This document shows, piece after piece, positions 1 to 64,000 of a stretch of DNA of 64,000 bases. Both the position numbers and the translations under genes were made by a program. The stretch lies in assembly GCF_026151205.1 (NCBI RefSeq), contig NC_087073.1, positions 19,292,658-19,356,657 on the forward strand, written 5' to 3'. The stretch comes from Bolinopsis microptera. Taxonomy: Eukaryota. Position 1 is the first letter of the stretch; every line of letters starts with the position of its first letter. Below the pieces are notes generated by a model that made no database searches, was not told the DNA's origin, and saw only the letters and a list, made by a program, of their open reading frames with translations.

Positions 1-2091
1 GTGAATTTATATCTGGAAGATAACCAATTAAAACAAATTAATAAAGGGTTGTAAAATAATTGGGTTAAATAGGACTACAATATTAATTTAACTCTCATAT
101 CTCATAACTTAGTCTTAATGTCCATTTACCCCAATAATTGAAGTAGTAGCGAATGTGGCGAGGGTGAAGCGATTAAATAGGATGATTCACGAGGTCGCTG
201 TTCCGGTTCTCTCTCTCTCTCAAGGAATAAGAATATAAAGTGGCGATCTGGTCTTTTCATATAGTGGAATGTCAACTAGAACTGAACCATCTTGCATGGT
301 CATCTCGAGGATCTAACATAGTGACGAACGGTTCTCGAGGAAGGAGGGGGGAATCAATCTGAAGTAAGATAATTATAAGTACGGAGCGTTTAAGTAGTGA
401 CAATAATCAGATTGATTAAGTTAAATTAAGGGAAAATCTATCGTAGGAACCTCTTAATGAAGACGTAATAAACTTACGAAGCAATACGACTGGTGGAGCT
501 TAGGTGAGGACAGGCAGAGCAAGTGGGGTGGGTATCACCGTCATATTGCCTGGAAATTAATAACTATTAGAACTAATAATTAGTACACAGGAAATAACTA
601 TAATACTACAATCGTCGACTTTAACGAGTGGAAAAGTGCTATGATTATGAACGATGGATTAAGGTTTACGTAAGATTTTTACCTCAGGAAAGGAACTCCA
701 TAGCCTAATTCTGGAAGGATCTATCGGGAACAGGTAGTACTAGTAGTGCGAGGAATCTGATGAGATATTATGTATATTAACGGCATATTAAGCATTATAC
801 GACGGAAATTGACCTAAGTACGAACTAATCTTTAAGGTCAACCTTTTGATACGAATGCAATCAATGACAATAACATGATCAAGAACTTAATCTAAATTAC
901 GAACCTATAATAGAAATGAGTAACATGTGGAGAGAGAACGGACACAGCAGAACAAGACCCCGGGCCATGATAGGAGACAGGTGAATGCAGAAGGCGAAAG
1001 GCAGCCAGCAGCAGGCGAGCTTCCCTTTTTGTATAGTGCTGGTTGACAGGTCTTTGGGGAGTTGAAGGGGGAGTTGATTCTCATGGCACTCTTGTAACAC
1101 CTCGGCTAGTTCGTCAACACAATAATCAACAATCAATGCTGTTAAAATAATTGTAAGTATTCTTTTAACTATAAGTTCTAATAAATTTGAAACTTTAACA
1201 ATCTTTAAGCCACTGCTTTTCCCACCGGGAACGTCACAATTCCAAATAACTACTAATTTACAACGGCTTAAAATACTAACTACAGCTTCACGCCGTGAGA
1301 CATCTCAATCATACAAACCTTACAACTTTCAGCTTGTTACGCTGACTCCAAATATTTTCTAAATTGATAAAGACTTTAAATTAATCGACCGACTACCCGT
1401 CTCTCAGTACAAATATTTTATAAGATACTAATACAGGCCGTGAGATATTTGCAAACCTGTTCACCCTCAATTCACTATACCCCTACCTAACACCGGGCCA
1501 GACCATTATATATATTAACAATGGTCAAGTATACCCAGCAAAAGTTACTGGCTGGTGGTGGTACTAGAGGTGGTTTAATTTAAACAGACGGCTAGACCTC
1601 GCGCGCGACATTAAGCATGATTTGCACGCGTGGCGCATTCCAATCTTCAAGCAGCCAGCAAGTGACACAATTCAGCCAATCAAAGTACAGGAATCTGCAA
1701 AGTTAAAGTTGCAAACTTTTGAGCGGCCCAAAATGACACTTTTCTGAAGATTTGTAGATAACTCCAAATTTACGTTGTTTTAAATGTTCCCCCTGGGGGA
1801 AAACGTTACTTTTACAAGACGAACATGTTGCAAAAAACCGGAAATCTCTAATTACTCTTTTACTTTAAAAGTTAGGCCCCATCCAGTAAGGGTTTCTGGG
1901 AAAATCACACTTTTTGGTTTAATTCAAAATTTAAATTGACCCAAATAGTGCTCCTGGGGCGCTCCTACTAAATCGCTCGCCCAAATTTTAAGAAAATTCT
2001 TGTGAAAAGGCCCTTTGGGCATGAAAGTGATCTGGATCGGTGTATTTTTGGACGCTGATTCCGAATCACCCCCCATGACGTAGTAGTAGAG

Positions 2092-3055
2092 GCTCTTACG
2101 GGCAAAAAGACGTGTTTTCTGCTACGAGTTTAGAGACCTAACCGCTAATTGGACACAATAGTATGATGTCTAAGGATCGATAATATGTTAAGAAGTATAA
2201 ATTTGGCCTTATTAGTCACGTGCTATACCAATGCGCGTTTTAAACTTTGACAGTCTATTACTCTAAGGCAAATAGAGTAATTATATTCATATTTTGTCAG
2301 CAATAAAATCACATTATTTTCTATTTGGTGTGAAAATATGAGCTAGAACGGACATAATCTCGCTGAGTTATAGCTGTTTGAAATTTATGATGAACGCGCA
2401 GGAGCCAATTGATAACAACTAAATGCTTTTGCGCGTAGTGCGCGTCGAAAATTTGGCAAAAACGCTTGCGGAGTGACAATATTCAAACTTCGATAAACTA
2501 TATGAAGTGGGTACTTCTTTGTAGGTTTACAACCTACCAGGACGCGCGCCGAGTTGGACTCGTCGACGGTGGAAACAGATATATTGGAACAGATATTTTA
2601 CGAGTATCACCCGTTAAGTACTTCTCGGAAAGGAAAAATTTAGGCAAACACGATGTGACTATTTTTGGGTTGATTTAATACAACTGCAAAAAATTATTCA
2701 AACTTCAAGCAAAAAAGTCAAAATTTTTACCACTTTTTTGGATTTTTACCCCCAAAAAAATAGAGGGATTTTTCAAATTTTTATATCATCTTGTGCGGCT
2801 GTGTTTTAGCTATCTCCATGCAAGTTTTGCCGACATGCCAACAAAATTAACTTGTTCAAAATATCAAAAAACATGGTTTTTTTGGCCTATTTTTTGCCCA
2901 AAAATCGGTTTTTTGCAATTTTACCCCCAAAAAGTCGGTCCAATCATCTTTAAACCACTGTTAATCGATTCTACGGTCAAAAATACGTCTAGTAAGGTGT
3001 ATCTGGGGTCCCTAGCGTATCGAGCAGACAATGCCCGTAAGAGCCTCTACTATAG
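2092..3055 (+). mobile_element. Non-autonomous TIR DNA transposon, copy A (about 965 bp)
   Basis: Perfect 18-bp terminal inverted repeats TAGAGGCTCTTACGGGCA at 2092-2109 and TGCCCGTAAGAGCCTCTA at 3038-3055. A second copy lies inverted at 13313-14285, sharing about 40 bp at one end and about 550 bp at the other, with a different internal segment. No long ORF. The small ORFs 2466-2678 and 2793-3206 lie inside it and are not genes. Confidence 0.5.
2519..2627 (+). mobile_element. 109-bp micro-element nested inside TIR transposon copy A, flanked by 8-bp target-site duplication GTACTTCT
   Basis: The flanks are GTACTTCT at 2511-2518 and 2628-2635. The uninterrupted copy B of the host transposon has a single GTACTTCT at the homologous site (read as reverse complement near 13750), so this is a true insertion with a TSD. 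The element begins TTGTAGGTTTACAACCTACC, a perfect 8-bp hairpin, and ends ACCCGTTAA. No TIRs. Confidence 0.55.
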
Positions 3056-3225
3056 GGTTAAAATGCTTCCCTGGAGAGTTATGGGCAAAAAACCGTTTTG
3101 GTCACGTGACAGGCTAGTAAAATATTACCTGGGGACCTCAGGCTATTATGTTCATAAACATAGAATAGAGATTCGGCGGAATGACAGGCTGAGCGCGGCC
3201 AAGTAAGTAAAATACGAATTCGATT

Positions 3226-3312
3226 GTTTAGGGCCGGGTTAGGGTTAGGGTTGTGGTAAGGGTTATGGTTAGCTTCGGGGTTATGGTTAGGGTTAGGGTT
3301 GGGATTAGGGTT
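3226..3312. repeat. Interstitial telomere-like repeat, degenerate (TTAGGG)n
   Basis: gggttagggttagggttgtggtaagggttatggttag...ggttagggttagggttgggattagggttt read directly from the sequence. Confidence 0.7.
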
Positions 3313-3929
3313 TATGTAAAACCGTTTTGTACGGCTGCAAAACCATAAAAACCAAAGTCACGTGAAATTTTTGGGCGAGCGAATTAGTAAGAGCCCTCCT
3401 GGGGAGCTAACTTTAAATTTAGTATTTACGAGACGGAAATCTTCTTGAAAACCGGAAGGTTCTATTTATTTTACTTTTAGAGATAGACCCCAGCCGGTAG
3501 GGTGGGCTGGGTTAATTTTATATTCAGACCTCGAGATTACAATTTATTGATTACAATTTATTTTCTGCTTCAAGCTTCCACGCAAGATGTAAAATTTTTC
3601 TGCTTCCTCTGTCGGGTAGACTTATTTGGAACCGGTTCTTTACACTTTAGAGTTATGTACCGCTCAAACAAGATACCTCTTATTATTTTGTTATTCCCAT
3701 TGGCCATTAATTGGTTGTTTGCATGTATATAAATTATAATACTTATAGTAAACATCTGTTGTAATCAAGTTTTATCACTACACAAAGAAGACGCTGGAAT
3801 TTGTAACTTAATCCAAAAAGCAAATAACAATATACACACTAACAAACTATTTGTAAACTGCATCGGCAAAAATTGTCATCACAGCGATAAGTACGTCTTA
3901 TTATTTATAGTTATAACTTCAAATATGCA

Positions 3930-5100
3930 CCAGGTTCACACTGCACAGTTACCATGTTCCCGACATTGTCTCTAGGTTCACACTGCACAGTCTACATGTT
4001 CCTGACATTGTCTCTAGGTGCGCACTGCACAGTCTCCATATTCCTGACCTCGTCTCCAGGTGCACACTGAACAGTCTCCATGTTCCTGACATTGTCTCTA
4101 GGTTCACACTGCACAGTCTACATGTTCCTGACATTGTCTCTAGGTGCGCACTGCACAGTCTCCATATTCCTGACCTCGTCTCCAGGTGCACACTGCACAG
4201 TCTCCATGTTCCTGACCTCGTCACCAGGTGATACTGCACAGTCTCCATGTTCCTGATCTCGTCTCCAGTTCACACTGCACAGTCTCCATGTTCCTGACCT
4301 AGTCTCCAAGTGCACACTGCACAGTCTCCATGTTCCTGACCTCGTCTCCAGGTTCACACTGCACAGTCTCCATGTTCCTGACCTCGTCTCCAGGTTCACA
4401 CTGCACAGTCTCCATGTTCTTGACCTCGTCTCCAGGTTCACACTGCACAGTCTCCATGTTTCTGACCTAGTCTCCAAGTGCACACTGCACAGTCTCCATG
4501 TTCCTGACCTCGTCTCCAGGTTCACACTGCACAGTCTCCATGTTTCTGACCTAGTCTCCAAGTGCACACTGCACAGTCTCCATGTTCCTGACCTCGTCTC
4601 CAGGTTCACACTGCACAGTCTCCATGTTCCTGACCTCGTCTCCAGGTTCACACTGCACAGTCTCCATGTTCTTGACCTCGTCTCCAGGTTCACACTGCAC
4701 AGTCTCCATGTTTCTGACCTCGTCTCCAGGTTCACACTGCACAGTCTCCATGTTCCTGACCTCGTCTCCAGGTTCACACTGCACAGTCTCCATGTTCATA
4801 ACCTCGTCTCCAGGTTCACACTGCACAGTCGCCATGTTCCTGACCTCGTCTCCAGGTGCACACTGCACAGTCTCCATGTTCCTGACCTCGTCACCAGGTT
4901 CACAATGCACAGTCTCCATGTTCCTGACCTCGTCTCTAGGTTCACACTTCCAAGTCTCCATGTTTATGACCTCGTCTCTAGGTTCACACTGCACAGTCTC
5001 CATGTTCCTGACCTCGTCTCCAGGTGCACACTGCACAGTCTCCATGTTCCTGACCTCGTCACCAGGTGCACACTGCACAATCTCCATGTTCCTGACCGCG
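3930..5100. repeat. 42-bp minisatellite, about 28 tandem units
   Basis: Unit GGTTCACACTGCACAGTCTCCATGTTCCTGACCTCGTCTCCA with point variants. It lacks stops in several frames on both strands, which produces the artefactual ORFs 3949-4248, 4118-4777, 4582-5139 and 4905-5135. On the minus strand it encodes the 14-aa repeat ETVQCEPGDEVRNM. Confidence 0.9.
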
Positions 5101-7403
5101 ATCATGTTCACCGACCATCTCCACCCTGCCAATAGGTAACCAACAGCCTTTTTGTATAGGTCGCTATAGAATAAGGGATTCAGAAAACTGTTGCCTGGGA
5201 TGACCACCAGAGCGAACACCTCAAAGACTGAAGGTGGTACTGGTTGTTTGGAAATGAGCTGGTAATAGACTGTTGCTATGATAAAGGGTATCCATGCTAT
5301 GAGTTGACTTCCGATCATAAGAGCTACTTTTAGTGTTAGAGATCGTGTAATGTCCACCTTTTGTGCTTCTTGTAGAACCGCAACACGTGCTTTACTCTTT
5401 CTATCTTCCAGCAATATTTTGGTGTATGTTACAAGTACTGTGACCAACAGTACTGCCAGAGTTGTGCAGTAGAGAAGTTTGTAGATCTGATAAGATTCCT
5501 GGAGTTTGAAGATGTTGTGGACACATAATCCGGTGTTACCGTAGTAACCTATCTCTTCACTATCGAATATGCTTCCATTTGAAGTCGTGTTTCGGAGCTT
5601 TTCCAGCATGGCGTTTGTGTTAGTTTCCGTAGAAAATGCACCCTCGTACATTATTTTAATTCTAGGTAGGTCGATAGGATTTTTGCTAAAAAATGGATTA
5701 TCATCAAGATGAGTGAAAAATATTTCCGTCCTAAAAATATCCTGTACAGCAGAAATGGATAGGAGCGGAAGAATAGCATGAGCTACATTTAGGAGAAGAC
5801 CTAAAGCGGATCCTAAGACGACCATCCTTGTTTTTATTTCCCAAACCATACTGGTGCAATTCAGCCATCTGATCACACTAACAGATGCGACAGTTAACAA
5901 GGAGCCATGGGAGGATACAGAGAAGAGCACACCAAGACTAGAGCACGATATGCTCGCTCGCCACTTTCTCTCCAACAAGCAGTAGTCGCCTTTGAATCGG
6001 AGCACTGTATCGGCTATAACGATACAGCACAGATATAATCCCATCAGCAGATCGTAGAAGAATATTTGGAGACGGAAAGTTCTGTCAATTCGACCGGTCT
6101 TTGAATCCTTCTGGGAGCGATAGCATTTGTATCCCTCTACAGAGTTGATGATGACGATGAAGAGGCCCATAAAAATTGTGACTACTAGAACCGGTATGGA
6201 TCGAATAAGGAACTTTGAGGAGGACAAACTTCCCAGGTCACATGTCCCACATTCATCACTACCGTCAGCACAATCCTTCACATGATCACATACTTTGTCA
6301 GGATCAACCCACTCTGCTGTTGAGTTTGGGCTGCAATAGAACCTGCCCGGACATCCAATTTCATCTGCCCCATTTTTACAGTCTTGCTTTTCATCACACA
6401 ATGCTGTTACGTGGAAAGACTCTGTTCCAGATCTAAACGGATCTTTCTCACAGTCAAAAACGAAGTCGCTCTCTGACCATGAATCACTAAATACGTGATC
6501 ACAAAATTGTACCCAATTTTCCACCACGAAGTCTGTTTCGTTAGTGCAGTTATATTTGCAATAAGATGACACGAAATTTATTGGATCCTCACGCATTGAT
6601 GACATAAATGACTGGTAGTTATGTCGGTATTGTCTAAGACACGAGTACAAGGGAGACATTTTATCAGGATCCCGAAAAGCCTCCTCACATTTATCAGCGT
6701 CACTCTTATCTGGAATAGTACAATTCAAATTAGTTGACAGGCTACCCAGGCACGATACAGCGGGCAAACAAATGGGAGTGCTGCTGATTACCGGGCAAGA
6801 TATCTTCACAGAATCTTCACAGTAACATTCATCAGACCCATCAATGCAGTCCTGGGTACCATCACATAGACCGTCGAACGAGATGCAGCCTGAGCCGTCA
6901 AAGCAGTAGAAAACTTCAGTCAAGTTATTTTTGCAGCCACACTCATCAGTGAGACACTGGGACACACCATCACAGAGATTCTTATCAGGCAGAGAACAGG
7001 TCCATACTGCATCTTCATCACTTGCAATCTCATCGACATAATCTGTGGGGTCAATCTCTCGGAAATCACTTGCAATCTCATCGACATAATCTGTGGGGTC
7101 AATCCCTCGGACGTGGCCTTGGTAAGGGTCGAAGTTGAACCGACATATTGTGGAACTATTCCCTAGTTCTTTGGCCGGTTTATGATTATCATAATATCCA
7201 GGAAACATGAACAGCATTCGAGAATATTGGAAGCATTTTGTTATTATCTCTGTGTCGCTCATGGGCAAATAGGGATGCTGTCCGTTATACTTCGCAAATT
7301 CAACTGTAAACATTCTCCCCTGAGGACCAGTGCCCGGGACTTGAAATGGAAAGAGCGACAGAAGAAGCAGCAAGAAGACACCCCAAGATGGAATATCCCT
7401 CAT
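4551..7403 (-). CDS. Rhodopsin-like GPCR with N-terminal LDL-receptor class A (LDLa) modules. The ORF runs into the minisatellite, so the 3' end is uncertain and the functional CDS probably ends near 5100-5150
   Basis: A single 950-aa ORF. N-terminal signal peptide MRDIPSWGVFLLLLLSLFPFQVPG. LDLa signatures CFDGSGCISFDGLCDGTQDCIDGSDE and CSPNSTAEWVDPDKVCDHVKDCADGSDECGTC. Seven hydrophobic segments, with an NPxxY motif (NPLFYSDLYKK) in the last helix. After that the ORF continues through about 13 copies of the minisatellite-encoded 14-mer. Confidence 0.7.
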   Translation of the reverse strand: MRDIPSWGVFLLLLLSLFPFQVPGTGPQGRMFTVEFAKYNGQHPYLPMSDTEIITKCFQYSRMLFMFPGYYDNHKPAKELGNSSTICRFNFDPYQGHVRGIDPTDYVDEIASDFREIDPTDYVDEIASDEDAVWTCSLPDKNLCDGVSQCLTDECGCKNNLTEVFYCFDGSGCISFDGLCDGTQDCIDGSDECYCEDSVKISCPVISSTPICLPAVSCLGSLSTNLNCTIPDKSDADKCEEAFRDPDKMSPLYSCLRQYRHNYQSFMSSMREDPINFVSSYCKYNCTNETDFVVENWVQFCDHVFSDSWSESDFVFDCEKDPFRSGTESFHVTALCDEKQDCKNGADEIGCPGRFYCSPNSTAEWVDPDKVCDHVKDCADGSDECGTCDLGSLSSSKFLIRSIPVLVVTIFMGLFIVIINSVEGYKCYRSQKDSKTGRIDRTFRLQIFFYDLLMGLYLCCIVIADTVLRFKGDYCLLERKWRASISCSSLGVLFSVSSHGSLLTVASVSVIRWLNCTSMVWEIKTRMVVLGSALGLLLNVAHAILPLLSISAVQDIFRTEIFFTHLDDNPFFSKNPIDLPRIKIMYEGAFSTETNTNAMLEKLRNTTSNGSIFDSEEIGYYGNTGLCVHNIFKLQESYQIYKLLYCTTLAVLLVTVLVTYTKILLEDRKSKARVAVLQEAQKVDITRSLTLKVALMIGSQLIAWIPFIIATVYYQLISKQPVPPSVFEVFALVVIPGNSFLNPLFYSDLYKKAVGYLLAGWRWSVNMIAVRNMEIVQCAPGDEVRNMETVQCAPGDEVRNMETVQCEPRDEVINMETWKCEPRDEVRNMETVHCEPGDEVRNMETVQCAPGDEVRNMATVQCEPGDEVMNMETVQCEPGDEVRNMETVQCEPGDEVRNMETVQCEPGDEVKNMETVQCEPGDEVRNMETVQCEPGDEVRNMETVQCALGD

Positions 7404-7466
7404 TTACCCTCTATTCAAGTGTTTTGAAATACGAGCTGTGTTCCTTGAGAGAGCTGACAATGACTG

Positions 7467-7875
7467 AGGAAGAGTGTTACTGTTGCTGCTAGGGTTTGAC
7501 CTTTTATACGCTAATTTGAGAGAATTACACAATACTCTTGGTCCCCAGCTACTTTACTGGCATTCATTTAGTTCGGTGCCACACAATAGATTATTGTATT
7601 CATATTAGAGATCAAAATATTAGAAAATAGTGCATTCAAGTGTAATAAAGGGTGCACTGTGCAGGTGGGTTTCTTGAGAGAACTGAGGACGACAGTTGCT
7701 GTTAGAATTTTACCTTTTATACGCTAATTTGAGAGAATTGCACAATACCCTTGATCCCCAGCTACTTTACTGGCATTCATTTAGTTCGGTGCCACACAAT
7801 AGATTATTGTATTCATAGAGATCAAAATATTAGAAAATAGTGCATTCAAGTGTAATAAAGGGTGCAGGTGGGCCT
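7467..7875. repeat. Tandem duplication, two copies of about 210 bp, directly upstream of the GPCR start codon
   Basis: 7470-7660 and 7690-7875 are near-identical (ctaatttgagagaattacacaatac...gtgtaataaagggtgca). A partial third copy sits at 8788-8830. Confidence 0.8.
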
Positions 7876-8489
7876 TCAACAGAAATTTTGCAGCATGGTG
7901 GGTCACTCTCATCCTACCATCTGGAACTTCCTACAAGCTGTTTACGTGGAACAGTCCACGGCGGATGAGATGATACTCAAGGAGAGCTACGGGGACGCTC
8001 ATCCTGCTAAACGAGCCCGTCAAATCACGAAGGACCGCCGACTAGCCCACCTAGTTGAAGTATATAATGTCAGGACCTCGTCTCACAGGACCTCGTCTCA
8101 CACCTGGACATGCTGCAAAATGTGATGGCTGAGGAGTGAAATGTTATTTTGATATTTGTTAACTATATTATTGATTTTTCGTAATTGTTTGTAATATTAA
8201 TAAGTTTTATCGATTTTATCATCCTAATATCACATGTGTTATTGATTACGAGTTTTAAAAACATAATTTTATTCAATATTCAAATTTTTTGACCGACCAA
8301 TAATCTTAAATAAAATTAAAGATGCACTATAATATTAGTAATGAAATATTTATTATGAAAATGTTATATATAACTCCATGACTCTTTAATAAAGTTATCA
8401 TCGTAGAATGTCATGACCATAATCAATCACGAGTTACAATGTATAACTTAGCTTCGTTGATTGTTCAATCTTCAAATTTTCAACCGCTA

Positions 8490-8795
8490 TAGAGCGGTAT
8501 GTTATAGGAGGGTACCGCTCTAGAGTCCTGATGTTATGGGAGGGCCGCTCTACAGTCCTACTTCCGACCGGCCTACAGTCCACCGCTCAACAGTCCACCG
8601 CGACCGCTCTACAGTCCTCATTTTAGGATCGTACCGCTCTAAAGTCCTCATGTTGTGAGATCTATAAGGGCGGCCGCTCTAGAGTCCTACCCTGGCGATT
8701 TGACACCGCTCTACAGTCCCACTTCTGACCTTCACCGACCTACAGTCCTACGCTCAACAGTCCACCGCTCAATAGTCCTGCTCCCGATTATTGTA
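8490..8795. repeat. Degenerate short tandem repeat array, CCGCTCTACAGTCCT-like units
   Basis: Repeated ccgctctagagtcct, ccgctctacagtcct and ccgctcaacagtcc motifs. Confidence 0.6.
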
Positions 8796-9059
8796 TTCAT
8801 AGAGATCAAGATATCAGAAAATAGTGCGTGATCATGACGTAATCTTATAAAAGATTGTATCGATTGCAAGGCAAGAACAGAAATGTTTCGCAAGATTACA
8901 GTTATCAGCTAGCTTTGTTTCCCAGGAAGCCTGCCGTTAGAAACTTTATGTTAAATCCCATTAGTAGCCGAGTCTATAAAAGTCAAACTTTTATCAATCT
9001 TTATACCTAATAGTTGATAATAATAGTTAATAGTAATATGTTTACAGTATGCACTGAAG

Positions 9060-9290
9060 GGGTATCCTAGGAAGTTTCTTGAACTTTGAACAGGTACCCC
9101 TCCTCATTTAACCCTCGTCCCTCGATTAAGTTTCATATCATTCGGCTGAGTCGACCGAGGAGATTACATAGATCCAATGGATCCTTAGCTACTCCCTGGC
9201 CTAGACTAGGTGACACTGGGATTCGAACCCTGAACCTTCTGCGCAGAAGGCGGATGCTCTAACCAATAGGCCACCTAGCCCCTACTTGCG
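9060..9290 (-). mobile_element. tRNA-derived SINE, copy 1
   Basis: On the minus strand there is a tRNA-like head with B-box GGTTCGAATCC, and the body shares AGCTAAGGATCC...GAGGGTTAAATGAGGAG with the copy at 36440-36740. The head fails a canonical cloverleaf because it contains the perfect 16-nt palindrome CCTTCTGCGCAGAAGG, so it is called a SINE or pseudo-tRNA rather than a tRNA gene. Confidence 0.5.
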
Positions 9291-10515
9291 CCAAGTTAAA
9301 AAAGAAAAACCCTCACTTAGATGAGCACATTATTGAAAAAGAAGTGCTATATTACTTTAACTCTAAATTTTGGCATAAAATGAGAACGAGAGTGTCCGCG
9401 AACCTTTACCGTAGACGTTATCTTCCGTAACGGTAAACGCGTTTTCTATTCGAATCACGATTTTTCACGGTTGCCGCGACTTATCGCGATTGTCTCCACG
9501 AATATCTCAGCCCAAAAATTACGTTTTTCTATTCCCAGAAAACCTTACCGCCTGCTGGGCTTGCTAGAGGTGATAGATTTCCAACAGCACGTTTGGTGTC
9601 GCGCGTCACGTCAAGTTTACCTTTCGCACGCTGCATTGAGCCTAGTAGTCATGACAACGACATTTCTTTGCAAAGTTTAAAAGCTGTGATCTTTTATTTA
9701 GCCCAAAATCAAACATTTCGGTTTAATTCAGAATCTACGTCGTCCCAAATTTGGCTCCTGGGGAGCCAACTGTAAATTCACGAGACGGAAATTTTGTTGA
9801 AAACCGGAAGGTTCTATTTATTTTACTTTTGGAGATACACCCCAGCTGGTAGGGTTTGCTGGGTAGAATTACAAAATTCAAAAACTGCAGTTTGTAGATG
9901 ATCGATTAGAATTTTGTATTGATGTAAACTGTAAAGTTGAAAGTGTGCAGCTCTAGAGTTTCAATTTGTTAATTTTCGTACGTATCGATTTTAGATGGCT
10001 CGCTGGCTTTTTATTGACCGTTGTTAATGATCTGGCCCGGCGCGCGCTACTTCGTAGCACTTGCCGTCGGGCTACTTCGAAGAAATTTAGACGAGTAACA
10101 TCCGTCAAGCTTTTTATATAGTTAAATTTTTTATTGTTTTATTATGGAGAGATCAGCGCGATTTTGGCTTTATGTTTGCACTATGTTCTGAGACCTAGAC
10201 ATCGTTACTGAAGAGCGATTTTGGCTAAGTAATAAGTATTGATTCACGATGTAATGTCAATCCTTTGCAGCTCAGTGAAACCCAGTAGTGGTTGCGAGAA
10301 GAATTTTTTGATGCGCGGCGCTGCAGCCCAGTAGTGCATCGCGCTACAAGGCTTAATAGTAATACACAGTTCTGCAGAGGTGTTAAAACATTTTCAATAC
10401 TAGCTTCAGTAACATTTTGAATCAGAAACTCTGTTAACATCAGTTCCTAAAAAGTGGAACAATGGAGTTGAAATGACACAACTAAAAACGATATGAAAAA
10501 ATAATGTGTCAATTC

Positions 10516-10612
10516 TTGTAGGTTTACAACCTACCAGGACGCGCGCCGAGTTGGACTCGTCGACGGTCCTATATATATATGGAACAGATATTTTACGAGT
10601 ATCACCCGTTAA
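10516..10612 (+). mobile_element. Second copy (97 bp) of the micro-element, flanked by 8-bp TSD GTCAATTC
   Basis: GTCAATTC at 10508-10515 and 10613-10620. The element termini TTGTAGG...CCCGTTAA are identical to the copy at 2519-2627, with internal indel variation. Confidence 0.55.
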
Positions 10613-11390
10613 GTCAATTCATATAATATCAATCATCATAAGAAAAATTTTGCGCAGCGCGTCGAAGTCCTTCAAGTTATGGGCTAATATTTCTCCAATT
10701 CCTGTCATAAGAAGCAATTTTAATTCGTAGGGTGTTGACTCGACCTTAAAGTAATTTTTAAAAGGAAATAAAAATTTTAGTCGCGCCGTGCATATTTTCG
10801 CTGATCTAAACCGTAAAATCGAGCGCTACTGCAAAATGTGTCATATTATATTTCCCTTACGAATTTTTCAGTGTTACTGTTTCATGTAAGAACATCAGTT
10901 GCTTGTATGTTAGTGTAGTTCCATGGCTTAATTTTATTTGTTACTGTGTTTTTTCACCGATGTGGCGGTCCTGATCTTTATACTATGTTGATTGCCATTT
11001 ATCTTCATGGAATACTACCACGTGCGACATATATTTTCAATTTCACCTTGTTTATTTTTAATTTCTTGCTGCCAAATTGGTCTTCATGGATCCTGTAAGA
11101 TAAGATCTTTATTATCTTGTATATCTTTTTGTTAGTCTCATGAGTCTCATACATAGATTTCTTGTGGTCATCATCTATTTTTCATATGTTTTGTTATAAA
11201 ACCTGCTAACCTTTCTTGGATATCTTCTTGTTAAAGGTGTTTCTGCCTTATTTAGTCAGGATTTAACTTGCAGCTATAAACTTTCGTTTTTACTCCAGTC
11301 CAAGGCGAGATGCACGATCTCTACTGTCATTAGGTATCATTTACAGCTGAGTTTCCTATAAAACTTAAGGAGGCTCTCATTCGTCCAAGT

Positions 11391-12767
11391 TTGAAGAAAC
11401 GTGGCCTTGACGGTGAATTACTATCTAACTATAGGCCTATTAGCAATCTCTCATTCTTGTCAAAAATCATTGAGAAGTGTGTATCTATACAGCTCACCAG
11501 TTATCTTGAGGATAACAACTTGCTTTCTAAAGTTCAGTCCGGCTATAGGAAGTTTCATAGCTGTGAAACTGCAACAACCAGAATCCATAACGACATCTTG
11601 ATAACTATTGACAAGAAAACTAAAGTTGTTCTTTTACTTCTAGATTTGAGTGCTGCCTTTGATACTGTCAATCACCCAAGATTAATCAAGAAGCTAAGAT
11701 CTGCCTATGGCATTACAGGCATTGCTCTTACATGGATCAGGTCCTACTTGGCTAACCGTTCATTTTGTGTTAAAGTCAAGGATTCGTCTTCCTCATCAAC
11801 TGTTCTTGAGATAGGTGTGCCACAAGGTTCAATCCTTGGCCCCCTGCTATTCATATTGTACACCAAAGATCTTGAGAACATTGCAAGTATGCATGGGTGC
11901 TGTATTCATTTGTATGCTGATGACACCCAGCTGTATTTCACTCTTGATTCTGATGACCCATCACAGCTAGAGCACAATATGGAACACTGTATGTCTGATA
12001 TCAAGAAATGGATGACAAACAATTTCCTTCAACTGAATTCTTCTAAGACTGAAGTCATCGTTATATCCTCTAAATTTGACTCAAAAAATATTCCAGCCTC
12101 TCTACAGATTGTTAAGGATCAAGAGCCACATGTTGTTAGTGGAACTGTGAAGAGTCTTGGGCTGTATTTGGACAGTTATCTTTCAATGAGTGATCAGATT
12201 ACGTCAGTGGTTCAAGCATGTAATATTCAGATCAGAAATTTGTGGTTTATTGCATCAAAACTGTCTTTTAACCTTAAGATTCAGCTTGTTCATGCTCTAG
12301 TACTCTCTAGAATTGATTATTGCAATAGCGTATATTTTGGACTGAGCTCTTATGATTTAAGTCGTTTACAGAAGGTGCAAAATTCTGCTGTAAGATTTAT
12401 TTTCGGGAGAGGAAGAAAGGCACACACTACTCCACTACTTAAGAAAGTTCATTTTCTACCAGTTAGATTTAGAATAGATTTTAAGATTGCCCTACTTGCC
12501 TACAAGTGTTTAAATAATATAGCTCCTCCTTACTTAAAAGAGTTGATATCTCCTAGGCAGCAAAGTTTTAAAAATGTACGTCTTGATAATGATTATTTTT
12601 ACCTTAGTTTTCCGCCCTCTCCTAACTATGTAAACACAGAGAAAGCTTTTAGTCACTGTGCAGTTAAAGTATTTAATTCCCTGCCATACGACATAAGATC
12701 AGCTGAGTCAGTTACATCTTTCAAGACCAAACTTAAAACATACTTCTTTTCTCTAGCATTTGATTGA
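11391..12767 (+). mobile_element. Non-LTR retrotransposon (LINE) reverse-transcriptase fragment, 5' truncated
   Basis: 458-aa ORF with RT motifs LLLLDLSAAFDTVNH, GVPQGSILGPLLF and LYADDTQL (YADD). No endonuclease domain upstream. Confidence 0.85.
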
Positions 12768-13312
12768 TTTTGCATTTACATAGGTAAAATGAACTTGTCA
12801 TGTCTAATTTTCAATTAAACTAAGCTCAGTTAATGTAAGAGCCGCTTTAGAAAGCACTGGAGTTTATCTCCAGGATTAAATTATATCGAGTTATATGATT
12901 TAGCTATAAGGCGGTTTATAAAAGTTGTATTTATTATTATAAGGGTTAAATTTAAATTATTTAACCTTTTGGTGCTGTATCAAAATAACATTAATTTATT
13001 ATTATTATTATTATAACAAGCTGACAGAATCGTCTTCCGAGAAAGTTTGACTTAATTGCAATGAGTATAACACCTCATCTTGTAATTTTTAGTTCCCTAT
13101 TATCTATTTGTATTCTATCTATTCAATTTCAATGAGTCGAGTCCATATTGAAAAATAGATATTTGAGGTCAATCACTTTGGTAACCCTTTTAAACTTTTT
13201 CTTGGGTCGCAATATCCTTATTATACATATTTAATGGCACATGATACCCTTAAGTCATGACTATGTCTACCAAGCTTGGGCACCTACAATAGTGTGTTTA
13301 TCGAATTTGTTC

Positions 13313-14285
13313 TAGAAGCTCTTACAGGCATATTCTGCCCGATACGCGAGGGACTTCAGATACACCTTTCAATTCTAGACTTTTTTTTGACCGCAGAATC
13401 GATTTAAAGTCGTTTTGAAATGATAAGTCTGAGTTTCCTCGGGTAAAAATTCCTCGGGTAAAATCCGCATTTTTGGGCCAAAAATAGGCCATAAAACCAT
13501 GTTTTTTGAACTTTTGAGCAAGTTAATTTTGTTGGCACATCAGCAAAATTTGCATGAAGATAGCTGAAATACAGTCGCCGCGCAGATGATGGTATAAAAA
13601 CAAAACAAACCCCTTAATTTTTCCCCAGGTAAAAATCCAAAAAGGTGGTCAAAATGTGCCCTTTTCAAGCTTAAAGTTTGAATAATTTTCTGCAGTTGTA
13701 TTAAATCAACCCAAAAATAATTACATGGTGTTTGCCTAAATTTTTCCTTTCCGAGAAGTACCCACTTCATATACTTTATCGAAGTTTGAATATTGTCACC
13801 CCGTAAGCGTTTTTGCCAAATTTTAAGAGGGTTTATTATATATTTTAATTTATATATTTTAAATTGATATTTAATAAATGATTAAAAGAAGAAAAGTTTC
13901 CATACTGAAGCCTTTAGGTCCAAAAATATACCCATTATGCTCACTTAAAAACAACTCTAAATCAGTAGGCTGTCACTCTTTTAATTTTAGTAAAACAAAA
14001 TTTTGTATCGTGATGGAGACCGGTGTCCATACAAAACATTTACTAGGTTGCCGTTTGGTGTGAGCAATAGCGAACAGCACGCACACTCCTTTGCCCCGTC
14101 AACCTATATCTAATCTATTTAAAGAGTGACAACCATACTACACATTGAATTAGGATTCCTTTAAATATCAAATTGATTTAGTGTAAACTTGTTTACTCTG
14201 TAATAAATGGCATAAAATTGAAATTTTTGTTTAACTGAAATTTTTGTTTAGCTGATAGCAGAAAACACGTCTTTTTGCCCGTAAG
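13313..14285 (-). mobile_element. TIR DNA transposon copy B, inverted relative to copy A
   Basis: Ends TAGAAGCTCTTACAGGCA (13313-13330) and TGCCCGTAAGAGCCTCTA (14268-14285). The region 13440-13810 is homologous, as reverse complement, to 2440-2960. Confidence 0.45.
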
Positions 14286-15179
14286 AGCCTCTATAAGGGC
14301 TTTAAAACCGGTTTATTCAATACAATATAATATAAAAATAACCTGCAATAATATCGTAACATTCATGTCGATACTAACTGAAATAATATAATCTGTAGGT
14401 AAAATAATAATACTGTCACATAATTAAGATATATGATATAATTAAAAAAAATATCTCTTTTATTTCCAAACTAATTCTCACACCAAGTTTTAATTCACAC
14501 ACCAAACTTTAAATTTCATCAAAATACAAAAGTCCTAATATGTCTCTTATCTCAATGCAATATCTCTGATTCTCTAGTTAAAAAGTCAGGGGTGCAGCTG
14601 TTGTACTTCAATTAAAACAATTGATCACGCTGGATCATGATGCTATTTTACCAAAATCAGCTACCTGTTTAGAATTGATTGCTGAGCTCTGTGAAGACTG
14701 TGTGTAGTGAGTGTGTGTGTGTCTGTAGTGAGCGTTGGCCGGCTTTTTTATTCTTGTTGTTGTGCAGTAACATCGATATTACTCATTATAGAGGTGCACC
14801 TTTGACTGAATCTCAAGCTAAGTTGAGACTTGAGACATAGCCATCCTCTTCGATGAAAATATGTGCACAGTGTCTTTTCCACAGCCAATTTTGTAACATC
14901 GATTAGCATGTATTACCTGTCGATTTTTGATCCCTTAAGGGGTCCTTGAACACATATAATTACGTAATCACTTATTGGACAATTTTTAACCCCCCTCCAT
15001 AATCAGTCTTCACATAGCTATTGTGTCAAAATTACATTTGGAAACCCCTTATTTGGAAACCCCCTCAACTGATATGTGAACGACCCATAAACATCCTCAG
15101 AATGGCTTGGAGGGACTTAAATGCTTATTTTGTAGCCTCTGCAGTCACACAAATCTGCAATTTTTGAGGGTATAAAATA

Positions 15180-15420
15180 GGCGGGGTGCAGCACCTAACC
15201 CCGCCAATTTCCGTCTAACCCCGCACTTGCAGAATTCAGCGGGATTACGCGGGGATTGGCGGGGTTAGGTGTTGCACATAGCCCCGCCAATTTCCGTCTA
15301 ACCCCGCACTTGCGGGATTACGTGGAATTATGCGGGATTACGCGGGATTACGCGGGATTGGGAGGGGATTCTGGACTCCAGGTGGGGATTCTGGACTCCA
15401 GGTGCCCATGGGGCAGCAAT
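15180..15420. repeat. Compound minisatellite: 10-bp GCGGGATTAC about 5 units, 21-bp GGGGATTCTGGACTCCAGGTG 2 units, and a duplicated 60-bp unit
   Basis: Visible direct repeats gcgggattacgcgggattacgcgggatt and the doubled ccccgccaatttccgtctaaccccgcacttgc. Confidence 0.6.
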
Positions 15421-15907
15421 AACTATGTTTGGTCTAATTTTGTCTTGATTGGTGTACTCAACTCTTAGCTACTAGTCTCTTGAACGTGGTTAGAAAGTTT
15501 GATCAAAATTGAACGAAAATTTGAGTTGTGTGCAAAAAACTATATGACCACATTTGGGCATACGCACCAATTTTGATAGATTCAGCCCATAACTTTGCAT
15601 TTGTGAAGTGTCAATATTTTTGGATAAGACAAACTTAAAATATGAAATGTAGGCCAAATCTAACAAAAATTACGAAATGGCCCATTTCACAGTTCATGGT
15701 TTTTTGCAAAAGTGTCTTCACTGATAAGGATTAAGTAAATTTCAAAAATTTGGCAATCAAATTCTGAATTCTTCCCGGTAAACAGATATCCCTTTCCTGA
15801 TCCCTTTTCCTGTTTATTTGATATTTCCCAAGTCGTATTAGCTGCCCAGCCCTTAAACACCCACTCACTCTTAAACTTAAAATTTGAATTATTTTAAGCT
15901 GGTTGAT

Positions 15908-18900
15908 ATGGATGCTCCTACAAAAGACGAGATTGAGCAGGTTTTCAAGAAATTGAAGTATGTTCCTGGAAACAAGGTTAGAACCCACCCTTCATTTTAT
16001 AACACTTTAGATAACTTGCAGTTGCCCCATTTTGTCAACACCACTATCACTGACTGCCTGTCAGTTTGCTGAATAATACATATTCCAGGTTTGTTTTGAC
16101 TGCAACAAAGTAAATCCCACCTGGTCATCCGTGACATTTGGTGTACTGATCTGTCTAGACTGTTCGAGCAAGCACAGAAACCTTGGTGTTCATCTGTCCT
16201 TTGTGAGGAGCACTGATCTGGACAAATGGACTTGGGTTCAGCTACGTGCTATGCAGATTGGGGGAAATGCAAACGCTGTGAGTATTTTTAGCGAAAACTT
16301 TTAATTATTATCATTTATGTTATACAGGATACAATGGAACAAAATAAGGACTGATTTTACCTGAAAATGCCTTGTCACGTGACTGATGATAAGAATCAGG
16401 GGACATCAATACACCCACATCATTAGGGGACTAATCGTGCTAAACTAAATGGAATTTCGTTTAGCACTAAATAATTAATTGATCTCGATATTTGTTCAGA
16501 AAGCTTTCTTCGCTGCAAATGGACTCAGTTCAACAACCGACTCAGTCCAGAAATACAACAGGTACTCATTAACACTTAACAGCATTAATTGTATCCCAAT
16601 TTACCATACACTTGGGGAAAGGAAAACAGTACAGTGTTTTAATTATTGAGTCCCAGTGGGATCACAGTGCTGCTTTCCCATCAGGGGCTATGGTTAACAA
16701 GCACTCAAGTAAGGGGTAAATAGGGATAAGATGACAAGCCTGACAAGTTTATTTGACAGTGTTTAAAAGCCGTATTGTAAAATATCAAGTGATATCAAAC
16801 TAAAATAGAGACTTTTTTAAACTTTGGGGGAAAGATAATCGAGGTACAGTAAATTGGGGTTTAGACTTAGCCATAATGAAATGAGTTTTTCTCGCTTTAA
16901 TGCTTCGGTTTGTATTAGATTTTTAAATAAGATTCAAAAATTTCAGCCGAGCAGCTCGATTATACAGAAAGAAAATAGAAAATCAATCCCAAGAAACACA
17001 GCAACGATTTGGAAACCAGGTTCGTAATTGTGAGGTCATTATCGATCTATTCAGCTTCAGATAGGTAATCAATGAGGTTGAATATGTTATGAGTCAACCT
17101 TTGTAAACAACAAAATATATTTAATCACAGAACCTCAGATATAAATATGCTGACTTGTGCAAGTCTGAAATGGGCGTAATTCATTGTTTTTAGTTGTCAG
17201 TTCTTGGAAGACAACCGTATTCCTATTATCGGACAATTCGTTAGGATTAGGGAATTTTAAATGTCATTGGATTCATATTTCATTTGCCAGATTATTAAGT
17301 TATTATTTTTATTATTATAAAAGAGGATCATACCGACAAAAATGATTCTTAAAAATACCTTAATGCGGTAAACTGTACCCTTGAAACAGATTTTCCCAAC
17401 ATCTGTTGCATGCAGCTATATCTCCAATTTCGTTCAATTCATGCAAGTTGTCTATTTGCAAATTTCTACTACTTAAATCACTTCTTAAAACAGATAACAA
17501 GTTTATTCTAGGTCTCCCCAATCTTCCAATTAATAAATTATCTGATTCAATAGCAAAAGGGAGAGCCGTTTGGGCTGGGGTGTTCTATATACTCCTGAGA
17601 ATGTGTGCAAACATCTTCCACCGCTGGTGTTCGATACGCTTGGATAACTTTTCAACTTTGCACCTTTCATACAATGCTTTGTTGCTTTTCATACCTTTAG
17701 GCCATTTAATGTTTAAAATGGACCTGAGGTGTCTACGATGAAGTGTGTCCATTTTCTCCATGGTTGCTTTCTTAGGACTCCAACTATTTGAGTTATAAAT
17801 CAATACAGATACAACTTGAGCATCATATAACCTCAGCTTTCTTTCAAGGGAAATTTTCTTACCGGACAACCATACTTTTTCAAAGTTCTTAAAAGCAATC
17901 TCAGCTAGGATTCTCCTTCTTTGAATGTCCTTCTCAGTACACAGTAAGGAACCTAGTGACTTATTACTTCGCCATGGTTCGTTATTAGCTATTGGCTGAC
18001 CGTTTGTGTCTTAATCGGATTTTTAAAAGTTATCAACATAAGTTAACCACTGTATACAGAAATCATGATTAAACTAATTGCACGCAAGAATTACAGCAGT
18101 CACGCAGCATTACAACTTCGTGTCACTTATCCAATTCTGAAGCTGCTAGAAAATATAATATAGTAAACTAGAGTCATATGACATATTCCGTGCGGCTAAT
18201 AACCCAACAGTCAACACCCAATCGTTCAACTCGGAATCCATGTAAGACTTGTGCATAATGCTTTATTGAATTCTTGCGGTTATTTGCTCATATTCCTCTT
18301 ATTATTATTATTCTTTGATCTTAATCTACTCTCCCCTTAATTTACTCTGCTCAATAACTTTCAGCGTTATTCGTGGCGGTCACAATGTGATATTGACACT
18401 TTGTAGCGCGCGTGCATATTTAAGTAAGATGATCTGCGCTAAACACGCACGATTACATTATAACGCGCGATCTGGATATTAATAAGTTTCCCTTTCAAGT
18501 TTACTATATTACGTAACACACGGGATTGTGAAACCGCTAGCTGTAAATTGTATGTACCAATTAAATTAAATAACATACGATATGTTATTAACATTATGAT
18601 AATGGACAATTGAGATTATATGACCTAACTCTCAGTTACATTTGGACACAGCGCCAAAGAGTCCTGTGCCAGTCGAAGTTGATTTCTTTGAGGATTTGTT
18701 GACACCTAAGGCTATCCCAGGTAAATACCCACAAATTGTTTACAATGATTTATCAATGTCAATGATACTGGTTGAACCTCGTTTGAGCTGAAGTACGTAA
18801 AGTCATGTTAAAATAGTTTTCTTAGACCATAGCCATCACTTCACTTCTCAAATATGTTACTTATTTACCCTTGAATATTATGAACCTACTTTCATTTCAA

Positions 18901-21900
18901 CCTGCAGAACCAGAAGTCATAAAACAAACTAAAACAGAATTTTCGTATCTCTTATATGTTTTAAAAGAAATCCCCCTCCAGAAGTCATAGACCCTGCACC
19001 AATCGTGGAACCCACTAAACCGGACTCACTGCCTCAGTCAACATTCCAGCCTACTTTTCAATCTTCCTTCAAACCCGCTCCTCTGAAAAGTAAGAATAAC
19101 GTTTTATATGTTATTATTTGTCTAGTTTCACCAATCCCACTGATTTTTCGACTTCAATGATGTGTTAAAGTTGTAAGATGATAATTTCAGCGAACCAACA
19201 AACGTACGTACCATCGCTGACTCCAGCTACTGGCCTGTCTTCTGCTAGAAAGGGTGCCCCTAGAAAGAAAGGAGGGGTAAATTTTTTGACAATTTGTTTT
19301 GGGCGATACTCTCGCCCAAATTTGAAAGAATTTCTTTTAGCTTGTGTTTATGTATTCTACGAGTACAATTATTTGAAGATCTGAATAATTACAGCTTGGA
19401 GGAATGGGTGGAGCTAAGAAAACTTCAAGAAAAATCGGTGATATTGAGTCTTCTGTTGATTCACGAAGAGCTGCAGAAAATGACATACGGAATGATCAAG
19501 AAAACATAGATCGACAAACTGCTATGTAAGTACTAATTCATACACAATTTATGACAAACATTGCTGAAAAAATGTAACTATTGCTGCATATCCTGTCTGT
19601 ATTGTCTTATATATGTTATGAGCAATATCATTACTTGTTTCACTATTGAATGGTTCTTATCAGGGATATGCTATCACGTGATGTTGAACAAAAGGCCTCA
19701 CTCTCTACCAGTCGAGAAACAGCATCTGGTCCCAACAAAACATCCAGTGACAGACTTGGTACGTCTTCTTGTTTTAAGCTTTACTAATATATATTTTTCA
19801 GATCTTTATTTCAAAGAAGAAACTCTTAAAGAACGACAAAAAACTTTAACAATGCCGCACAGCAAGTCTTAAAAACTGAGAATTTTTGTTGCTAATATTG
19901 ATAAAAACTATGTTCAGGTATGGGAATGGGCAGACTTGGAGTTCGATCTAATATTTCCCACAATGTGTCAACTAACTCCAAGGTAAATTGAAATGAGGCG
20001 TTGAATGTTAGCACTATTCAGAAAATATATTATGTTTTGTAGATAATATGTGAATAACAATTGAAAGCGTTCCCCAGAATCACATTACTCCTTAGTTTAC
20101 CAACAGAATCTACCCAGGTAGTCGAGCAGGAAACGCCGAATGTGTACACCAAGCCATCTCCCTCGTCGTATGTTGATGATGTTGAGGACTATTACGACAC
20201 ACTCTCTGACTTTAGTTCAGTGCTCGGCCAGGGTGGGAACAAGGAGACTGATGACGCCAACATGGTCCAAGAGATCCTGGACCCAAAAACTGCTGCAATG
20301 AAACGGTCAGTGGACTGAGCAGGAAAACATTTTGATGGATTCCGTATTTAAGTTGCTTTTAGTAAAGCTAAAGCCCCATGGCGCTGTCATAGCTAAGTGA
20401 TTAGTATACAACTTTTCAGGCACGAGCAAAGAAAAGCAGCCCTCTCAAACGAAGGACGAGATTCTGGAGACAAGGCTCAAGATGGAAAGTACAAGAACGC
20501 CAAAGCAATCTCCTCAGACCAGTACTTTAACAGAGGCCATGCTGTGAGTAAAATTCAATTTAATACTAAAAACATAGAAACATACTAAAATTAATCAATT
20601 GACAGTAGTCACTATTAAACAGTCGAGAAATAACCTAAATTATAACGTATCGGTAGTAGATTCATCTTCACTTTTATTATCCTTAAATTGAATTTCAGGC
20701 TGAGCCAGAGCACGACCCACATGTTGATAACTTCCGGGGTGCTACCTCAATCTCATCTGATCAGTACTTTGGCAGACCCGCTCCAGCTGCATGTAAGTTA
20801 TTCCACATTAATTAATTAATAATATTTCTAGATGAACCAATGCAATTTCAATTGACCCACGGTTTTGGAACTGACAGTTGTATCTTCTACGGTGATTGTT
20901 ATTGGAAATGTCCCCACTTTTGCAGCTGGTGCATTCGGAGGATACAGTGCAGCCAACATGAACCTGAACTTTCAAACACCAGACATGACCAATGTTAAAG
21001 CAAATCTTAGTGAAGGAGCTACGCGAATTTCTGGCAAGGTAAGAACCACCCTGGTATTTTTTTTTGTTTTTGGGACGAACCTCCTTATTCGACGTGTTAA
21101 GTGATTACATACAATGTATAATGTATATTATTTTGAATTACTTCATTGAACTTTAAGTTTGCCTATTATCATGTTATCTGTTTTATACATCCTGTTCGAT
21201 AAGTTTATAAATAGTATTTCTTGAAACTTCTTCATGTTATTTGCGAGAGCATCTAGCTTTGATTTTATCTTTGGAATTAGCACTCATATCATGTCATAAT
21301 TTGGCATGTGAGATCGTTCACAAATTACGTCAGTCACTTTTTCAAGTCCATTTTTGATCCTCCTCCTCACCCGGACAAAAATCTGATGTAAAATGTGAAC
21401 AATCTCTTTATTTTAGAGCATTATCTTTATCTTTCATGAGTTCCCGAATCCTGTAACAAGATAAAATGCAGAGCACTGATAACAGTCTATCACTAGGTCG
21501 CCGCATATGGGCTCAATGTCTATTCTAAATTTAGCGCCATTAAGTCCAAGTAAAAGTGAGTCGCATGGCTCAAAAAGCTCTATCACACAGTGCGCACTGA
21601 AATAGTGATATCACACAGTGCGCACTGGAATAGTGATATCACACAGTGCGCACTGGAATAGTGATATCACACAGTGCGCACTGAAATAGTGATATCACAC
21701 AGTGCGCATTGAAATAGTGATATCACACAGTGCGCACTGGAATAGTGATAATTGGCTCTGCAATTAATTTTGTTTGGCTCCGCTATTTTTGCATGATGAA
21801 ATGTAAATGTATTGCGTACTAATGTCTTATATTTATGTTATCAAGGTAAGTTTTTATATATATTTGTTTATACCCGTTGCATGGCCAAGGGTATTTTGAA

Positions 21901-21998
21901 CTTTCTGAATTAATTTTAATATTTAATTAAAAAACAAATATTTTCAGTTGACAGACATGTACTACGCGGCGCAAGACAAGTTGGAATCGTATAGATGA
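15908..21998 (+). CDS. ADP-ribosylation factor GTPase-activating protein 2/3-like gene, multi-exon
   Basis: Coding exons with GT/AG boundaries: 15908-15976, 16089-16277, 16500-16561, 16947-17019, then a gap with at least one unlocated exon, 18652-18720, 18982-19089, 19191-19276, 19395-19525, 19664-19758, 20107-20305, 20420-20543, 20699-20792, 20926-21038, 21948-21998. Exons 1-2 encode [70 protein letters not shown], the ArfGAP zinc finger CxxC-16-CxxC with the conserved arginine. Later exons carry the GLGAKK motif and two ISSDQYF(G/N)R motifs typical of ArfGAP2/3 C-termini. AATAAA at about 22185. Confidence 0.8.
17585..17869 (-). mobile_element. LINE ORF2 C-terminal fragment inside an ArfGAP intron
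   Basis: The 94-aa ORF (...[70 protein letters not shown]) matches the post-RT tail seen in the intact RT at 42657-44747 (...LTYGSEIWNTT...FHQYCLRRILRVRWFHRVRNEDVL). Confidence 0.6.
21577..21755. repeat. 28-bp minisatellite, about 6 units, in an ArfGAP intron
   Basis: Unit ATCACACAGTGCGCACTG(A/G)AATAGTGAT, which is internally palindromic at its ends (ATCAC...GTGAT). Confidence 0.85.
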
Positions 21999-23397
21999 TC
22001 TTCTAGTTAACATATTAGTTGGGATGACTTGATTACGGTGTAGTCGATATTATACCGGGAAAAACGTACATCTTGTTGAGTTTAAATTGTACATGGTTCA
22101 GTAAGTCGCAGCTCGATCACGATATGTAAGAAATTTGGGTTCTAAAGATTGACAATTTTATTCAGACATTTTATCGAGTTCTCAATAAATAACTAGATAC
22201 ATAAATACTGAGGTGACCCGATCAGGTTCTGTGCACAATATAGATCAATTAAATCATAGTTCATTGAAGTCCGAAGGGATTCAAATTATCAGCTTTTGGT
22301 ACCGGAAAATTTCTTTTTGTTCTTTATTTTAGTTCAAATGAGTAGCTCGTTTTGCTGACCCAAATTAAGTTAATTCAAATCAAAATACCGCTTGTACTTT
22401 GTAACAAATTGTTTAATTAATTCCAAATTAAGATTCCTTATTAGATTGACTTGAGATTAATATTATGAGAATTGTTGATCTTCAAAAAATGATTTAAATC
22501 ATTGTGGAGTGGTTTGTGGCTGGATGGGCTTTAGTTAGATTATTAGTTGTATTAATAGATCTTACAGTACTGCAAGGGATCGTTCACATATCACATGGTT
22601 ATAATTGATAGCTATGTGTAAACTTGCTGACCGACCGGGTTGGAATCTAAAATATTTAAACTAGATAATATGTGAACGGTCACTCAGTAAGCAAATTTGA
22701 GCCGCGTTTTAAGAGTATTTATCAGCCAGTCCAAATGTATTGAAATGTATATTGTAGATTGTAGGTGTGTTGCAATGGATATTTGGCAATGTTCAATTAT
22801 TGTTAATGATTACTGGAGATATAACGATATAAATTACGTTCACACAACATTAACGGCAAGTTTTAATTTGTTGATTTGTTAACTAAAATGAGTTGTCTCC
22901 GTGATCCATGTTTTATTGACACGTGATGTCGGTATACAATCAGTTTCCAGTAGCAACCAGTCCAAAGACTACCAGTGGTCAGGAGTGTACAAAATTGTGG
23001 ATCACCTCCCTAGCCCTGGTAATGTATGATCTATTGTGAATAACATCCAAAGAAAACAGTTATATCAAACAAACTTATAATGCATAAATTGATGAACTGT
23101 TACATTTCACTAAAACAAACTAAAGATTCACTAAATTGAAATTTGCAAATAATATTGTTGTAAGTTTTACAGGTTACAAAAGTCTCAATCTTCTGACAAA
23201 TGAATGTTATAGAAATTTACAGTCAAAACTATTTCAATAGTGCTACAAACAATATATATGCTAATCACTGAAATTAAAGAGTAAAACCGCTTTAATGATA
23301 AAACCTGAAACCATTAAAGCTCAAGGTCATCCGAACATAAATTATTTGTTAATCAAATCAAACTAAAACGAATACAATACTATTCACATGTGTCCAC

Positions 23398-23403
23398 TTT
23401 TTA
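23398..23403 (-). promoter_or_regulatory. Poly(A) signal AATAAA for MVP
   Basis: The minus strand reads gagTAAATAAaaa directly after the stop codon. Confidence 0.5.
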
Positions 23404-23404
23404 T

Positions 23405-26400
23405 TTACTCCGCAAGTCCAATTTTAACATCACTTGTAGAAATAGTTCCCCCGATGAGACCTTTAGCCGTGTTGAAAAGGTTAAGAGGTGTTGATCCATC
23501 AGTGATGAGGGTAGACTTGAGCCCTAATGCTTCCAACATTTTTACCTGATAATGATATATCACATTGAGGAAGTTATAAGACTGTTACATACTGTTTAGT
23601 GCATACTGAATCAAATTAATAACTCTGCACTTCTCGACGAACTTGCAGAACAGCAGGCCCAACCCTTGAGCTTAAGACGAATAATGTATGACATTTATTC
23701 AGCTATAAGTTACCTGGTTGTCTTTTCCAGAGGTTGCAATAGCAGCAATATTTAATGGTCCCAATTCTTCCACCATACGTTGGAACCTAGTCGACTCTAT
23801 ATCTGCCATCTTCTGTTTCTTGGATATCTCGAGCTCGTTGGTGGACTGAAGGTACTCCAGCTCACTTTTACGGGCTGATGTTATTCTGTGCAGCTCAGCA
23901 CGCTGAAGAATTATACAAGTTAAAAATAGCATTCGCCATATTTACTCCAGTAGCAGGGAGGAGTTGAGTGTGCACTTCGATGTACAGAGTTTTTTGCTGC
24001 TGAATCGGGTTAAATAGGTCATTGGTAACTCAAAAAATCGAGGGCCGCCTGTTGTGTCGCTAGTCCCAACCCTGTGGAGCCACGCCCATATTTCATATCA
24101 GGTGCGTATATGGGAAATATGTATCTCAGCTTCTGAAGGTCTTAGAGACTTAAACTTGAGTTTAAAATGACCGCAATACACATGTTTATGTTGGTACTAT
24201 GAAGGTCATGAAAGCCCAAAATGCTTATTTTTGGAAAAAATTCAGAAAAACCAATTTTCACTTGGGCGCGAGTAAAAAATCTACACTAGAAATTGAGTGA
24301 AAATCGAGTAAGCAGTTCAGTGTCTACCACATTTCTAAACACAGGGTCCTCTGTTAGGTCATTCTTAATCAGAATTGATAAAGTAAGCAAATTTTATTAG
24401 TAGTTTCAACCCTGTGGAGCCACGCCCATATTTCATATTATGTGTGAATATCGGAAATTTGTATCTCAGCTTCTGAAGGTCTTAGAGACTCAAAGGTGGG
24501 CTTAAAATGACCGCAATGTACATGTTTATATTGGCACTATGAGGGTCATGAAGGCCCAGAATGCTTATTTTTTGGAAAAATTCAGTAAAACCGATTTTCA
24601 AGTTTGCGACACTTGGGCATGAGTAAAAATCGACGCTTAGAAGTTAAGTGAAATCGAGTATGAAGTTCAGTGTCTGCAACGTTTCTAAACACAGGATCCT
24701 TTGTAAGGTCATTCTGAATCAGAATTGATAAGGTACAAAAATTCTATGAGTAGTTTCAACCCTAGGGAGCAAAACTCCTAAATTACCCCCAGGCGCAAAT
24801 ATATGACTTTTCTATCTCGGCTTCTGAACGTTGTAGGGGCCTCTCTTTGAGCTCAAACTAACCACGATGGCCACATTTATATACCAACTGTAAAGAAACA
24901 TAGGGTTTATACTTTATAGTGCTTAGTTTTTAAAAACTCATTTAAAAACTGTTTTAACCTTCATGCATCATAAAATAGTAACATCAAACATGTACTTAAT
25001 TATGGTATCTCGGGCTAAAAAAGTCTTATAGACATTTCCAGCACAGTAAAACGTTCAACATGAACACATTCGGATAACATTTATGGAGAAGCACATAGGT
25101 ACCACCTAACTTTAATTTTGGTATAACTGCGAAAATACTCAGTTTCAGAAGCTCCTTCCAGCTATCTTAGGCTGCCATCAGCTCCCTCTCTGGGACTCTC
25201 TCCAGTACTGCTTGGCTATTATGGCTAATCAACTTGAATCCAACCTCATGTAGTAGAATCTACTTCTAGTTACCTTCTGCTAAGTCCATGTCAACTCTAC
25301 CCAGCTACCACCACCAATATGTTATAATTTTAGATCTTTCTAGCAACTTCTGATATGAGTGCTACCTCTTCCTCTATCCAGCTACTATACCACCAGATGG
25401 CAGAAACCACCAATTCCAGCTGTCTCCACCTACTTCGGCTACCTCTATTTAGCTACCACCAAGGTTCCTCCAACTTCTGCTATTTCTAGCAACTTTAGCT
25501 TAGGGTAGTGGGCCTGGGCTACTTCTTGCCCTGTCTAGCAACCATCAGCAACATTTTATTCTGGCGTTTAGAGGTTGCTAGAAACAGCAAATTTCCTCTT
25601 CCTTAATGAGCTAGAAATTGTTGGATGCAGCAGAGGTTATACAGCACTCATATCAGAGGTTGCTAGAAAGATCTAAAATTATAACATATTGGTGGTGGTA
25701 GCTGGGTAGAGTTGACATGGACTTAGCAGAAGGTAACTAGAAGTAGATTCTACTACATGAGGTTGGATTCAAGTTGATTAGCCATAATAGCCAAGCAGTA
25801 CTGGAGAGAGTCCCAGAGAGGGAGCTGATGGCAGCCTAAGATAGCTGGAAGGAGCTTCTGAAACTGAGTATTTTCGCAGTTATACCAAAATTAAAGTTAG
25901 GTGGTACCTATGTGCTTCTCCATAAATGTTATCCGAATGTGTTCATGTTGAACGTTTTACTGTGCTGGAAATGTCTATAAGACTTTTTTAGCCCGAGATA
26001 CCATAATTAAGTACATGTTTGATGTTACTATTTTATGATGCATGAAGGTTAAAACAGTTTTTAAATGAGTTTTTAAAAACTAAGCACTATAGAGTATAGA
26101 CCCTATGTTTCTTTACAGTTGGTATATAAATGTGGCCATCGTAGTTAGTTTGAGCTCAAAGAGAGGCCCCTACAACGTTCAGAAGCCGAGATAGAAAAGT
26201 CATATATTTGCGCCTGGGGGTAATTTAGGAGTTTTGCTCCCTAGGGTTGAAACTACTCATAGAATTTTTGTACCTTATCAATTCTGATTCAGAATGACCT
26301 TACAAAGGATCCTGTGTTTAGAAACGTTGCAGACACTGAACTTCATACTCGATTTCACTTAACTTCTAAGCGTCGATTTTTACTCACGCCCAAGTGTCGC

Positions 26401-29400
26401 AAACTTGAAAATCGGTTTTACTGAATTTTTCCAAAAAATAAGCATTCTGGGCCTTCATGACCCTCATAGTGCCAATATAAACATGTACATTGCGGTCATT
26501 TTAAGCCCACCTTTGAGTCTCTAAGACCTTCAGAAGCTGAGATACAAATTTCCGATATTCACACATAATATGAAATATGGGCGTGGCTCCACAGGGTTGA
26601 AACTACTAATAAAATTTGCTTACTTTATCAATTCTGATTAATAATGACCTAACAGAGGACCCTGTGTTTAGAAATGTGGTAGACACTGAACTGCTTACTC
26701 GATTTTCACTCAATTTCTAGTGTAGATTTTTTACTCGCGCCCAAGTGAAAATTGGTTTTTCTGAATTTTTTCCAAAAATAAGCATTTTGGGCTTTCATGA
26801 CCTTCATAGTACCAACATAAACATGTGTATTGCGGTCATTTTAAACTCAAGTTTAAGTCTCTAAGACCTTCAGAAGCTGAGATACATATTTCCCATATAC
26901 GCACCTGATATGAAATATGGGCGTGGCTCCACAGGGTTGGGACTAGCGACACAACAGGCGGCCCTCGATTTTTTGAGTTACCAATGACCTATTTAACCCG
27001 ATTCAGCAGCAAAAAACTCTGTACATCGAAGTGCACACTCAACTCCTCCCTGCTACTGGAGTAATTCAATTCAAATACATACATCCATTGATTTAAGGGA
27101 TACTTGAAGGATATGTTCCTATATATCCTTTATTTCGATGCTACATATTTGTTGGGTAAAACTGTAAGATAAACAGTTAGGATTTAAACTTACAGCGTTG
27201 ATGTTTTGGGCTTCAGCTGCAAGTTTGGCCTGATCCACCGCAGCTTCGCCCTCTATTTTCATTGACTCAGCCCGGGACTGAGCCTCTGCTATTGCTTGTC
27301 CGGTACTCTCAACGGCGGCTGAGCTGTTTAGAGGAAACCATTATTGTTAGGATAATCATGGTGATACAGTATCAACTATCAATTAGTATTGAAAAGTAGA
27401 TACATTGCTAGTAAATGTAAATGATGGTAATCTTTGTTTCAGCCCTACATTGCTTGAAGTTCAAGTAGTTCCAAGCGAGATTTCTCTTCTTCAGCCTCAT
27501 CACTAAGTTTCTGTCGTTCTAATCTACCCATCGCCTCCTGGTCCAGTCTTTCTGCTTCATGCCTGAAATATGCCTACTATATACCACAACTAAAACCTAG
27601 ACAATAACCTAAAACCAGTATTAGAGTAAGAGAAAAGGTGGTTAAAGGTTTCCCGTATTCATGATAATTTAATAATCTTAACCAATGCACTACACATAGA
27701 GATTTATTATACGATATTCGTATACTTAATCTTAGTCGATGGCTTTGTAGTTTGTATATTTGGGTAGTAGAATGAAGAGTTCGGAGAAGGACTTCGAAGT
27801 GAGGAAAGCTAAGGCATGGGGAGCGTGTCACCAGATGAAGCTTGTATGGAAGTCGGATATGCGTAGAGATCTCAAGATACGACTGTTCCTGGCTACAGTC
27901 GAGTCCATCCTTCTATATGGCTCTGAAACATGGACTGTCAGCCAGACCCTCACAAAACGTATTGATGGATGTTATACGAGAATGCTGAGGATGGCACTTA
28001 ACATTGACTGGAAAGAGCGGCAGACTAACGCCAAGGTGTATGGACACCTCATCAGAGCATCTGATAAGATAGCTGCACGGAGGATGAGACTCGCAGGCCA
28101 TTTAGCCAGACATGAAGAACTATTGAGTCATCAACTTCTCTTCTGGGAACCCCTTCAAGGACATCGTTGAAGGGGAAGACCACACCTCACATTTATTGAC
28201 ATCCTTCGGAAGTACACGGGGCTTGACGACAGCAAGGAGACTAACAAACTCATGATAGACAGATTTGGAAGAAAACTATCTCTGTTCGGACATTGAAGCC
28301 GCCCTAAGTCGAGTAAGTCGATACTTAATCTATACTTTAACCACTTTTTAACGAAAATTGCACTGCTAAGGAATACAGATAAATAACCTGAAGCACCAAC
28401 CTAGCTGTGGCTTCCTGGGAGTTGGTTGTTATCTCAATGGCAAGTTGTACCGACTTCATGAGAGAGTCCCTTGTTCGCTGATCTACCGGCTCTACCGACT
28501 GTATGTCAATATTTGTGATCCTCAGACGGTTTGCAGGGAAGTGGAGGGAGTCATGGCTACCCAGGATGGATTCGTTTATTATTCGTGCAGAATGCTGAAA
28601 ATAACGTGGCGTTACCCTTACGCTTGGGGAAATAGAATATCTCAAAAATTTGAAACTTCACGATCAACTGCCTTGGAGAGATGAAATCCTGCTATTGATA
28701 GATGAGCACGATTCAACAGTTTACGGTATCAAAAAATTTACTTCGCCCTATCAAAATCATTCACCCTATTAAAACCAGAGTGCATTGTTCATACTACTCA
28801 CCTTATGAAAGTCATCAAAAGGTACAGCTGCAACAGCTCCTCTAATCTTGGAAGCTATGGATTTACAAGCGTCTCCGACAAAGTCCGGCACTGAGAACAG
28901 TGATTCCGAGTCACATTTGTAAGTAGGGGAATCACTTGCTGGTAACTCAAATTGCCTGTATGAGGATGAGTACAAAAGATTGTGGAGTACAGATTCGCCG
29001 TTTAGTAATGAGAGTGGTTTGAATAAATGCCATGCGTATTCAATATTATCAATCTATGACATTAATTGTACAACAATCGGGTATTCCAGATCAATTATCA
29101 TATTGAAAAAGTCATTTCACAGATATAATCTATGTTGTATCATTGATCATCCAGTGGGATAGTTGTTTGATTACTTAAAATAATCTGACTCCTACCAATT
29201 GTAACAGAGCTGCAATGAAAGTCTGGCATGATCAGAAGTCTCCACAGTAAATACATCCGTCATAAAGTCTGGTCCGAGTGAGAGGTCGAGGGTCCTGACA
29301 ACATTGGGTCGTTTTGGCTGGCCTCCAGATAAACTGAGTTGCGTGAAATGTTCGTCCGGTCCCAGCATGACTAAGTCAGGTCCAAATATCACCCTGAAAT

Positions 29401-32400
29401 GTACAGTTTAGTTGCATCTGATGGCTTAATCTAATATCCTTAATACAATACAGAAATACCACTCACTTCTGAGTTCTGAGAGGCCGTGAATTAAAATGTG
29501 GGTACAAAATTAAATTAAATTATGTACCTTAATTCCCAAAAATTTGGGCGACCAAAAATTTGAGCGGGCCTCTCGCCCAAATTTGTTGCAGACCAAATTT
29601 ATTGCATAAATCTTTTCCGTCTGCTAAATTTTTTGCTAACCAAACTTTTGGCATTTGGCCTGTGGCCCTGAAATCTATAGAAAGATGGCTTTTTCTTCAT
29701 ATCCAAGTGAAATAATATTTGAAATTTTAGTTTTCTAATCTGTCATTCATGGCTTGACCAAGTAAAAGGTTTATATTTTAAATGAATAGAAATAACTGGA
29801 ATAGCTAACAGCTACTAATAAAACAAATGGCTAGAGGTACAGATAGCTAGAGATTTAAACAAGATCTGCAAATGGATTATCATCCACCGTAAAGTCTGAT
29901 CTACAAGCATCAGTTATACCCGATTTCTCAAAGCCTTTCCTTATGTCATCTGGCCTCCCTTTTAAATAAACAAAAAGTTCGTTGATCCAACGAGCGTGTA
30001 CATCACGGATCACTGTCAAGCGGGTATCAATTTTCACATTGTCTGATGAAACTCCTCCATTGAGCTGACACACTATGTTTTTCGCGTACCAATCTTCGTA
30101 CTTATTGTGCATGACTTTCTTAGCCAGTCCATTGATAGATATGTCCAGGGGCTAAAGAGAGACTAAATATCACTATTGTATATCTATCATTTTGTACTGT
30201 GCCATCATCACTGTATTTTTTAGTAGTTACTGGGTAACTGGGCAGATCGTAAATTTCATAATGTGAAACAACTCAGACTACCACCTACATGCTTAAAATT
30301 GAAAGCAAAATGACTGGAATAATAAGGAATAATAATGAACTAAGGCAAATATCTAACTAAAATTTTAGTGGAAAATCGTTCATTTTTCGAAGAATTTGTG
30401 CCCAAATTTTCGGTCGCCCAAATGAGTTCAAATTTTCTGCCCAAATTTTTCGGGCTCAAATAAATTGTGCTCAATATAATGGCACACAAATTTTTGGGAA
30501 CTGTTTGTTTGTTTGTTTGTTTATAGAACCCGTCCCCAATCTCGTATCGGAAAATGACTAAACTCAGGTCTGAGTGTGAATACGGGTGGTACCTGCAAGA
30601 GTGTTCATTAAGCATTTAGAGTTCTGTAAAACTGCAGTTACAATTGTGCTAGAGTATTTTTAGTATATACGATTGGTATCAGATATGTATCCCTACATGC
30701 TTCCAAAATTTGTAAAGCCGTAGTACATACATATCACATTACACCGGAGCCTACACAGTGCAATCTCCTCCAGTCGATCTGCGCCGCATATGTTTATATA
30801 ATTATAAGCGCGCGGCGCAGACTGGAGGAAACCACACTCTGCAAGTTCGATCCAGTGCAATGCTACATGTACGTACTACGGCTTCATCTCCAACTTTCTG
30901 CACAATGTACTGGAATGTTTTGAAAGAAAAGAAAGAACAAAAAAAAGTGATATATATAAACAAAATCAGCGATTTAATGTTAGCCTTAGGAGGGTAACTT
31001 TAATTCCCTGGTTTCTAAAATCAGCTTTTTAAAAAAAAATAATAAAGTATGTAACGTCGATACCAAACCGATTATTGAGCGATAATAACTGAGTAGTTGA
31101 TTCCTGGGTTGCGGAGTCATTCAGATGTTCCAGTTTTCGAATGTGATTCTTGTTCAGTTCTTGACCAGAAGTGTCTAATGAAGTAAGTCAGACAAGCAAA
31201 CTCTTCCTTAAATGCTGATATAAGTCGTCTCAATCCCAGAAATTATGAAGATGACCCAGTGTAAAAGTGCAGAAATCGGCCGAAAATAACAAAGACTAAA
31301 AACAGTTAAAAAGTGACAGGATTCAAACACAAGGAAAATTAATAACTTAGAGCGTAATAAGGAATATCTCCAAACGGAGTTTTCTGAGAGGGTGAGAGGT
31401 TCTTTAATTAGAGCTAAATTTTAAGATAATCATTTTTGGGAACTAAGGTACACCGAATAATTAAATTTATAATTAATAACATTCGTCGCGTCGCGCGAAA
31501 TGTATTACTCAAAATGAGATAGGATTAGCGCGTTCCGTAAAGTTATTTGGTGCGCGTTAAATTAGGCTTAGAACGAGCAAGCAAGGCCAGGATGTATATT
31601 TCATCGAGTCAGAAATGTGCAATTTACATGTGCGTGTGTGTGTCACACAATCCCAAGCTTCTCTTTCGCTAGTGATTATTACCCACAGAAACATGAAAAC
31701 AGCACTGTGTGAGTGGACACCATGGCATGGTGACCATGATGATGACGATAAGGACAGATCATTATCGTGCACTTGTACTTGCTTGACTATACTGTGGAGT
31801 GAGTGTGGCTAGCTCCACATTATCGCTATTGTTCAACGTTGTGATTCTTGTCGACTGGAGAGAGGCAATGCGCGCTGCCGATGTAAGAGAGAATGTACCA
31901 TCTTGTCGTATAAGATATCAGTTTCATAACGGGGCGGGTATCACTGCGTGGTTACGTGTATACACGTGACACAACACGTGACCAGATCTACGAGTGTCTT
32001 ATTGAATATCATGCTGGCTGCTGCATATTATCATCCTCATTCTGGGCTCCATAATCATTGTTAGAGTGATCCTGTTCCCTTTCTTAGTCGCTGTGTTCTG
32101 CTGTGTAGTGTACTGAATTGTCATGAGTTGTTCAGTTTATCACCTGTTTTCTGTAGAGACATTAGTCATTACACACAGTTTGATATTCGTTTCATTATCA
32201 AAATAAGGAAATGAACTTAAATCAACTTCCGTCTACATCAGGAGGACAGAGAAAACCACACGGTGCGTACTTTGTAAAGTGTACCGTTAAACATACACTG
32301 ATTTATGTCTGTACTACTTACTCCTTGGAAGAAGGATCAAGAGGGCTTGCTTTGATCTCGATACATTTCTACGTAGTTACTTTTACTTTGGGCGATCATC

Positions 32401-35400
32401 AGTCAACCATCGACTTTTACTTCTTATCGATCGTGCCGCAAAACCAATCAGTTGTAATAGTTCTAGATAACTTTACGTGGTATATTCAAATACCCAGCCA
32501 TTGATAATATATCACCCTACTAATTTCAGAAGAGCGGAGAATACAGTGGTTACTAGCAGCAGGAAAAGATATCCTCGCTAACTATTCTCCATCTAACAAG
32601 ATAAGCCCTGTAATGATACCTCCTGTCCCTAACTTGTCCCCCTACATTGACAGATATCAAGAGGGAGCTGAGTTGAGCAGCAACAACAAGTCAAATCAGC
32701 AGAGGCAGCGGGATTATGAGGCCGAGGTTGTGGTTTATAGGGCACTGGAGGGACTGAGGGGGAATGATGTAGTAGTTCTCCACAGTTTGAAGTATACTCA
32801 TGGTGATTATAAGTTAATAAGTTGTTTTGATCTACCGAGGCTTATTGAAACTATCAGCTTATTGCACCAGTATCATGTGTTTGTGGATGATGTTCACAGT
32901 GAAATGTGGATGAACAGGGTGCAAGAGTACAGCGACTTGATTGAAACTTTGAAAAATTTATCTGCTAATAAAACTGTTTGGTTAGCATGTGATCGGATAC
33001 AGGGAAATGGTGCATGTAAACTAGGAATCAATACGAAAAAGTTTGATTCAGAGAGATCAGCTGTTTTTCACGCTCTTCTGCCCACACAAAGCCCCGGTCA
33101 TTTTATTCATGGACCAAGAACGGTGTTTCATGTTTTAAATCACTGGAAAATGAAATTGCAGTTCTTTATCCCACCCTGAAAAATACATTCAAATCGGCGA
33201 TTAAGGACATGCTAAGTGATTTGTCTACCAATTCTGAAACAGAGATCGCATTTTGTTCGATAGGGAAGAGTAACTCTGCTGAATGGCCAACGGTTCTCAT
33301 CCTCCACAAACTGTTCCGTGACTATGAAATGCAGCTGAGTTTGCTTTATCAGGCAATTTCCAGAGCTAGGGTGTACTGTTCAGTCATATTGTATCCAGAA
33401 GAGGGTATAACTATACAAGATTCCAGATCTTTCGAACAATTCAAGAGTGTTTAAATCAAAAATCTAGATGTCAAAACCTACATGAATTTAAAAGAAATAT
33501 TGCTGTTCTTGTAAGTACAAGACTTCTCGACCGCATTTGGTGAACTTTGTACGGAAATAATTTATTAAAACTTGTACACAATTATCTGCTCTTTAGTTAA
33601 TCAAAAGTTTTGATTCAAAACTGTTAGGTAAGCATGTGACACTATGTATTAATTTACCGTATTAATCATTATTATAATCTGAAATCTTCATGTTTTACAG
33701 TGCTAACAGTTGGATAATGCCATACCTCACGTACCAGAATTTAGGGCGGATCTTTGGACACAGATAAGCCTACAAATAAATGTCTTTAATTCTTTCATCC
33801 GCCTAATGTAAAGAACGGGATTCAAAGCTGCATTCAATACCACAAAAAACATGTTAGATATGCAAAGCCAATAATATGACATGAATCCGTTGGAGTTGAA
33901 AATAAGTTCAGGATTTTTGTAAATCTTTACAGTTATGACAAACATGAGACCATTAATGAAAGCCGGCAAATTACACACCAGGAACAGCAAAGTAAAGTAA
34001 AATATCGTCATTGATGCTTGGAATTTTTTGTCTGAGGACACCATGCTAATACCGGTCTGGCCTTGTGATTGTCACTACAAATGAAACACTTATCAAAAGG
34101 GGAGGAATACCAGTGGTACACCAGTAGTTTATATCATACACTAGACCGACTAGAGCATCATCAGATCGTAATATACAGAATGGGTTAAGTTTTGTATGGA
34201 ATGTTGGTTTGTTTAGAAAGACTATATTCAACCTCCCTGCGTTAATATTATAACGAATGCTGAAACATTGCGAGACAACCGCTTGCAGCTTAGAAATTAC
34301 GTCACATGTATGTAACTGACCCCTAGTGAAGTCACAGGTGATATTTACTTATCACATATTTATTTGAATCGGAACTGTATCGTCGTCAAGTTTTACAGGA
34401 AGGAACAACAGAAACCAGACGGATTGGAACCAGCTTTGTTTACTGGTTAATGTTTACTCAAGTATTTATACATACAATTATATAGAATAGTTATATACCT
34501 AAATCTGCTAATATAAAACCATAATAACTCTAAAAATATACACTTCACAAAATTATGGACCTGGAAGTAAGACTAAATACTTCAGAGCTTAATACACAAA
34601 TCAAAACAAAATTCTAGAAGACCGACGGTCTTGTGTTGAAAGACGAATGTGATTTAGAAGCTTATCAAAAAATTAAAATCTTAGCGAGCCACGAATCCAA
34701 AAATCCAAACAAAACTCTGTCTTAACACATTTCAAACAACAGTTTTGTCAACACTACACACTTTGCCTCCTTTAATGAAGTGTCTCTTATCTGGCTCGTC
34801 GTTTGATCTCTTCTTGAGTTCTAAAACAAGCTTTTGCTGTTCGGCACGTTCCTCTGGAGACCTATCCGGACTGATGAATACTTTACCGAAATGCTCCGAG
34901 CTACGGAGATTCCTTGCTCTAGTCAAAATCTGCTGCACGATTGTGGAGCTCGTCAAAGTCACCTTAACAGGTCTATCAGCCACCTGTTTCTTATCCTTGG
35001 ATTTTATCAAACCAATTCTGCTAGCTTCTATTTTTGGCTTTTCACCAAGTTCCAACAACACTTGACCGACCCTGTCACATAACAGCTCACCTTTCTCTTC
35101 TTTAAGACCAAACAACATCAGATTCCGACTTCGGTCTCCTTCTGCTACAACATCCTTAATGACATTCTTCAAGATGTTTCTATCCGAATCCAACAATGGA
35201 CCTGCTGTTGAGGTTTTTGATTCCTTTACCGCGGCGCTGTATGTCTTTAACTCGGATTTCACAGTATTCTCAACTGATGCTACAACCTCAGATTTCAAGT
35301 AATCAAGCTGCTCGTCTTTGGCAGCTAGCAGCTCTTTCTGCAATACAACTATTTTCCCCTGGCTGTCAATTACATCGGAGTGCAATTTCTGGTTATACTT

Positions 35401-38400
35401 CTCCAGCTGATCAATGTACAATGATTGCCTATACATAATTTTTAACGCAGAATTGAGACTCTGAGCCATGACTTCCCTAGTGATTTCTCTTCTACCAATG
35501 AAAGCCTGGGCTACACACGCGTTAACATGACTTGATTTAACAAGCGCGAGAGTTTTCCGGATCCATTCAGCTCCATCATCTCTCACTTCATCAAGCTTAT
35601 AACCCACGTATTTCTCAGATTTATACATCGCACAACCACGGCACCGGTTAAACAAGCAAGTCTTATCAACGTAATGATAAGTAACTGATAAGCGAGTAAC
35701 AACGTATTGAAAAGTGTATTTACTGAACTGAAAAGAATCACAAATTATCAAAACTATCGCTGTTTAGTTCGTATGAGAGTGAACTTTCGAAAACAAAGCA
35801 TGGAAATTCTAAAACAATAGCATTAGCCATGTACACATGAAAAAGACGTATCTCGAGGCGACCCGCCTCGAGATACGTCGTTTTCATGTACTGTTCAGGA
35901 CTAGTGACTACCATCAATCTTAAGATTTCGCACTTGTTTATCTTGGGGCGACTGCGGCTGCAAACCATCACTACTGACTTGTTCATTTCATTCAAACGCT
36001 CAACACAACTCTTCTTCAAAACAATAGCATTATTTCAGATCCCCAGAAATTTAAGTCTTGGGTTACCTGACCAGTATGGATTTATACTTTTATTCACAAA
36101 GTGCTCACTGCTCAAGTGCTAAGTCTCTATAGACGGCAACCAATGAAGTGATTGAGATGTCAGATGACACTCACTTGGAGGTTGAAAGTACAAGCTAATG
36201 CACTTGAAGACTGGTTTAAACCTCATAGAACAGACTAGTATCTTTGTTTAGAAGAAGTTTGATTGTATACTATAAGTGCACATCAACACCTGCAACCAGT
36301 GGTGAAAGAAGAGAAAAAGTTCTGATGTAAATTAATTGGGTACTTAGCTAATTTGAGGTTCGAAGGCCGAAGCTATACTTTTTATCTCAATCTCAACACT
36401 TATTTTACTTCGGACATTCCAACAGCCACATTGTTACACAAGTGTGTAACCAGCCAATTACAGGAAGCCGAAGGATTCAATTATACATTAGGCCAGTGAC
36501 GGTTAAGGTAGTGTGTACCATACTTTCTTCGCCCGAGACTTTGCTGCAATGGGCAGCTCCTCATTTAACCCTCACACCCGATTTCTCGAGTATTTGGCTG
36601 ATTGGACCGGGGGGCTGCATAGACCACTCAGGATCCTTAGCTGAGCGTCGACGACGCTCACCCCACGGCTAGTGACAGAGTCGGGAATCGAACCTGGTAC
36701 CTCAAGCAATACCAGGCGGATTAACCAACTGAGCCACTAAGCCGTAAAATAATAATATATATTATATAATACTTACTAATATAATTATTACTTTTGTTAG
36801 CAAGCATAACACGTATATATGTATATATATTATAATGATATTTGGTGTTCTATAATCTCACCTAGAAACTTTACTCTTGTAGTCGAACACTTGAACAGCA
36901 GAGTTGTGGGGGACCTGATAAGCGATAACTCTCGTCTTATCCCTCGGTTTCGTGGTCACCTCTTTGCTTTCACCACCACGGAGTTTCTCTCTCCCAACCA
37001 GCGGGTTCTGAGCAGCTGCTAGAAGCTTCTCTATCTGCTCCGGCAACTCTTTGGAGTACAGTTCCTCGTCTTGGTTGTTAATGTACGTCTCTCCGATAAC
37101 TGCACGAACCTGGAATGTCGTATATCGTTTAAAAAACATTTTGAAATTTAAATCAAGGGTTAAATGTTTCCCTAAAGTTCACGTCATCGCAAACAGAAAG
37201 ACTGAAAGGTGAAATAGCAGTAGTTCTGAATCAAAATCTCACCTTTCCAGTCTTAACATTTCTAATATAAACACCCTCATTTTCATCCAATGGCATGGCT
37301 TTTCTTCTGGAGACAATCTCCATCTCGACTGTAGGGCAAAAGTCTTGTGGTCCTTTCACCATCCATCTGTCTCCTGGGGTTCTTTGGACATCCTGTAATA
37401 AAAATACCAGTCCTATTGTGTTTATAAATTTATTGATTTTATACTTTACAAATATCTGGGTGTAGTGTTCTATTTTTTTCTCTGATATTTTACAAGACGG
37501 AGTCAATTTCAACATTTCTGTAACTGCCACAATATAGGTTTTATAAATCATAGTCAAAACATGAAGTGTTTGTAAGTTATTTAAATTCTTACGCCATCTG
37601 TGAATGGAAGAATAGCCCTGAGAACAACAGCCTCATCCTCTAGAAGAATACAGATATCCTGCACTTTCCCACTTTCTAACGTTTCGCCTGGATGCAAGAA
37701 AAACTCCTTTTCTCCCTGAAATAAAATTGGTCAAACCTCGTCGGATATAACAACCATTCGATAATTCAACATACTCCACCTAAATTCCGATGCAGAAACT
37801 GCTGTTATCGTCTGAATGATAAGGTTTTAGGAAATATTATACAGATGTTTGATAGGAAATTCCTTACCCTGACGAGTTTCTTGCTTCCAAACTGGTTTTT
37901 ACCATCAGCCCCGATTGGATCTAGAATAATACAGAACTGTCTGTTAGTAAGTATGGTTACTGACACTGATTCTTTTACTTCTTCATACACGTCAGGAATA
38001 AACGACTCAGCATCCTGTAATTTTAGTTATGTATGAATTGTCATCGGCTTTAAGTTTCCAATACATACAGCACAATCAAGGTTGAAATGTACAAATTTGA
38101 TGGTATGCTTATGATTCAGCTATCGATACCATATTGTAATATCTAAGCAAACTACTAAAAGTTTGATTACTTTGATAGTTTACCTTTTCAGTGACCAGCC
38201 ACTCCTCTCCAGCCCTTCTCTTCTTCCTGAATCTATCAGTAAAAGTCTGCTTAGCCACAACATGGAGAGCCAGCTTGTTGTTGAGTTGGTGTGCTGTCAG
38301 AGTGCCAACTATTTTCTCGTGAGGTCCCGGCAGATATGCTCCTGGTTTGCTGACCAACCATACTTCTCCGTACACCCTGCTCTTACCTTCCCTATCCTGT

Positions 38401-40939
38401 GATGAACAAGCTGATCAGTGATCACGTGACTAAACAATGAGTAAACATTATACCAGACATGTCAGTGAAATAGCTATTGGTTAGATTAGGTTGAGAATTT
38501 AAAATATGTACATACTATAATCAACGGATTTTGCTTTATTGTTATGAAAAGAAAACAAATAATCTAGTGCAAATAAATAACAAGATGGTAGATATAAACC
38601 TTGCAGTCTTTTTTAGCTCTGAGTTTGAGTGCAGTGTGAGGTGTGTAATAATAATAATAATAGGATTATGGCCACATGGCCATCCCGACAAAACTTGAAA
38701 CCCAACTGCACTCTACGCTATTGCAGTTCGCACAATATTATCAAAAAGAAAAATGTTCCTATCCGGAACATTTAATGATTAATTATTTTTAGGACGTTAA
38801 CATGTAGTTCTGAATTTAACAATCAAGAAACATTGATTCCTCGGTATTTAGCAATCAATGGGTTATTAGACATGAAATGTGCATATGAATCATGCTCACA
38901 TGTATTTATTTTTGACATCAAGGTTTCGCTGAGATCCCAGAAGTGACCCTTTGACGATGCTCCACTCGCTATCATGTGCTGAGTGGAGTTCATCCCCACT
39001 AGCATCTCTGATTCCAGATATTGCAGCCCTAATCTTGCGCTTGGAGTTCATATAGCTGTAGAAAGCTTTTGGATTTATTTTTAGCTGGGCTGCTGCTTTA
39101 TTCTCATAGCATATCATGAGCTGCTGTTGCTTCTTCTCGTAAGCACTCTGCTGATGTAGTGCATGATTCAGGTTTTTTGATGTCGGGTCGTTTTCAAAAA
39201 TAGACCACAGTTTTTCTTTTAGCTTCCGTGCCTTGATTAGACATGGTTTGTCCCAGACCGATCGTGATTTTATTGCACCTGCACGATTTATCCTCAATTT
39301 GACGACTGGGACAGCTTCAGCAATGGTGTTGGCATTGGCCTGAATCAGATTCCAGTGCTCTTCAATAGTCAAGTCATGATTGGCACTCCATTGCAGCGGC
39401 CCTGCTGTATCAATGATTAGATCTTTGTTTGCTTTTGACCAATTTTTCTTCTGTTGAGTCACATACTCATCATGGTTAGCAATTGACCACTTACTGATAA
39501 TTCCCACATGGTCTGATTTTCCCAGCGGTGCGGTTATTTGAACTTCCTGAAATATGGCGGGGTCTGAAGTCATAACATTGTCAAGAGTTGACGATTGCAC
39601 TGTTGTTAAAACCTTCCTTCTGCGAGTTTTAACATCGTCTCCGATAACCCAACTGAGATCATGTTTTGCGAAAAAATCAAGATAGCACTGTTGAATCAGG
39701 AATTTTTGATTAATTGAATTATTCGGACATTTAACTACACCTAAATCCCACACAACATCAGGAAGATTGAAATCTCCCATCATGATTAGTTCGGTATTAG
39801 GGGCTAGATTTTCAATCGCTACGGACAGATTAGATAACATTGATTGACACTTATCGATTGTTAATGAAGGGGATCGGTATATAACAAATAAGGGATTATA
39901 GTTGCCACGATCGTCTCAACTATCTCAACCTCAACTCGGGGAATGTACGTTCCTGGACAGATTGGGTGTTGAAACATCTCAAACTTGTGTTAAATTATAT
40001 TGAGCTCAAACGTTTACTGAATCGGAAAAGTAGGAAACAAATTTCAACTTTCAAAAACGTACCTGGTCCCTCAAAAAGCCACTGATCCAAAGCAAGTCGT
40101 TCTATTTCTCCGTCCTTGAAGTCCATGACGGCTTCTAACCGCAAAGCCGAGTCACGAGGAACAGCTTTAAGTTTGGTTACAATTTCTTGAAGTGCCTCTC
40201 CTGGATAAAGTGGGAAGGGTTCACCTGTCAGCCTCACTTCAAAGTCGCCGTGTCTTAGTTTCACCTGGTTTTATTTCTTCGTTTATCAATAACGAAACTA
40301 CACACATTGAATCGACAATTCTTAACAATTAAATTTACATTTTGAATGATAAGGTGGCTACCAGCGAAAGTTAAAAACTGTACGACTGAATATGATTCAG
40401 ATTAAAATCGTCTGATTACTAGTGAACTTACCATTAAAATAAATAATACAGATAATAAAATTAGAAAACTGAAAAGTAAACCATTATTAAAATAGACTTA
40501 AATGAAGTTATAATAAATAATGAAACCTGTCCAGATGATTCAAGGACAACTTCTCCAGCAGAGTCTCTAATGACTGGATGACGAATCACACAGTAATGGT
40601 TTGGTGGCACTGTAACCATTTTTTCTGGTCCCTCGACAACTTCTTCATTGTCCTGAAAAATGAGCATTGAGTCCCTGCAATATATAGCTGAGTAAATTCG
40701 CTGTGAAAGCACCATTTGAATTGAAGATACAGTTAACAATAAGAAAATGTTGCTTGATTAAGTAAAACTCCGACATCGCTGTCATACTGTGACATAAAAT
40801 GAGTTCAACTTACTTGTCTAACAAAAGTTGTTGGGCCAGTAAGGACCTTTGTGATGTTACTACTTTGGTCAAGTATGTGTAGATAGTAGAACGGTGGTAT
40901 CCTAAAAATTCCCCGAGCATCTGGAACAAGTTTCTTCAT
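23405..40939 (-). CDS. MVP: Major vault protein (MVP) gene, at least 17 coding exons
   Basis: Exons in plus coordinates, listed 5' to 3' on the minus strand: 40814-40939 ([42 protein letters not shown]), 40527-40660, 40064-40261, about 39880-39952, about 38600-38650 (the junction between these two is unresolved), 38184-38396, 37868-38014, 37593-37725, 37243-37392, 36862-37109, 29206-29393, 28802-28955, 28401-28594, 27449-27562, 27194-27323, 23714-23902, 23405-23545. The translation aligns along its full length with remembered vertebrate MVP. Examples are [159 protein letters not shown], the coiled-coil region, and the C-terminal [24 protein letters not shown]. Stop TAA at 23405-23407 overlaps AATAAA. 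Confidence 0.9.
23942..27056. repeat. 3.1-kb near-perfect palindrome: about 1.42-kb arms (23942-25363 and 25644-27056) around an about 280-bp loop
   Basis: 27056 backwards is the exact reverse complement of 23942 forwards (ttactccagtagcagggaggagttgagtgtgcac...). Each arm contains about 2.7 internal tandem copies of an about 360-bp unit (tagtcccaaccctgtggagccacgcccatatttcatat...). The palindrome occupies about 95% of MVP intron 23903-27193. Confidence 0.9.
27760..28290 (+). mobile_element. LINE ORF2 C-terminal fragment in an MVP intron
   Basis: ORF 27760-28170 (...[10 protein letters not shown]...[23 protein letters not shown]...[15 protein letters not shown]). The frame continues after one stop into [37 protein letters not shown], the typical LINE 3' tail. 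Confidence 0.65.
29527..30506 (-). mobile_element. Internally deleted pogo/Tigger-like DNA transposon remnant
   Basis: The transposase fragment at 29855-30160 on the minus strand ([27 protein letters not shown]...[40 protein letters not shown]) resembles the DDE_1 C-terminal region (QPLD.GII..FK..Y...W). The flanks 29527-29660 and 30380-30506 are inverted subterminal repeats (ttcccaaaaatttgggcgacc...aatttgggc motifs). Exact ends and TSD are not resolved. Confidence 0.45.
32613..33454 (+). CDS. Unknown gene or pseudogene: two ORFs in different frames (32613-33179, 33209-33454), with a possible spliced leader exon near 31830-32200 and an acceptor at 32525
   Basis: ORF1 [26 protein letters not shown] is weakly NERD-like. 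The ORF2 C-terminus [16 protein letters not shown]...[22 protein letters not shown] resembles SF1-helicase motifs V/VI (NVALTRAR-type). No P-loop is seen. The frames differ, so there is either a frameshift or an unrecognised intron. Confidence 0.3.
33727..34231 (-). pseudogene. Rhodopsin-like GPCR fragment or pseudogene, TM3-TM7
   Basis: ORF 34046-34231 ends ...[10 protein letters not shown] (the E/DRY motif), followed immediately by a stop. ORF 33727-34044 carries hydrophobic helices and NPVLYIRR (NPxxY). It is unrelated to the LDLa-GPCR at 4551-7403. Confidence 0.45.
34732..35751 (-). mobile_element. L1-type (type II) LINE ORF1 protein gene, solitary
   Basis: 339 aa. Central coiled coil ([41 protein letters not shown]). 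RRM-like [17 protein letters not shown]...[34 protein letters not shown]. This matches the L1 ORF1p pattern (RRNNLRIIGVPE...RPIIVKF...KILKAAR). No ORF2 downstream. Confidence 0.6.
36440..36740 (-). mobile_element. tRNA-derived SINE, copy 2
   Basis: Minus-strand tRNA-like head (GGCTTAGTGGCTCAGTTGGTTAATCC...CCAGGTTCGATTCCCGA) followed by a body sharing AGCTAAGGATCC and GAGGGTTAAATGAGGAG with copy 1 at 9060-9290. Confidence 0.5.
38896..39840 (-). mobile_element. LINE ORF2 apurinic-endonuclease (EEP) domain fragment in an MVP intron, same strand as MVP
   Basis: 314-aa ORF with [10 protein letters not shown] (GDFN) and KSDHVGI (SDH), the motifs of APE-type LINE endonucleases. It is continuous with 39841-39900 upstream. 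Confidence 0.75.
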
Positions 40940-42656
40940 GACTACTGAAGATTTAAAATTTAGATTTGCCGAAACACCAATATCAACATGTTTAAGGCTA
41001 CAAATATTTAAATATTTAAGTTCAAAATATTAATTACTGATGTTAAATGAACAAGTGTACTCTGAAATAAACCAGGGCACAGAAAACCTCTCTAACAGTA
41101 TTCCACAATTGAGAAACAAATTTTTTTTGAGAAACAAATTTGAATTTTGATCTTTATTACAGATTAAACATATCATATATAACCATAAAAGCCGCGCGTC
41201 GGCTGATTGCCTCAACTTGGATTGGTAGTAATTTCAGTTTACAGAAGCTGAAGGACGGCAGCTCAAAAGCCCCAGTGAACCATCGGAAAGATCAAGGACT
41301 CGAGTGCCAATAGTGGCTTTTTCGAACCCATTTTCGCCGAATTGCTGTGGCCCAGATGAGCCGCGCCCTGCTTCTTAACGGCACATGATGGTTTTTGTTT
41401 AAATACTTATTTAAATTTAAGCGATAATTCATTTGGTGGTTTACAGTTTTTGAATCATGTTCATCATTTATTTTTCGTTCAATTATCACGTGTTTACAAT
41501 TCAGTCATACCATGCATAGTCAACATTGTTGAGGCAACCAGCTTCCGCAGTTCAATAATTGGAGACCGAAAAAATATATATTGATCGAAATTTACAATTC
41601 ATCGTTATCAAATATAGTCAATAATATTCTTGATTCCATTTAGTACATAATAAGTTGGTTTTATTCTCTTGCAACACTACTGCACAACAAAAACTGCGCC
41701 TGTCCACCAGCAACAGCGCAGTCATAGGTGTGCAGCCAAAGCTAGGCCACACACCCATGGCCGCGCCGGTTAAACAACTCTATATTCAATTGTTATATTA
41801 GGAAATTTTAGTTAATTCTTTGATCACTCTTCAGTGCCGGTGGGCAGGCGCCCCGCATAGTTGGCTTTCCAAATTTACAGTCTCAAGAAAGCCGAAACGG
41901 TAATCGAGTCCCGGAGCAGAACACACATTTAGAAAATTGAAAAATTAAAATTAAAATAACAAATTAGTAATTAAAAATTAAAAATTGCATGACTACGAGA
42001 GTCCAGACAGGCGACAAACACACAAACCGGACGAAGAGAGGACCCACTGCTGAATTCGACATATAATGAATTGTTGAAAACATAATGATTCCTACACTAA
42101 TATGATCTTGAGGCATGCCCTGCATGTACTGTGCGAGTACATTGTAAATAATATCTGATAAGATGCGGCTAAAAATAGCGGCACGGCAAAATGCGGCAAA
42201 AAATACGGCAAAATGCGCGGCGTGACCGCCGAAATTTTATACTTTAAACATTAACATTTTAATCGGCTTTAGCCACCATGCACAATAGTTATAATGATCA
42301 TATATGAATAATTATGAAGAAATCTCCACATATCACTATATCAAATGGTGTAGACAACAACCAATTTATATGTCAACATTCTACATATTTTTTTCAGTTT
42401 CTCCTCAAAAGGTTCTTCTAAAGAACAGCTCTTCAGATCAGATTCCATATTTTAGCATCTACTGAATATGTGAAATTGAATCTGAATGTCTCTGCCCTAT
42501 CACATGCTTCATTTGTATGCTAATATCATGATGAGCTTGTGTATTCGTAAAATTAATTTTCTTCAATGAACCTCTTATTCACATGCTAAAATCTCTCACA
42601 AGTGCAAATACACATACATGTTACATGTTACATGGCGAGATCTCCATCCAAAAGGA

Positions 42657-44747
42657 TTAGTCTGCGTCATCTGCGTCATTTCTTTGTATTATACAACTTC
42701 GGCGGGTAATATTTCTCCATCCTTTTCGATCTGCAGCCAATCTTCTCATACAATCAATCGTGAGTCCATTACGATCCAATCTCTGCTCAGCATCTTCAAT
42801 AAATACATCATTTAAGCTCTTCCTAGGCCTGCCTCTTGATCGTTTCCCATGCTTGGGTTTCCATTCAAGTAGATAGTTAGGTAACCGATCTTCAGGCATT
42901 CTACTGACATGTCCAAACCAACGTAGCCGTTTTGTTGCTATTATGTCAGTAAGAGCAGTTATTGAAGCCCTTCTTAAAACATCTTCATTTCTTACTCGAT
43001 GGAACCACCTCACTCTCAGGATTCTGCGTAAGCAGTACTGATGGAAAGACTCTAATCTTCTTGTCTGCACTTGAGTCGTGTTCCATATCTCACTTCCATA
43101 GGTCAGAATGGTAAGAACAGCTGCGATGTAGATTCGCACTTTGTTGTTAATGCTTATGTTCTTATTCTTCCAAATGTTATTGAGTTGGTTAAAAGCTCCG
43201 GTTGCTTTTCCAATCCTGACACTTATTTCTTTATCGATCTTGCCATCCGATGTAATTTTGGCACCCAAATAAGTGAATTGAGTGACCTGCTTTGCAGAGT
43301 TTCCATCGACAGTAATATCTATGGTCCTATTCTCTGGGAGTGGGTGCTGCGACGTATCTTTCCCAATTACCATGATCTCTGTTTTCTTTGCGTTCATCTT
43401 TAAACCCCCAAGCCCACAGTATTTCGCAATATTGTCCGTTGTTTCTTGCAGTCCCTCGACAGTGTCATCCATGCCTGCTATGTCATCAGCATAGTCCAAA
43501 TCAATGACACATTTTTCCGGTTGTCTGGAACTTTGTCTGTACTGAAGAGTAAAACCACGCGATATATTTTTAAACTTCTCGGCAAGTTCTAATCCCCAGT
43601 TAAGTACAAGGTTGAAAATGGGAGGCCCTTGCACATCACCTTGTCCAGTCCCCGAATCGACATCAAACCATCTTGTCAATTCCCCATTGACACGAACTGC
43701 ACTTTCAGTTGCTCTAAAGAACGCTTTGAAAACATTGATGTATTTTGTTGGAAGACCATAATGTTCAAAAGCTTTCCAAATAAAGTCACGATTGATTGAA
43801 TCAAAAGCAGCTTTAAAATCAATAAAGTTTATATACAAAGGGACGTTGAATTCTATACAATTGTGTATTATACAATGAAGGGAGTATAGCTGATCTATAC
43901 AAGAACGGTTTCTCCTGAAACCACACTGATTTTCTCTAAGTAACTTTTCAAGCCCATTACTTAGTCTTTTTAACAACACGATTTGAAATAACTTCGATAC
44001 GGTGGAGCGTAGAGTTATCCCTCTGTTGTTGTTGCAATATGTGAGGTCCCCTTTCTTTGGGATGATGGTGATGATTCCTTTCCTCCAATCACTAGGAATA
44101 TCCTCACTTTTCCATACAGTTTCAAACAAATCTTTTAACCAAGGCAGAAGTCCAGGAGAACCGTACTTTAACTGCTCATTTGAAATTTCATCAATTCCAG
44201 CACTTTTGTAGTTCTTCAACTTCTTGATAGCTTCCTCAATTTCAAACAAGGACGGTGGCTCATCATCATTACTAAGATATTCAAAAGAAAGTACCTTTTC
44301 GTCCTCATCCAATAGAGAGAAATCCACCGCATCTGCTGCTGGCGTCAAGAGTTCTTCAAAATATTCGGCCCAGCGATGTGACTGAGCTTCGGGATCTGAT
44401 ATAAGTGTCCCATTCTTATCCCGCACTGCCGCAGATCTGTTTACTCTCTTGTTTGTAAGGGATTTTATTTTCTGCCAAACATCTCTTTGTTGACCCTGCT
44501 TGGCAGCCTCTTCCAATTCCTCAGCTACTCTAACAGCCCAGGCATTATCATCTCTTTTACAGTTCTGCCTAACAAGACCGTTAATCTGCGAGTACTTAGC
44601 ACGATTCTCAGCAGTACTAGGTTTCTTTTTAATCTCACCTCGTTCTTTTAGGAGATTCTTAGTATCCTTTGAGAGATGTTCTGTTTTCTTTTTCCGGCCC
44701 CTTTCACCCAGAACTTCAAACGAGATATCAGTTATAATGTCTCTCAA
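42657..44747 (-). mobile_element. LINE ORF2 reverse transcriptase, 5' truncated with no EN domain; the RT core plus C-terminal tail are intact
   Basis: 696-aa ORF with GFRRNRSCIDQL, FIDFKAAFDSI, GTGQGDVQGPPIFNL, YADDIAG, then LTYGSEIWNTT...RRILRVRW...LRWFGHVSRMPEDRLP. Confidence 0.9.
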
Positions 44748-45266
44748 TTTCTTCCATTGTTCTTCTAAAGGAGAGTTTCCAAGCTCCTGATCGTTGGTAT
44801 AGTATTTATTTAGTATTTATATGTAGTATATAGTATTTATAGTATAGCAAATACACACTGATTACTAATTTTATAGATTAAAGATTTACGAAACTGAAAG
44901 TTGTTAATTTCCACTCCTACTAATTCCTAAGTATTATTGTTCCTAAGTTTTGTTAAGTTATCAACCTGTAAATTTAACCTATTAATATGACTATCTGTAT
45001 GACTTTCTTGAGCCCAGTAGATAGATTAGATTAGATTAGATTAGATTAGATTAGATTAGATTAAGAATAATGACATAAACATCATCACTAGTTTTAAACA
45101 TTCTTTCTGATTTCCTCATTATCAGAACTGTGAACATTTCACAGCCTTCGTCATTAAAAAACAAACAAATTCTATAACTAACATAATTGTCATAATTTAT
45201 TTACATATAAAAAAGTTTAAAAAGTTAAAAACCGTTAATTTAAAAAATAAATAAATAAAAACAAAT

Positions 45267-46672
45267 TCATGAGATATTTATTCCCTTTCTCTTGGCAACA
45301 CACGGATTTTTATATAAATATTGGACTTGTTGCTTCTTCTTTTCGATATAATTTACACCCTCTATTTTTGCTAAAACTATATTTGACACTTCCCAAAAGT
45401 TGCCTGTGTCTACTAAATTATTAGTCTTTTTAAATTCTTCTAGATTAATTTTAAAATCAATAACAGACACTGAATTTCTAACAAAAGATGGCAATTTATT
45501 CCAAAAGCTGATAACACGCTCTGATAAAAAATTATTAGACAAGGTTTTAATATTTCCATCAATATTGTTAGATTTAGTGCTAACAATTTTATCTCCCGAT
45601 CTACTTAAATTGAAAATATCTTTTCCATACTCAACCAATCCATTTACAATTTTGTAGGCTTCAATCAAATCTCCTCTAACCCGTCTCTCTGCGAGTGTTG
45701 TAATCTGTAAGGCATCCAACCTTTCACTGTAAGGAAGTGTTCCAATATCATCAATAAGGCGTGTGAACCTTCTCTGGACATTTTCCAGTTCAATGATAGT
45801 AGCCCAATTCCCATGGCAGGCAGGTACCTTCTTCAGATTTGAAATGGTCGAAACATATTAAAAGTTGTATTAGTAAAGCAAACAGTATGATTGCATGGGT
45901 TACAAGGAATCTCATTATAAGAGAAATTAATGTTATGAGAAATGTTTATAAAACTATAATAAGACCCCACTTGGAGTATTGTGCTCAGTTGTGGTCTCCA
46001 CCTGCAGGTGGAGACCACAACTGACCACAACTGAGCACAATACTCCAAGTGGGGTCTTATTATAGTTTTATAAACATTTCTCATAACATTAATTTCTCTT
46101 ATAATGAGATTCCTTGTAACCCATGCAATCATACTGTTTGCTTTACTAATACAACTTTTAATATGTTTCGACCATTTCAAATCTGAAGAAGTTAAAACTC
46201 CAAGATCTTTCTCTGCTTCAATACATTCAAGTGTAACACCACTAAATACATATTCTTGAAGGGGATTTTCATTAAATGGAACATGCATTATTTTGCATTT
46301 GCTAGGATTAAACTTTAACAGCCACACATTTTGCCAGTTTTGCAAGCTTTCTAACATATTGAAAGTGCTTTCAGTGTCATTGGCATCCATAATAACTTTA
46401 AGATCATCTGCAAACAGTTTTGATATACCATTAATACAATCAGGCAAGTCATTGATAAAAATGACAAACAATAAAGGACCTAAAACAGACCCTTGTGGGA
46501 CGCCTGATAAAACATCACGAAGGTAGGAATATGCTCCACCAACAAATGTCTTAAATCTTCTTCCAGATAAAAAGTCTTTCACAATATCTAAAGTGTTACC
46601 ACTTATACCCAAATTTCTCATTTTTGTAAGTAGTCTATATATTTTAATACTTTCAACACTACTATATAACAA
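45267..46672 (-). mobile_element. LINE ORF2 RT core plus C-terminal domain, from a different family
   Basis: ORF 45833-46672 carries GVPQGSVLGPLLFVIFINDL and KLFADDLKV (FADD). ORF 45267-45719 carries ERRVRGDLIEAYKIVNG...ISFWNKLP, the typical non-LTR C-terminal region. The reading frame is broken by the internal inverted duplication at 45840-46190. Confidence 0.8.
45840..46190. repeat. Inverted duplication (about 175-bp arms centred on CCTGCAGG at about 46006) inside the LINE
   Basis: 45840-46005 is the reverse complement of 46012-46185 (ataagaccccacttggagtattgtgctcagttgtggtctccacctgcagg|tggagaccacaactg...). ORF 45839-46024 on plus encodes the same peptide as the LINE ORF on minus. Confidence 0.8.
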
Positions 46673-46937
46673 ATAATTTGAGGACCCCCAGTGGGAACTA
46701 ATGCCTCGGTAAATGTAACGACCATTACAGGTTGTATGTCAATGTAAATGGTTGTTGCACGATAAAGTTATCTTAAAGACATCCTAAGGACTATCAGACA
46801 TCGGTTTTTAAAGCAGTTTACTCCCATCTATCACCTAAAGATTATCAGACATCACTTATCGTTATCCTCCGGAGTGCTACAAAGGTACTGTAATCATTAA
46901 CTAAATTTCGAACAGTAGCATCTTTTTGTGATAAACT

Positions 46938-48590
46938 ATGTCTAGAATACCAGTTGGCTCAAGACATTACAATCTGAGATATCGAGGGAATTCTGTTAAA
47001 TTCCCCAGCAACGGCTCTTGTCCTACTGATAAATGTTCAAATTGTTTAACTCTATTAAGAGAGAATGATAGTCTTCGTCGGCAAATTTCTTTTCTCTATA
47101 AACAATTATCAGAAAGTGACAGTGCACTCAAAGTTCCCCTCAGCGATGGTTCACTTATCCCTGTATTGCCCCAGGTACCTGATCACTGTGAACATTCTAT
47201 CAATGTTCCCCTCAGTAATAGGTCATCCTCGCATCTTGTTTCTGAGTTAACCCAAGAGCTATCCAAATTAGCAGAAGACAGTGAACATTCAGCAGAAATT
47301 ATCAATTTGGAAAATCCCAAAAACTCTGTAAATGGTGACAATGATGTGACCAACTCTATCAATCCATACCAAGATTTGAGTCGAGGAGTTTTTCAGTTTG
47401 TTGACACTGCCAAGTTAGATATAGAAACCCACTATACTCATAAGTTTAAGAATAGGGCAGTTGCATATTACGGGGACTTTCCCTACGCTTACAATGGAGG
47501 GTTTCATAACACAAGGCCAGTAGCAGACAATCCATACCTAAAGTCTATTCTAGAACGCTTACGCTCACAGTTCCCAAAATTGAAATTCAATAGTGCTATG
47601 ATTACCAAGTATAGAAATGGTCAGCAAGGAATTCCCTTTCACTCGGATGACGAGAGGTCAATTTCACCAGGCTCCATGATCTCCACCATCTCTTTAAGGG
47701 CTACTAGAGTCCTAAGCTTCAGATCCAAACTTAGAGCTCATATTGCTGACCTCACCCTCTCCCATGGTGACATAATGAATATGACCAGACAATCCCAGAC
47801 CAGCTTTGAACACAGCCTCATCCAGGACAAGTCTGAAACCATGAGAATAAGCATTACTCTGCGCCTAATTGATGGCAGCGCAACCTTATCTACTCTGTCT
47901 GATGTTTCCAGTCAAGTTAAGAACACTGAACCCTCGGCCCCTAAGACTAGATCAATAGAACATTCTGGTAAATCTTTGTGTGTCTACATTAGCTCTAGTA
48001 TGTTCTCCAAATTAGAGGGAGAAAAGCTATCGTCCAAACATCATGAGGCACATGTATTCAGCTACCCTGGTGCCACAGCCAATGCAATCAATGAACGGTT
48101 TCAATCAGATGTAAGAAAAGACACTCTTAATACCAATAATGCGAAAAGCATTGTACTTATGTGTGGTACAAATGACGTGGACTCTATCCTGAACAGCCCT
48201 CGCAACATGAGGACTAAACTTCTGTGCCCTGATAGTTTTTCTGGTGATGCTAGAGCTCTTGACTTTACAAACAATTGTATTGAAAAACTTGTACTTTTCC
48301 TTCACAAGTGGGCACCTGGAGCTGATATTAAAATTGTTAACTTATTACCTCGGGAGAGTTTCTCCAGAAACAAGGTTATAACTGATATCAATGAGTGTAT
48401 ATCAAATCTGCAAAGAAAATACACCTATGTAAAACTGCTCTCAACCGAGACAAATCGTTTCTTGTTTAGTGATAAGAAAGGCTTTAGAAAATCGTCATTT
48501 TTTAGTAGTTATGGAGAGGATAATGTCCATCTCAATGATTATGGCATAGTTAAATTAGCAAGGCACTTGAAGTATCATGCACACCATTAG
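46938..48590 (+). mobile_element. LINE ORF1 with SGNH/GDSL-esterase-like C-terminal domain (CR1/L2-type ORF1)
   Basis: 550 aa. Cys-rich N-terminus (CPTDKCSNCLTLL). The C-terminal half has esterase block signatures VYISSSMFS, LMCGTNDV (GxND) and DNVHLNDYG (DxxH). It lies directly upstream of the EN-containing ORF2. Confidence 0.6.
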
Positions 48591-48745
48591 AATACTGCTG
48601 AATACTGACATAACACTCCTACCATCAGTTTTATTTTTACAGTACGACATCCAGACAAATACAACCTGCTTTTATTCTGTTTTTTAGTTTAAACACAACT
48701 TTACAACTTTTATTCATTCCATTGTGAATTAATAAGATTCACAAG

Positions 48746-50308
48746 ATGACAAATTTTAATAATGCAGCTGATAGGTTTCACAACCTCTGCATTGGTCATT
48801 GTAACATTCAAGGAGGGCTTCTCAATTTAGCTAAAAGTAATGAACTTTCCCAACTTATTAGAGATCATAAATTAGACATACTTTCCCTAAATGAGATGAA
48901 TCCTAATGATACTATTGACACAGACACCATAAATATTCCTTCCTCCTTCAACCTTATGCGATGCGACAGGCCAAACAGTTCTAGGGGTGGTTGTGGCTTA
49001 ATGATAAACAAAAAACTAGCTTACACAGAATTAGTTATGGATAGTAAGCTTGATAACATTGAAGCATTATGGGTGAAGCTTAAGAATAGCAAGATCAATG
49101 TTTGCTGCTTCTATCGCTCTGGAAATTATTGCAGTGTTGATAACTTTATTGAATACATTCATTTTTGCATGAAAAAATTGAATGGGAAAAAGGTTATCTG
49201 GATTGGGGATATAAACATTGACCAGAATAATATCTCATCCACCCAGTACAAAAAATTAGATATGACCTTGAGATGTTACAATCTAGTTCAAACCATTCAA
49301 GGGATAACTAGAGTTGCTAAACGTGGAGACAATGTTACCCAGACTACTATTGATGTAATATTCACTAACTGTTATGCAGATTTTGTCCAATCTTCTGTTC
49401 TTGATGAACGTATTGGAGATCATCAAGCTATTATGTGTGAGATAGATTGTAAAGTACCTATAGCTCCTAAATTTGAGAAGGTTGAAATTAGAAATCATTG
49501 TAAACGTAATGTTAAACAATTCTTAGACTATCTAGATACCTGTTCTGATTACAGTCCACTATTGGAAAGTACAGATGTTGAAGCTATCACTGCTGGCCTT
49601 TGTCATCATATTGAACAGGCATATGCAACCTTCTTCCCTTGCAAGACCATAGAAAGGCATGAAAAGTTCATACATAAACCTTCTACTGAACTTTTAAATG
49701 CCATTAATCATACACATTTTCTTCTAAAGAAATTCCGTAAAAAGAAGGATAAGAGAGACAATGGAAATTGCAATAAATGTGGTACATGTAGCAAATGTAT
49801 AAAGTGTAATGAGGCCTGGGATTGCTACAAGATTCAGAGAAATATTAGAAATAAATTAGCTAAAACCTGCAAAAAGGCTAATGTAATCGATGATCTACAA
49901 GTTAAAAGTGCCAAGAATGATCTTAAAGGGATATGGAAAACTATCAAACTGGCATCAAATATGACCCCTGGTACAACTAATTGTCAAACTATCAATGAGA
50001 ATGATCCTGAGCTATTTAACTTTCATTTTGCAAATGTTGGATCAAGATTACAAAATCAGGCCCCCAATATTGAAAGAGTTAGTTTTACTGATTTTTTACC
50101 TCCTAGAACTTCTAATATCTCATTTGATAGATTCCAAGAAATAAATGAAACTGATATCCTAATGTATGTCGAAACGCTCAAGAATGACAAGGCCTCATAT
50201 GACAATGTGCCTCTATTTTTACTTATAGTAGGAGCTGTTACGGGGATTTTCTGCTCGATACACCAGAGTCATCAGACATGTCTTAAAAGACGTATTTTTG
50301 GCCCCTGA
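48746..50308 (+). mobile_element. LINE ORF2 N-terminal APE-endonuclease domain; RT missing because the element is interrupted at about 50290 by another repeat
   Basis: LNLAKSNELSQLIRDHKLDILSLNEMN, IWIGDINIDQN and GDHQAIMCEI are EEP motifs. The ORF ends where sequence related to the TIR-transposon family begins (50330-50420, ggccatttttagggccaaaaatcggttttttcaaaat). Confidence 0.75.
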
Positions 50309-51109
50309 ATCGATTGGTGATAGTGGGAAGTGTTGAAAATGGGGTTAACCCGGTTTTATTTTGAAAAAACCGATTTTTGGCCCTAAAAATGGCCATTTTT
50401 TGAGGTTTTTTAGAAATTTCGACAGGTTAATTCAATGGAAAAGCTTAGATATTTTGGTTTCTTGTACATTTTTATTTGCCGCACTAGCTAATACCAATAT
50501 AATAAGCACACACAAGAGTTAACCCGGTCAAAATTTTAAAAAACCTCCCAAAAAAACTGTTTTTTTGCGCGCTAAATTTTTTCGGCTCTTTATGCACCCA
50601 CAATGAAATATTTTTGCCCACAAAGTGTTTTAATACTGTTCAATAATACTATTTGATAGTTTTTCAGCGTCAAAACAAGTTTTGAAAGCGGAAGAAAAAA
50701 TTATATTTTTCGTGGAGCTGAGCACTTTGAAAATTTTTGAATAAAATCGAGCGCTACCGTAAAATTTTAGTAACCCTTCCCTGAAACTCATTTAAGTTTT
50801 TGTACCGTTAGTGTTTTGTCCTTTTCTGAAGCTCATGCCTTCTCTGGCTTAATTTCATTTAATATTGTTTAATACAGTACAGTAAAGTGTTTTATAATAG
50901 TAGAGTGCCATTTCTAATACTTCAATGTTATATTGTTGAGATACCTTTACTTGGCTGATATCCTTCTGTTAATACAATTTCACAAATTTAGTATTGCATT
51001 GCTTATATGACTATTTGGATTTATAATTTATCGATTGTGGGTATGAATAAACTTTTGGTTCACAATCAACAATATAATGTCTACTGTGTGGTACCCTTAC
51101 AAGATTAAT

Positions 51110-51560
51110 TATAGATCTTTTGAAAGGAATGCCTGACTTGAACCCCCTCATCCATCACTCATTCAGTGTTGCCTGTTGGATATGGAGGAAATCTACACCA
51201 CTGATATTGTAAAGGCACTCTTCAGTACACATAAAATAGAGCACGGTGAATAATATAGATGAGTTACTGCTATCTTCTCAATGCAATTTTGAATACATGT
51301 CAGGAACACCTGACTTAAACCCCCTCATCCAAAACTCATTCAGTGTTGCCTGTTGGATATGGAGGAAATCTACACCACAAAGTGGAATATTGTAAAGGCA
51401 CTCTTCAGTACACATAAAATAGAGCACGGTGAATAATATAGATTAGTTGCTGCTATCTTCTTAACATGATTTTGAATTTATAAATAGTAGTAGAGTAAAT
51501 GTCAGGAATGCCTGACTTAAACCCCCTCATCCATCACTAATTTCGAATAAATGTATAGAT
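51110..51560. repeat. About 190-bp tandem repeat, about 2.3 units
   Basis: Repeated ggaa(t/c)(g/a)cctgacttaaaccccctcatcca...gtaaaggcactcttcagtacacataaaatagagcacggtgaataatatagat. Confidence 0.7.
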
Positions 51561-52289
51561 GCTGCATTGAATTCATGAAGATATCATTCGTTTTGAGCAA
51601 TCATTCCCTTAGCTCCCCCGTTTTTTGATTGTTTCAAAGAAGTAGTCAAATTACAATATGTATTGTTTAGTTACATCTATTGCCAAGTTATTTAAGCCAT
51701 TTCATCTCTAGTAGATTCAAATAATTTCTGTAATTCTGAATTATGTTGCTGAACAAACTTGACAATCACCATTAGAAAGAAGGTGACATGTTTATGGACC
51801 CAGAACTAGCTAAGACAGTTCTCTGTGTACATGCGGATCACTTCAAGAATCTTCTTGATGAAAGAAGCTTGTGTCGTTTGTTGAAAGACTTCAATCCGCT
51901 CACAGCCATGCAGATTAAGAAGAATTTAGATCGACATTATTTTGATAACAATGAAAACTCAAATGGTTTGATTTTTAGCTAAATTACCATAATTATTATA
52001 ATTAATTAAATACAGGCTGACAATGTTTCATTTCGAAAACTGTATCTGAATAAAGTAATTTTAACTGAATCTTAAGCTGTTCAAACAGCTTTTTTAGATG
52101 ATGTTATCGATGCTGTATAAGTTGAAACCTTTTGATGATGAGAGGTACATGAACAAACCTACACTAAACAATACTACATTCCAGCTTGGAACGAAATGAG
52201 TGGAGTTGAACGACGCCCTGTTTATCGAAACTACATCAATCAACTTTTCAACTATGCAGGTTATTAATGAAATGAAATGAAATACTATT

Positions 52290-52650
52290 ACTTTGTCGGA
52301 ACTAAGTCCGATCTACGCCAGATAACCCCCTCCATATATCCCTGTCCCGCATCAGGGTTCACAGTTCCTCAATCCTCTTTTGAGTTTGTCCCAATTTCCT
52401 TCAGTAACATAGACAAGTAGCTTTGTCTTGGTCGGCCTTGCTGTGCTCTACCATGCATAGGTTTCCATAAGACTAAATCACTGGCAAGTAGCTCAGGATG
52501 TCTGATGCAGTGTCCCGCCATTTTTAGTCTCCTGCTTCGTAACTTGTTTGACAGCCTTGGCTTGGTAGACTACCATACAAAGTTATATTGCTGACCTTGT
52601 CCTTCCATGAGATACCCAGCACCATGCGTAGCATCTTTGTGTATGTCCCG
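52290..52650 (-). mobile_element. LINE ORF2 3'-terminal fragment
   Basis: The minus strand encodes YTKMLRMVLGISWKDKVSNITLYGSLP and later GNWDKLKRGLRNCEPDAGQGYMEGVIWRRSDL, with stops. It is collinear with the ORF1 at 53190-53697 and may be an internally deleted LINE copy. Confidence 0.55.
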
Positions 52651-53189
52651 TCCAATACAAATGAAATAAATTATTTTTATCCCGCTTATAACAACAATCA
52701 AAATTTAAAACTTATGGACGTATATCACTCATTATTATGTATCACTCTCTAACATCTTCTCCTCACTACAAATATTACCACTTCTGATATAATAATGTTT
52801 TTTTTGTGTCTTCTTTGGCTCAGGCATGGCTCCAGCTCAAAATCTTTGGGTGGGTGCAGCTTGGCGCACAGCGGGGGGGATTTTACTCTCCTAAACGTAT
52901 TTTAATATCTCCAAAACAGTCTCAATTGATTACAGAAGTCAATTGACCCTTAGTTTATACAAAATTGGACAATTTTTGTGTGAACATTTTCAAATCGTTT
53001 GGGTGGGTGCAACATCCTTTGGGTGGGTGCGCACCCACCCGAAACTACACGGTGGAGCCATGCCTGCTTTGGCTATCTGTTTCATTTCCAAGACCAACCG
53101 CTGATGGATAGCTCGATCTTCAGGTGATCGATCTGGAGAGATGAAAACAGTCTTATGATCTTCACACAGTCTCAGCTTTTTGGCATTTA

Positions 53190-53697
53190 CTAATATCTGA
53201 TGAACGGTAAGTTAGAATTACCTAGCGAAACTTTGACTGGTCTCGTCTTGTTGGCTGATTTTCTCCCAACCCAGATAGCTTCAAAATGCGGTTTTTCTTC
53301 AATCTGCTGAAAAATCACGGTAACTTTATTGCACAGTTCCTCTTCATCAGTCTCCTTCAAACCAAAGATGAGCACATTCCTACTGCGATCCTCTTCCGAT
53401 ACAGCATTCTGTACAACCTTTTTTAAACTCTCTTCTGCAAGCACAGGTGTATTTTTAGTCACAGCTTGACTGTATGACTTCATCTCAGCTTGGACAGTGT
53501 CTTGAACGGCGGTCTTGACGGTGGAGTGCCGAGTGCACAGATTCCAACTGCTTTGATTTAGTTTCCAGAAGTTCAGCCTGCAGCTTGATAACAGTACTTT
53601 GCGATCGGATAAGATCGCTCTTCAACTCCTCCATATCTTTCTTGTTATCCAGAAACGTACTTACATGATTATCGGTAGTCTGATACGCAGAATACAA
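53190..53697 (-). mobile_element. L1-type ORF1 remnant, split by a frameshift
   Basis: ORF 53485-53697 is a coiled coil (KLQAELLETKSKQLESV). ORF 53190-53483 carries EEDRSRNVLIFGLKETDEEEL...RPVKVSLGNSNL, homologous to ORF1 at 34732-35751. Confidence 0.55.
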
Positions 53698-54590
53698 ATT
53701 ACAAATGTTTTACTGAAACTGACTTCACTGGCTTTTTGAACGTTTCAACTGAAAACTCAGATTTATTGTCACTAACAGTTCGTAGCTTCCGCGAGTTCAG
53801 TGATCCAACCGTTATAGACCTCATACTCTTCAGTAATGTAGGTAGAATAAACTGACAATCTTTGAAGAGTATCCATTTCCTCCATCGTTTACTTGTACTT
53901 GTATAAAGTAAAAACACAGTACCAGCAAAATGGCAGTTGTAATGTAGCGATAAAATAGAGATAAGAGCTAGATTATCAACACATAACAAAAACTGTAAAA
54001 CTGTATCATAATATTATTATGCTTTTAACATCATCTGTTGTGATATACATGACAAAGGGTTGGAAACGTACAGTAACCTTACTACATGTATATTGCAATT
54101 ACACAATATTATGTGAACGACTCCTAACCCCTTATAGGCTCTATAAGTATTGAATAATGATAACTGCAGGGTTTCAAAATGTACAAGGCATCATATCAAA
54201 GATTGCATATGCCCGAAAGAAGGACAAATCCAATCTCTGGATGTATGGAAAGCTGTCAACCTTCCAGAAAAGGACTGTTCAAAGGAACACTTAAATCCCT
54301 CCGACAGGTAATTATTATAAATAATAATTTAGTCTTCATTATGTCAAATCACCTACTATAATGAAGAACTAAAATTGTTGTATTAACCAAGTTTAATGTG
54401 ACTCAATTTTGGTGGAACTTTAGAATTTGGACGTTATATCTATCATGTTCATCTTAAATCTCATATTATATACTCAATATTCAATTAAACAGACAAAGAT
54501 AACCTCTCTAGGCCCTCTGGTGGTGACGTATAAGTGCTTTCTCAGTACTTTCTCTCGCTTTTGGACAAATCCAGTGAGTTAACTTTTTAT

Positions 54591-54765
54591 CAGTGGTCGA
54601 CCGGGGGCAGGATTCTGACCGGGGCCGGGGAGCCCCAATATGGCCGGGGCTGACCACTGAGAATTGGCCGGGGCCGGGGTTTACCCCCGGCGAATTGCCA
54701 ATTTTTGGCCGGGGCCGGGAAGGGCGGGGGGTTGTGATTTTGGCCGGGGCACCGGGCGACCACTG
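54591..54765. mobile_element. hAT-type MITE (175 bp) with perfect 8-bp TSD CTTTTTAT
   Basis: TSD at 54583-54590 and 54766-54773. TIRs CAGTGGTCGACCGG and the reverse complement of CCGGGCGACCACTG (14/15 match; the CAGTG start is typical of hAT). The interior is GC-rich with GGCCGGGGCCGGG repeats. This accounts for ORF 54593-54787. Confidence 0.8.
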
Positions 54766-55051
54766 CTTTTTATGTCACGATTTTTAAAACTTTATTCATA
54801 AGTTTATGAAACATCAAAACTTTGCATGCTCTGCATTATGTAAAGTCAATCATGCACTAGAGCACAGTTCACTGTAATATGCTAGAGTGATTTATACTCA
54901 ATAGCTATGTGAAAAGTGGCTCAAGGAGGGGAGACCGACGTAAACAATTTTGAATTGGTAGAAGTTAAGTTTAGGCTTTAATGAAAAACTATTTAAAGAA
55001 TATCATTCTTTTACCACAGACATAAGACTTTGCCGTAGGGTATACAAAAAT

Positions 55052-55517
55052 GTGACCATTCATCAATTTTTAGAGTGCTGTATCTGTACCCGAATAGAAA
55101 TAAAGGATTTTAATGAAACAGTTTTCTTCCGCTCTGAAAGTGAACGAATGACAAAACAGTCTAGAAAATTCCTCGCCCTGCTGCAGAAGATCAATCCTGG
55201 GTTGTGCTCACCAAATCAAACCTCTTTTTTGTGTATTCAGTGTCTTAACTATGTAAAAGACAACTATAACAGGGTGAGTGGTTTCCTCCTGTTTTACTAA
55301 CATTTAAAAACATTATTATTCAAAGGTAAATAGACAGCGAGTAGTAATTTTCAATCCATTTCTATCGGATTTGCAAACTTTTAAAATGATATAACACTTG
55401 TACGATCTCAAACTTATGTGATATGATACTGTTGATATAAACGTGGTAAGTAATAAAGTATTTGCAGGTGTACAGTGCTGTTTCTGAAATTGACGAATCC
55501 TCTTGTGATGAAGATTG
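55052..55517 (+). CDS. Candidate small two-exon gene encoding a Cys-rich (CxxC...CxxC) peptide of about 90 aa, function unknown
   Basis: Exon 55052-about 55276 (MTIHQFLECCICTR...FLCIQCLNYVKDNYNR) ends at the donor GTGAGT. A candidate acceptor tttgcag at 55466 gives VYSAVSEIDESSCDED and a stop. No homology recognised. Confidence 0.25.
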
Positions 55518-56732
55518 AAGAAGCTATTGCCATCCAAGTGGAAAAAGTCCCGCCTTTGTCACCCTCCTCGAATAGAACTTAGAAAATGTGGAGACTTTCT
55601 TCATTTAGTTCCCAATCAAGTGGACCAGATGTTGATTTGTTTGAAATGGACTGAGACTTGTGTTTCATATGCCAGGTTGAACAGGTTTGTGTGACACTTT
55701 TGCTCGCAAATATAATTATTATGTAACATATTATCTCGATTTAATTTTAAGAGTATCAGAGGTTATTCTTCTTTAACAATACGAATTTCCCTAGATAAGA
55801 CGTTAGAAACGAAAAAGGATAGTCTGATTCAAGGAAAAGATAAAAGTTTCTTCGTCGATTTCGCAACATACTATCTGTGGACATCTACAGAAATCGTCAG
55901 GATCTGTGCAACATCGATGTTAATCCTGATTCGCACATGACCAAGTGCCCTGTTCTTAACCCTGAGAGTCTCGGAAAATATCTCTATAGCAAGCTAGGTA
56001 GATATCACAAAACATGTCGTTTGAGGTACAGCAACTCGAGGGTGAAACAATTGAAGGGTAAATTATCTGAAGCTGTAAGTTTAAAACCTGTCTCTAAGGC
56101 AGGTTTTTAAATGGAAAGACACGTGTCCACGCACGACAACACCAATGCTGCATTAATGAGTGCAGGTATTGACGCTGTACGGACCTTTTAACTGGAGCAG
56201 GAGAATGTTTTACCAGAACTGTACCTCGTGTCTGACCCGAAGCTTAAGTACAATGACTATGTGACGTCTAATTTATCTGAGAACGCTGCAAACTCCAGCA
56301 ATGTTTAATCTGATCACATCAGTTTTCAGAAAGACAATGTCGGTAAGACGAGTTTGTTTCGACATCTAATCTTGCCGCAACAATAGATGCGGATAGAGAT
56401 GATAACACTTTAACAAAGACAGCACTCATAAAGGAGATTAGAAAAGAAATCTTTCAATGTAGAAACGAATTCTATCAGCTATGTTCGATTTACTGATCGG
56501 TGGCATCTGTAGAAATATAGTGTTTATGTGGATTAATCTGTTAAAGCAGGGCTATTGTATCATTTTAACATTAACTTTGCATAGTGATGATACTTTTATT
56601 GTGTCTCTTGTGATTATCTATTTCTAAGTTTCTACAGTGTTACGGTACCACGAGGTTTCTGGCACAGTGACGCGCTTTTGAGCAAATATCGTGCTAGATA
56701 AGTCACGCGCCGCGAGGGCTACTTGAGAGCGT

Positions 56733-59700
56733 TTTGCCGGATTTTTGCCGGATTTTTGCCGGATTCTTGAATAACGGAAAATTGTATTGATAAATGTTCT
56801 TTAAACTCTTCAAATAGTTAGAGCACTATAATACGGTCAATTTCAGGGAGTATAAAAAAATTTCTTCGTCTGTGAGTGGAGATACAAGGTCAAACACAAG
56901 AAAATATCTTCATTTGGCCAGAATTTTTGCCGGATTCTTGAATAACGGAAAATTGTATTGATAAATGTTCTTTAAACTCTTCAAATAGTTAGAGCACTAT
57001 AATACGGTCAATTTCAGGGAGTATAAAAAAATTTCTTCGTCTGTGAGTGGAGATACAAGGTCAAACACAAGAAAATATCTTCATTTGGCCAGAATTTTTG
57101 CCGGATTCTTGAATAACGGAAAATTGTATTGATAAATGTTCTTTAAACTCTTCAAATAGTTAGAGCACTATAATACGGTCAATTTCAGGGAGTATAAAAA
57201 AATTTCTTCGTCTGTGAGTGGAGATACAAGGTCAAACACAAGAAAATATCTTCATTTGGCCAGAATTTTTGCCGGATTCTTGAATAACGGAAAATTGTAT
57301 TGATAAATGTTCTTTAAACTCTTCAAATAGTTAGAGCACTATAATACGGTCAATTTCAGGGAGTATAAAAAAATTTCTTCGTCTGTGAGTGGAGATACAA
57401 GGTCAAACACAAGAAAATATCTTCATTTGGCCAGAATTTTTGCCGGATTCTTGAATAACGGAAAATTGTATTGATAAATGTTCTTTAAACTCTTCAAATA
57501 GTTAGAGCACTATAATACGGTCAATTTCAGGGAGTATAAAAAAATTTCTTCGTCTGTGAGTGGAGATACAAGGTCAAACACAAGAAAATATCTTCATTTG
57601 GCCAGAATTTTTGCCGGATTCTTGAATAACGGAAAATTGTATTGATAAATGTTCTTTAAACTCTTCAAATAGTTAGAGCACTATAATACGGTCAATTTCA
57701 GGGAGTATAAAAAAATTTCTTCGTCTGTGAGTGGAGATACAAGGTCAAACACAAGATAATATCTTCATTTGGCCAGAATTTTTGCCGGATTCTTGAATAA
57801 CGGAAAATTGTATTGATAAATGTCCTTTAAACTCTTCAAATAGTTAGAGCACTATAATACGGTCAATTTCAGGGAGTATAAAAAAATTTCTTCGTCTGTG
57901 AGTGGAGATACAAGGTCAAACACAAGAAAATATCTTCATTTGGCCAGAATTTTTGCCGGATTCTTGAAGAACGGAAAATTGTATTGATAAATGTTCTTTA
58001 AACTCTTCAAATAGTTAGAACATTATAATACAGTCAATTTCAGGGAGTATAAAAAAATTTCTTCGTCTGTGAGTGGAGATACAAGGTCAAACACAAGAAA
58101 ATATCTTCATTTGGCCAGAATTTTTGCCGGATTCTTGAATAACGGAAAATTGTATTGATAAATGTCCTTTAAACTCTTCAAATAGTTAGAGCACTATAAT
58201 ACGGTCAATTTCAGGGAGTATAAAAAAATTTCTTCGTCTGTGAGTGGAGATACAAGGTCAAACACAAGAAAATATCTTCATTTGGCCAGAATTTTTGCCG
58301 GATTCTTGAATAACGGAAAATTGTATTGATAAATGTCCTTTAAACTCTTCAAATAGTTAGAGCACTATAATACAGTCAATTTCAGGGAGTATAAAAAAAT
58401 TTCTTCGTCTGTGAGTGGAGATACAAGGTCAAACACAAGAAAATATCTTCATTTGGCCAGAATTTTTGCCGGATTCTTGAATAACGGAAAATTGTATTGA
58501 TAAATGTTCTTTAAACTCTTCAAATAGTTAGAGCACTATAATACGGTCAATTTCAGGGAGTATAAAAAATTTCTTCGTCTGTGAGTGGAGATACAAGGTC
58601 AAACACAAGAAAATATCTTCATTTGGCCAGAATTTTTGCCGGATTCTTGAATAACGGAAAATTGTATTGATAAATGTTCTTTAAACTCTTCAAATAGTTA
58701 GAGCACTATAATACGGTCAATTTCAGGGAGTATAAAAAAATTTCTTCGTCTGTGAGTGGAGATACAAGGTCAAACACAAGAAAATATCTTCATTTGGCCA
58801 GAATTTTTGCCGGATTCTTGAATAACGGAAAATTGTATTGATAAATGTTCTTTAAACTCTTCAAATAGTTAGAGCACTATAATACGGTCAATTTCAGGGA
58901 GTATAAAAAAATTTCTTCGTCTGTGAGTGGAGATACAAGGTCAAACACAAGAAAATATCTTCATTTGGCCAGAATTTTTGCCGGATTCTTGAATAACGGA
59001 AAATTGTATTGATAAATGTTCTTTAAACTCTTCAAATAGTTAGAGCACTATAATACGGTCAATTTCAGGGAGTATAAAAAAATTTCTTCGTCTGTGAGTG
59101 GAGATACAAGGTCAAACACAAGAAAATATCTTCATTTGGCCAGAATTTTTGCCGGATTCTTGAATAACGGAAAATTGTATTGATAAATGTTCTTTAAACT
59201 CTTCAAATAGTTAGAGCACTATAATACGGTCAATTTCAGGGAGTATAAAAAAATTTCTTCGTCTGTGAGTGGAGATACAAGGTCAAACACAAGAAAATAT
59301 CTTCATTTGGCCAGAATTTTTGCCGGATTCTTGAATAACGGAAAATTGTATTGATAAATGTTCTTTAAACTCTTCAAATAGTTAGAGCACTATAATACGG
59401 TCAATTTCAGGGAGTATAAAAAAATTTCTTCGTCTGTGAGTGGAGATACAAGGTCAAACACAAGAAAATATCTTCATTTGGCCAGAATTTTTGCCGGATT
59501 CTTGAATAACGGAAAATTGTATTGATAAATGTTCTTTAAACTCTTCAAATAGTTAGAGCACTATAATACGGTCAATTTCAGGGAGTATAAAAAAATTTCT
59601 TCGTCTGTGAGTGGAGATACAAGGTCAAACACAAGAAAATATCTTCATTTGGCCAGAATTTTTGCCGGATTCTTGAATAACGGAAAATTGTATTGATAAA

Positions 59701-62700
59701 TGTTCTTTAAACTCTTCAAATAGTTAGAGCACTATAATACGGTCAATTTCAGGGAGTATAAAAAAATTTCTTCGTCTGTGAGTGGAGATACAAGGTCAAA
59801 CACAAGAAAATATCTTCATTTGGCCAGAATTTTTGCCGGATTCTTGAATAACGGAAAATTGTATTGATAAATGTTCTTTAAACTCTTCAAATAGTTAGAG
59901 CACTATAATACGGTCAATTTCAGGGAGTATAAAAAAATTTCTTCGTCTGTGAGTGGAGATACAAGGTCAAACACAAGAAAATATCTTCATTTGGCCAGAA
60001 TTTTTGCCGGATTCTTGAATAACGGAAAATTGTATTGATAAATGTTCTTTAAACTCTTCAAATAGTTAGAGCACTATAATACGGTCAATTTCAGGGAGTA
60101 TAAAAAAATTTCTTCGTCTGTGAGTGGAGATACAAGGTCAAACACAAGAAAATATCTTCATTTGGCCAGAATTTTTGCCGGATTCTTGAATAACGGAAAA
60201 TTGTATTGATAAATGTTCTTTAAACTCTTCAAATAGTTAGAGCACTATAATACGGTCAATTTCAGGGAGTATAAAAAAATTTCTTCGTCTGTGAGTGGAG
60301 ATACAAGGTCAAACACAAGAAAATATCTTCATTTGGCCAGAATTTTTGCCGGATTCTTGAATAACGGAAAATTGTATTGATAAATGTTCTTTAAACTCTT
60401 CAAATAGTTAGAGCACTATAATACGGTCAATTTCAGGGAGTATAAAAAAATTTCTTCGTCTGTGAGTGGAGATACAAGGTCAAACACAAGAAAATATCTT
60501 CATTTGGCCAGAATTTTTGCCGGATTCTTGAATAACGGAAAATTGTATTGATAAATGTTCTTTAAACTCTTCAAATAGTTAGAGCACTATAATACGGTCA
60601 ATTTCAGGGAGTATAAAAAAATTTCTTCGTCTGTGAGTGGAGATACAAGGTCAAACACAAGAAAATATCTTCATTTGGCCAGAATTTTTGCCGGATTCTT
60701 GAATAACGGAAAATTGTATTGATAAATGTTCTTTAAACTCTTCAAATAGTTAGAGCACTATAATACGGTCAATTTCAGGGAGTATAAAAAAATTTCTTCG
60801 TCTGTGAGTGGAGATACAAGGTCAAACACAAGAAAATATCTTCATTTGGCCAGAATTTTTGCCGGATTCTTGAATAACGGAAAATTGTATTGATAAATGT
60901 CTTTAAACTCTTCAAATAGTTAGAGCACTATAATACGGTCAATTTCAGGGAGTATAAAAAAATTTCTTCGTCTGTGAGTGGAGATACAAGGTCAAACACA
61001 AGAAAATATCTTCATTTGGCCAGAATTTTTGCCGGATTCTTGAATAACGGAAAATTGTATTGATAAATGTTCTTTAAACTCTTCAAATAGTTAGAGCACT
61101 ATAATACGGTCAATTTCAGGGAGTATAAAAAAATTTCTTCGTCTGTGAGTGGAGATACAAGGTCAAACACAAGAAAATATCTTCATTTGGCCAGAATTTT
61201 TGCCGGATTCTTGAATAACGGAAAATTGTATTGATAAATGTTCTTTAAACTCTTCAAATAGTTAGAGCACTATAATACGGTCAATTTCAGGGAGTATAAA
61301 AAAATTTCTTCGTCTGTGAGTGGAGATACAAGGTCAAACACAAGAAAATATCTTCATTTGGCCAGAATTTTTGCCGGATTCTTGAATAACGGAAAATTGT
61401 ATTGATAAATGTTCTTTAAACTCTTCAAATAGTTAGAGCACTATAATACGGTCAATTTCAGGGAGTATAAAAAAATTTCTTCGTCTGTGAGTGGAGATAC
61501 AAGGTCAAACACAAGAAAATATCTTCATTTGGCCAGAATTTTTGCCGGATTCTTGAATAACGGAAAATTGTATTGATAAATGTTCTTTAAACTCTTCAAA
61601 TAGTTAGAGCACTATAATACGGTCAATTTCAGGGAGTATAAAAAAATTTCTTCGTCTGTGAGTGGAGATACAAGGTCAAACACAAGAAAATATCTTCATT
61701 TGGCCAGAATTTTTGCCGGATTCTTGAATAACGGAAAATTGTATTGATAAATGTTCTTTAAACTCTTCAAATAGTTAGAGCACTATAATACGGTCAATTT
61801 CAGGGAGTATAAAAAAATTTCTTCGTCTGTGAGTGGAGATACAAGGTCAAACACAAGAAAATATCTTCATTTGGCCAGAATTTTTGCCGGATTCTTGAAT
61901 AACGGAAAATTGTATTGATAAATGTTCTTTAAACTCTTCAAATAGTTAGAGCACTATAATACGGTCAATTTCAGGGAGTATAAAAAAATTTCTTCGTCTG
62001 TGAGTGGAGATACAAGGTCAAACACAAGAAAATATCTTCATTTGGCCAGAATTTTTGCCGGATTCTTGAATAACGGAAAATTGTATTGATAAATGTTCTT
62101 TAAACTCTTCAAATAGTTAGAGCACTATAATACGGTCAATTTCAGGGAGTATAAAAAAATTTCTTCGTCTGTGAGTGGAGATACAAGGTCAAACACAAGA
62201 AAATATCTTCATTTGGCCAGAATTTTTGCCGGATTCTTGAATAACGGAAAATTGTATTGATAAATGTTCTTTAAACTCTTCAAATAGTTAGAGCACTATA
62301 ATACGGTCAATTTCAGGGAGTATAAAAAAATTTCTTCGTCTGTGAGTGGAGATACAAGGTCAAACACAAGAAAATATCTTCATTTGGCCAGAATTTTTGC
62401 CGGATTCTTGAATAACGGAAAATTGTATTGATAAATGTTCTTTAAACTCTTCAAATAGTTAGAGCACTATAATACGGTCAATTTCAGGGAGTATAAAAAA
62501 ATTTCTTCGTCTGTGAGTGGAGATACAAGGTCAAACACAAGAAAATATCTTCATTTGGCCAGAATTTTTGCCGGATTCTTGAATAACGGAAAATTGTATT
62601 GATAAATGTTCTTTAAACTCTTCAAATAGTTAGAGCACTATAATACGGTCAATTTCAGGGAGTATAAAAAAATTTCTTCGTCTGTGAGTGGAGATACAAG

Positions 62701-63082
62701 GTCAAACACAAGAAAATATCTTCATTTGGCCAGAATTTTTGCCGGATTCTTGAATAACGGAAAATTGTATTGATAAATGTTCTTTAAACTCTTCAAATAG
62801 TTAGAGCACTATAATACGGTCAATTTCAGGGAGTATAAAAAAATTTCTTCGTCTGTGAGTGGAGATACAAGGTCAAACACAAGAAAATATCTTCATTTGG
62901 CCAGAATTTTTGCCGGATTCTTGAATAACGGAAAATTGTATTGATAAATGTTCTTTAAACTCTTCAAATAGTTAGAGCACTATAATACGGTCAATTTCAG
63001 GGAGTATAAAAAAATTTCTTCGTCTGTGAGTGGAGATACAAGGTCAAACACAAGAAAATATCTTCATTTGGCCAGAATTTTT
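56733..63082 (+). repeat. 171-bp satellite, about 37 highly homogeneous tandem units
   Basis: The period is measured directly, with GAATTTTTGCC at 56921, 57092 and 57263. Units differ by only scattered SNPs (for example gttct/gtcct and acggtc/acagtc). The array starts with a triplicated tttttgccggat and ends abruptly at ggccagaatttttt|agactt. Confidence 0.95.
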
Positions 63083-63889
63083 TAGACTTAAAAATTTAAA
63101 TTAATTTAAAACTAAATTTTCAAGCCACAAATTTTATTGCTGAAGCAGGAACCTACTGTGTAAATTTAATAAGTCTAACATGGTAATAGAGAGATGATAT
63201 AAAGTAGGACTTTCTGAACCGATCGTAGCTCGGTCGTGGGGATGAACATACTATGTAACATAATCTTCCAGGGTCTAATCAAGATGGAAGTTTGGGATCA
63301 TCTAATAACTCAGCAGGATCCATCCGCAGAGGACTTGGTATCGTACACCCCACTATACTGTCGAAGTCGGAAAAACCGGAACCCACGTAGACCTACAATG
63401 ATAATTTTCTGTGATCAGTAACTTCACAGATTACTATTTGGATTAAACTAGATTTAAAAGAAGTTAGACGATTGCTCATTTAACCAATTGGCAAAATAAA
63501 CGTTTTACAACTTCACATCAACATGAACATGAAAATGTTTCCAAGATTCAAAAAACATTGAATTCACTTTGAATAAAGACAAAAACCGTTCGGACTTACT
63601 TACTTCGGTGCAAATTGTGACAGTAAGTTCGAACACTGCGAATCTGTAAGCAGACCGAGTCTTTGTTAAGAGTTTGACAGTGAATTATTTGTCCTGCTAA
63701 ACAGATTCTGGCAGTGAGCTGGTTAAAGGGAGGTCACGTGTCAGAAACGCTGGCCAATTACAGACTATTACGTGGCAGTGCAGAGTGTCACACGACATAT
63801 GCATGTGCCAGTGTAGATGCAGATGGAGGAGCACGTGACTATAACGTGGTCTCTCATGCACATAGTGCTTCAAGTAAATTAGCTCCAGC

Positions 63890-64000
63890 TTTTTTATACT
63901 CCCTGAAATTGACCGTATTATAGTGCTCTAACTATCTGAAGAGTTTAAAGAAAATTTATCAATACAATTTTCCGTTATTCAAGAATCCGGCAAAAATTCT
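63890..64000 (-). repeat. Start of a second array of the same 171-bp satellite in inverted orientation, running off the window edge
   Basis: 63891-64000 is the reverse complement of the unit (tttttatactccctgaaattgaccgtattatagtgctctaactat...caagaatccggcaaaaattct). It is separated from array 1 by an about 810-bp unique spacer. Confidence 0.9.

Follow-up and report, generated by a model that had tools for sequence, protein, structure and literature searches.

A 100-bp micro-element with 8-bp target-site duplications in a ctenophore genome, a probable MITE whose ends are marked by stem-loops

Two copies of an element of about 100 bp lie in the 64-kb stretch of Bolinopsis microptera DNA analysed here (the window), each flanked by a perfect 8-bp direct repeat and each apparently devoid of terminal inverted repeats (TIRs). 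What kind of element are they, and what marks their ends? A preliminary description had set them outside the standard accounts of MITEs, SINEs and Helitrons. The reading that we favour, with a probability of about 0.8, is a non-coding, non-autonomous class II cut-and-paste MITE that is mobilised in trans, has ends marked by stem-loops, and for which a Mutator-like origin is the leading candidate. Our literature search returned no earlier relevant description of a ctenophore MITE of this type.

The same termini were said to recur in both copies, and indeed a search of the window gave exactly two occurrences each of both termini and a central box, with zero expected by chance. The two copies, their target-site duplications (TSDs) and the paralogous transposon that preserves an empty site are positioned as follows:

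2519–2617 (+): micro-element copy 1, 99 bp, nested in the host TIR element at 2087–3049 (nhmmer E = 1.8e-29)
2511–2518 (+): left TSD of copy 1, GTACTTCT, an 8/8 match to 2618–2625, single at the empty site
2618–2625 (+): right TSD of copy 1, GTACTTCT
10516–10612 (+): micro-element copy 2, 97 bp
10508–10515 (+): left TSD of copy 2, GTCAATTC
10613–10620 (+): right TSD of copy 2, GTCAATTC
2087–3049 (+): host element copy A, a non-autonomous TIR element of ~960 bp (TIR TAGAGGCTCTTACGGGCA) that carries copy 1
13313–14293 (−): host element copy B, paralogous, without the micro-element
13754–13761 (−): empty target site of copy 1 in host copy B, with a single GTACTTCT

Differences between the two copies are confined to a central AT-rich segment, the rest being identical, and their flanks are unrelated to each other. 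Copy 2 lies where it had been placed; copy 1 starts at 2519 as described, its true end being 2617 and not 2627. The perfect 8-bp duplications, different between the copies, were confirmed by a flank register test, in which 8 bp alone fits both copies and k = 6, 7, 9, 10 and 11 give 0–3 matches. The empty site is real as well: the flanks of copy 1 joined by one GTACTTCT are found on the minus strand at 13734–13781 with 1 mismatch in 48, the left flank (2448–2518) aligning to host copy B at 13824–13754 with 96% identity and the right flank (2618–3049) at 13761–13313 with 80%. For copy 2, the 64-kb window yielded no empty site. Together, the TSDs and the empty site support a mobile element that duplicates 8 bp of target on insertion.

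At least 11 further copies were found in metagenome contigs from the North Sea and in a bacterial metagenome-assembled genome (MAG) into which animal DNA had been mis-binned: five in JGI contigs Ga0115560/64/65 and at least six in contigs of MAG CBDDBR01. They come from three other sequence sources, sit at unrelated loci, each with its own TSD, and are 75–93% identical to the window copies, which form a young subfamily. Micro-element copies measure 70–117 bp, with no room for any ORF, and have the termini TTG...TAA. At one locus (L010) a copy is nested in another, with TSD AGTTGGAC, and the family consensus acts as the empty site; at a second (L012) an element of the sister family famB has inserted within a micro-element copy. 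Because two empty sites set its boundaries, the micro-element is not an internal part of a longer element.

The duplications keep a nearly constant length across the micro-element and its sister families fam2, famB and famC. In a small sample of ~25 ends and ~20 TSDs, micro-element duplications match 8/8 at five independent loci, 7/8 at two and 6/8 at one, with one 9-bp case; those of fam2 match 8/8 at three loci, those of famB 8/8, 9/9 and 7/9, and those of famC 8/8 and 8/9. The length is therefore 8 bp at most loci and occasionally 9 bp (in the micro-element, famB and famC), not variable, and TSD sequences at different loci are unrelated.

A bacterial origin, suggested by the matches in the ‘Ca. 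Endobugula’ MAG, was rejected: the loci are nearly ORF-free, contain LINE-type reverse transcriptase and TTAGGG-like tracts, and have other animal repeats in common with the window, which identifies them as mis-binned animal DNA. Megabase-scale animal DNA appears to be present in this MAG (‘Candidatus Endobugula sp.’, CBDDBR01), which is a GTDB representative and has a contig_11 of 2.36 Mb. Matches to the fam2 19-mer in IMG/VR (L014–L017) were also discarded, being one chance match at a gene end in four homologous low-GC phages, and three other IMG/VR scans gave no matches. None of the four families was detected in the related ctenophore-like assembly ERZ25073835 (L007–L009, 69 kb). As a separate observation, the window ORF has no exact protein on record, and its 99% relatives are located on contigs of 1.6–2.1 kb.

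The sister families bear directly on the question of TIRs. Their traces in the window are:

10014–10108 (+): sister MITE fam2, 95 bp, TIR TTGACCGTTGTTA / rc TTGACGGATGTTA
10006–10013 and 10109–10116: perfect 8-bp TSD of fam2, GCTTTTTA
10312–10349 (−): famC 5′ end, TTGTAGCGCGATGCACTACTGGG..., with TTGTAG...CTAC in common with the micro-element 5′ end
1490–1528 (−): fam2-type 5′ end fragment with an intact 7-bp stem (TT GACCATT ... AATGGTC)

The fam2 copy, 400 bp from micro-element copy 2, has a 13-bp TIR matched at 11/13 positions. Micro-element and fam2 align collinearly, with the 3′ ~35 nt strongly conserved; the micro-element 3′ end is homologous to the fam2 TIR, and the TTGTAG...CTACYRGG of its 5′ end agrees with the famC 5′ end. 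The micro-element's own two ends share TT..AA and a gapped match of ~8/14, a poor identity. The preliminary claim that TIRs are absent thus stands for sequence identity within the micro family and falls once the homology of the 3′ end to the fam2 TIR is considered. Its further claim, that the element lies outside the MITE description, is not supported. From the fam2 TIR, the collinearity and the matching ends it follows that the micro-element is a MITE with sequence-diverged ends that have TT and a stem-loop in common; the family appears TIR-less because its ends are marked by this common architecture and less by inverted sequence. Like MITEs in general it is short (under ~600 bp) and non-coding, has a TSD of fixed length and occurs as dispersed copies of similar size. 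End types are interchangeable between families, as at L013 (2989–3100), where a C-type 5′ end is joined to a fam2-type 3′ end, and the micro-element itself has the appearance of a recombinant between sister MITEs, with a famC-like 5′ tip and a fam2-like body and 3′ end.

If inverted sequence does not mark the ends, structure may. Three palindromes were located in copy 1:

2521–2537 (+): 5′ terminal stem-loop GTAGGTT-TAC-AACCTAC, beginning at nt 3 of the micro-element
2550–2568 (+): internal hairpin CGAGT-TGG-ACTCG (2550–2562), overlapping the palindrome CGTCGACG
2600–2614 (+): 3′ subterminal imperfect palindrome ACGAGT-ATC-ACCCGT, then TAA, homologous to the fam2 TIR arm

The 5′ hairpin had been given as a perfect 8-bp one (TGTAGGTT tac AACCTACA); the hairpin exists, with a shorter stem, the sequence being AACCTACC and the stem 7 bp (GTAGGTT/AACCTAC). 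Just 16 perfect hairpins with a 7-bp stem and a 3-nt loop occur in 56.6 kb of the window. The second hairpin, CGAGT tgg ACTCG, is present as described; between copies its stem is conserved and its loop variable. For the 3′ palindrome the better fold is that of the minus strand, where a G-T pair forms.

Stem-loops start at nt 3 in all eight end types of the four families, and every end type begins with TT (TTG, TTA or TTC; TTG in 6/8), as in TTGACSGWTGTTA, TTGTAGCGCGATGCAC and TTGATTCACGATGTCAA. The palindromes span 13–19 bp after the TT, with stems of 4–7 bp, and the sequence TIRs 0–13 bp. The four families have one architecture, 5′-TT-(stem-loop)...(stem-loop)-AA-3′, in which stems differ between ends and families yet remain complementary. 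With ends aligned from the tip, ungapped, and G-T counted as a pair, 91.8% of cells are paired in micro-element and fam2 ends, compared with 66.5% in shuffles (0/500) and 18–45% in slid controls; the corresponding values are 91.4% and 64.3% for famB (0/500), and 87.5% and 58.9% for famC (0/500). Across the micro-element and fam2 ends, 5/7 pairs are altered on both sides, and in famB and famC the loops are conserved between the two ends while three stem positions differ and are compensated; this cross-family covariation comprises few independent events, namely one 5′-versus-3′ comparison per family plus micro-element versus fam2. Micro-element copies taken by themselves show weak stem covariation (one GC<->AT pair, equalled in 86/500 shuffles).

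How would such an element move? A transposase from an autonomous element located elsewhere than the window would act in trans and recognise each end, the mark probably being the terminal TT followed by a short stem-loop-forming palindrome from nt 3. It would cut the target with a stagger of 8 nt, sometimes 9 nt, and join the element, and gap repair after joining would produce the 8/9-bp duplication. The rotationally symmetric architecture fits such a DNA-level reaction on two ends.

An autonomous partner sharing the termini, whose existence the preliminary description had raised, did not appear in the 165 kb searched, whether among N8-TTG...GTNAA-N8 pairs up to 12 kb apart, in TT-hairpin pair scans or in a fuzzy map of the eight end types. 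The number of long candidates was close to chance expectation, and those at 43687–46999, 45547–48369 and 12076–13954 were rejected as covering LINE ORFs or lacking end motifs. Pfam searches of all window ORFs of at least 90 aa and of the MAG-locus ORFs gave no DNA transposase. Because neither a partner nor a transposase ORF was found, TSD length and symmetry alone point to the enzyme class, which is probably that of the DDE transposases. The hAT, P or Mutator-like enzymes proposed at the outset are the right neighbourhood for an 8-bp TSD, and by analogy with Muta1 of Aedes a Mutator-like superfamily would be the leading candidate.

The strongest competitor changes the superfamily and keeps the mechanism: a DDE cut-and-paste MITE mobilised in trans by hAT, Merlin, P, Zisupton or Novosib. 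We consider this possible, although it is clearly the less probable assignment. Autonomous hAT copies encode a transposase with a BED finger and a hAT dimerisation domain; hAT termini are 5′-YARNG with the target nTnnnnAn, and P termini are CA. The TT of all eight end types, TTG in six, fits neither, and T at TSD position 2 (5/15) and A at position 7 (4/15) do not give the hAT pattern; the 9-bp TSDs of three families are also atypical of hAT. A main TSD length of exactly 8 bp is nevertheless the value of hAT, Zisupton and Merlin (PMC10045372, PMC8101967, PMC12730594). Merlin elements have TSDs of 8–9 bp, TIRs of at least 24 bp and a conserved terminal 5′-GG, and one family, in Symbiodinium, has highly imperfect TIRs (PMC8101967); the TSD length agrees with ours, and the 5′-GG does not. 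A piggyBac/Kolobok assignment, suggested by the terminal TTAA, was rejected, as the empty site places TTAA inside the element and the duplication is 8 bp.

Less likely still is an undescribed eukaryotic transposon lineage whose ends are recognised as folded TT plus stem-loop, by structure and not by sequence, with the 8/9-bp TSD retained. Several observations speak for it: stems vary between ends and families yet stay complementary, with conserved loops and a conserved TT tip, and the termini fit none of the superfamily signatures checked. A domain that binds a specific sequence should require similar sequence at both ends. However, a TSD fixed at 8/9 bp is the signature of a DDE transposase working on double-stranded DNA, and single-strand transposons known to depend on hairpins (IS200/IS605, Helitrons) leave none. 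IS200/IS605 elements insert 3′ of a fixed tetra- or pentanucleotide; the micro-element resembles them in having subterminal hairpins at both ends, but its 8/9-bp TSDs are of unrelated sequence. Moreover, stems of 4–7 bp are short for cruciform extrusion, fam2 retains an ordinary sequence TIR, a conventional DDE element such as Muta1 can have a palindromic tip, and the palindromes may be mere binding sites for a dimeric protein.

A SINE-like or other retroposed element, which would be copied through an RNA and depend on a LINE's endonuclease and reverse transcriptase for insertion, is very improbable. The window does contain at least four LINE fragments with reverse transcriptase and endonuclease ORFs, and the minus-strand end, a stem-loop followed by AA that folds better on that strand, loosely resembles stringent-type LINE/SINE 3′ tails. 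SINEs have a Pol III head (tRNA, 5S or 7SL), an A-rich or simple-repeat tail and variable TSDs. Here the TSD is fixed at 8–9 bp, there is no poly(A), microsatellite or other tail and no 5′-truncated series, and neither terminus occurs in any window LINE at up to 3 mismatches. No tRNA, 5S or 7SL-like head was found in the micro-element, and Rfam gave no match at gathering threshold or at E <= 10, so that ribozyme and snRNA origins were dropped as well. The two ends are architecturally symmetric, and fam2 has a true TIR. Helitrons and Helentrons lack a TSD, insert between A and T or T and T, and have 5′ TC and 3′ CTRR with a 3′ hairpin; the 8-bp TSD and the TTG...TAA termini argue against them, and the original exclusion of SINEs and Helitrons is upheld. 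An introner, with the TSD giving splice sites, was rejected because no GT...AG can be placed on either strand to remove the element and one TSD, and copy 1 is also located within another transposon. That the copies are not mobile and reflect chance similarity or segmental duplication can practically be dismissed, as only the small copy number in the window favours it, against zero matches expected by chance, unrelated flanks, a precise empty site and at least 11 copies at unrelated loci with their own TSDs.

A cut-and-paste MITE family is in itself ordinary genome furniture, which counts for the annotation of the repeat-rich source genome. Less ordinary is that the ends differ in sequence within the element and between sister families while the TT tip and a compensated stem-loop are kept; with TT and a small hairpin-forming palindrome at each end in place of a shared sequence, the micro-element varies an ordinary kind of element in an unusual way. 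If the end structure reflects substrate recognition by the transposase, the continued mobility of ‘TIR-less’ cut-and-paste elements would be accounted for, and a concrete class of elements missed by TE-finding software based on sequence TIRs would be defined. A substrate of 100 bp would also be a simple system in which to ask whether the ends of a eukaryotic transposon can be recognised by structure.

TIRs of ~100–200 bp with subterminal repeats are usual in known MULEs, whose termini also differ from those described here; at only ~100 bp in total, the present elements lack such TIRs for reasons of size. The closest match is Muta1, a Mutator-like element of Aedes aegypti with 8- or 9-bp TSDs in one family and no target preference, TIRs of 145 bp with subterminal tandem repeats, and a terminal palindrome of 10 bp with a 4-bp stem (PMC5225508). 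The micro-element and its sisters have in common with it 8/9-bp TSDs, no target preference, a palindromic terminal motif and an abundance of short non-autonomous derivatives whose internal sequences are unrelated. They differ in that the Muta1 palindrome sits at the very tip and is 10 bp long, whereas that of the micro-element is 17 bp from nt 3, and in having TIRs of 0–13 bp as against 145 bp in Muta1; no MULE transposase has been linked to the micro-element or its sisters.

MITEs derived from hAT elements are similarly short and non-coding, with an 8-bp TSD, short imperfect TIRs and subterminal motifs in both orientations (here CGAGT/ACTCG), but have YARNG ends and nTnnnnAn targets, neither of which is found here, where 9-bp TSDs also occur. 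The non-TIR MULEs of Arabidopsis are cut-and-paste elements with diverged ends. They and the Symbiodinium Merlin family likewise transpose with clean TSDs despite strongly diverged ends; unlike the micro-element, they are long and often coding. We know of no description of terminal stem-loop covariation for non-TIR MULEs or imperfect-TIR Merlin elements.

Ends defined by hairpins, with little sequence conservation and two different hairpins, are otherwise found in IS200/IS605 elements, their palindrome-associated MITEs and integron attC sites. IS200/IS605 and attC are prokaryotic, act as single strands with HUH or tyrosine enzymes and make no TSD, whereas the micro-element has a constant 8/9-bp TSD and a two-fold symmetric architecture. 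Should the structure-read lineage prove true, it would be the eukaryotic, TSD-forming counterpart of integron attC and IS200/IS605 ends.

The micro-element, a mobile element of ~100 bp, is present in the window as two copies, and its 5′ 20-mer, 3′ 22-mer and central 24-mer each occur there twice, against a chance expectation of 0.

Window copies of the micro-element and their TSDs
2519-2617: micro-element copy 1 (w1), 99 bp
2511-2518 and 2618-2625: TSD of copy 1, GTACTTCT
10516-10612: micro-element copy 2 (w2), 97 bp
10508-10515 and 10613-10620: TSD of copy 2, GTCAATTC

The preliminary description located both copies correctly, except that it extended the first to 2627; its true end is 2617. 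We recovered the distinct, perfect 8-bp TSD reported for each copy: the flanks match at 8 of 8 positions at 8 bp, the sole matching register, and at 0–3 positions in registers of 6, 7 and 9–11 bp. The empty site of copy 1 in the paralogous transposon also held, as joined flanks with one GTACTTCT at 13734-13781 on the minus strand (1 mismatch in 48); in alignments with the paralogous host copy, the left flank (2448-2518) is 96% identical to 13824-13754 and the right flank (2618-3049) 80% identical to 13761-13313. Because the two copies, when aligned, differ only in a central AT-rich segment, both are young.

Copy 1 sits in a host element of ~960 bp (2087-3049), whose 18-bp TIR is TAGAGGCTCTTACGGGCA; written with TA, the TIR is (TA)GAGGCTCTTACGGGCA. 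Since TA bounds both host copies (2087-3049 and 13313-14293, minus strand) on each side, this may be a non-autonomous element of the Tc1/mariner type (TA TSD). The surrounding repeat (GATTCCGAATCACCCCCCATGAC...GGGTTAAAATGC) runs uninterrupted in L012, a locus of the MAG CBDDBR01.

When JGI metagenome contigs were scanned with the 5′ 20-mer, five further copies came to light on North Sea contigs (L001-L005). The 3′ 19-mer, run against bacterial and archaeal genomes, matched at four sites, all in ‘Candidatus Endobugula sp.’ CBDDBR01, a single MAG whose loci (L010-L013) carry at least six further copies, one nested within another (L010). These copies are 75–93% identical to those of the window.

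TSDs of micro-element copies
8/8: w1, w2, L003, L012b, L010 inner
7/8: L001, L012a
6/8: L004
9 bp (8/9): L002
Not recognisable (old or rearranged): three copies

A further empty site, independent of the first, comes from the nested copy, whose TSD AGTTGGAC is present once in the family consensus GCCGAGTTGGACTCG. The preliminary description had named flanking duplications of variable length as evidence against its reading; the length does not vary widely, staying at 8 bp with occasional cases of 9 bp. With its own TSDs, empty sites and dispersed copies, the element was rightly called mobile, and we regard the observation as genuine and significant.

The MAG loci lie on CBDDBR010000011.1 (2.36 Mb) and CBDDBR010000004.1 (6.66 kb) of a GTDB representative. 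Nearly devoid of ORFs, they contain a LINE-type RT ORF, TTAGGG-like tracts and other repeats in common with the window. These contigs look like mis-binned animal (host) DNA, possibly at megabase scale; a bacterial origin of the micro-element is ruled out, as the MAG loci carry animal DNA. At L013 2650-2981, two micro-element 5′ halves face outward around an inverted-repeat core, forming a ~330-bp palindrome that arose either by rearrangement or as an artefact of long-read assembly.

Searching for N8-TTG...GTNAA-N8 pairs revealed a sister MITE family, fam2; phage matches to its 19-mer were dismissed as coincidental, falling where a gene ends. Two more families, famB and famC, belong to the same group.

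Sister-family sites
10014-10108: fam2, 95 bp, 400 bp from micro-element copy 2, 13-bp TIR (11/13), perfect 8-bp TSD GCTTTTTA
L010: second fam2 copy, TSD GATCGGCG
10312-10349, minus strand: famC 5′ region
L012 4299-4395: further MITE-family site

The three families measure ~60–110 bp, are flanked by TSDs of 8/9 bp and end in TT + stem-loops; they also have sites at several places in L013 and L011. The TSDs of famC are 8 bp (GAAAGTAC, perfect) and 9 bp (8/9); those of famB, whose ends are TTGCTCTAACCAGAGC...CACATGGTTATGTGAA, match at 8/8, 9/9 and 7/9. They insert into each other; the micro-element lies within the famC 5′ region twice (L002, L010), and a famB copy lies within a micro-element copy.

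In alignment, the micro-element and fam2 are collinear across most of their length; both have a GCGCGC box, and their 3′ ~35 nt are strongly conserved (...ACGAGTATCACCCGTTAA versus ...ACGAGTAACATCCGTCAA), so the micro-element 3′ end is one arm of the fam2 TIR. Its 5′ end, TTGTAGGTTTACAACCTACCAGG, matches that of famC, TTGTAGCGCGATGCACTACTGGG, in the common frame TTGTAG-9 nt-CTAC-YRGG. Since a famC 5′ end is joined to a fam2 3′ end at L013 2989-3100, end types are interchangeable, and the micro-element, fam2-like at one end and famC-like at the other, appears to have arisen by recombination between sister MITEs using the same machinery.

All eight end types begin with TT, followed from nucleotide 3 by a palindrome able to form a stem-loop.

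End types, read from the tip inward
micro-element 5′: TT GTAGGTT TAC AACCTAC
micro-element 3′: TTA ACGGGT GAT ACTCGT
fam2 5′: TT GACCATT GTT AATGGTC
fam2 3′: TT GACGGAT GTT ACTCGTC
famB 5′: TT GCTCT AACC AGAGC
famB 3′: TT CACCT AACC AGGTG (variant CACAT...ATGTG)
famC 5′: TT GTAG CGCGATGCA CTAC
famC 3′: TT GATT CACGATGTC AATC

A perfect 8-bp hairpin had been proposed at the 5′ end; its right arm is in fact AACCTACC, leaving a 7-bp stem (GTAGGTT/AACCTAC), and the second hairpin, CGAGT-TGG-ACTCG, was correct. Between the 5′ and 3′ ends of famB and famC the loops are conserved and three stem positions differ compensatorily, as do four between the 5′ ends of the micro-element and fam2. Pairing was counted on ends aligned gap-free from the tip, with G-T scored as a pair, against 500 shuffles; the independent events behind the following statistics are few.

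Share of cells paired; mean of the shuffles; shuffles at or above the observed share; pairs with changes in both arms
micro-element + fam2: 91.8%, 66.5%, 0/500, 5/7
famB: 91.4%, 64.3%, 0/500, 4/5
famC: 87.5%, 58.9%, 0/500, 3/4

Slid controls of the micro-element + fam2 set gave 18–45% pairing. The micro-element family alone gave a weak signal (one GC<->AT pair; 86/500 shuffles reaching the observed score). Across 56.6 kb of the window, only 16 hairpins combine a perfect 7-bp stem and a 3-nt loop, both micro-element copies included. The conserved pairing suggests either that structure contributes, wholly or in part, to how the ends are recognised, or that the ends are palindromes bound by a dimeric domain. 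We conclude that the micro-element is a MITE, its ends diverged in sequence, in a group with unusual TT + stem-loop ends; the view in the preliminary description that it does not fit the standard MITE is right only in part.

Other classes were rejected. A SINE or retroposon is contradicted by the missing Pol III head, Rfam match and tail, by the fixed TSD and symmetric ends, and by the absence of either terminus from any LINE of the window. Helitrons and IS200/IS605-type elements make no TSD and are excluded by the one present here. The terminal TTAA prompted piggyBac or Kolobok, and the empty site places it inside the element. An introner fails because no GT...AG frame excises the element plus one TSD.

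The window is animal DNA, with an LDLa/7TM/Sushi receptor ORF, major vault protein exons, a 171-bp satellite and several LINE RT and endonuclease ORFs. A LINE-like unit at 46938-50308 (plus strand), with 99%-identical fragments in ENA/JGI metagenomes and relatives in Mnemiopsis, encodes AlkB-like 2OG-Fe(II) oxygenase and GDSL lipase/esterase domains in its first ORF, followed by an endonuclease ORF. At ~28300-40760 (minus strand), LINE fragments break up the exons of the vault gene, which encode Vault, Vault_2/3/4 and MVP_shoulder domains. The ORF at 4551-7403 (minus strand) encodes a 950-aa LDLa/7TM/Sushi receptor, with 28 tandem units of 42 bp (91%) at 3930-5097 in its C-terminal part and tandemly duplicated paralogues (70–81% aa) in ENA assembly ERZ25073835 (L007-L009). 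Two window proteins have named relatives only from the ctenophore Mnemiopsis leidyi (35–50% identity), and ENA and JGI metagenome proteins match them at 81–99%; the window probably comes from a ctenophore. A tRNA-like sequence at 9208-9280 (minus strand; Rfam 31.5 bits versus a gathering score of 29, not called by ARAGORN) may be the head of a SINE or a tRNA pseudogene; L007 has a conserved, 79%-similar region beside its related receptor gene. A perfect (100%) 1422-bp inverted repeat (23942-25363 / 25643-27064; 279-bp spacer), with an internal ~340-bp tandem repeat in each arm, may represent a foldback element or have been created during assembly. A 171-bp satellite spans 56752-63082 (37 units, 99% identity), with an inverted partial unit at 63890-64000.

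The constant duplication (8, occasionally 9 bp), sharp boundaries and rotationally symmetric TT-stem-loop...stem-loop-AA architecture point to a double-strand, two-end reaction, in which a DDE-type cut-and-paste transposase, supplied in trans, would act with a fixed stagger. The preliminary description had proposed looking for an autonomous partner; the 165 kb examined contained neither a transposase ORF nor an end pair more than 1 kb apart, and for this reason we only infer the superfamily. A Mutator-like transposase is our tentative choice, at a probability of about 0.35–0.4.

Another known 8-bp superfamily is only slightly less likely. hAT elements have YARNG termini and an nTnnnnAn target pattern; the micro-element group has neither (T at position 2 in 5/15 TSDs, A at position 7 in 4/15), and 9-bp TSDs also occur in it. 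Merlin has TSDs of the same length, 8–9 bp, but 5′-GG termini (PMC8101967), which the group lacks. A lineage so far undescribed, reading its ends by structure, seems improbable. For the Mutator-like reading, the closest analogue is the Aedes element Muta1, which duplicates 8 or 9 bp of target, shows no preference for target sequence and has a palindromic motif at its tip (PMC5225508) but differs from the micro-element group in its long TIRs.

Follow-up and report, generated by a model that had tools for sequence, protein, structure and literature searches.

A probable foldback-type non-autonomous DNA transposon in an intron of a major vault protein gene

The window (the whole 64-kb stretch of DNA that was analysed) carries a major vault protein (MVP) gene on its minus strand, in which an intron of 3,291 nt (23903..27193) is defined by GT/AG boundaries (GT at 27193-27192, AG at 23904-23903) and by an in-frame join of the neighbouring exons. 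The upstream exon (27194..27323, minus strand) belongs to the cap-helix region, and the downstream one lies at 23714..23902 on the same strand. Their joined product corresponds to residues 713-816 of solved major vault proteins (E ~1e-20), and the protein of the downstream exon shows 97% identity to P0001 of L002, an ENA SOLA22-1 metagenome scaffold from a close relative. The window also carries an LDLa/7TM/Sushi receptor ORF and LINE ORFs, which together with MVP point to animal DNA.

A repeat search confirmed that a very long inverted repeat occupies the MVP intron, as proposed in the initial annotation. The left arm (23942..25363, 1,422 nt), which includes one base of the target-site duplication (TSD) by chance complementarity, faces a right arm of the same length (25643..27064, 1,422 nt). 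The arms are not free of mismatches, although the palindrome had been called "perfect" from the stretches compared at first. The base-by-base comparison gave 99.58% identity with six substitutions (left-arm positions 24364, 24619, 24863, 24907, 24914 and 25348) and no indels, and an inverted repeat of 1.4 kb at 99.6% identity is far beyond chance. The distance of 40 bp between the left end of the repeat and the exon boundary at 23902 was reproduced, while the right end, previously placed at 27056 and 137 bp from the donor, was measured at 27064, leaving 129 nt to the donor. The element proper, bounded by comparison with the empty site in L002 described below, covers 23943..27063 (3,121 bp), most of which is made up of the two arms. 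It begins with 5'-TACTCCAGTAGCAGGGA... and ends with ...TCCCTGCTACTGGAGTA-3'.

Each arm consists of three parts. An outer unique domain (23943..24060 in the left arm, mirrored at 26946-27063) is followed by a tandem subrepeat array (24061..24831, with the units 24061-24400 and 24401-24750 and a partial third; mirror image at 26175..26945) and an inner unique domain (24832..25363, mirrored at 25643-26174). The existence of tandem subrepeats had been recognised earlier; however, the unit is 340–350 bp long instead of ~360 bp, and the arrays, with ~2.3 copies per arm, account for only ~54% of each arm and do not build it entirely. The subrepeats are mutually 81–85% identical (84.7% between units 1 and 2). 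The arms enclose a middle domain of 279 nt (25364..25642), which is non-coding and carries short TCTAGCAAC and GTTGCTAGA motifs in both orientations.

No ORF of at least 50 aa was found in the element, and exact look-ups of two of its ORFs returned nothing on record. Whole-database protein searches with concatenated pseudo-ORFs of the window element and of a related copy (L004) yielded zero matches, evidently since these ORFs are either uncalled or lack conservation, as one would expect of non-coding DNA. Neither an Rfam scan at a permissive threshold nor a tRNA scan of 23600-27400 produced a match, so there is no support for deriving the subrepeat from a SINE or an ncRNA. A transposase or an autonomous partner was likewise not found.

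The scaffold L002, which is ~90–91% identical to the window in both flanks, provides an empty site. Its alignment runs from 27614 to 27064 of the window and then straight on to 23942-23635. Once the element and one ATT triplet are taken out, the alignment of the window and L002 crosses the junction gap-free, and here L002 reads ..CCCAG ATT CAATTC.. with a single ATT. In the window, ATT occurs twice, at 23940..23942 and 27064..27066, and is thus a direct repeat flanking the element, in disagreement with the earlier statement that there was no TSD; this TSD is based on a single complete insertion and a single empty site, and the contigs of the relatives are truncated and show each copy at one end only. 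The MVP intron measures 167 nt when the insertion is removed, and the orthologous introns are ~166 nt in L002 and ~152 and ~157 nt in the more distant relatives L001 and L006, respectively. At the level of sequence comparison, these data show insertion of the whole element into a formerly 167-nt MVP intron with duplication of the 3-bp ATT, and they date it after the split of the window lineage from the L002 lineage. A seemingly exotic palindrome intron thereby becomes a dated and bounded transposon insertion with an empty-site control. The initial annotation had favoured a foldback-type structure over a classical insertion; the foldback type holds, and the insertion is established by the TSD, the empty site, the short orthologous introns and the copies of relatives at other sites.

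These copies were recognised with a 25-mer of the subrepeat, which matched three marine metagenome contigs (L003, L004 and L005). Their arms are 80–83% (~82%) identical to those of the window element. The copies in L003 and L004 start with the same TACTCCAGTAGCAGGGA terminus amid unrelated flanks (..AACCTATT| in L003 and ..GAGCTCT| in L004), and all four ends observed in the family have the form TACTCC...GGAGTA. The outer unique domain is ~88% conserved in L003 and L004, with invariant blocks of 20–27 nt, and the middle domain is partly homologous to the centres of L004 and L005. The arms of L004 and L005 are ~1 kb long and 99.7% identical; L004 itself re-enters the inverted arm (934-1032 versus 2294-2392). 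Since related copies share a terminus amid different flanks and have arms of ~1 kb, they form a family of mobile elements whose terminal inverted repeats (TIRs) are long. Within the element, the identity between L003 and L004 is 99.35%, an indication of recent transposition. The subrepeat arrays of L003-L005 are one unit shorter than those of the window element, and gain or loss of the 340-bp unit is symmetric in both arms. Multiple copies at different sites were seen in related organisms, and the 64-kb window contains a single copy. With an nhmmer profile of five arms, neither diverged nor solo copies were detected in the window or in L001, L002 and L006. The exact 26-nt terminus had zero matches in metagenome contigs, and neither the bacterial/archaeal genome contigs nor the viral contigs contained a match to a degenerate 42-nt pattern of the terminus. 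For annotation, the termini and TSD are now defined for a seemingly unclassified repeat family that appears to have been active recently in related marine metazoans.

Based on the above results, the palindrome in the MVP intron is very probably one inserted copy of a class II DNA transposon (cut-and-paste type) that is non-autonomous and has foldback architecture. We infer its superfamily and its cut-and-paste mechanism only from the TIRs and the TSD. In foldback elements, the TIRs are long and internally repetitive, and the middle domain does not code for protein (PMC4079207); the window element has very long TIRs with tandem subrepeats, a short non-coding middle, a TSD with an empty site, and copies at several sites. 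It is a known kind of mobile element and not a new type of structure or genetic system. A transposase encoded elsewhere would recognise the conserved TACTCCAGTAGCAGGGA termini and make 3-bp staggered cuts. The 99.6% identity of the arms may reflect a young insertion, intramolecular gene conversion or hairpin-templated repair, or a combination of these. Recent formation and ongoing gene conversion had already been named as the alternatives, and this was the right pair. The arms of one element differ by 0.3–0.4% and the elements of the family by ~18%, and for this reason homogenisation of the arms is favoured. The symmetric gain or loss of the 340-bp unit in the two arms is in line with this. 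Such homogenisation is typical of foldback elements.

The 3-bp TSD and the termini, taken together, appear to fit none of the superfamilies tested. Zator is a superfamily with a TSD of about 3 bp, and PIF/Harbinger elements are flanked by a direct repeat of the 3-bp TWA (TTA or TAA); the direct repeat here is ATT, whereas a left TTA paired with a right TAA is no direct repeat and disagrees with the empty site. Academ also has a 3-bp TSD (PMC5199201). Both Academ and Zator are otherwise recognised by a superfamily-specific transposase or terminal consensus, and the element has no coding copy. The window element resembles CACTA/EnSpm (CMC) elements in the 3-bp TSD and in having structured repeats near its ends (PMC8978399), but the subterminal repeats of CACTA/EnSpm have units of 10–20 bp and those found here are 340–350 bp long, and the CACTA...TAGTG termini are absent (TACTC here).

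In architecture, the closest likeness is to Drosophila FB, Tetris of D. virilis and sea-urchin TU, whose TIRs combine an outer domain with internal tandem repeats around a short non-coding middle (PMC4079207). Most copies of FB-type elements also lack a transposase, and their arms are nearly identical (PMC4079207). However, the subrepeat unit of the window element is long (340–350 bp) and its copy number low (~2.3) compared with FB-like elements, and those assigned so far mostly have 8–10-bp TSDs and belong to the Mutator superfamily (PMC4079207, PMC3169594). A Mutator/MULE-type foldback element (FB, Tetris, Tm1) needs a TSD of 8–10 bp (PMC4079207), and the 3 bp seen here do not agree with this. 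Galileo of Drosophila (P superfamily) is similar in its internally repetitive TIRs, which reach more than 1 kb and vary in length between copies (PMC3573991), and within a single Galileo copy the TIR pair is 98–100% identical (PMC3573991). It differs in its 7-bp TSDs and in having known transposase-encoding copies, while a coding copy of the window element was not found; the P superfamily as a whole requires a TSD of 7–8 bp (PMC3573991, PMC5199201) and is rejected on the same grounds. Tc4 of Caenorhabditis elegans, from the Tc1/mariner group, likewise has a foldback structure and generates a 3-bp duplication when it inserts (PMC11071193, citing Yuan et al. 1991). Its target is CTNAG with duplication of TNA (PMC11071193), whereas the target in the window is ..T ATT C.. 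with duplication of ATT; the empty site CCCAG-ATT-CAATTC contains no CTNAG, and Tc4 was rejected.

The affinity of Tc4 is relevant to another reading of the ends, which we regard as improbable. The element could have been mobilised by a TA-targeting transposase of the Tc1/mariner or pogo type, the element proper then being CTCCAGTAG...CTACTGGAG flanked by TA, and ATT being only apparent through a 5-bp ATTTA indel in L002. All four observed ends are indeed preceded by TA and even by TTA (T-TA-CTCC), Tc1/mariner elements duplicate TA (PMC5199201), and the foldback element Tc4 of C. elegans belongs to the Tc1/mariner group (PMC11071193). However, this reading has to assume a further indel of 5 bp at precisely the junction, where the model with ATT is gap-free; the alignment with the L002 intron has a single, small indel, close to the 3' end, and the Tc4 target is missing. 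Returning to the element with an ATT duplication, there is a small but real chance that it represents an undescribed foldback lineage in marine animals, with a 3-bp TSD that is neither TWA nor TNA, TACTCC termini and a mobilising superfamily not previously linked to foldback architecture, and that the intronic copy transcribed with MVP is a natural hairpin trigger silencing the rest of the family.

The position of the transposon in the intron may explain how it is tolerated. A putative branch-point motif, UUUUUAAC on the sense strand (23919..23926, minus strand), was read from the sequence between the element and the acceptor and is conserved in L002. Because the element lies upstream of this putative branch point, the branch point, the pyrimidine tract and the AG would be undisturbed, and its placement after the 5' splice site region but before the branch point may be why the insertion is tolerated. 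The sense segment of 3,391 nt has a predicted MFE of -2,825 kcal/mol, with 1,418 of the 1,422 arm positions pairing in register. The suggestion that the pre-mRNA forms a dsRNA stem longer than 1.4 kb is borne out by this predicted fold, which gives a duplex of ~1.42 kb. On transcription, the arms would snap back into the duplex, looping out the insert and restoring a path of ~168 nt between the splice sites. The locus offers a clean natural case in which to study the tolerance of a conserved gene for a 3.1-kb snap-back insert in an intron of 167 nt.

The 1.4-kb duplex would be a potential substrate for Dicer or ADAR. Since the duplex lies within an intron, siRNAs derived from it, if any, would correspond in sequence to other transposon copies but not to mature MVP mRNA. 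Long inverted-repeat hpRNA loci are known sources of endo-siRNAs (PMC10317233), and the window repeat resembles such loci (e.g., Drosophila hpRNAs; PMC10317233) in being a long, near-perfect inverted repeat within a host transcript with a predicted long dsRNA. In contrast to them, it is intronic and lineage-specific, matches a transposon instead of a host gene, and is known here from the predicted fold. In maize, Mu killer is a TE-derived inverted duplication that triggers RNAi. The MVP locus allows one to ask whether host read-through of a foldback element yields dsRNA against its own family. That the structure is a device selected by the host, i.e., an hpRNA/endo-siRNA locus, an editing substrate or a splice-site-bridging stem maintained for MVP regulation, seems to us quite unlikely, in spite of the predicted duplex bringing the splice sites within ~168 nt. 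Three related lineages, with introns of 152–166 nt, lack the element, which argues against a conserved host function, and the sequence of the element belongs to a mobile family. Moreover, the intron was spliced at its short length before the insertion, and bridging was therefore not needed. If the element has a role in siRNA production, RNA editing or splice-site bridging, this would follow incidentally from a young insertion and would not make it a conserved device.

The palindrome could also have arisen in situ, by local inverted duplication of intron sequence through break-induced foldback replication and without any mobile element. This was the view of the initial annotation and agrees with the single copy in the window, but we consider it very improbable, as the sequence of the palindrome is wholly absent from the ancestral-type introns of L002, L001 and L006, the same sequence and terminus occur at other loci in related organisms, and a 3-bp duplication flanks the whole structure. 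An assembly foldback artefact, with a false inverted duplication stemming from a mis-join or a chimeric long read, is hardly credible and already largely refuted, since, in spite of the near-identical arms typical of such artefacts and a second small palindrome in the window (45825-46194), the arms differ by six substitutions, the unique 279-nt centre has homologues at the centres of related elements, the precise ends and the 3-bp duplication have a matching empty site, and independent short-read metagenome assemblies show the same long-arm architecture in related copies. Assemblers working from short reads will break at the palindrome of the MVP intron, and the site may be prone to rearrangement.

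On the minus strand, segments 27323-27194 and 23902-23714 joined in frame, and the intron between them is bounded by GT (27193-27192) and AG (23904-23903) splice sites. The 106-residue product of the joined exons aligned with residues 713-816 of major vault proteins (MVP) of solved structure, with E ~1e-20. An inverted repeat fills 3,123 nt of this 3,291-nt intron and is separated from the donor by 129 nt and from the acceptor by 39 nt. Based on an inverted-repeat search of positions 23000-28000, the dominant structure has two arms of 1,422 nt each (23942-25363 and 25643-27064) with 279 nt between them; its right end was measured at 27064, not at 27056 as the initial annotation had placed it. 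The 1-base extension check revealed no further pairing base on the outer or inner side of the arms. The palindrome, first described as perfect, is real and near-perfect: base-by-base comparison of the arms gave 99.58% identity, with no indels and six substitutions (left-arm positions 24364, 24619, 24863, 24907, 24914 and 25348), and exact identity was not borne out.

The left arm comprises an outer unique domain (23943-24060), a tandem array of two full units (24061-24400 and 24401-24750) followed by an incomplete third that reaches ~24831, and an inner unique domain (24832-25363). The array is mirrored in the right arm at 26175-26945. Subrepeats had already been recognized in each arm; their unit is 340-350 bp rather than ~360 bp, they are 81-85% identical among themselves, and the array makes up ~54% of each arm. 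The element ends in the terminal pair TACTCCAGTAGCAGGGA...TCCCTGCTACTGGAGTA, and no second copy of any of its parts was found in the 64-kb window. No ORF of at least 50 aa, no Rfam match at E<=1 and, by a tRNA scan, no tRNA-like sequence was found in the element. Concatenated pseudo-ORFs gave no match in two database searches, two exact look-ups of element ORFs returned nothing on record, and no DNA transposase ORF was present among the window ORFs scanned against Pfam. The window element is non-autonomous.

A protein search with the two MVP exons led to short ORFs on metagenome contigs from related organisms. The contig L002 (ENA, SOLA22-1 marine metagenome, 1,374 nt), encoding the protein P0001, was 90-91% identical to the window and aligned with positions 27614-27064 and then straight on with 23942-23635. 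Its junction reads ..CCCAG ATT CAATTC.., and that of the window ..GCCAT ATT [TACTCC....GGAGTA] ATT CAATTC... When the element and one ATT are removed, the window aligns to L002 with no gap across the junction. Two ENA long-read metagenome contigs from more distant relatives (L001 and L006, ~80% exon identity) carry orthologous introns of ~152 and ~157 nt. The ancestral intron was therefore ~150-170 nt long, as judged from the short orthologous introns in the three contigs. These alignments indicate that a 3,121-bp element (23943-27063) was inserted into it, duplicating ATT. Contrary to the initial annotation, in which no target-site duplication (TSD) was seen, ATT stands on both sides of the element (23940-23942 and 27064-27066), and the empty site in L002 carries it once.

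Querying the JGI metagenomes with the exact terminus gave zero matches. A conserved 25-mer of the subrepeat matched three marine metagenome contigs (L003, L004 and L005); in these, the element shares 80-83% identity with the window arms and is shorter by one subrepeat unit. In L003 and L004 the homology begins exactly at the same terminus as in the window, TACTCCAGTAGCAGGGA, and the DNA upstream of it is unrelated (..AACCTATT| in L003 vs ..GAGCTCT| in L004). Within the element the two contigs are 99.35% identical, which marks them as insertions of a recently active element at two different sites. From the left terminus, L004 passes through an arm of ~1 kb and a centre of ~1.26 kb and into the inverted arm (934-1032 vs 2294-2392, 97%), where the short-read contig stops. 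L005 contains the centre and the right arm, the latter being 99.70% identical to the reverse complement of the L004 left arm (3 mismatches in 1,004 nt). Judged from the sequence only, plus-strand frames in the L004 centre (1094-1506) look like the C-terminal region of a LINE reverse transcriptase (..KYCYLGIIF..), so a retroelement fragment may have been nested in or captured by this copy. Evidently, the foldback middle domain can vary freely.

It should be noted that a T lies directly outside the element at all four observed ends, and that two of the three left flanks compared (L003 770-772, L004 19-21 and window 23940-23942) end in ATT. This pattern may reflect a target preference. Reading the target as TA is not strictly at odds with the data, as TA precedes all four ends, but it needs an additional 5-bp indel precisely at the junction. 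Selection of the element by the host as a hairpin device is unlikely, since three related lineages do without it. Formation of the palindrome in situ was rejected because the ancestral intron lacks the element sequence, which is found elsewhere with the same end. An assembly artefact was also rejected: the arms carry substitutions, the unique centre is homologous to the centres of related elements, the TSD is precise and matched by an empty site, and relatives assembled independently show the same architecture. The striking palindrome is explained by a known type of element, a non-autonomous foldback transposon whose lineage-specific insertion left a 3-bp TSD.

Structurally, the element is a foldback as this term is used for FB, Tetris, TU and Galileo (PMC4079207, PMC3573991). 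Its 3-bp TSD rules out membership in the Mutator-type elements, with 8-10 bp (PMC4079207), and in P/Galileo, with 7 bp (PMC3573991). CACTA elements share a 3-bp TSD and have CACTA termini and 10-20-bp subterminal repeats (PMC8978399); they were ruled out by the TACTCC termini found here. Tc4, a foldback of C. elegans, likewise makes a 3-bp duplication but requires CTNAG/TNA (PMC11071193). This motif is absent at the site, which rules out Tc4 membership. Harbinger requires TWA, and its absence here rules out that group as well.

The arms differ by 0.42% in the window element and by 0.30% in L004/L005, the difference between the window element and the L003-L005 group is ~18%, and that between subrepeat units 1 and 2 is ~15-19%. 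The gain or loss of the 340-bp unit separating the window element from L003-L005 is symmetrical in both arms. Judging by these comparisons, arms with separate histories from the common ancestor onwards could not be so alike; they must have been either homogenized, by intramolecular conversion or hairpin-templated repair, or regenerated in each amplification round. For the window copy, a young insertion alone would also be sufficient to account for the arm identity. Assuming that the two arms started out identical when the element inserted, we infer that the insertion dates to about the most recent 4-5% of the period following the window/L002 split, because 0.42% between the arms compares with ~9-10% between the window and L002. 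High arm identity is usual for the foldback class, the terminal inverted repeats of one Galileo copy being 98-100% identical (PMC3573991).

In the predicted fold of the 3,391-nt sense pre-mRNA segment (MFE -2,825 kcal/mol), 1,418 of the 1,422 arm positions are paired in register; two of the six arm differences become G-U pairs and four stay mismatched. Pairing of the arms in this stem would leave 129 + 39 nt between the 5′ splice site and the acceptor, close to the length of the ancestral intron. A conserved UUUUUAAC motif (23919-23926), a plausible candidate branch site, is located downstream of the element. Together, the shortened splice path and the position upstream of the putative branch site may explain why the insertion was tolerated. 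The predicted duplex could feed Dicer or ADAR, for which hpRNA provides a precedent (PMC10317233). Because the duplex is intronic, any siRNAs would match the transposon family and not the spliced MVP transcript. In the DNA itself, cruciform extrusion is expected to be lower with the 279-bp spacer than in spacer-less palindromes; the 1.4-kb arms are predicted to remain a recombination substrate.

More LINE fragments (RVT_1, Exo_endo_phos_2) surround the MVP gene on both strands (11391-12767, 38896-39840 and 42657-44747). A second small palindrome (45825-46194; 172-nt arms, 1 mismatch, 26-nt loop) lies inside a minus-strand LINE reverse-transcriptase ORF (45833-46672, RVT_1). The frame breaks at the symmetry centre, so this palindrome represents an inverted duplication located where the retroelement copy is truncated. 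The plus-strand ORF 46938-48590 (550 aa) contains an AlkB-like 2OG-Fe(II) oxygenase domain (E 2e-17) and a weak GDSL-esterase match below the Pfam cutoff, and an endonuclease/exonuclease/phosphatase-domain ORF (48746-50308) follows directly downstream. The region 46938-50308 looks like a non-LTR retrotransposon with an oxygenase-bearing ORF1. Esterase ORF1s have literature precedents, as does an AlkB domain in plant Ty3/Gypsy elements; among the top literature matches there was none for AlkB combined with a LINE ORF1. An intron-less minus-strand ORF of 950 aa (4551-7403) matched LDL-receptor class A and, at scores below the Pfam cutoffs, rhodopsin-type 7TM and Sushi domains; this ORF, MVP and the LINE ORFs jointly indicate an animal genome. 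A satellite array with a 171-bp unit occupies 56627-63300 and 63890-64000 (at least 38 copies, most 99-100% identical), with an inverted piece of the unit (98%) at the very end of the window.

What the first reader, a model, noticed from the sequence alone, without database searches (positions are those of the whole stretch)
38397..39952. An MVP intron with no recognisable splice signals, a same-strand LINE endonuclease insertion and an (ATT)n tract
MVP coding continuity is excellent everywhere except here. The exon encoding ...[19 protein letters not shown] (about 39880-39952) has no in-phase GT donor after ATII. The next homologous coding block (...[15 protein letters not shown], ending 38600 with donor GTTTAT and leading correctly into [15 protein letters not shown] at 38396) has no AG acceptor upstream: the minus-strand sequence is ggccataatcctattattattattattacacacctcac, and there is an in-frame TAA. 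The residues expected from vertebrate MVP here (about RQNQ) are few, so the gap is small. Three explanations are possible. It could be a non-canonical (AT-AC/U12-like) intron. The intron would begin ATAATCCCTTAT and the 3' side ends ...TTATTAC|ACACCTCAC, which gives phase-0 continuity ...VAT|[11 protein letters not shown]. It could be a recent disruption by the LINE EN fragment at 38896-39840, which sits in the same orientation and could be exonised or impose aberrant splicing. Or it could be an assembly error within the (ATT)n microsatellite.
Basis: partly seen in the sequence, partly recalled or inferred. Interest (0 to 1): 0.6.

Follow-up and report, generated by a model that had tools for sequence, protein, structure and literature searches.

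The report
LINE retrotransposon inserted in MVP exon
The "intron without splice signals" is not an intron: it is a young, truncated LINE retrotransposon, with its own (ATT)n tail, inserted into a coding exon of the major vault protein gene, which interrupts the reading frame in this assembly; this is an ordinary kind of mutation.

Summary
MVP coding stops at ATC (39894) and resumes at ACA (38644). The 1249 nt between them have no usable GT-AG or AT-AC pair.

The interval is not an intron. It is LINE sequence from end to end:
- Endonuclease coding homology starts 3 nt after the exon.
- Homology to related elements stops where the reverse transcriptase should begin; about 1.5 kb is deleted.
- It resumes with the family's ORF2 end and 3'UTR.
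- It ends in CATAATCC-(ATT)n, the same terminus as two independent related copies whose flanks differ.

So the ATT tract is the LINE tail, and the 3' "ATAATCC" is the LINE terminus.

Joining ATII to TPHT restores the four-residue xPxx spacing found in nearly all of more than 100 MVP homologues. A coral, a limpet and a human-like fragment carry this exon uninterrupted. All the other MVP introns in the window are GT-AG and all the other exons are open.

The best reading is a recent sense-strand LINE insertion, probably CR1/L2-like, into exon 4. It puts a stop codon 10 codons downstream. U12 signals are at chance level.

Not tested: whether an intact allele exists, and what the mRNA looks like. 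Interest is low.

The parts
39894..39952 (-). MVP exon 4, 5' part. It encodes (G)[19 protein letters not shown]. The acceptor is tccag|GA, and the phase-1 junction comes from exon 3, which ends at 40063.
   Evidence: tblastn with human MVP gave 81% identity. Splice-site scan. Sequence reading.
38645..39893 (-). The whole inserted element, 1249 nt. It is a sense-oriented, 5'-truncated, RT-deleted LINE copy. If the final C belongs to the target, the element is 1248 nt and has a 1-nt duplication.
   Evidence: Co-linear homology to related LINE copies L001, L002 and L006 from 39890/39891 down to the tail.
38971..39891 (-). LINE ORF2 fragment: the C-terminal half of the AP-endonuclease plus the EN-RT linker. 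The frame is open and ends at ...ELHSAHD, where RT would begin.
   Evidence: Pfam Exo_endo_phos_2 at 1.2e-7. 77.5% nt identity to L001 over 39890-39562. Protein hits of 58% to Pleurobrachia and 96% over 27 aa to Bolinopsis P0143, which then continues into RVT_1. 331 open codons.
39861..39863 (-). First in-frame stop codon (TAA) of the MVP reading frame, 10 codons into the LINE. The predicted product is 171 MVP residues plus [10 protein letters not shown].
   Evidence: Translation. Exon lengths.
38671..38970 (-). End of LINE ORF2 and the 3'UTR, joined directly to the EN-linker part. About 1.5 kb of RT present in L002 (8507-10060) is missing at the 38971|38970 junction.
   Evidence: Alignments to L002 10040-10340 and L006 7575-7870. 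Local score 31-33 against 11.9 +/- 1.8 for dinucleotide shuffles, z about 11, with the tail excluded.
38645..38670 (-). LINE 3' terminus CATAATCC (38670-38663) followed by the (TAT/ATT)n tail. The tail ends one base before MVP codon ACA.
   Evidence: The same terminus occurs in L002 (CATAATCTTT(ATT)6A|aacttgg) and L006 (CATAATCTTA(ATT)n|gtattgcc), with unrelated flanks. TRF. The pattern is found twice in the window against 0.01 expected.
38600..38644 (-). MVP exon 4, 3' part. It encodes [15 protein letters not shown] and has donor AAG|gtttat.
   Evidence: Homologues read xPNQA[LI][KR]LRA[RK]KE...
38184..38396 (-). MVP exon 5 ([15 protein letters not shown]...LVTEK), reached through a normal 203-nt GT-AG intron (38397-38599).

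Best explanation
A non-LTR retrotransposon (LINE, most likely of the CR1/L2-like kind that ends in a short tandem repeat) integrated by target-primed reverse transcription into coding exon 4 of the MVP gene. It lies in the same orientation as the gene, between codons ATC (Ile) and ACA (Thr).

The copy is 5'-truncated inside the endonuclease domain and lacks the reverse-transcriptase region. It keeps the family's 3'UTR, its CATAATCC terminus and its (ATT)n tail.

The original 104-nt exon is therefore split into a 59-nt half and a 45-nt half, 1249 nt apart. As assembled, the MVP frame runs into a stop codon 10 codons into the element. This allele should give a 181-residue truncated product, or an mRNA degraded by nonsense-mediated decay.

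Shown here: the identity and limits of the element, the single-exon state in other animals, and the absence of splice signals.

Inferred: the integration mechanism, the recency of the event and the loss of function.
For: 1. 5' limit. LINE EN coding homology to L001 (77.5% nt) starts at 39890. The LINE frame [10 protein letters not shown]... matches L001's IFVIYRAPSL... from 39891, which is 3 nt after the exon's last codon.

2. Internal structure. Homology to L002 and to Bolinopsis P0143 stops at ...ELHSAHD (38971), where P0143 goes on into RVT_1. It resumes with the ORF2 end and 3'UTR of L002 and L006, z about 11 against shuffles.

3. 3' limit. CATAATCC-(ATT)n is the shared terminus of L002 and L006, and their flanks beyond the tail are unrelated. 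Other LINEs in the window also end in microsatellites: (ATT)6 at 12997-13018, and (TAATC)7 below 45267.

4. Removing exactly 39893-38645 gives [12 protein letters not shown]. This has the same spacing as nearly all of the >100 MVP homologues inspected (AT[IV]I-xPNQ-A[LI][KR]L) and keeps the conserved Pro.

5. The exon is uninterrupted in a coral (L003 6271-6381), in a limpet (L004 ORF 4531-4884), in cnidarian-like exon ORFs and in a human-like fragment.

6. All the other MVP introns modelled are GT-AG. Every other exon is open, including the one first missed at about 28924-28793.

7. Signs of youth: 331 open codons in a non-functional fragment, and a perfect repeat tract.
Against: - No target-site duplication is visible (0 or 1 nt), so one classical hallmark of retrotransposition is missing.
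- No empty-site allele, transcript or close orthologue could be retrieved. Two metagenome scans for the empty site found nothing, and no protein in the databases is closer than 58-70%.
- The copy lacks RT, so either it was mobilised in trans or the deletion arose during or after integration. Which of these happened is not known.
- The hairpin expected before the tail is not statistically supported.
- Loss of function is inferred. A cryptic in-frame splice cannot be excluded.
Confidence: 0.92

Rival explanations
1. The insertion is real, but the gene is rescued at RNA level by cryptic canonical splicing. One route uses the weak donor TTT|gttata (39886) and the acceptor ctcag|AGC (38618) to remove 1267 nt as a newly born intron. 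The product reads ...ATIIPYLAKKDCK..., six residues shorter. Another route uses an in-phase donor inside exon 4a to skip straight to exon 5.
For: It is the only in-frame, stop-free GT-AG pair across the gap. Three of the gene's 13 genuine donors also begin GTT (gtttca, gtttat, gttggt), so GTT donors are used in this organism.
Against: - The donor lacks the exon-side AG, and the acceptor has a poor pyrimidine tract.
- The product loses TPHTALKLR, a segment conserved in almost every homologue.
- The alignment score is 71, against more than 200 for real junctions.
- There is no transcript evidence.
Confidence: 0.05
2. The interval is a U12-type AT-AC intron, beginning ATAATCCC at 39899 and ending ...TTAC at 38645. 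It would join VAT to TPHT.
For: The terminal dinucleotides AT...AC can be placed there and would keep the frame. Both ends contain TCC-rich motifs that loosely recall ATATCCTT and TCCTTAAC.
Against: - There are 4 of 9 mismatches to each consensus (ATATCCTTT and TTCCTTRAC, as printed in PMC6259924). Thousands of equally good sites occur on this strand of the window.
- The 3' "motif" is the conserved LINE terminus.
- The splice would delete the two Ile residues present in essentially all homologues.
- No intron exists here in coral, limpet or the human-like fragment.
- The whole interval is transposon sequence.
Confidence: 0.01
3. The interval is an assembly artefact. The LINE copy was joined into the MVP exon by a mis-join at the (ATT)n microsatellite or by a chimeric read, and the real locus is intact.
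For: Microsatellites and young repeats are typical sites of misassembly. No reads are available to check this.
Against: - Both junctions are clean to the base.
- The element has the orientation, 5' truncation and 3' tail expected of a genuine integration.
- Its removal restores the exon exactly. A mis-join would not be expected to do that at both ends.
Confidence: 0.03
4. An older lineage-specific intron once lay between ATII and TPHT. A LINE later overwrote it, and its splice sites decayed, so MVP would be a long-dead pseudogene.
For: None specific. It would explain the lack of splice signals.
Against: - No non-LINE sequence remains between the exon halves.
- All other exons are open and their splice sites are canonical.
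- The LINE fragment itself is still an open frame.
- Other animals have no intron at this position.
Confidence: 0.01

Closest known systems
CR1/L2-type ("stringent") LINEs, which end in a 3'UTR recognition element plus a short tandem repeat rather than poly(A)
   Same: - AP-endonuclease ORF2, strong 5' truncation, a family-specific 3'UTR, and a terminal microsatellite abutting the target.
- The relative P0143 carries RVT_1 and a C-terminal ...LERRMRGDLIE... motif. From memory, that motif is typical of CR1-like ORF2.
- The literature describes CR1 tails as a hairpin plus a terminal microsatellite used for target-primed reverse transcription (PMC5729268). Other LINEs end in non-poly(A) repeats, for example TAA repeats in the I element (PMC3747384).
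   Different: - The tail unit here is ATT, not the amniote CR1 8-mer.
- This copy has lost its RT region.
- The hairpin is not statistically supported.
- No clade-level phylogeny was made, so the CR1/L2 assignment is a lead and not a result.
Disruptive LINE insertions into coding exons, such as human L1 insertions in F8 exon 14 that cause haemophilia A (from memory)
   Same: A 5'-truncated, sense or antisense LINE copy lands in an exon and introduces premature stops in an otherwise intact gene.
   Different: The organism is different (apparently a ctenophore), and so is the LINE type. There is no poly(A) tail and no visible target-site duplication. The phenotype and zygosity are unknown.
U12-type AT-AC introns
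   Same: Only the possibility of placing AT...AC at the ends in frame.
   Different: [quoted passage not shown]
Transposon-derived new introns (introner-like elements, or intronisation of insertions)
   Same: A mobile element sits inside coding sequence, and one weak in-frame GT-AG pair brackets it.
   Different: The element brings no splice sites at its ends, it would not be removed precisely, and there is no evidence of splicing. From memory, known introners are DNA-transposon-like or short elements that create or co-opt GT/AG at the insertion site.

Membership tests
LINE (non-LTR retrotransposon) insertion | Encodes or derives from an AP-endonuclease/RT ORF2 | tested here: met
   Pfam Exo_endo_phos_2 at 1.2e-7. 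Homologues carry EN and RVT_1. The RT part itself is deleted in this copy.
LINE (non-LTR retrotransposon) insertion | Co-linear with full-length family members up to a defined 3' terminus; flanks differ between copies | tested here: met
   Order EN, linker, [RT missing], ORF2 end, 3'UTR, CATAATC-(ATT)n, as in L002 and L006. Sequence after the tail is unrelated in all three copies.
LINE (non-LTR retrotransposon) insertion | 5' truncation with an intact 3' end | tested here: met
   The copy starts in the middle of the EN domain (profile position 21 of 117; L001 residue about 100).
LINE (non-LTR retrotransposon) insertion | Target-site duplication flanking the element | tested here: not met
   The 5' flank ...ACTATAATC and the 3' flank ACACCTCAC... 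share at most one C. The repeated ATAATCC is exon codons plus one LINE base at the 5' end, and the LINE's own terminus at the 3' end. From memory, short or absent duplications are common for CR1-like elements, so this does not exclude membership.
LINE (non-LTR retrotransposon) insertion | Empty (pre-insertion) site exists in orthologues or other alleles | tested here: inconclusive
   Distant orthologues (coral, limpet, human-like fragment) have the uninterrupted exon. No allele or close relative could be retrieved.
CR1/L2-like stringent LINE | 3' stem-loop immediately before a microsatellite tail | tested here: inconclusive
   The tail is present. A 7-bp hairpin ATGGCCA/TGGCCAT can be drawn and a 5-bp one in L002, but fold z-scores are -1.7, -0.8 and +1.4.
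U12-type (AT-AC) intron | 5' splice site matching RTATCCTTT | tested here: not met
   4 of 9 mismatches. 1803 equally good AT-starting sites on this strand of the window. Consensus taken from PMC6259924.
U12-type (AT-AC) intron | Branch site TTCCTTRAC about 10-20 nt from the 3' end | tested here: not met
   The best 9-mer has 4 of 9 mismatches and lies at distance 22. 5331 equally good sites in the window.
U12-type (AT-AC) intron | Splicing restores the conserved protein | tested here: not met
   The AT-AC choice removes II, making the segment two residues shorter than in nearly all homologues aligned.
U2-type GT-AG intron | GT donor and AG acceptor in compatible phase that preserve homologous coding sequence | tested here: not met
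   Only one in-frame pair exists, and it deletes TPHTALKLR. No AG lies between the in-frame TAA (38668-38666) and ACA.
Conserved MVP intron position | Intron at the same position in orthologues | tested here: not met
   One continuous exon or ORF in Desmophyllum, Patella, cnidarian-like exon ORFs and a human-like fragment.

The most novel reading that the evidence does not exclude
The filled allele may still make working MVP, because the LINE copy is removed from the pre-mRNA. Removal could use the cryptic GT-AG pair at 39885/38619, or some non-canonical exact excision. Either would be a retrotransposon insertion caught in the act of becoming a new intron in a deeply conserved exon.
Probability: 0.05. 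Interest if true: 0.55.

Novelty: new member of a known kind. Interest (0 to 1): 0.15.

Why it matters
For annotation: gene predictors will either break MVP here or invent a non-canonical intron. The right description is "exon 4 interrupted by a LINE insertion".

For biology: it is a candidate null allele, possibly heterozygous, of a gene that has been lost repeatedly in animal evolution. It also shows that a LINE family with (ATT)n tails has probably been active recently in this (apparently ctenophore) genome.

Neither point is surprising. The main value is in removing a false lead about non-canonical splicing.

Tried and rejected
- **U12 scoring.** Donor-like and branch-like matches are at chance level.

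- **ATAATCC at both ends as a target-site duplication.** Rejected. The 3' copy is the conserved LINE terminus. Collapsing the two copies would leave a 19-nt out-of-frame ATT tract in the exon.

- **26-nt direct repeat (39874-39899 versus 38841-38866, 77%) as the duplication of a nested insertion.** Rejected. The second copy lies in 3'UTR sequence conserved in L002 and L006. About one such match is expected by chance (my own rough estimate).

- **Helitron or terminal-inverted-repeat transposon.** No terminal inverted repeats were found. I saw no A|TC...CTRR|T ends when reading the sequence.

- **Hairpin before the tail.** Not significant.

- **Other copies of the element in the window.** Only the tails match.

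- **Looking for the same species or an empty site.**
  - The LINE ORF and P0143 are not on record.
  - The closest MVP is 58% identical.
  - The closest exon-4 match in the representative library is 70% identical.
  - Two metagenome scans for the empty site found nothing.
  - A related species' contig (L007, 86% nt in a neighbouring gene) exists. Its MVP region lies beyond the 10-kb reach of the tool.

- **Rfam on the interval.** Nothing above noise.
Full report
**1. What is in the sequence**

The MVP gene lies on the minus strand from about 40939 to about 23450 (tblastn with human MVP recalled from memory, used only as a probe).

Around the finding, the minus strand reads as follows:
- ...tccag|GA ACG TAC ... 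GCA ACT ATA ATC, giving (G)[19 protein letters not shown] at 39952-39894.
- It then continues CCT TAT TTG ... to a TAA at 39863-39861.
- The next block homologous to MVP is ACA CCT CAC ACT GCA CTC AAA ... TGC AAG|gtttat, giving [15 protein letters not shown] at 38644-38600.
- That block is preceded by ggccataatcc(tat)5tac, which has an in-frame TAA at 38668-38666 and no AG.
- The gap is 1249 nt (39893-38645).

Tandem Repeats Finder reports a perfect trinucleotide tract at 38646-38662. ORF 38896-39840 (-) matches Pfam Exo_endo_phos_2 at 1.2e-7.

**2. Where the coding sequence must be joined**

I inspected more than 100 MVP homologues from animals, protists and metagenomes. In nearly all of them, exactly four residues, usually xPNQ, separate AT[IV]I from A[LI][KR]L.

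In the window, ATII + TPHT + ALKL has exactly that spacing and keeps the conserved proline. The homologous message therefore requires removal of exactly 39893-38645, or equivalently the same interval shifted one base. Its ends are CC...AC, or CC...TA after the shift. Neither is GT-AG, GC-AG or AT-AC.

**3. The interval is a LINE from its first base to its last**

*5' side.* A metagenomic LINE copy (L001) aligns at 77.5% nucleotide identity from window 39890 down to 39562. In the LINE frame the window reads [22 protein letters not shown]... from 39891. This matches L001's IFVIYRAPSLSLNNCKSMLDNL.... LINE coding sequence thus begins within 3 nt of the last MVP codon, in the middle of the endonuclease domain. 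This is a typical 5' truncation.

*Middle.* Protein homology to related elements runs to ...[27 protein letters not shown] and stops at 38971. The hits are Pleurobrachia "sb/" models at 54-58%, ENA contigs at 38-76%, and Bolinopsis microptera LOC134825470 (P0143) at 96% over 27 residues. P0143 continues from that point into an RVT_1 domain, while the window does not. In the related full-length copy L002, about 1.5 kb (8507-10060) separates this point from the end of ORF2.

*3' side.* Window 38970-38671 aligns with the ORF2 end and 3'UTR of L002 (10040-10340) and of L006 (7575-7870). With the terminus and tail left out, the local alignment score is 31-33 against 11.9 +/- 1.8 for dinucleotide shuffles, z about 11.

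*Terminus.* The three copies end in the same way, and the sequence beyond the repeat is unrelated in all three:
- Window: ...gtggCCATAATCC-T(ATT)5A|C ACA CCT
- L002: ...ctgtCATAATCTTT(ATT)6A|aacttgg
- L006: ...ctgtCATAATCTTA(ATT)n|gtattgcc

So the ATT tract is the element's own tail, and the nearby ATAATCC is the family's 3' terminus.

Other LINEs in the window also end in microsatellites:
- The RT ORF at 11391-12767 (+) is followed by (ATT)6 at 12997-13018.
- The copy at 46672-45267 (-) is followed by (TAATC)7.
- A CATATTCCTC(TTA)n end lies at 18289-18312.

The published description of CR1-type tails is a hairpin plus a terminal microsatellite used for target-primed reverse transcription (PMC5729268). 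Other LINEs are described as ending in repeats other than poly(A) (PMC3747384). Both fit this anatomy. However, the hairpin drawn here (ATGGCCA/TGGCCAT) is not statistically supported.

**4. There is no intron at this position elsewhere**

- In the coral Desmophyllum pertusum, one exon (L003 6271-6381) encodes [35 protein letters not shown]. Its boundaries are the same as those of the reconstructed exon here.
- In the limpet Patella vulgata, one ORF (L004 4531-4884) reads through [44 protein letters not shown]....
- Short exon-sized ORFs of cnidarian type, and a human-like genomic fragment, also show the uninterrupted exon.

**5. The rest of the gene is intact**

All the other 13 introns I modelled have GT-AG ends. 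Donors are, for example, gtaagt, gtacgt, gtttat and gtgaga, and acceptors are mostly (y)cag. Introns are mostly 110-260 nt, with one of 7.5 kb and one of 3.3 kb.

All exon cores are open. The exon first missed by the human probe is present at about 28924-28793.

The LINE fragment is still an open frame of 331 codons although it cannot be functional, and the repeat tract is perfect. Both points suggest a recent event.

**6. Consequence**

Exons 1-3 plus the first half of exon 4 total 513 nt, which is 171 codons. Read-through adds [10 protein letters not shown] and then a stop. The predicted product is 181 residues, compared with 893 for human MVP.

The stop lies far upstream of many exon junctions, so nonsense-mediated decay is expected. 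This is an inference from the general model and was not tested.

Skipping the 104-nt exon would shift the frame.

The only in-frame, stop-free GT-AG pair across the gap (39886/38618) would replace TPHTALKLR with PYL. In-phase donors inside exon 4a could in principle skip to exon 5, at the cost of about 20 conserved residues. None of this can be judged without RNA data.

**7. The U12 hypothesis**

I used the consensus printed in PMC6259924: donor ATATCCTTT, branch TTCCTTRAC(YCY).
- The proposed donor ATAATCCCT has 4 of 9 mismatches. 1803 AT-starting sites on this strand of the window do as well.
- The best branch-like 9-mer within 45 nt of the proposed 3' end has 4 of 9 mismatches. 5331 sites do as well.

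The TCC-rich look of both ends has mundane causes. At the 5' end it is codons ATA-ATC plus the first LINE bases. At the 3' end it is the LINE terminus.

**8. Target-site duplication**

None is visible beyond a possible single C. The repeated ATAATCC is not one (see section 3), and collapsing it would leave an out-of-frame 19-nt ATT tract.

From memory, blunt or near-blunt integration is common for CR1-like elements. It is nevertheless a hallmark that is not met here.

**9. Source organism**

- The LINE's nearest named relatives are from Pleurobrachia and Bolinopsis.
- A neighbouring single-ORF LDLa + 7tm_1 receptor gene (4551-7403, -) belongs to a large family. Its named members are Mnemiopsis leidyi (45%) and Pleurobrachia.
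- An ENA contig (L007) is 86% identical in nucleotides to that receptor gene and partly alignable in its flanks.

The window is therefore very probably from a ctenophore whose own proteins are not in the databases searched. The closest MVP protein is 58% identical, from a spider, and no ctenophore MVP appears among the 120 best hits. No allele, transcript or close orthologue of this exon could be obtained.

**10. Verdict**

This is an ordinary, apparently recent insertion of a truncated LINE into a coding exon. It is not an unusual intron.

- Confidence that the interval is a LINE insertion in an exon: about 0.92.
- Still open: whether the insertion is fixed, heterozygous or (least likely) an assembly artefact, and whether any cryptic splice rescues the frame.
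- Interest is low. Novelty is a new instance of a known kind.

Noticed in passing
window 46938-50308 (+): A 550-aa ORF (46938-48590) carries a Pfam 2OG-FeII_Oxy_2 (AlkB-like) domain at 2.3e-17 and a weak GDSL esterase match at 1.4e-4. A 520-aa AP-endonuclease ORF (48746-50308) follows directly on the same strand. This looks like a LINE whose ORF1 combines an AlkB-like oxygenase with an esterase. From memory, esterase ORF1s are known in CR1/L2-type LINEs, and an AlkB-like domain there would be unusual.
   Followed up: no
window 11391-13018 (+); 45025-46672 (-); 42657-44747 (-); 18289-18312 (+): Several other LINE copies are present. The RT ORF at 11391-12767 ends in (ATT)6 at 12997-13018. The RT/C-terminal ORFs at 46672-45267 end in (TAATC)7. 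A 696-aa RT ORF (42657-44747) lies just upstream of the MVP start. An orphan CATATTCCTC(TTA)n end lies at 18289. Microsatellite-tailed LINEs are abundant in this genome.
   Followed up: partly
window 3930-7403 (-); L007 9796-13087: A single-ORF receptor gene (LDLa repeats plus 7tm_1, 950 aa) has a C-terminus that runs into a 42-nt tandem repeat (VRNMETVQCEPGDE units, about 3930-5100). It belongs to a very large family with Mnemiopsis and Pleurobrachia members. A related species' contig (ENA ERZ25073835 ctg56809) is 86% identical in nucleotides.
   Followed up: partly
window 29394-36861 (MVP intron of 7.5 kb): The one very long MVP intron contains two sizeable ORFs with no Pfam match: 34732-35751 (-) of 339 aa, and 32613-33179 (+) of 188 aa. 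They are probably further mobile-element remnants.
   Followed up: no
one search hit list (MVP N-terminal 337 aa): The best MVP match is only 58% identical (a spider). No Mnemiopsis, Bolinopsis or Pleurobrachia MVP appears among the 120 best hits, although proteins of those species are in the database. Either ctenophore MVPs are poorly annotated or the gene is missing in those species. This bears on whether this copy is on its way to being lost.
   Followed up: no
window 39874-39899 and 38841-38866: A 26-nt direct repeat of 77% identity brackets most of the LINE ORF. The second copy lies in 3'UTR sequence conserved in L002 and L006, so it is probably a chance match between AT-rich sequences and not a duplication.
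   Followed up: yes

Follow-up and report, generated by a model that had tools for sequence, protein, structure and literature searches.

What is the long run of near-identical 171-bp repeats that closes the analysed stretch of Bolinopsis microptera DNA (hereafter the window, 64,000 nt of contig NC_087073.1), and how did copies of the same unit come to lie there in both orientations? The reading that we favour, at a probability of roughly 0.65, is that of a species-specific, non-coding young satellite array, amplified in place within a part of a ctenophore chromosome that is rich in retrotransposons. Against it we weigh a centromeric role, carriage by a mobile element, an assembly artefact and an array of small RNA genes. 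The coordinates of the features discussed are collected in Table 1.

Table 1. Features at and around the 171-bp array, in window coordinates
Feature	Position	Strand	Description
Left flank	56690..56731		GC-rich and CpG-rich (gtcacgcgccgcgagggctacttgagagcg); adjoins the array
11-bp motif TTTTGCCGGAT	56732..56764	+	Three tandem copies; Tandem Repeats Finder row 56732-56769, period 11, 3.5 copies
Satellite array	56752..63082	+	37 units of 171 bp, 29 identical; 32% GC; non-coding
Variant block, units 6-11	57613..58637	+	Sole variant units besides unit 25
Unique spacer	63083..63889		807 bp; occurs once in the window and does not resemble the unit
ACGT-core cluster	63736..63847		Four cores: GTCACGTG, TTACGTGG, CACGTGAC, TAACGTGG
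Reverse copy of the unit	63890..64000	-	111 nt (0.65 unit); ends at the window edge

Uniformity of the array and its left junction

Including its leading microrepeat, the array occupies 56732/56733-63082 on the plus strand with a period of 171 bp, and cutting it at the GCCGGATT anchor delimited 37 head-to-tail units, of which 29 are identical. Tandem Repeats Finder places it at 56752-63082, with period 171, 37.0 copies, 99% matches and a score of 12585. Two of the 37 units measure 170 bp, in each case through a 1-bp deletion in or beside a homopolymer run, and divergence from the consensus within the plus array is only about 0.14%. A previous reading, made from the sequence only, had described a homogeneous satellite in plus orientation, of nucleosome-scale period and ending at 63082, and our measurements bear it out on each of these points; the low divergence, which it had taken as a sign of active homogenisation, fits recent amplification or homogenisation. 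Higher-order repeat structure, which the same reading had suggested looking for, was not found: Tandem Repeats Finder gives a period of 171 only, and the variants, which make up one local block, show no multimer periodicity.

Within that block, 41T>C is common to units 7, 9 and 10 and 78G>A to units 8 and 10, while unit 8 carries four substitutions; the variant in unit 25 is a 1-bp deletion. Neighbouring variant units are thus clustered and share substitutions, as local duplication predicts, and units 6-11 look like an older core with runs of identical, recently copied units on both sides.

Both ends of the plus array lie in the same unit phase, at a T-run, and on the right the array stops at a unit boundary (...AGAATTTTT). 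We describe its boundaries as sharp because degenerate monomers, sought in the flanks of the array, were absent from them. The region around the left boundary (56640-56735) has a GC fraction of 0.52 and a CpG observed/expected ratio of 1.56, and the CGCG-rich motif previously pointed out at 56690-56730 is indeed there; the alignment of this flank with the unit is no better than that of shuffled sequences. The flank includes a GC-rich near-palindrome (CGCGCCGCG), followed by an 11-bp microrepeat and then by the array, which begins at 56732/56733 with (TTTTGCCGGAT) x3.5. The same 11-bp motif forms each unit-to-unit junction, where it occurs once. Since TTTTGCCGGAT stands in triplicate exactly where the array begins on the left and also makes up the junction between units, we read the array as seeded in place, with the microrepeat as the likely seed of the duplication.

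The most likely course of events would then be as follows. A segment of about 171 bp bounded by a short direct repeat (the T-run/TTTTGCCGGAT) would have been duplicated, by slipped-strand mispairing or by unequal exchange, a seeding step that we infer from one junction. Repeated unequal sister-chromatid exchange or gene conversion would afterwards have expanded and homogenised the array in place, and such growth would leave a small older core, here units 6-11, embedded between long stretches of identical units. Neither an orthologous empty site nor a single-copy progenitor, which would prove origin in place, was found. As a junction in which the microrepeat equals the unit boundary, the left end offers a neat, textbook-style example of possible array seeding.

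The reverse-oriented copy and the spacer

Beyond the spacer, the satellite does restart in reverse orientation at about 63890, as the sequence-only reading had claimed, but what it called a second array amounts to 111 nt inside the window. Over these 111 nt the copy is 98% complementary to the unit, and it carries two substitutions that all 37 plus-strand units lack; on its inner side the copy ends within the unit, at an A7 run (...GGGAGTATAAAAAA). Two private substitutions in 111 nt, compared with a divergence of about 0.14% within the plus array, indicate that the reverse copy is no fold-back assembly artefact and that homogenisation of the plus array did not include it. Probably it is a separate, independently evolving copy or array, and its junction in a homopolymer run is what would be expected of a microhomology-mediated rearrangement.

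The locus is not a true dyad. The symmetry previously attributed to it fails because the two copies do not meet the spacer at the same position of the unit, and because the spacer itself lacks symmetry. A single inversion giving rise to both orientations was considered and rejected, as the breakpoint phases differ: at its outer end the plus array begins at another position of the unit than that of the break in the reverse copy, and this mismatch excludes a simple one-step inversion.

Long-read assemblers are known to fail at repeat arrays by creating inverted junctions, and we asked whether the length of the array, its uniformity or the inverted junction might derive from repeats that were collapsed or polished too far, or else from a chimeric join. 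The base identity of 29 of the 37 units, together with the restriction of indels to homopolymer runs or their immediate vicinity, would agree with such an origin, and the extreme uniformity of the units could be partly inflated by assembly polishing. Nevertheless, 807 bp of unique sequence and the private substitutions of the inverted copy are unlike fold-back chimeras, and blanket consensus polishing would hardly have left the shared variants of units 6-11 standing as a coherent block. We consider an artefact quite improbable.

The spacer is unique, as had been stated, although it measures 807 bp (63083-63889) instead of 810. It matches no protein or RNA family and contains no significant internal palindrome, with arms of at most 28 nt at about 70% identity only. 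It had also been called E-box-rich, and the quoted CACGTG, TACGTG and AACGTG motifs are present: two CACGTG and two other ACGTG cores lie within 112 bp, where local GC reaches 48%, and there is a CCAAT-like GGCCAATT at about 63755. Four cores in 112 bp make this the densest ACGT cluster of the window, but its significance does not withstand scan correction (P ~0.10-0.24); when the 109 ACGT sites of the window were placed at random, at least four fell within such a span in 10-24% of simulations. Over the whole window CACGTG is over-represented (15 found versus 6.4 expected). A second CACGTG pair, 12 bp apart, occurs at 31963/31975.

Unit content, neighbourhood and relatives

The unit is AT-rich (32% GC versus 37% for the whole window) and non-coding: each of the six frames is interrupted by stops, and the longest ORF has 29 aa. 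A coding repeat (171 bp being 57 codons) was rejected because of these stops. Searches of the array yielded no Rfam match at E<=1 and no tRNA, and the unit shows neither an unusual fold (ssDNA hairpin and dyad z-scores of +1.0 and -0.3) nor A-tract phasing, there being no 10-11-bp autocorrelation. Judged by its sequence, the unit has no detectable sequence-encoded product or binding-site function, and any putative heterochromatin or centromere role of the array would be epigenetic.

Every unit holds a TATA-like box (GTATAAAAAAA), a possible donor (ACAAG|GTCAAAC) and an Sm-like AAUUUUUG motif, and trans-splicing of a spliced leader is known from ctenophores, whose genomes each contain hundreds of leader loci (PMC8527503). 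That the units represent small RNA genes (spliced-leader RNA, snRNA or 5S-like) is still extremely improbable: 151 of 500 shuffles align with the Hormiphora leader as well as the unit does, the conserved AATTTGAG|GT end is missing and AATTTGAG occurs nowhere in the unit, and there is neither an Rfam match at E<=1 nor a fold signal. A genuine leader-like sequence of ctenophore type is found elsewhere in the window (46640-46682), and it is unrelated to the unit.

The array lies in a TE-rich, gene-poor neighbourhood of LINE fragments, in which RVT_1 and Exo_endo_phos ORFs occur from 11 to 54 kb. At a distance of 50 kb from the array there is a GPCR gene that seems intact; its named relatives are all from Mnemiopsis leidyi, and its closest matches are on ENA contigs of ctenophore-like character. 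Derivation from a LINE 3' tail was rejected, given that there is no plus-strand RT at 50.3-56.7 kb and that the unit is unlike any TE of the window.

Besides the array and the reverse copy, the window contains no further copies of the unit. Related ctenophore DNA totalling about 127 kb, from loci with GPCR paralogues (L001 and L004-L008) at which synteny ends beyond ~6 kb, contains no homologue of the unit, the flanks or the spacer. DNA searches with the unit retrieved two matches from JGI metagenome contigs, corresponding to a chance 21-mer inside a bacterial ORF, and 0 from IMG/VR viral contigs. The six-frame translation of the unit had no match among 5.8 billion proteins, and the same collection gave none for the stop-to-stop ORFs of at least 40 aa from both flanks. 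A literature search with three 20-22-mers of the unit returned no paper, and no described ctenophore satellite family was found in the literature. The bacterial ORF with the chance 21-mer resembles, by eye, a dihydrolipoyl dehydrogenase.

Carriage by a mobile element would make the array a set of internal tandem repeats of a non-autonomous transposon, for instance of the Helitron/Helentron type by which satellite-like arrays are dispersed in oysters, and the opposite-strand copies two insertions. Such cargo would suit the TE-rich surroundings and the occurrence of two copies in opposite orientation with different inner junctions. We judge it improbable, as neither flank is repeated in the window and there is no transposase or Rep/helicase ORF nearby. 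Terminal inverted repeats bracketing the array were also sought, and none join the left flank and the spacer, which share no such sequence longer than 11 nt; six-frame searches with the flanks were empty, revealing no relatives in protein space. Moreover, element-borne arrays of this kind are generally much shorter than 37 copies. In favour of cargo, the near-palindrome and microrepeat that precede the array recall the element-borne arrays described in Crassostrea (PMC7492417).

Centromeric readings and comparison with known systems

The sequence-only reading had linked the unit to the classic centromeric alpha satellite, a connection based on the number 171 alone. Primate alpha satellite does share with it a 171-bp monomer and a high AT content, but the likeness goes no further. 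The best local alignment of the unit with an alpha-satellite consensus is a 10-nt match that 68 of 300 shuffles equal in score, so similarity does not exceed that of shuffled sequences; the CENP-B box core (TTCGNNNNANNCGGG) is found on neither strand of the unit, higher-order repeats are absent, and the host is a ctenophore, not a primate, which rules out primate alpha satellite.

A centromeric or pericentromeric satellite need not be related to that of primates, and the array could be a putative CenH3-bound 171-bp repeat of this ctenophore, with blocks in opposite orientation. The monomer is nucleosome-sized and AT-rich (32% versus 37% GC), the array is highly homogenised, the surroundings are TE-rich and gene-poor, and some centromeres show a strand switch between blocks. 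The one ctenophore genome paper found to have looked for centromeric repeats, that on Hormiphora, could identify none (PMC8527503); as ctenophore centromere DNA is undescribed in that work, nothing contradicts a centromeric role. We nonetheless consider it unlikely. The visible array spans 6.3 kb only, with no relation to alpha satellite, no CENP-B box, no higher-order repeat and no dyad or non-B DNA signal; no copy appears in the ~127 kb of related ctenophore DNA or in the collections searched, and 50 kb away there is a GPCR gene that seems intact. Likewise, a monomer of ~170 bp is just as characteristic of arrays outside centromeres (PMC4675708). Very improbable is a more elaborate version, in which this would be the first centromere-associated ctenophore satellite, its opposite-strand blocks converging on a GC-rich CACGTG/CCAAT spacer that acts as a promoter transcribing into the arrays; if true, the spacer promoter would serve, for example, small-RNA or heterochromatin maintenance.

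As it stands, the array is an ordinary lineage-specific satellite and an unremarkable feature of the genome. In published work on other animals (PMC4675708), ~170 bp is the commonest monomer size for dispersed euchromatic satellite-like arrays. Next to nothing has been described of satellites or centromeres in ctenophores, so the monomer can readily serve as a probe in FISH, k-mer counting or CenH3 profiling, and could help to locate heterochromatin or centromeres in this early-branching animal lineage. Misleading annotation is also avoided by setting aside the unsupported readings '171 bp = alpha satellite' and 'E-box-rich'.

Among known systems, the arrangement of two opposite-strand copies around a unique spacer is like that of inverted duplications produced by replication template switching or microhomology-mediated repair, and so is the position of both junctions in homopolymer runs of T or A (TTTTTTAGACT at 63078, TTTTTTATACT at 63890); unlike in these, a simple one-step inversion is excluded here by the breakpoint phases. 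With the Helentron/HINE-borne arrays of the Pacific oyster (PMC7492417), the locus shares an abrupt start preceded by a unique flank and a short microrepeat, the presence of both orientations and a TE-rich region, whereas it differs from them in that repeated flanks, terminal structures and a Rep/helicase gene were not detected, and in the length and near-uniformity of the array. In organisation the array resembles the ~170-bp satellites of other animals: although the host here is a ctenophore and there is no sequence relationship, the dispersed euchromatic arrays of Tribolium castaneum (PMC4675708) and Crassostrea gigas (PMC8268682) are likewise head-to-tail and non-coding, with an AT-rich, nucleosome-sized monomer, very high within-array identity and sharp edges, and are likewise located among transposable elements.

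Anatomy of the satellite array

Tandem Repeats Finder reported a dominant plus-strand array of period 171 (37.0 copies, 99% matches, score 12585), and cutting it at the GCCGGATT anchor yielded 37 units. A sequence-only reading had described about 37 near-identical plus-strand units ending at 63082; this observation is real and well located. Base-for-base identity extends to 29 of the 37 units, whereas six carry 1–4 substitutions and two, at 170 bp, have each lost one base (from the A-run in one unit and at a TT doublet in the other), for an average divergence from the consensus of ~0.14%. The variants are confined to units 6–11 and 25, with units 1–5, 12–24, and 26–37 identical, and neighbouring units have variants in common (41T>C in units 7, 9, and 10; 78G>A in units 8 and 10). 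The array contains no higher-order repeat, a structure that the same reading had proposed looking for.

An 11-bp repeat, TTTTGCCGGAT, runs straight into the array (3.5 copies by Tandem Repeats Finder). This junction motif occurs three times in tandem exactly at the array start and once between each two units, and the array ends in the same unit phase as it starts, in the T-run of the motif; this is the footprint expected of the duplication of a segment bounded by direct repeats, followed by amplification. The layout of the units also fits such a history: long identical runs lie on either side of a small, older group whose members have variants in common. Most likely, the array is a lineage-specific satellite that originated and grew at this site. 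From its anatomy we infer that slippage or unequal exchange would first have duplicated a segment of ~171 bp with a short direct repeat at its ends, and that gene conversion or more rounds of unequal sister-chromatid exchange would then have amplified the array. The unit has no related sequence elsewhere within the window from which it could have originated. That the array is instead transposon cargo, of the Helentron type (PMC7492417), is quite unlikely, as the locus shows no repeated flanks or termini; likewise, no inverted repeats bracket the array. The left flank, the sequence adjoining the array start, does hold the CGCG-rich motif noticed before (CpG observed/expected 1.56 over 56640–56735), with no partner for it elsewhere in the window. 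The CpG ratio for the whole window is 0.71.

The spacer and the reverse copy

The array is followed by a unique spacer, as previously noticed, although of 807 rather than 810 bp, and then by the unit as reverse complement. Of the satellite said to restart reversed at ~63890, a reverse copy (98%) is confirmed, whereas the second array is represented within the window by 0.65 unit; its existence beyond the spacer is plausible. The dyad symmetry proposed for the locus does not hold, because the two orientations adjoin the spacer at different points of the unit: at its boundary for the plus array (...GGCCAGAATTTTT/TAGAC), and within it for the reverse copy, which breaks at the A7 run (...GGGAGTATAAAAAA/GCTGG). 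Nor is there any meaningful palindrome within the spacer, or any degenerate monomer in either flank. Each of the two inner junctions falls in a T/A homopolymer run (TTTTTTAGACT at 63078, TTTTTTATACT at 63890), as would fit microhomology-mediated joining. Derivation of both orientations from one array by a single inversion is ruled out: the plus array would then have its outer start at the unit position where the reverse copy breaks, and it does not. Two substitutions in the reverse copy are absent from all 37 plus-strand units. Given these and its different breakpoint, the reverse copy would be a separate copy or array, joined via microhomology in homopolymer runs. An assembly artefact is very unlikely, in view of the unique sequence of the spacer, the substitutions private to the reverse copy and the survival of the block of variant units.

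The spacer had also been called E-box-rich. The quoted motifs are present, and the four ACGT cores at 63736–63847 are the only case of four within 140 bp among the 109 ACGT sites of the window; however, when 109 sites were placed at random on 64 kb, such a cluster arose in 10% (115-bp spans) to 24% (170-bp spans) of simulations. CACGTG is over-represented window-wide (15 sites versus 6.4 ± 2.8 expected from 100 dinucleotide-preserving shuffles, none reaching 15), with a closer pair at 31963/31975. Next to the reverse copy, 190 bp of locally GC-rich sequence (48%) also contain a CCAAT-like GGCCAATT, for which reason a promoter is conceivable here, although the statistics give the region no special standing.

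Surrounding sequences

Features of the window, by position
Position	Strand	Feature	Details
3236–3312		Degenerate interstitial telomere-like repeat	(GGGTTA) x12.8, 69% matches; just downstream of GPCR gene
3930–5097		42-bp tandem repeat	27.9 copies, 91% matches; encodes 14-aa repeat, the GPCR C-terminal tail
4551–7403	-	LDLa-domain GPCR, 950 aa, intronless	ORF and domain
9208–9280	-	Rfam tRNA call	31.5 bits, gathering score 29
21581–21750		28-bp tandem repeat	x6.1, 96%; unrelated to 171-bp unit
26236–26939		340-bp tandem repeat	x2.0, 83%; unrelated to 171-bp unit
36310–36400	+	AATTTGAG/GTTCGAAGGCCGAAGC...	AAATTAATT upstream
46640–46682	+	Leader-like sequence	TTTTAATACTTTCAACACTACTATATAACAAATAATTTGAG
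51125–51461		183-bp tandem repeat	x1.9, 91%; unrelated to 171-bp unit
54590–54770		G-rich element, ~180 bp	Inverted ends CAGTGGTCGACCGG ... CCGGGCGACCACTG
55052–55300	+	Cys-rich ORF	Just left of array
55877–56110	+	Cys-rich ORF	Just left of array
56732–56769		11-bp junction motif	x3.5
56752–63082	+	171-bp array	37 units
63083–63889		Spacer	807 bp
63890–64000	-	Reverse copy	111 nt

The window is rich in LINE debris, with ORFs bearing RVT_1 and Exo_endo_phos domains between 11 and 54 kb, together with an ORF1 that contains a 2OG-Fe(II) oxygenase domain and matches GDSL weakly, below the cutoff. Named relatives of the GPCR are all from the ctenophore Mnemiopsis leidyi (~45% identity), and its best matches (62–81%) are on long, high-coverage ENA contigs; there, in a related ctenophore assembly, paralogues up to 81% identical form tandem gene arrays. 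The tRNA call barely exceeds its threshold and ARAGORN found no tRNA anywhere in the window, this site included; the call may represent a pseudogene or the head of a SINE derived from a tRNA. The G-rich element, full of GGCCGGGG motifs and with near-perfect inverted ends, looks like a MITE. The two Cys-rich ORFs (CxxC...CxxC and C...HxxC patterns) terminate at GT-like donors, have no Pfam match or protein relatives, and may be exons of an unannotated zinc-finger or transposable-element gene.

The leader-like sequence closely matches the trans-spliced leader of Hormiphora californensis (PMC8527503), including the conserved AATTTGAG end; it is followed by GACCCCC, not a GT donor. The ORF1 of a plus-strand LINE starts ~260 bp downstream of it (46938), and the sequence resembles a spliced leader that was captured when a trans-spliced LINE mRNA, bearing it at the 5' end, was retrotransposed. 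Together with the relatives of the GPCR, the leader-like sequence identifies the host as a ctenophore. At 36 kb, a GT comes directly after AATTTGAG, as at no other AATTTGAG of the window, and a motif upstream is also found in the ctenophore leader; this site may represent a true but variant spliced-leader RNA gene.

Affinities of the unit

A coding repeat (171 = 57 codons) was rejected, with stops in all six frames and a longest ORF of 29 aa. The unit has a TATA-like box, AG/GT, and AAUUUUUG, and an array of RNA genes is extremely improbable after the tests it failed: Rfam gave nothing at E ≤ 1 across 55–64 kb and nothing at gathering threshold in the array, 151 of 500 shuffles aligned equally well to the ctenophore leader, the unit lacks AATTTGAG, and its fold is not unusual (ssDNA z-scores +1.0 and -0.3). 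No tRNA was found in the array, nor AA/TT phasing at 10–11 bp in the unit.

A 21-mer scan of JGI metagenome contigs with the unit gave two chance matches, both inside one bacterial ORF that by eye resembles a dihydrolipoyl dehydrogenase. There was no unit match in IMG/VR, and a literature search found no paper containing its 20–22-mers. ENA ctenophore contigs carry called ORFs down to 38 aa, and therefore six-frame translations of the unit and both flanks were searched against 5.8 billion proteins, with no match; likewise, ~127 kb of related ctenophore DNA around the GPCR paralogues held no homologue of unit, spacer or left flank, these negatives being of limited power given the short unit ORFs and the small DNA sample.

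A centromeric or pericentromeric satellite is unlikely: AT-richness, monomer size and the transposon-rich setting are compatible with it, and the literature does not contradict it (13% of the Hormiphora genome is tandem repeats, none identifiable as centromeric; PMC8527503), but the number 171 is the sole positive evidence, and such sizes are typical of non-centromeric arrays too (PMC4675708). The unit is a candidate heterochromatin or centromere probe, of some practical value in Ctenophora, where such sequences are undescribed. There is little support for the combined interpretation as an alpha-like centromeric satellite with a dyad locus and an E-box spacer. The period had been matched to that of classic alpha satellite; yet the best alignment of the unit to the primate consensus is a 10-mer, equalled by 68 of 300 shuffles, and the unit has no CENP-B box core.
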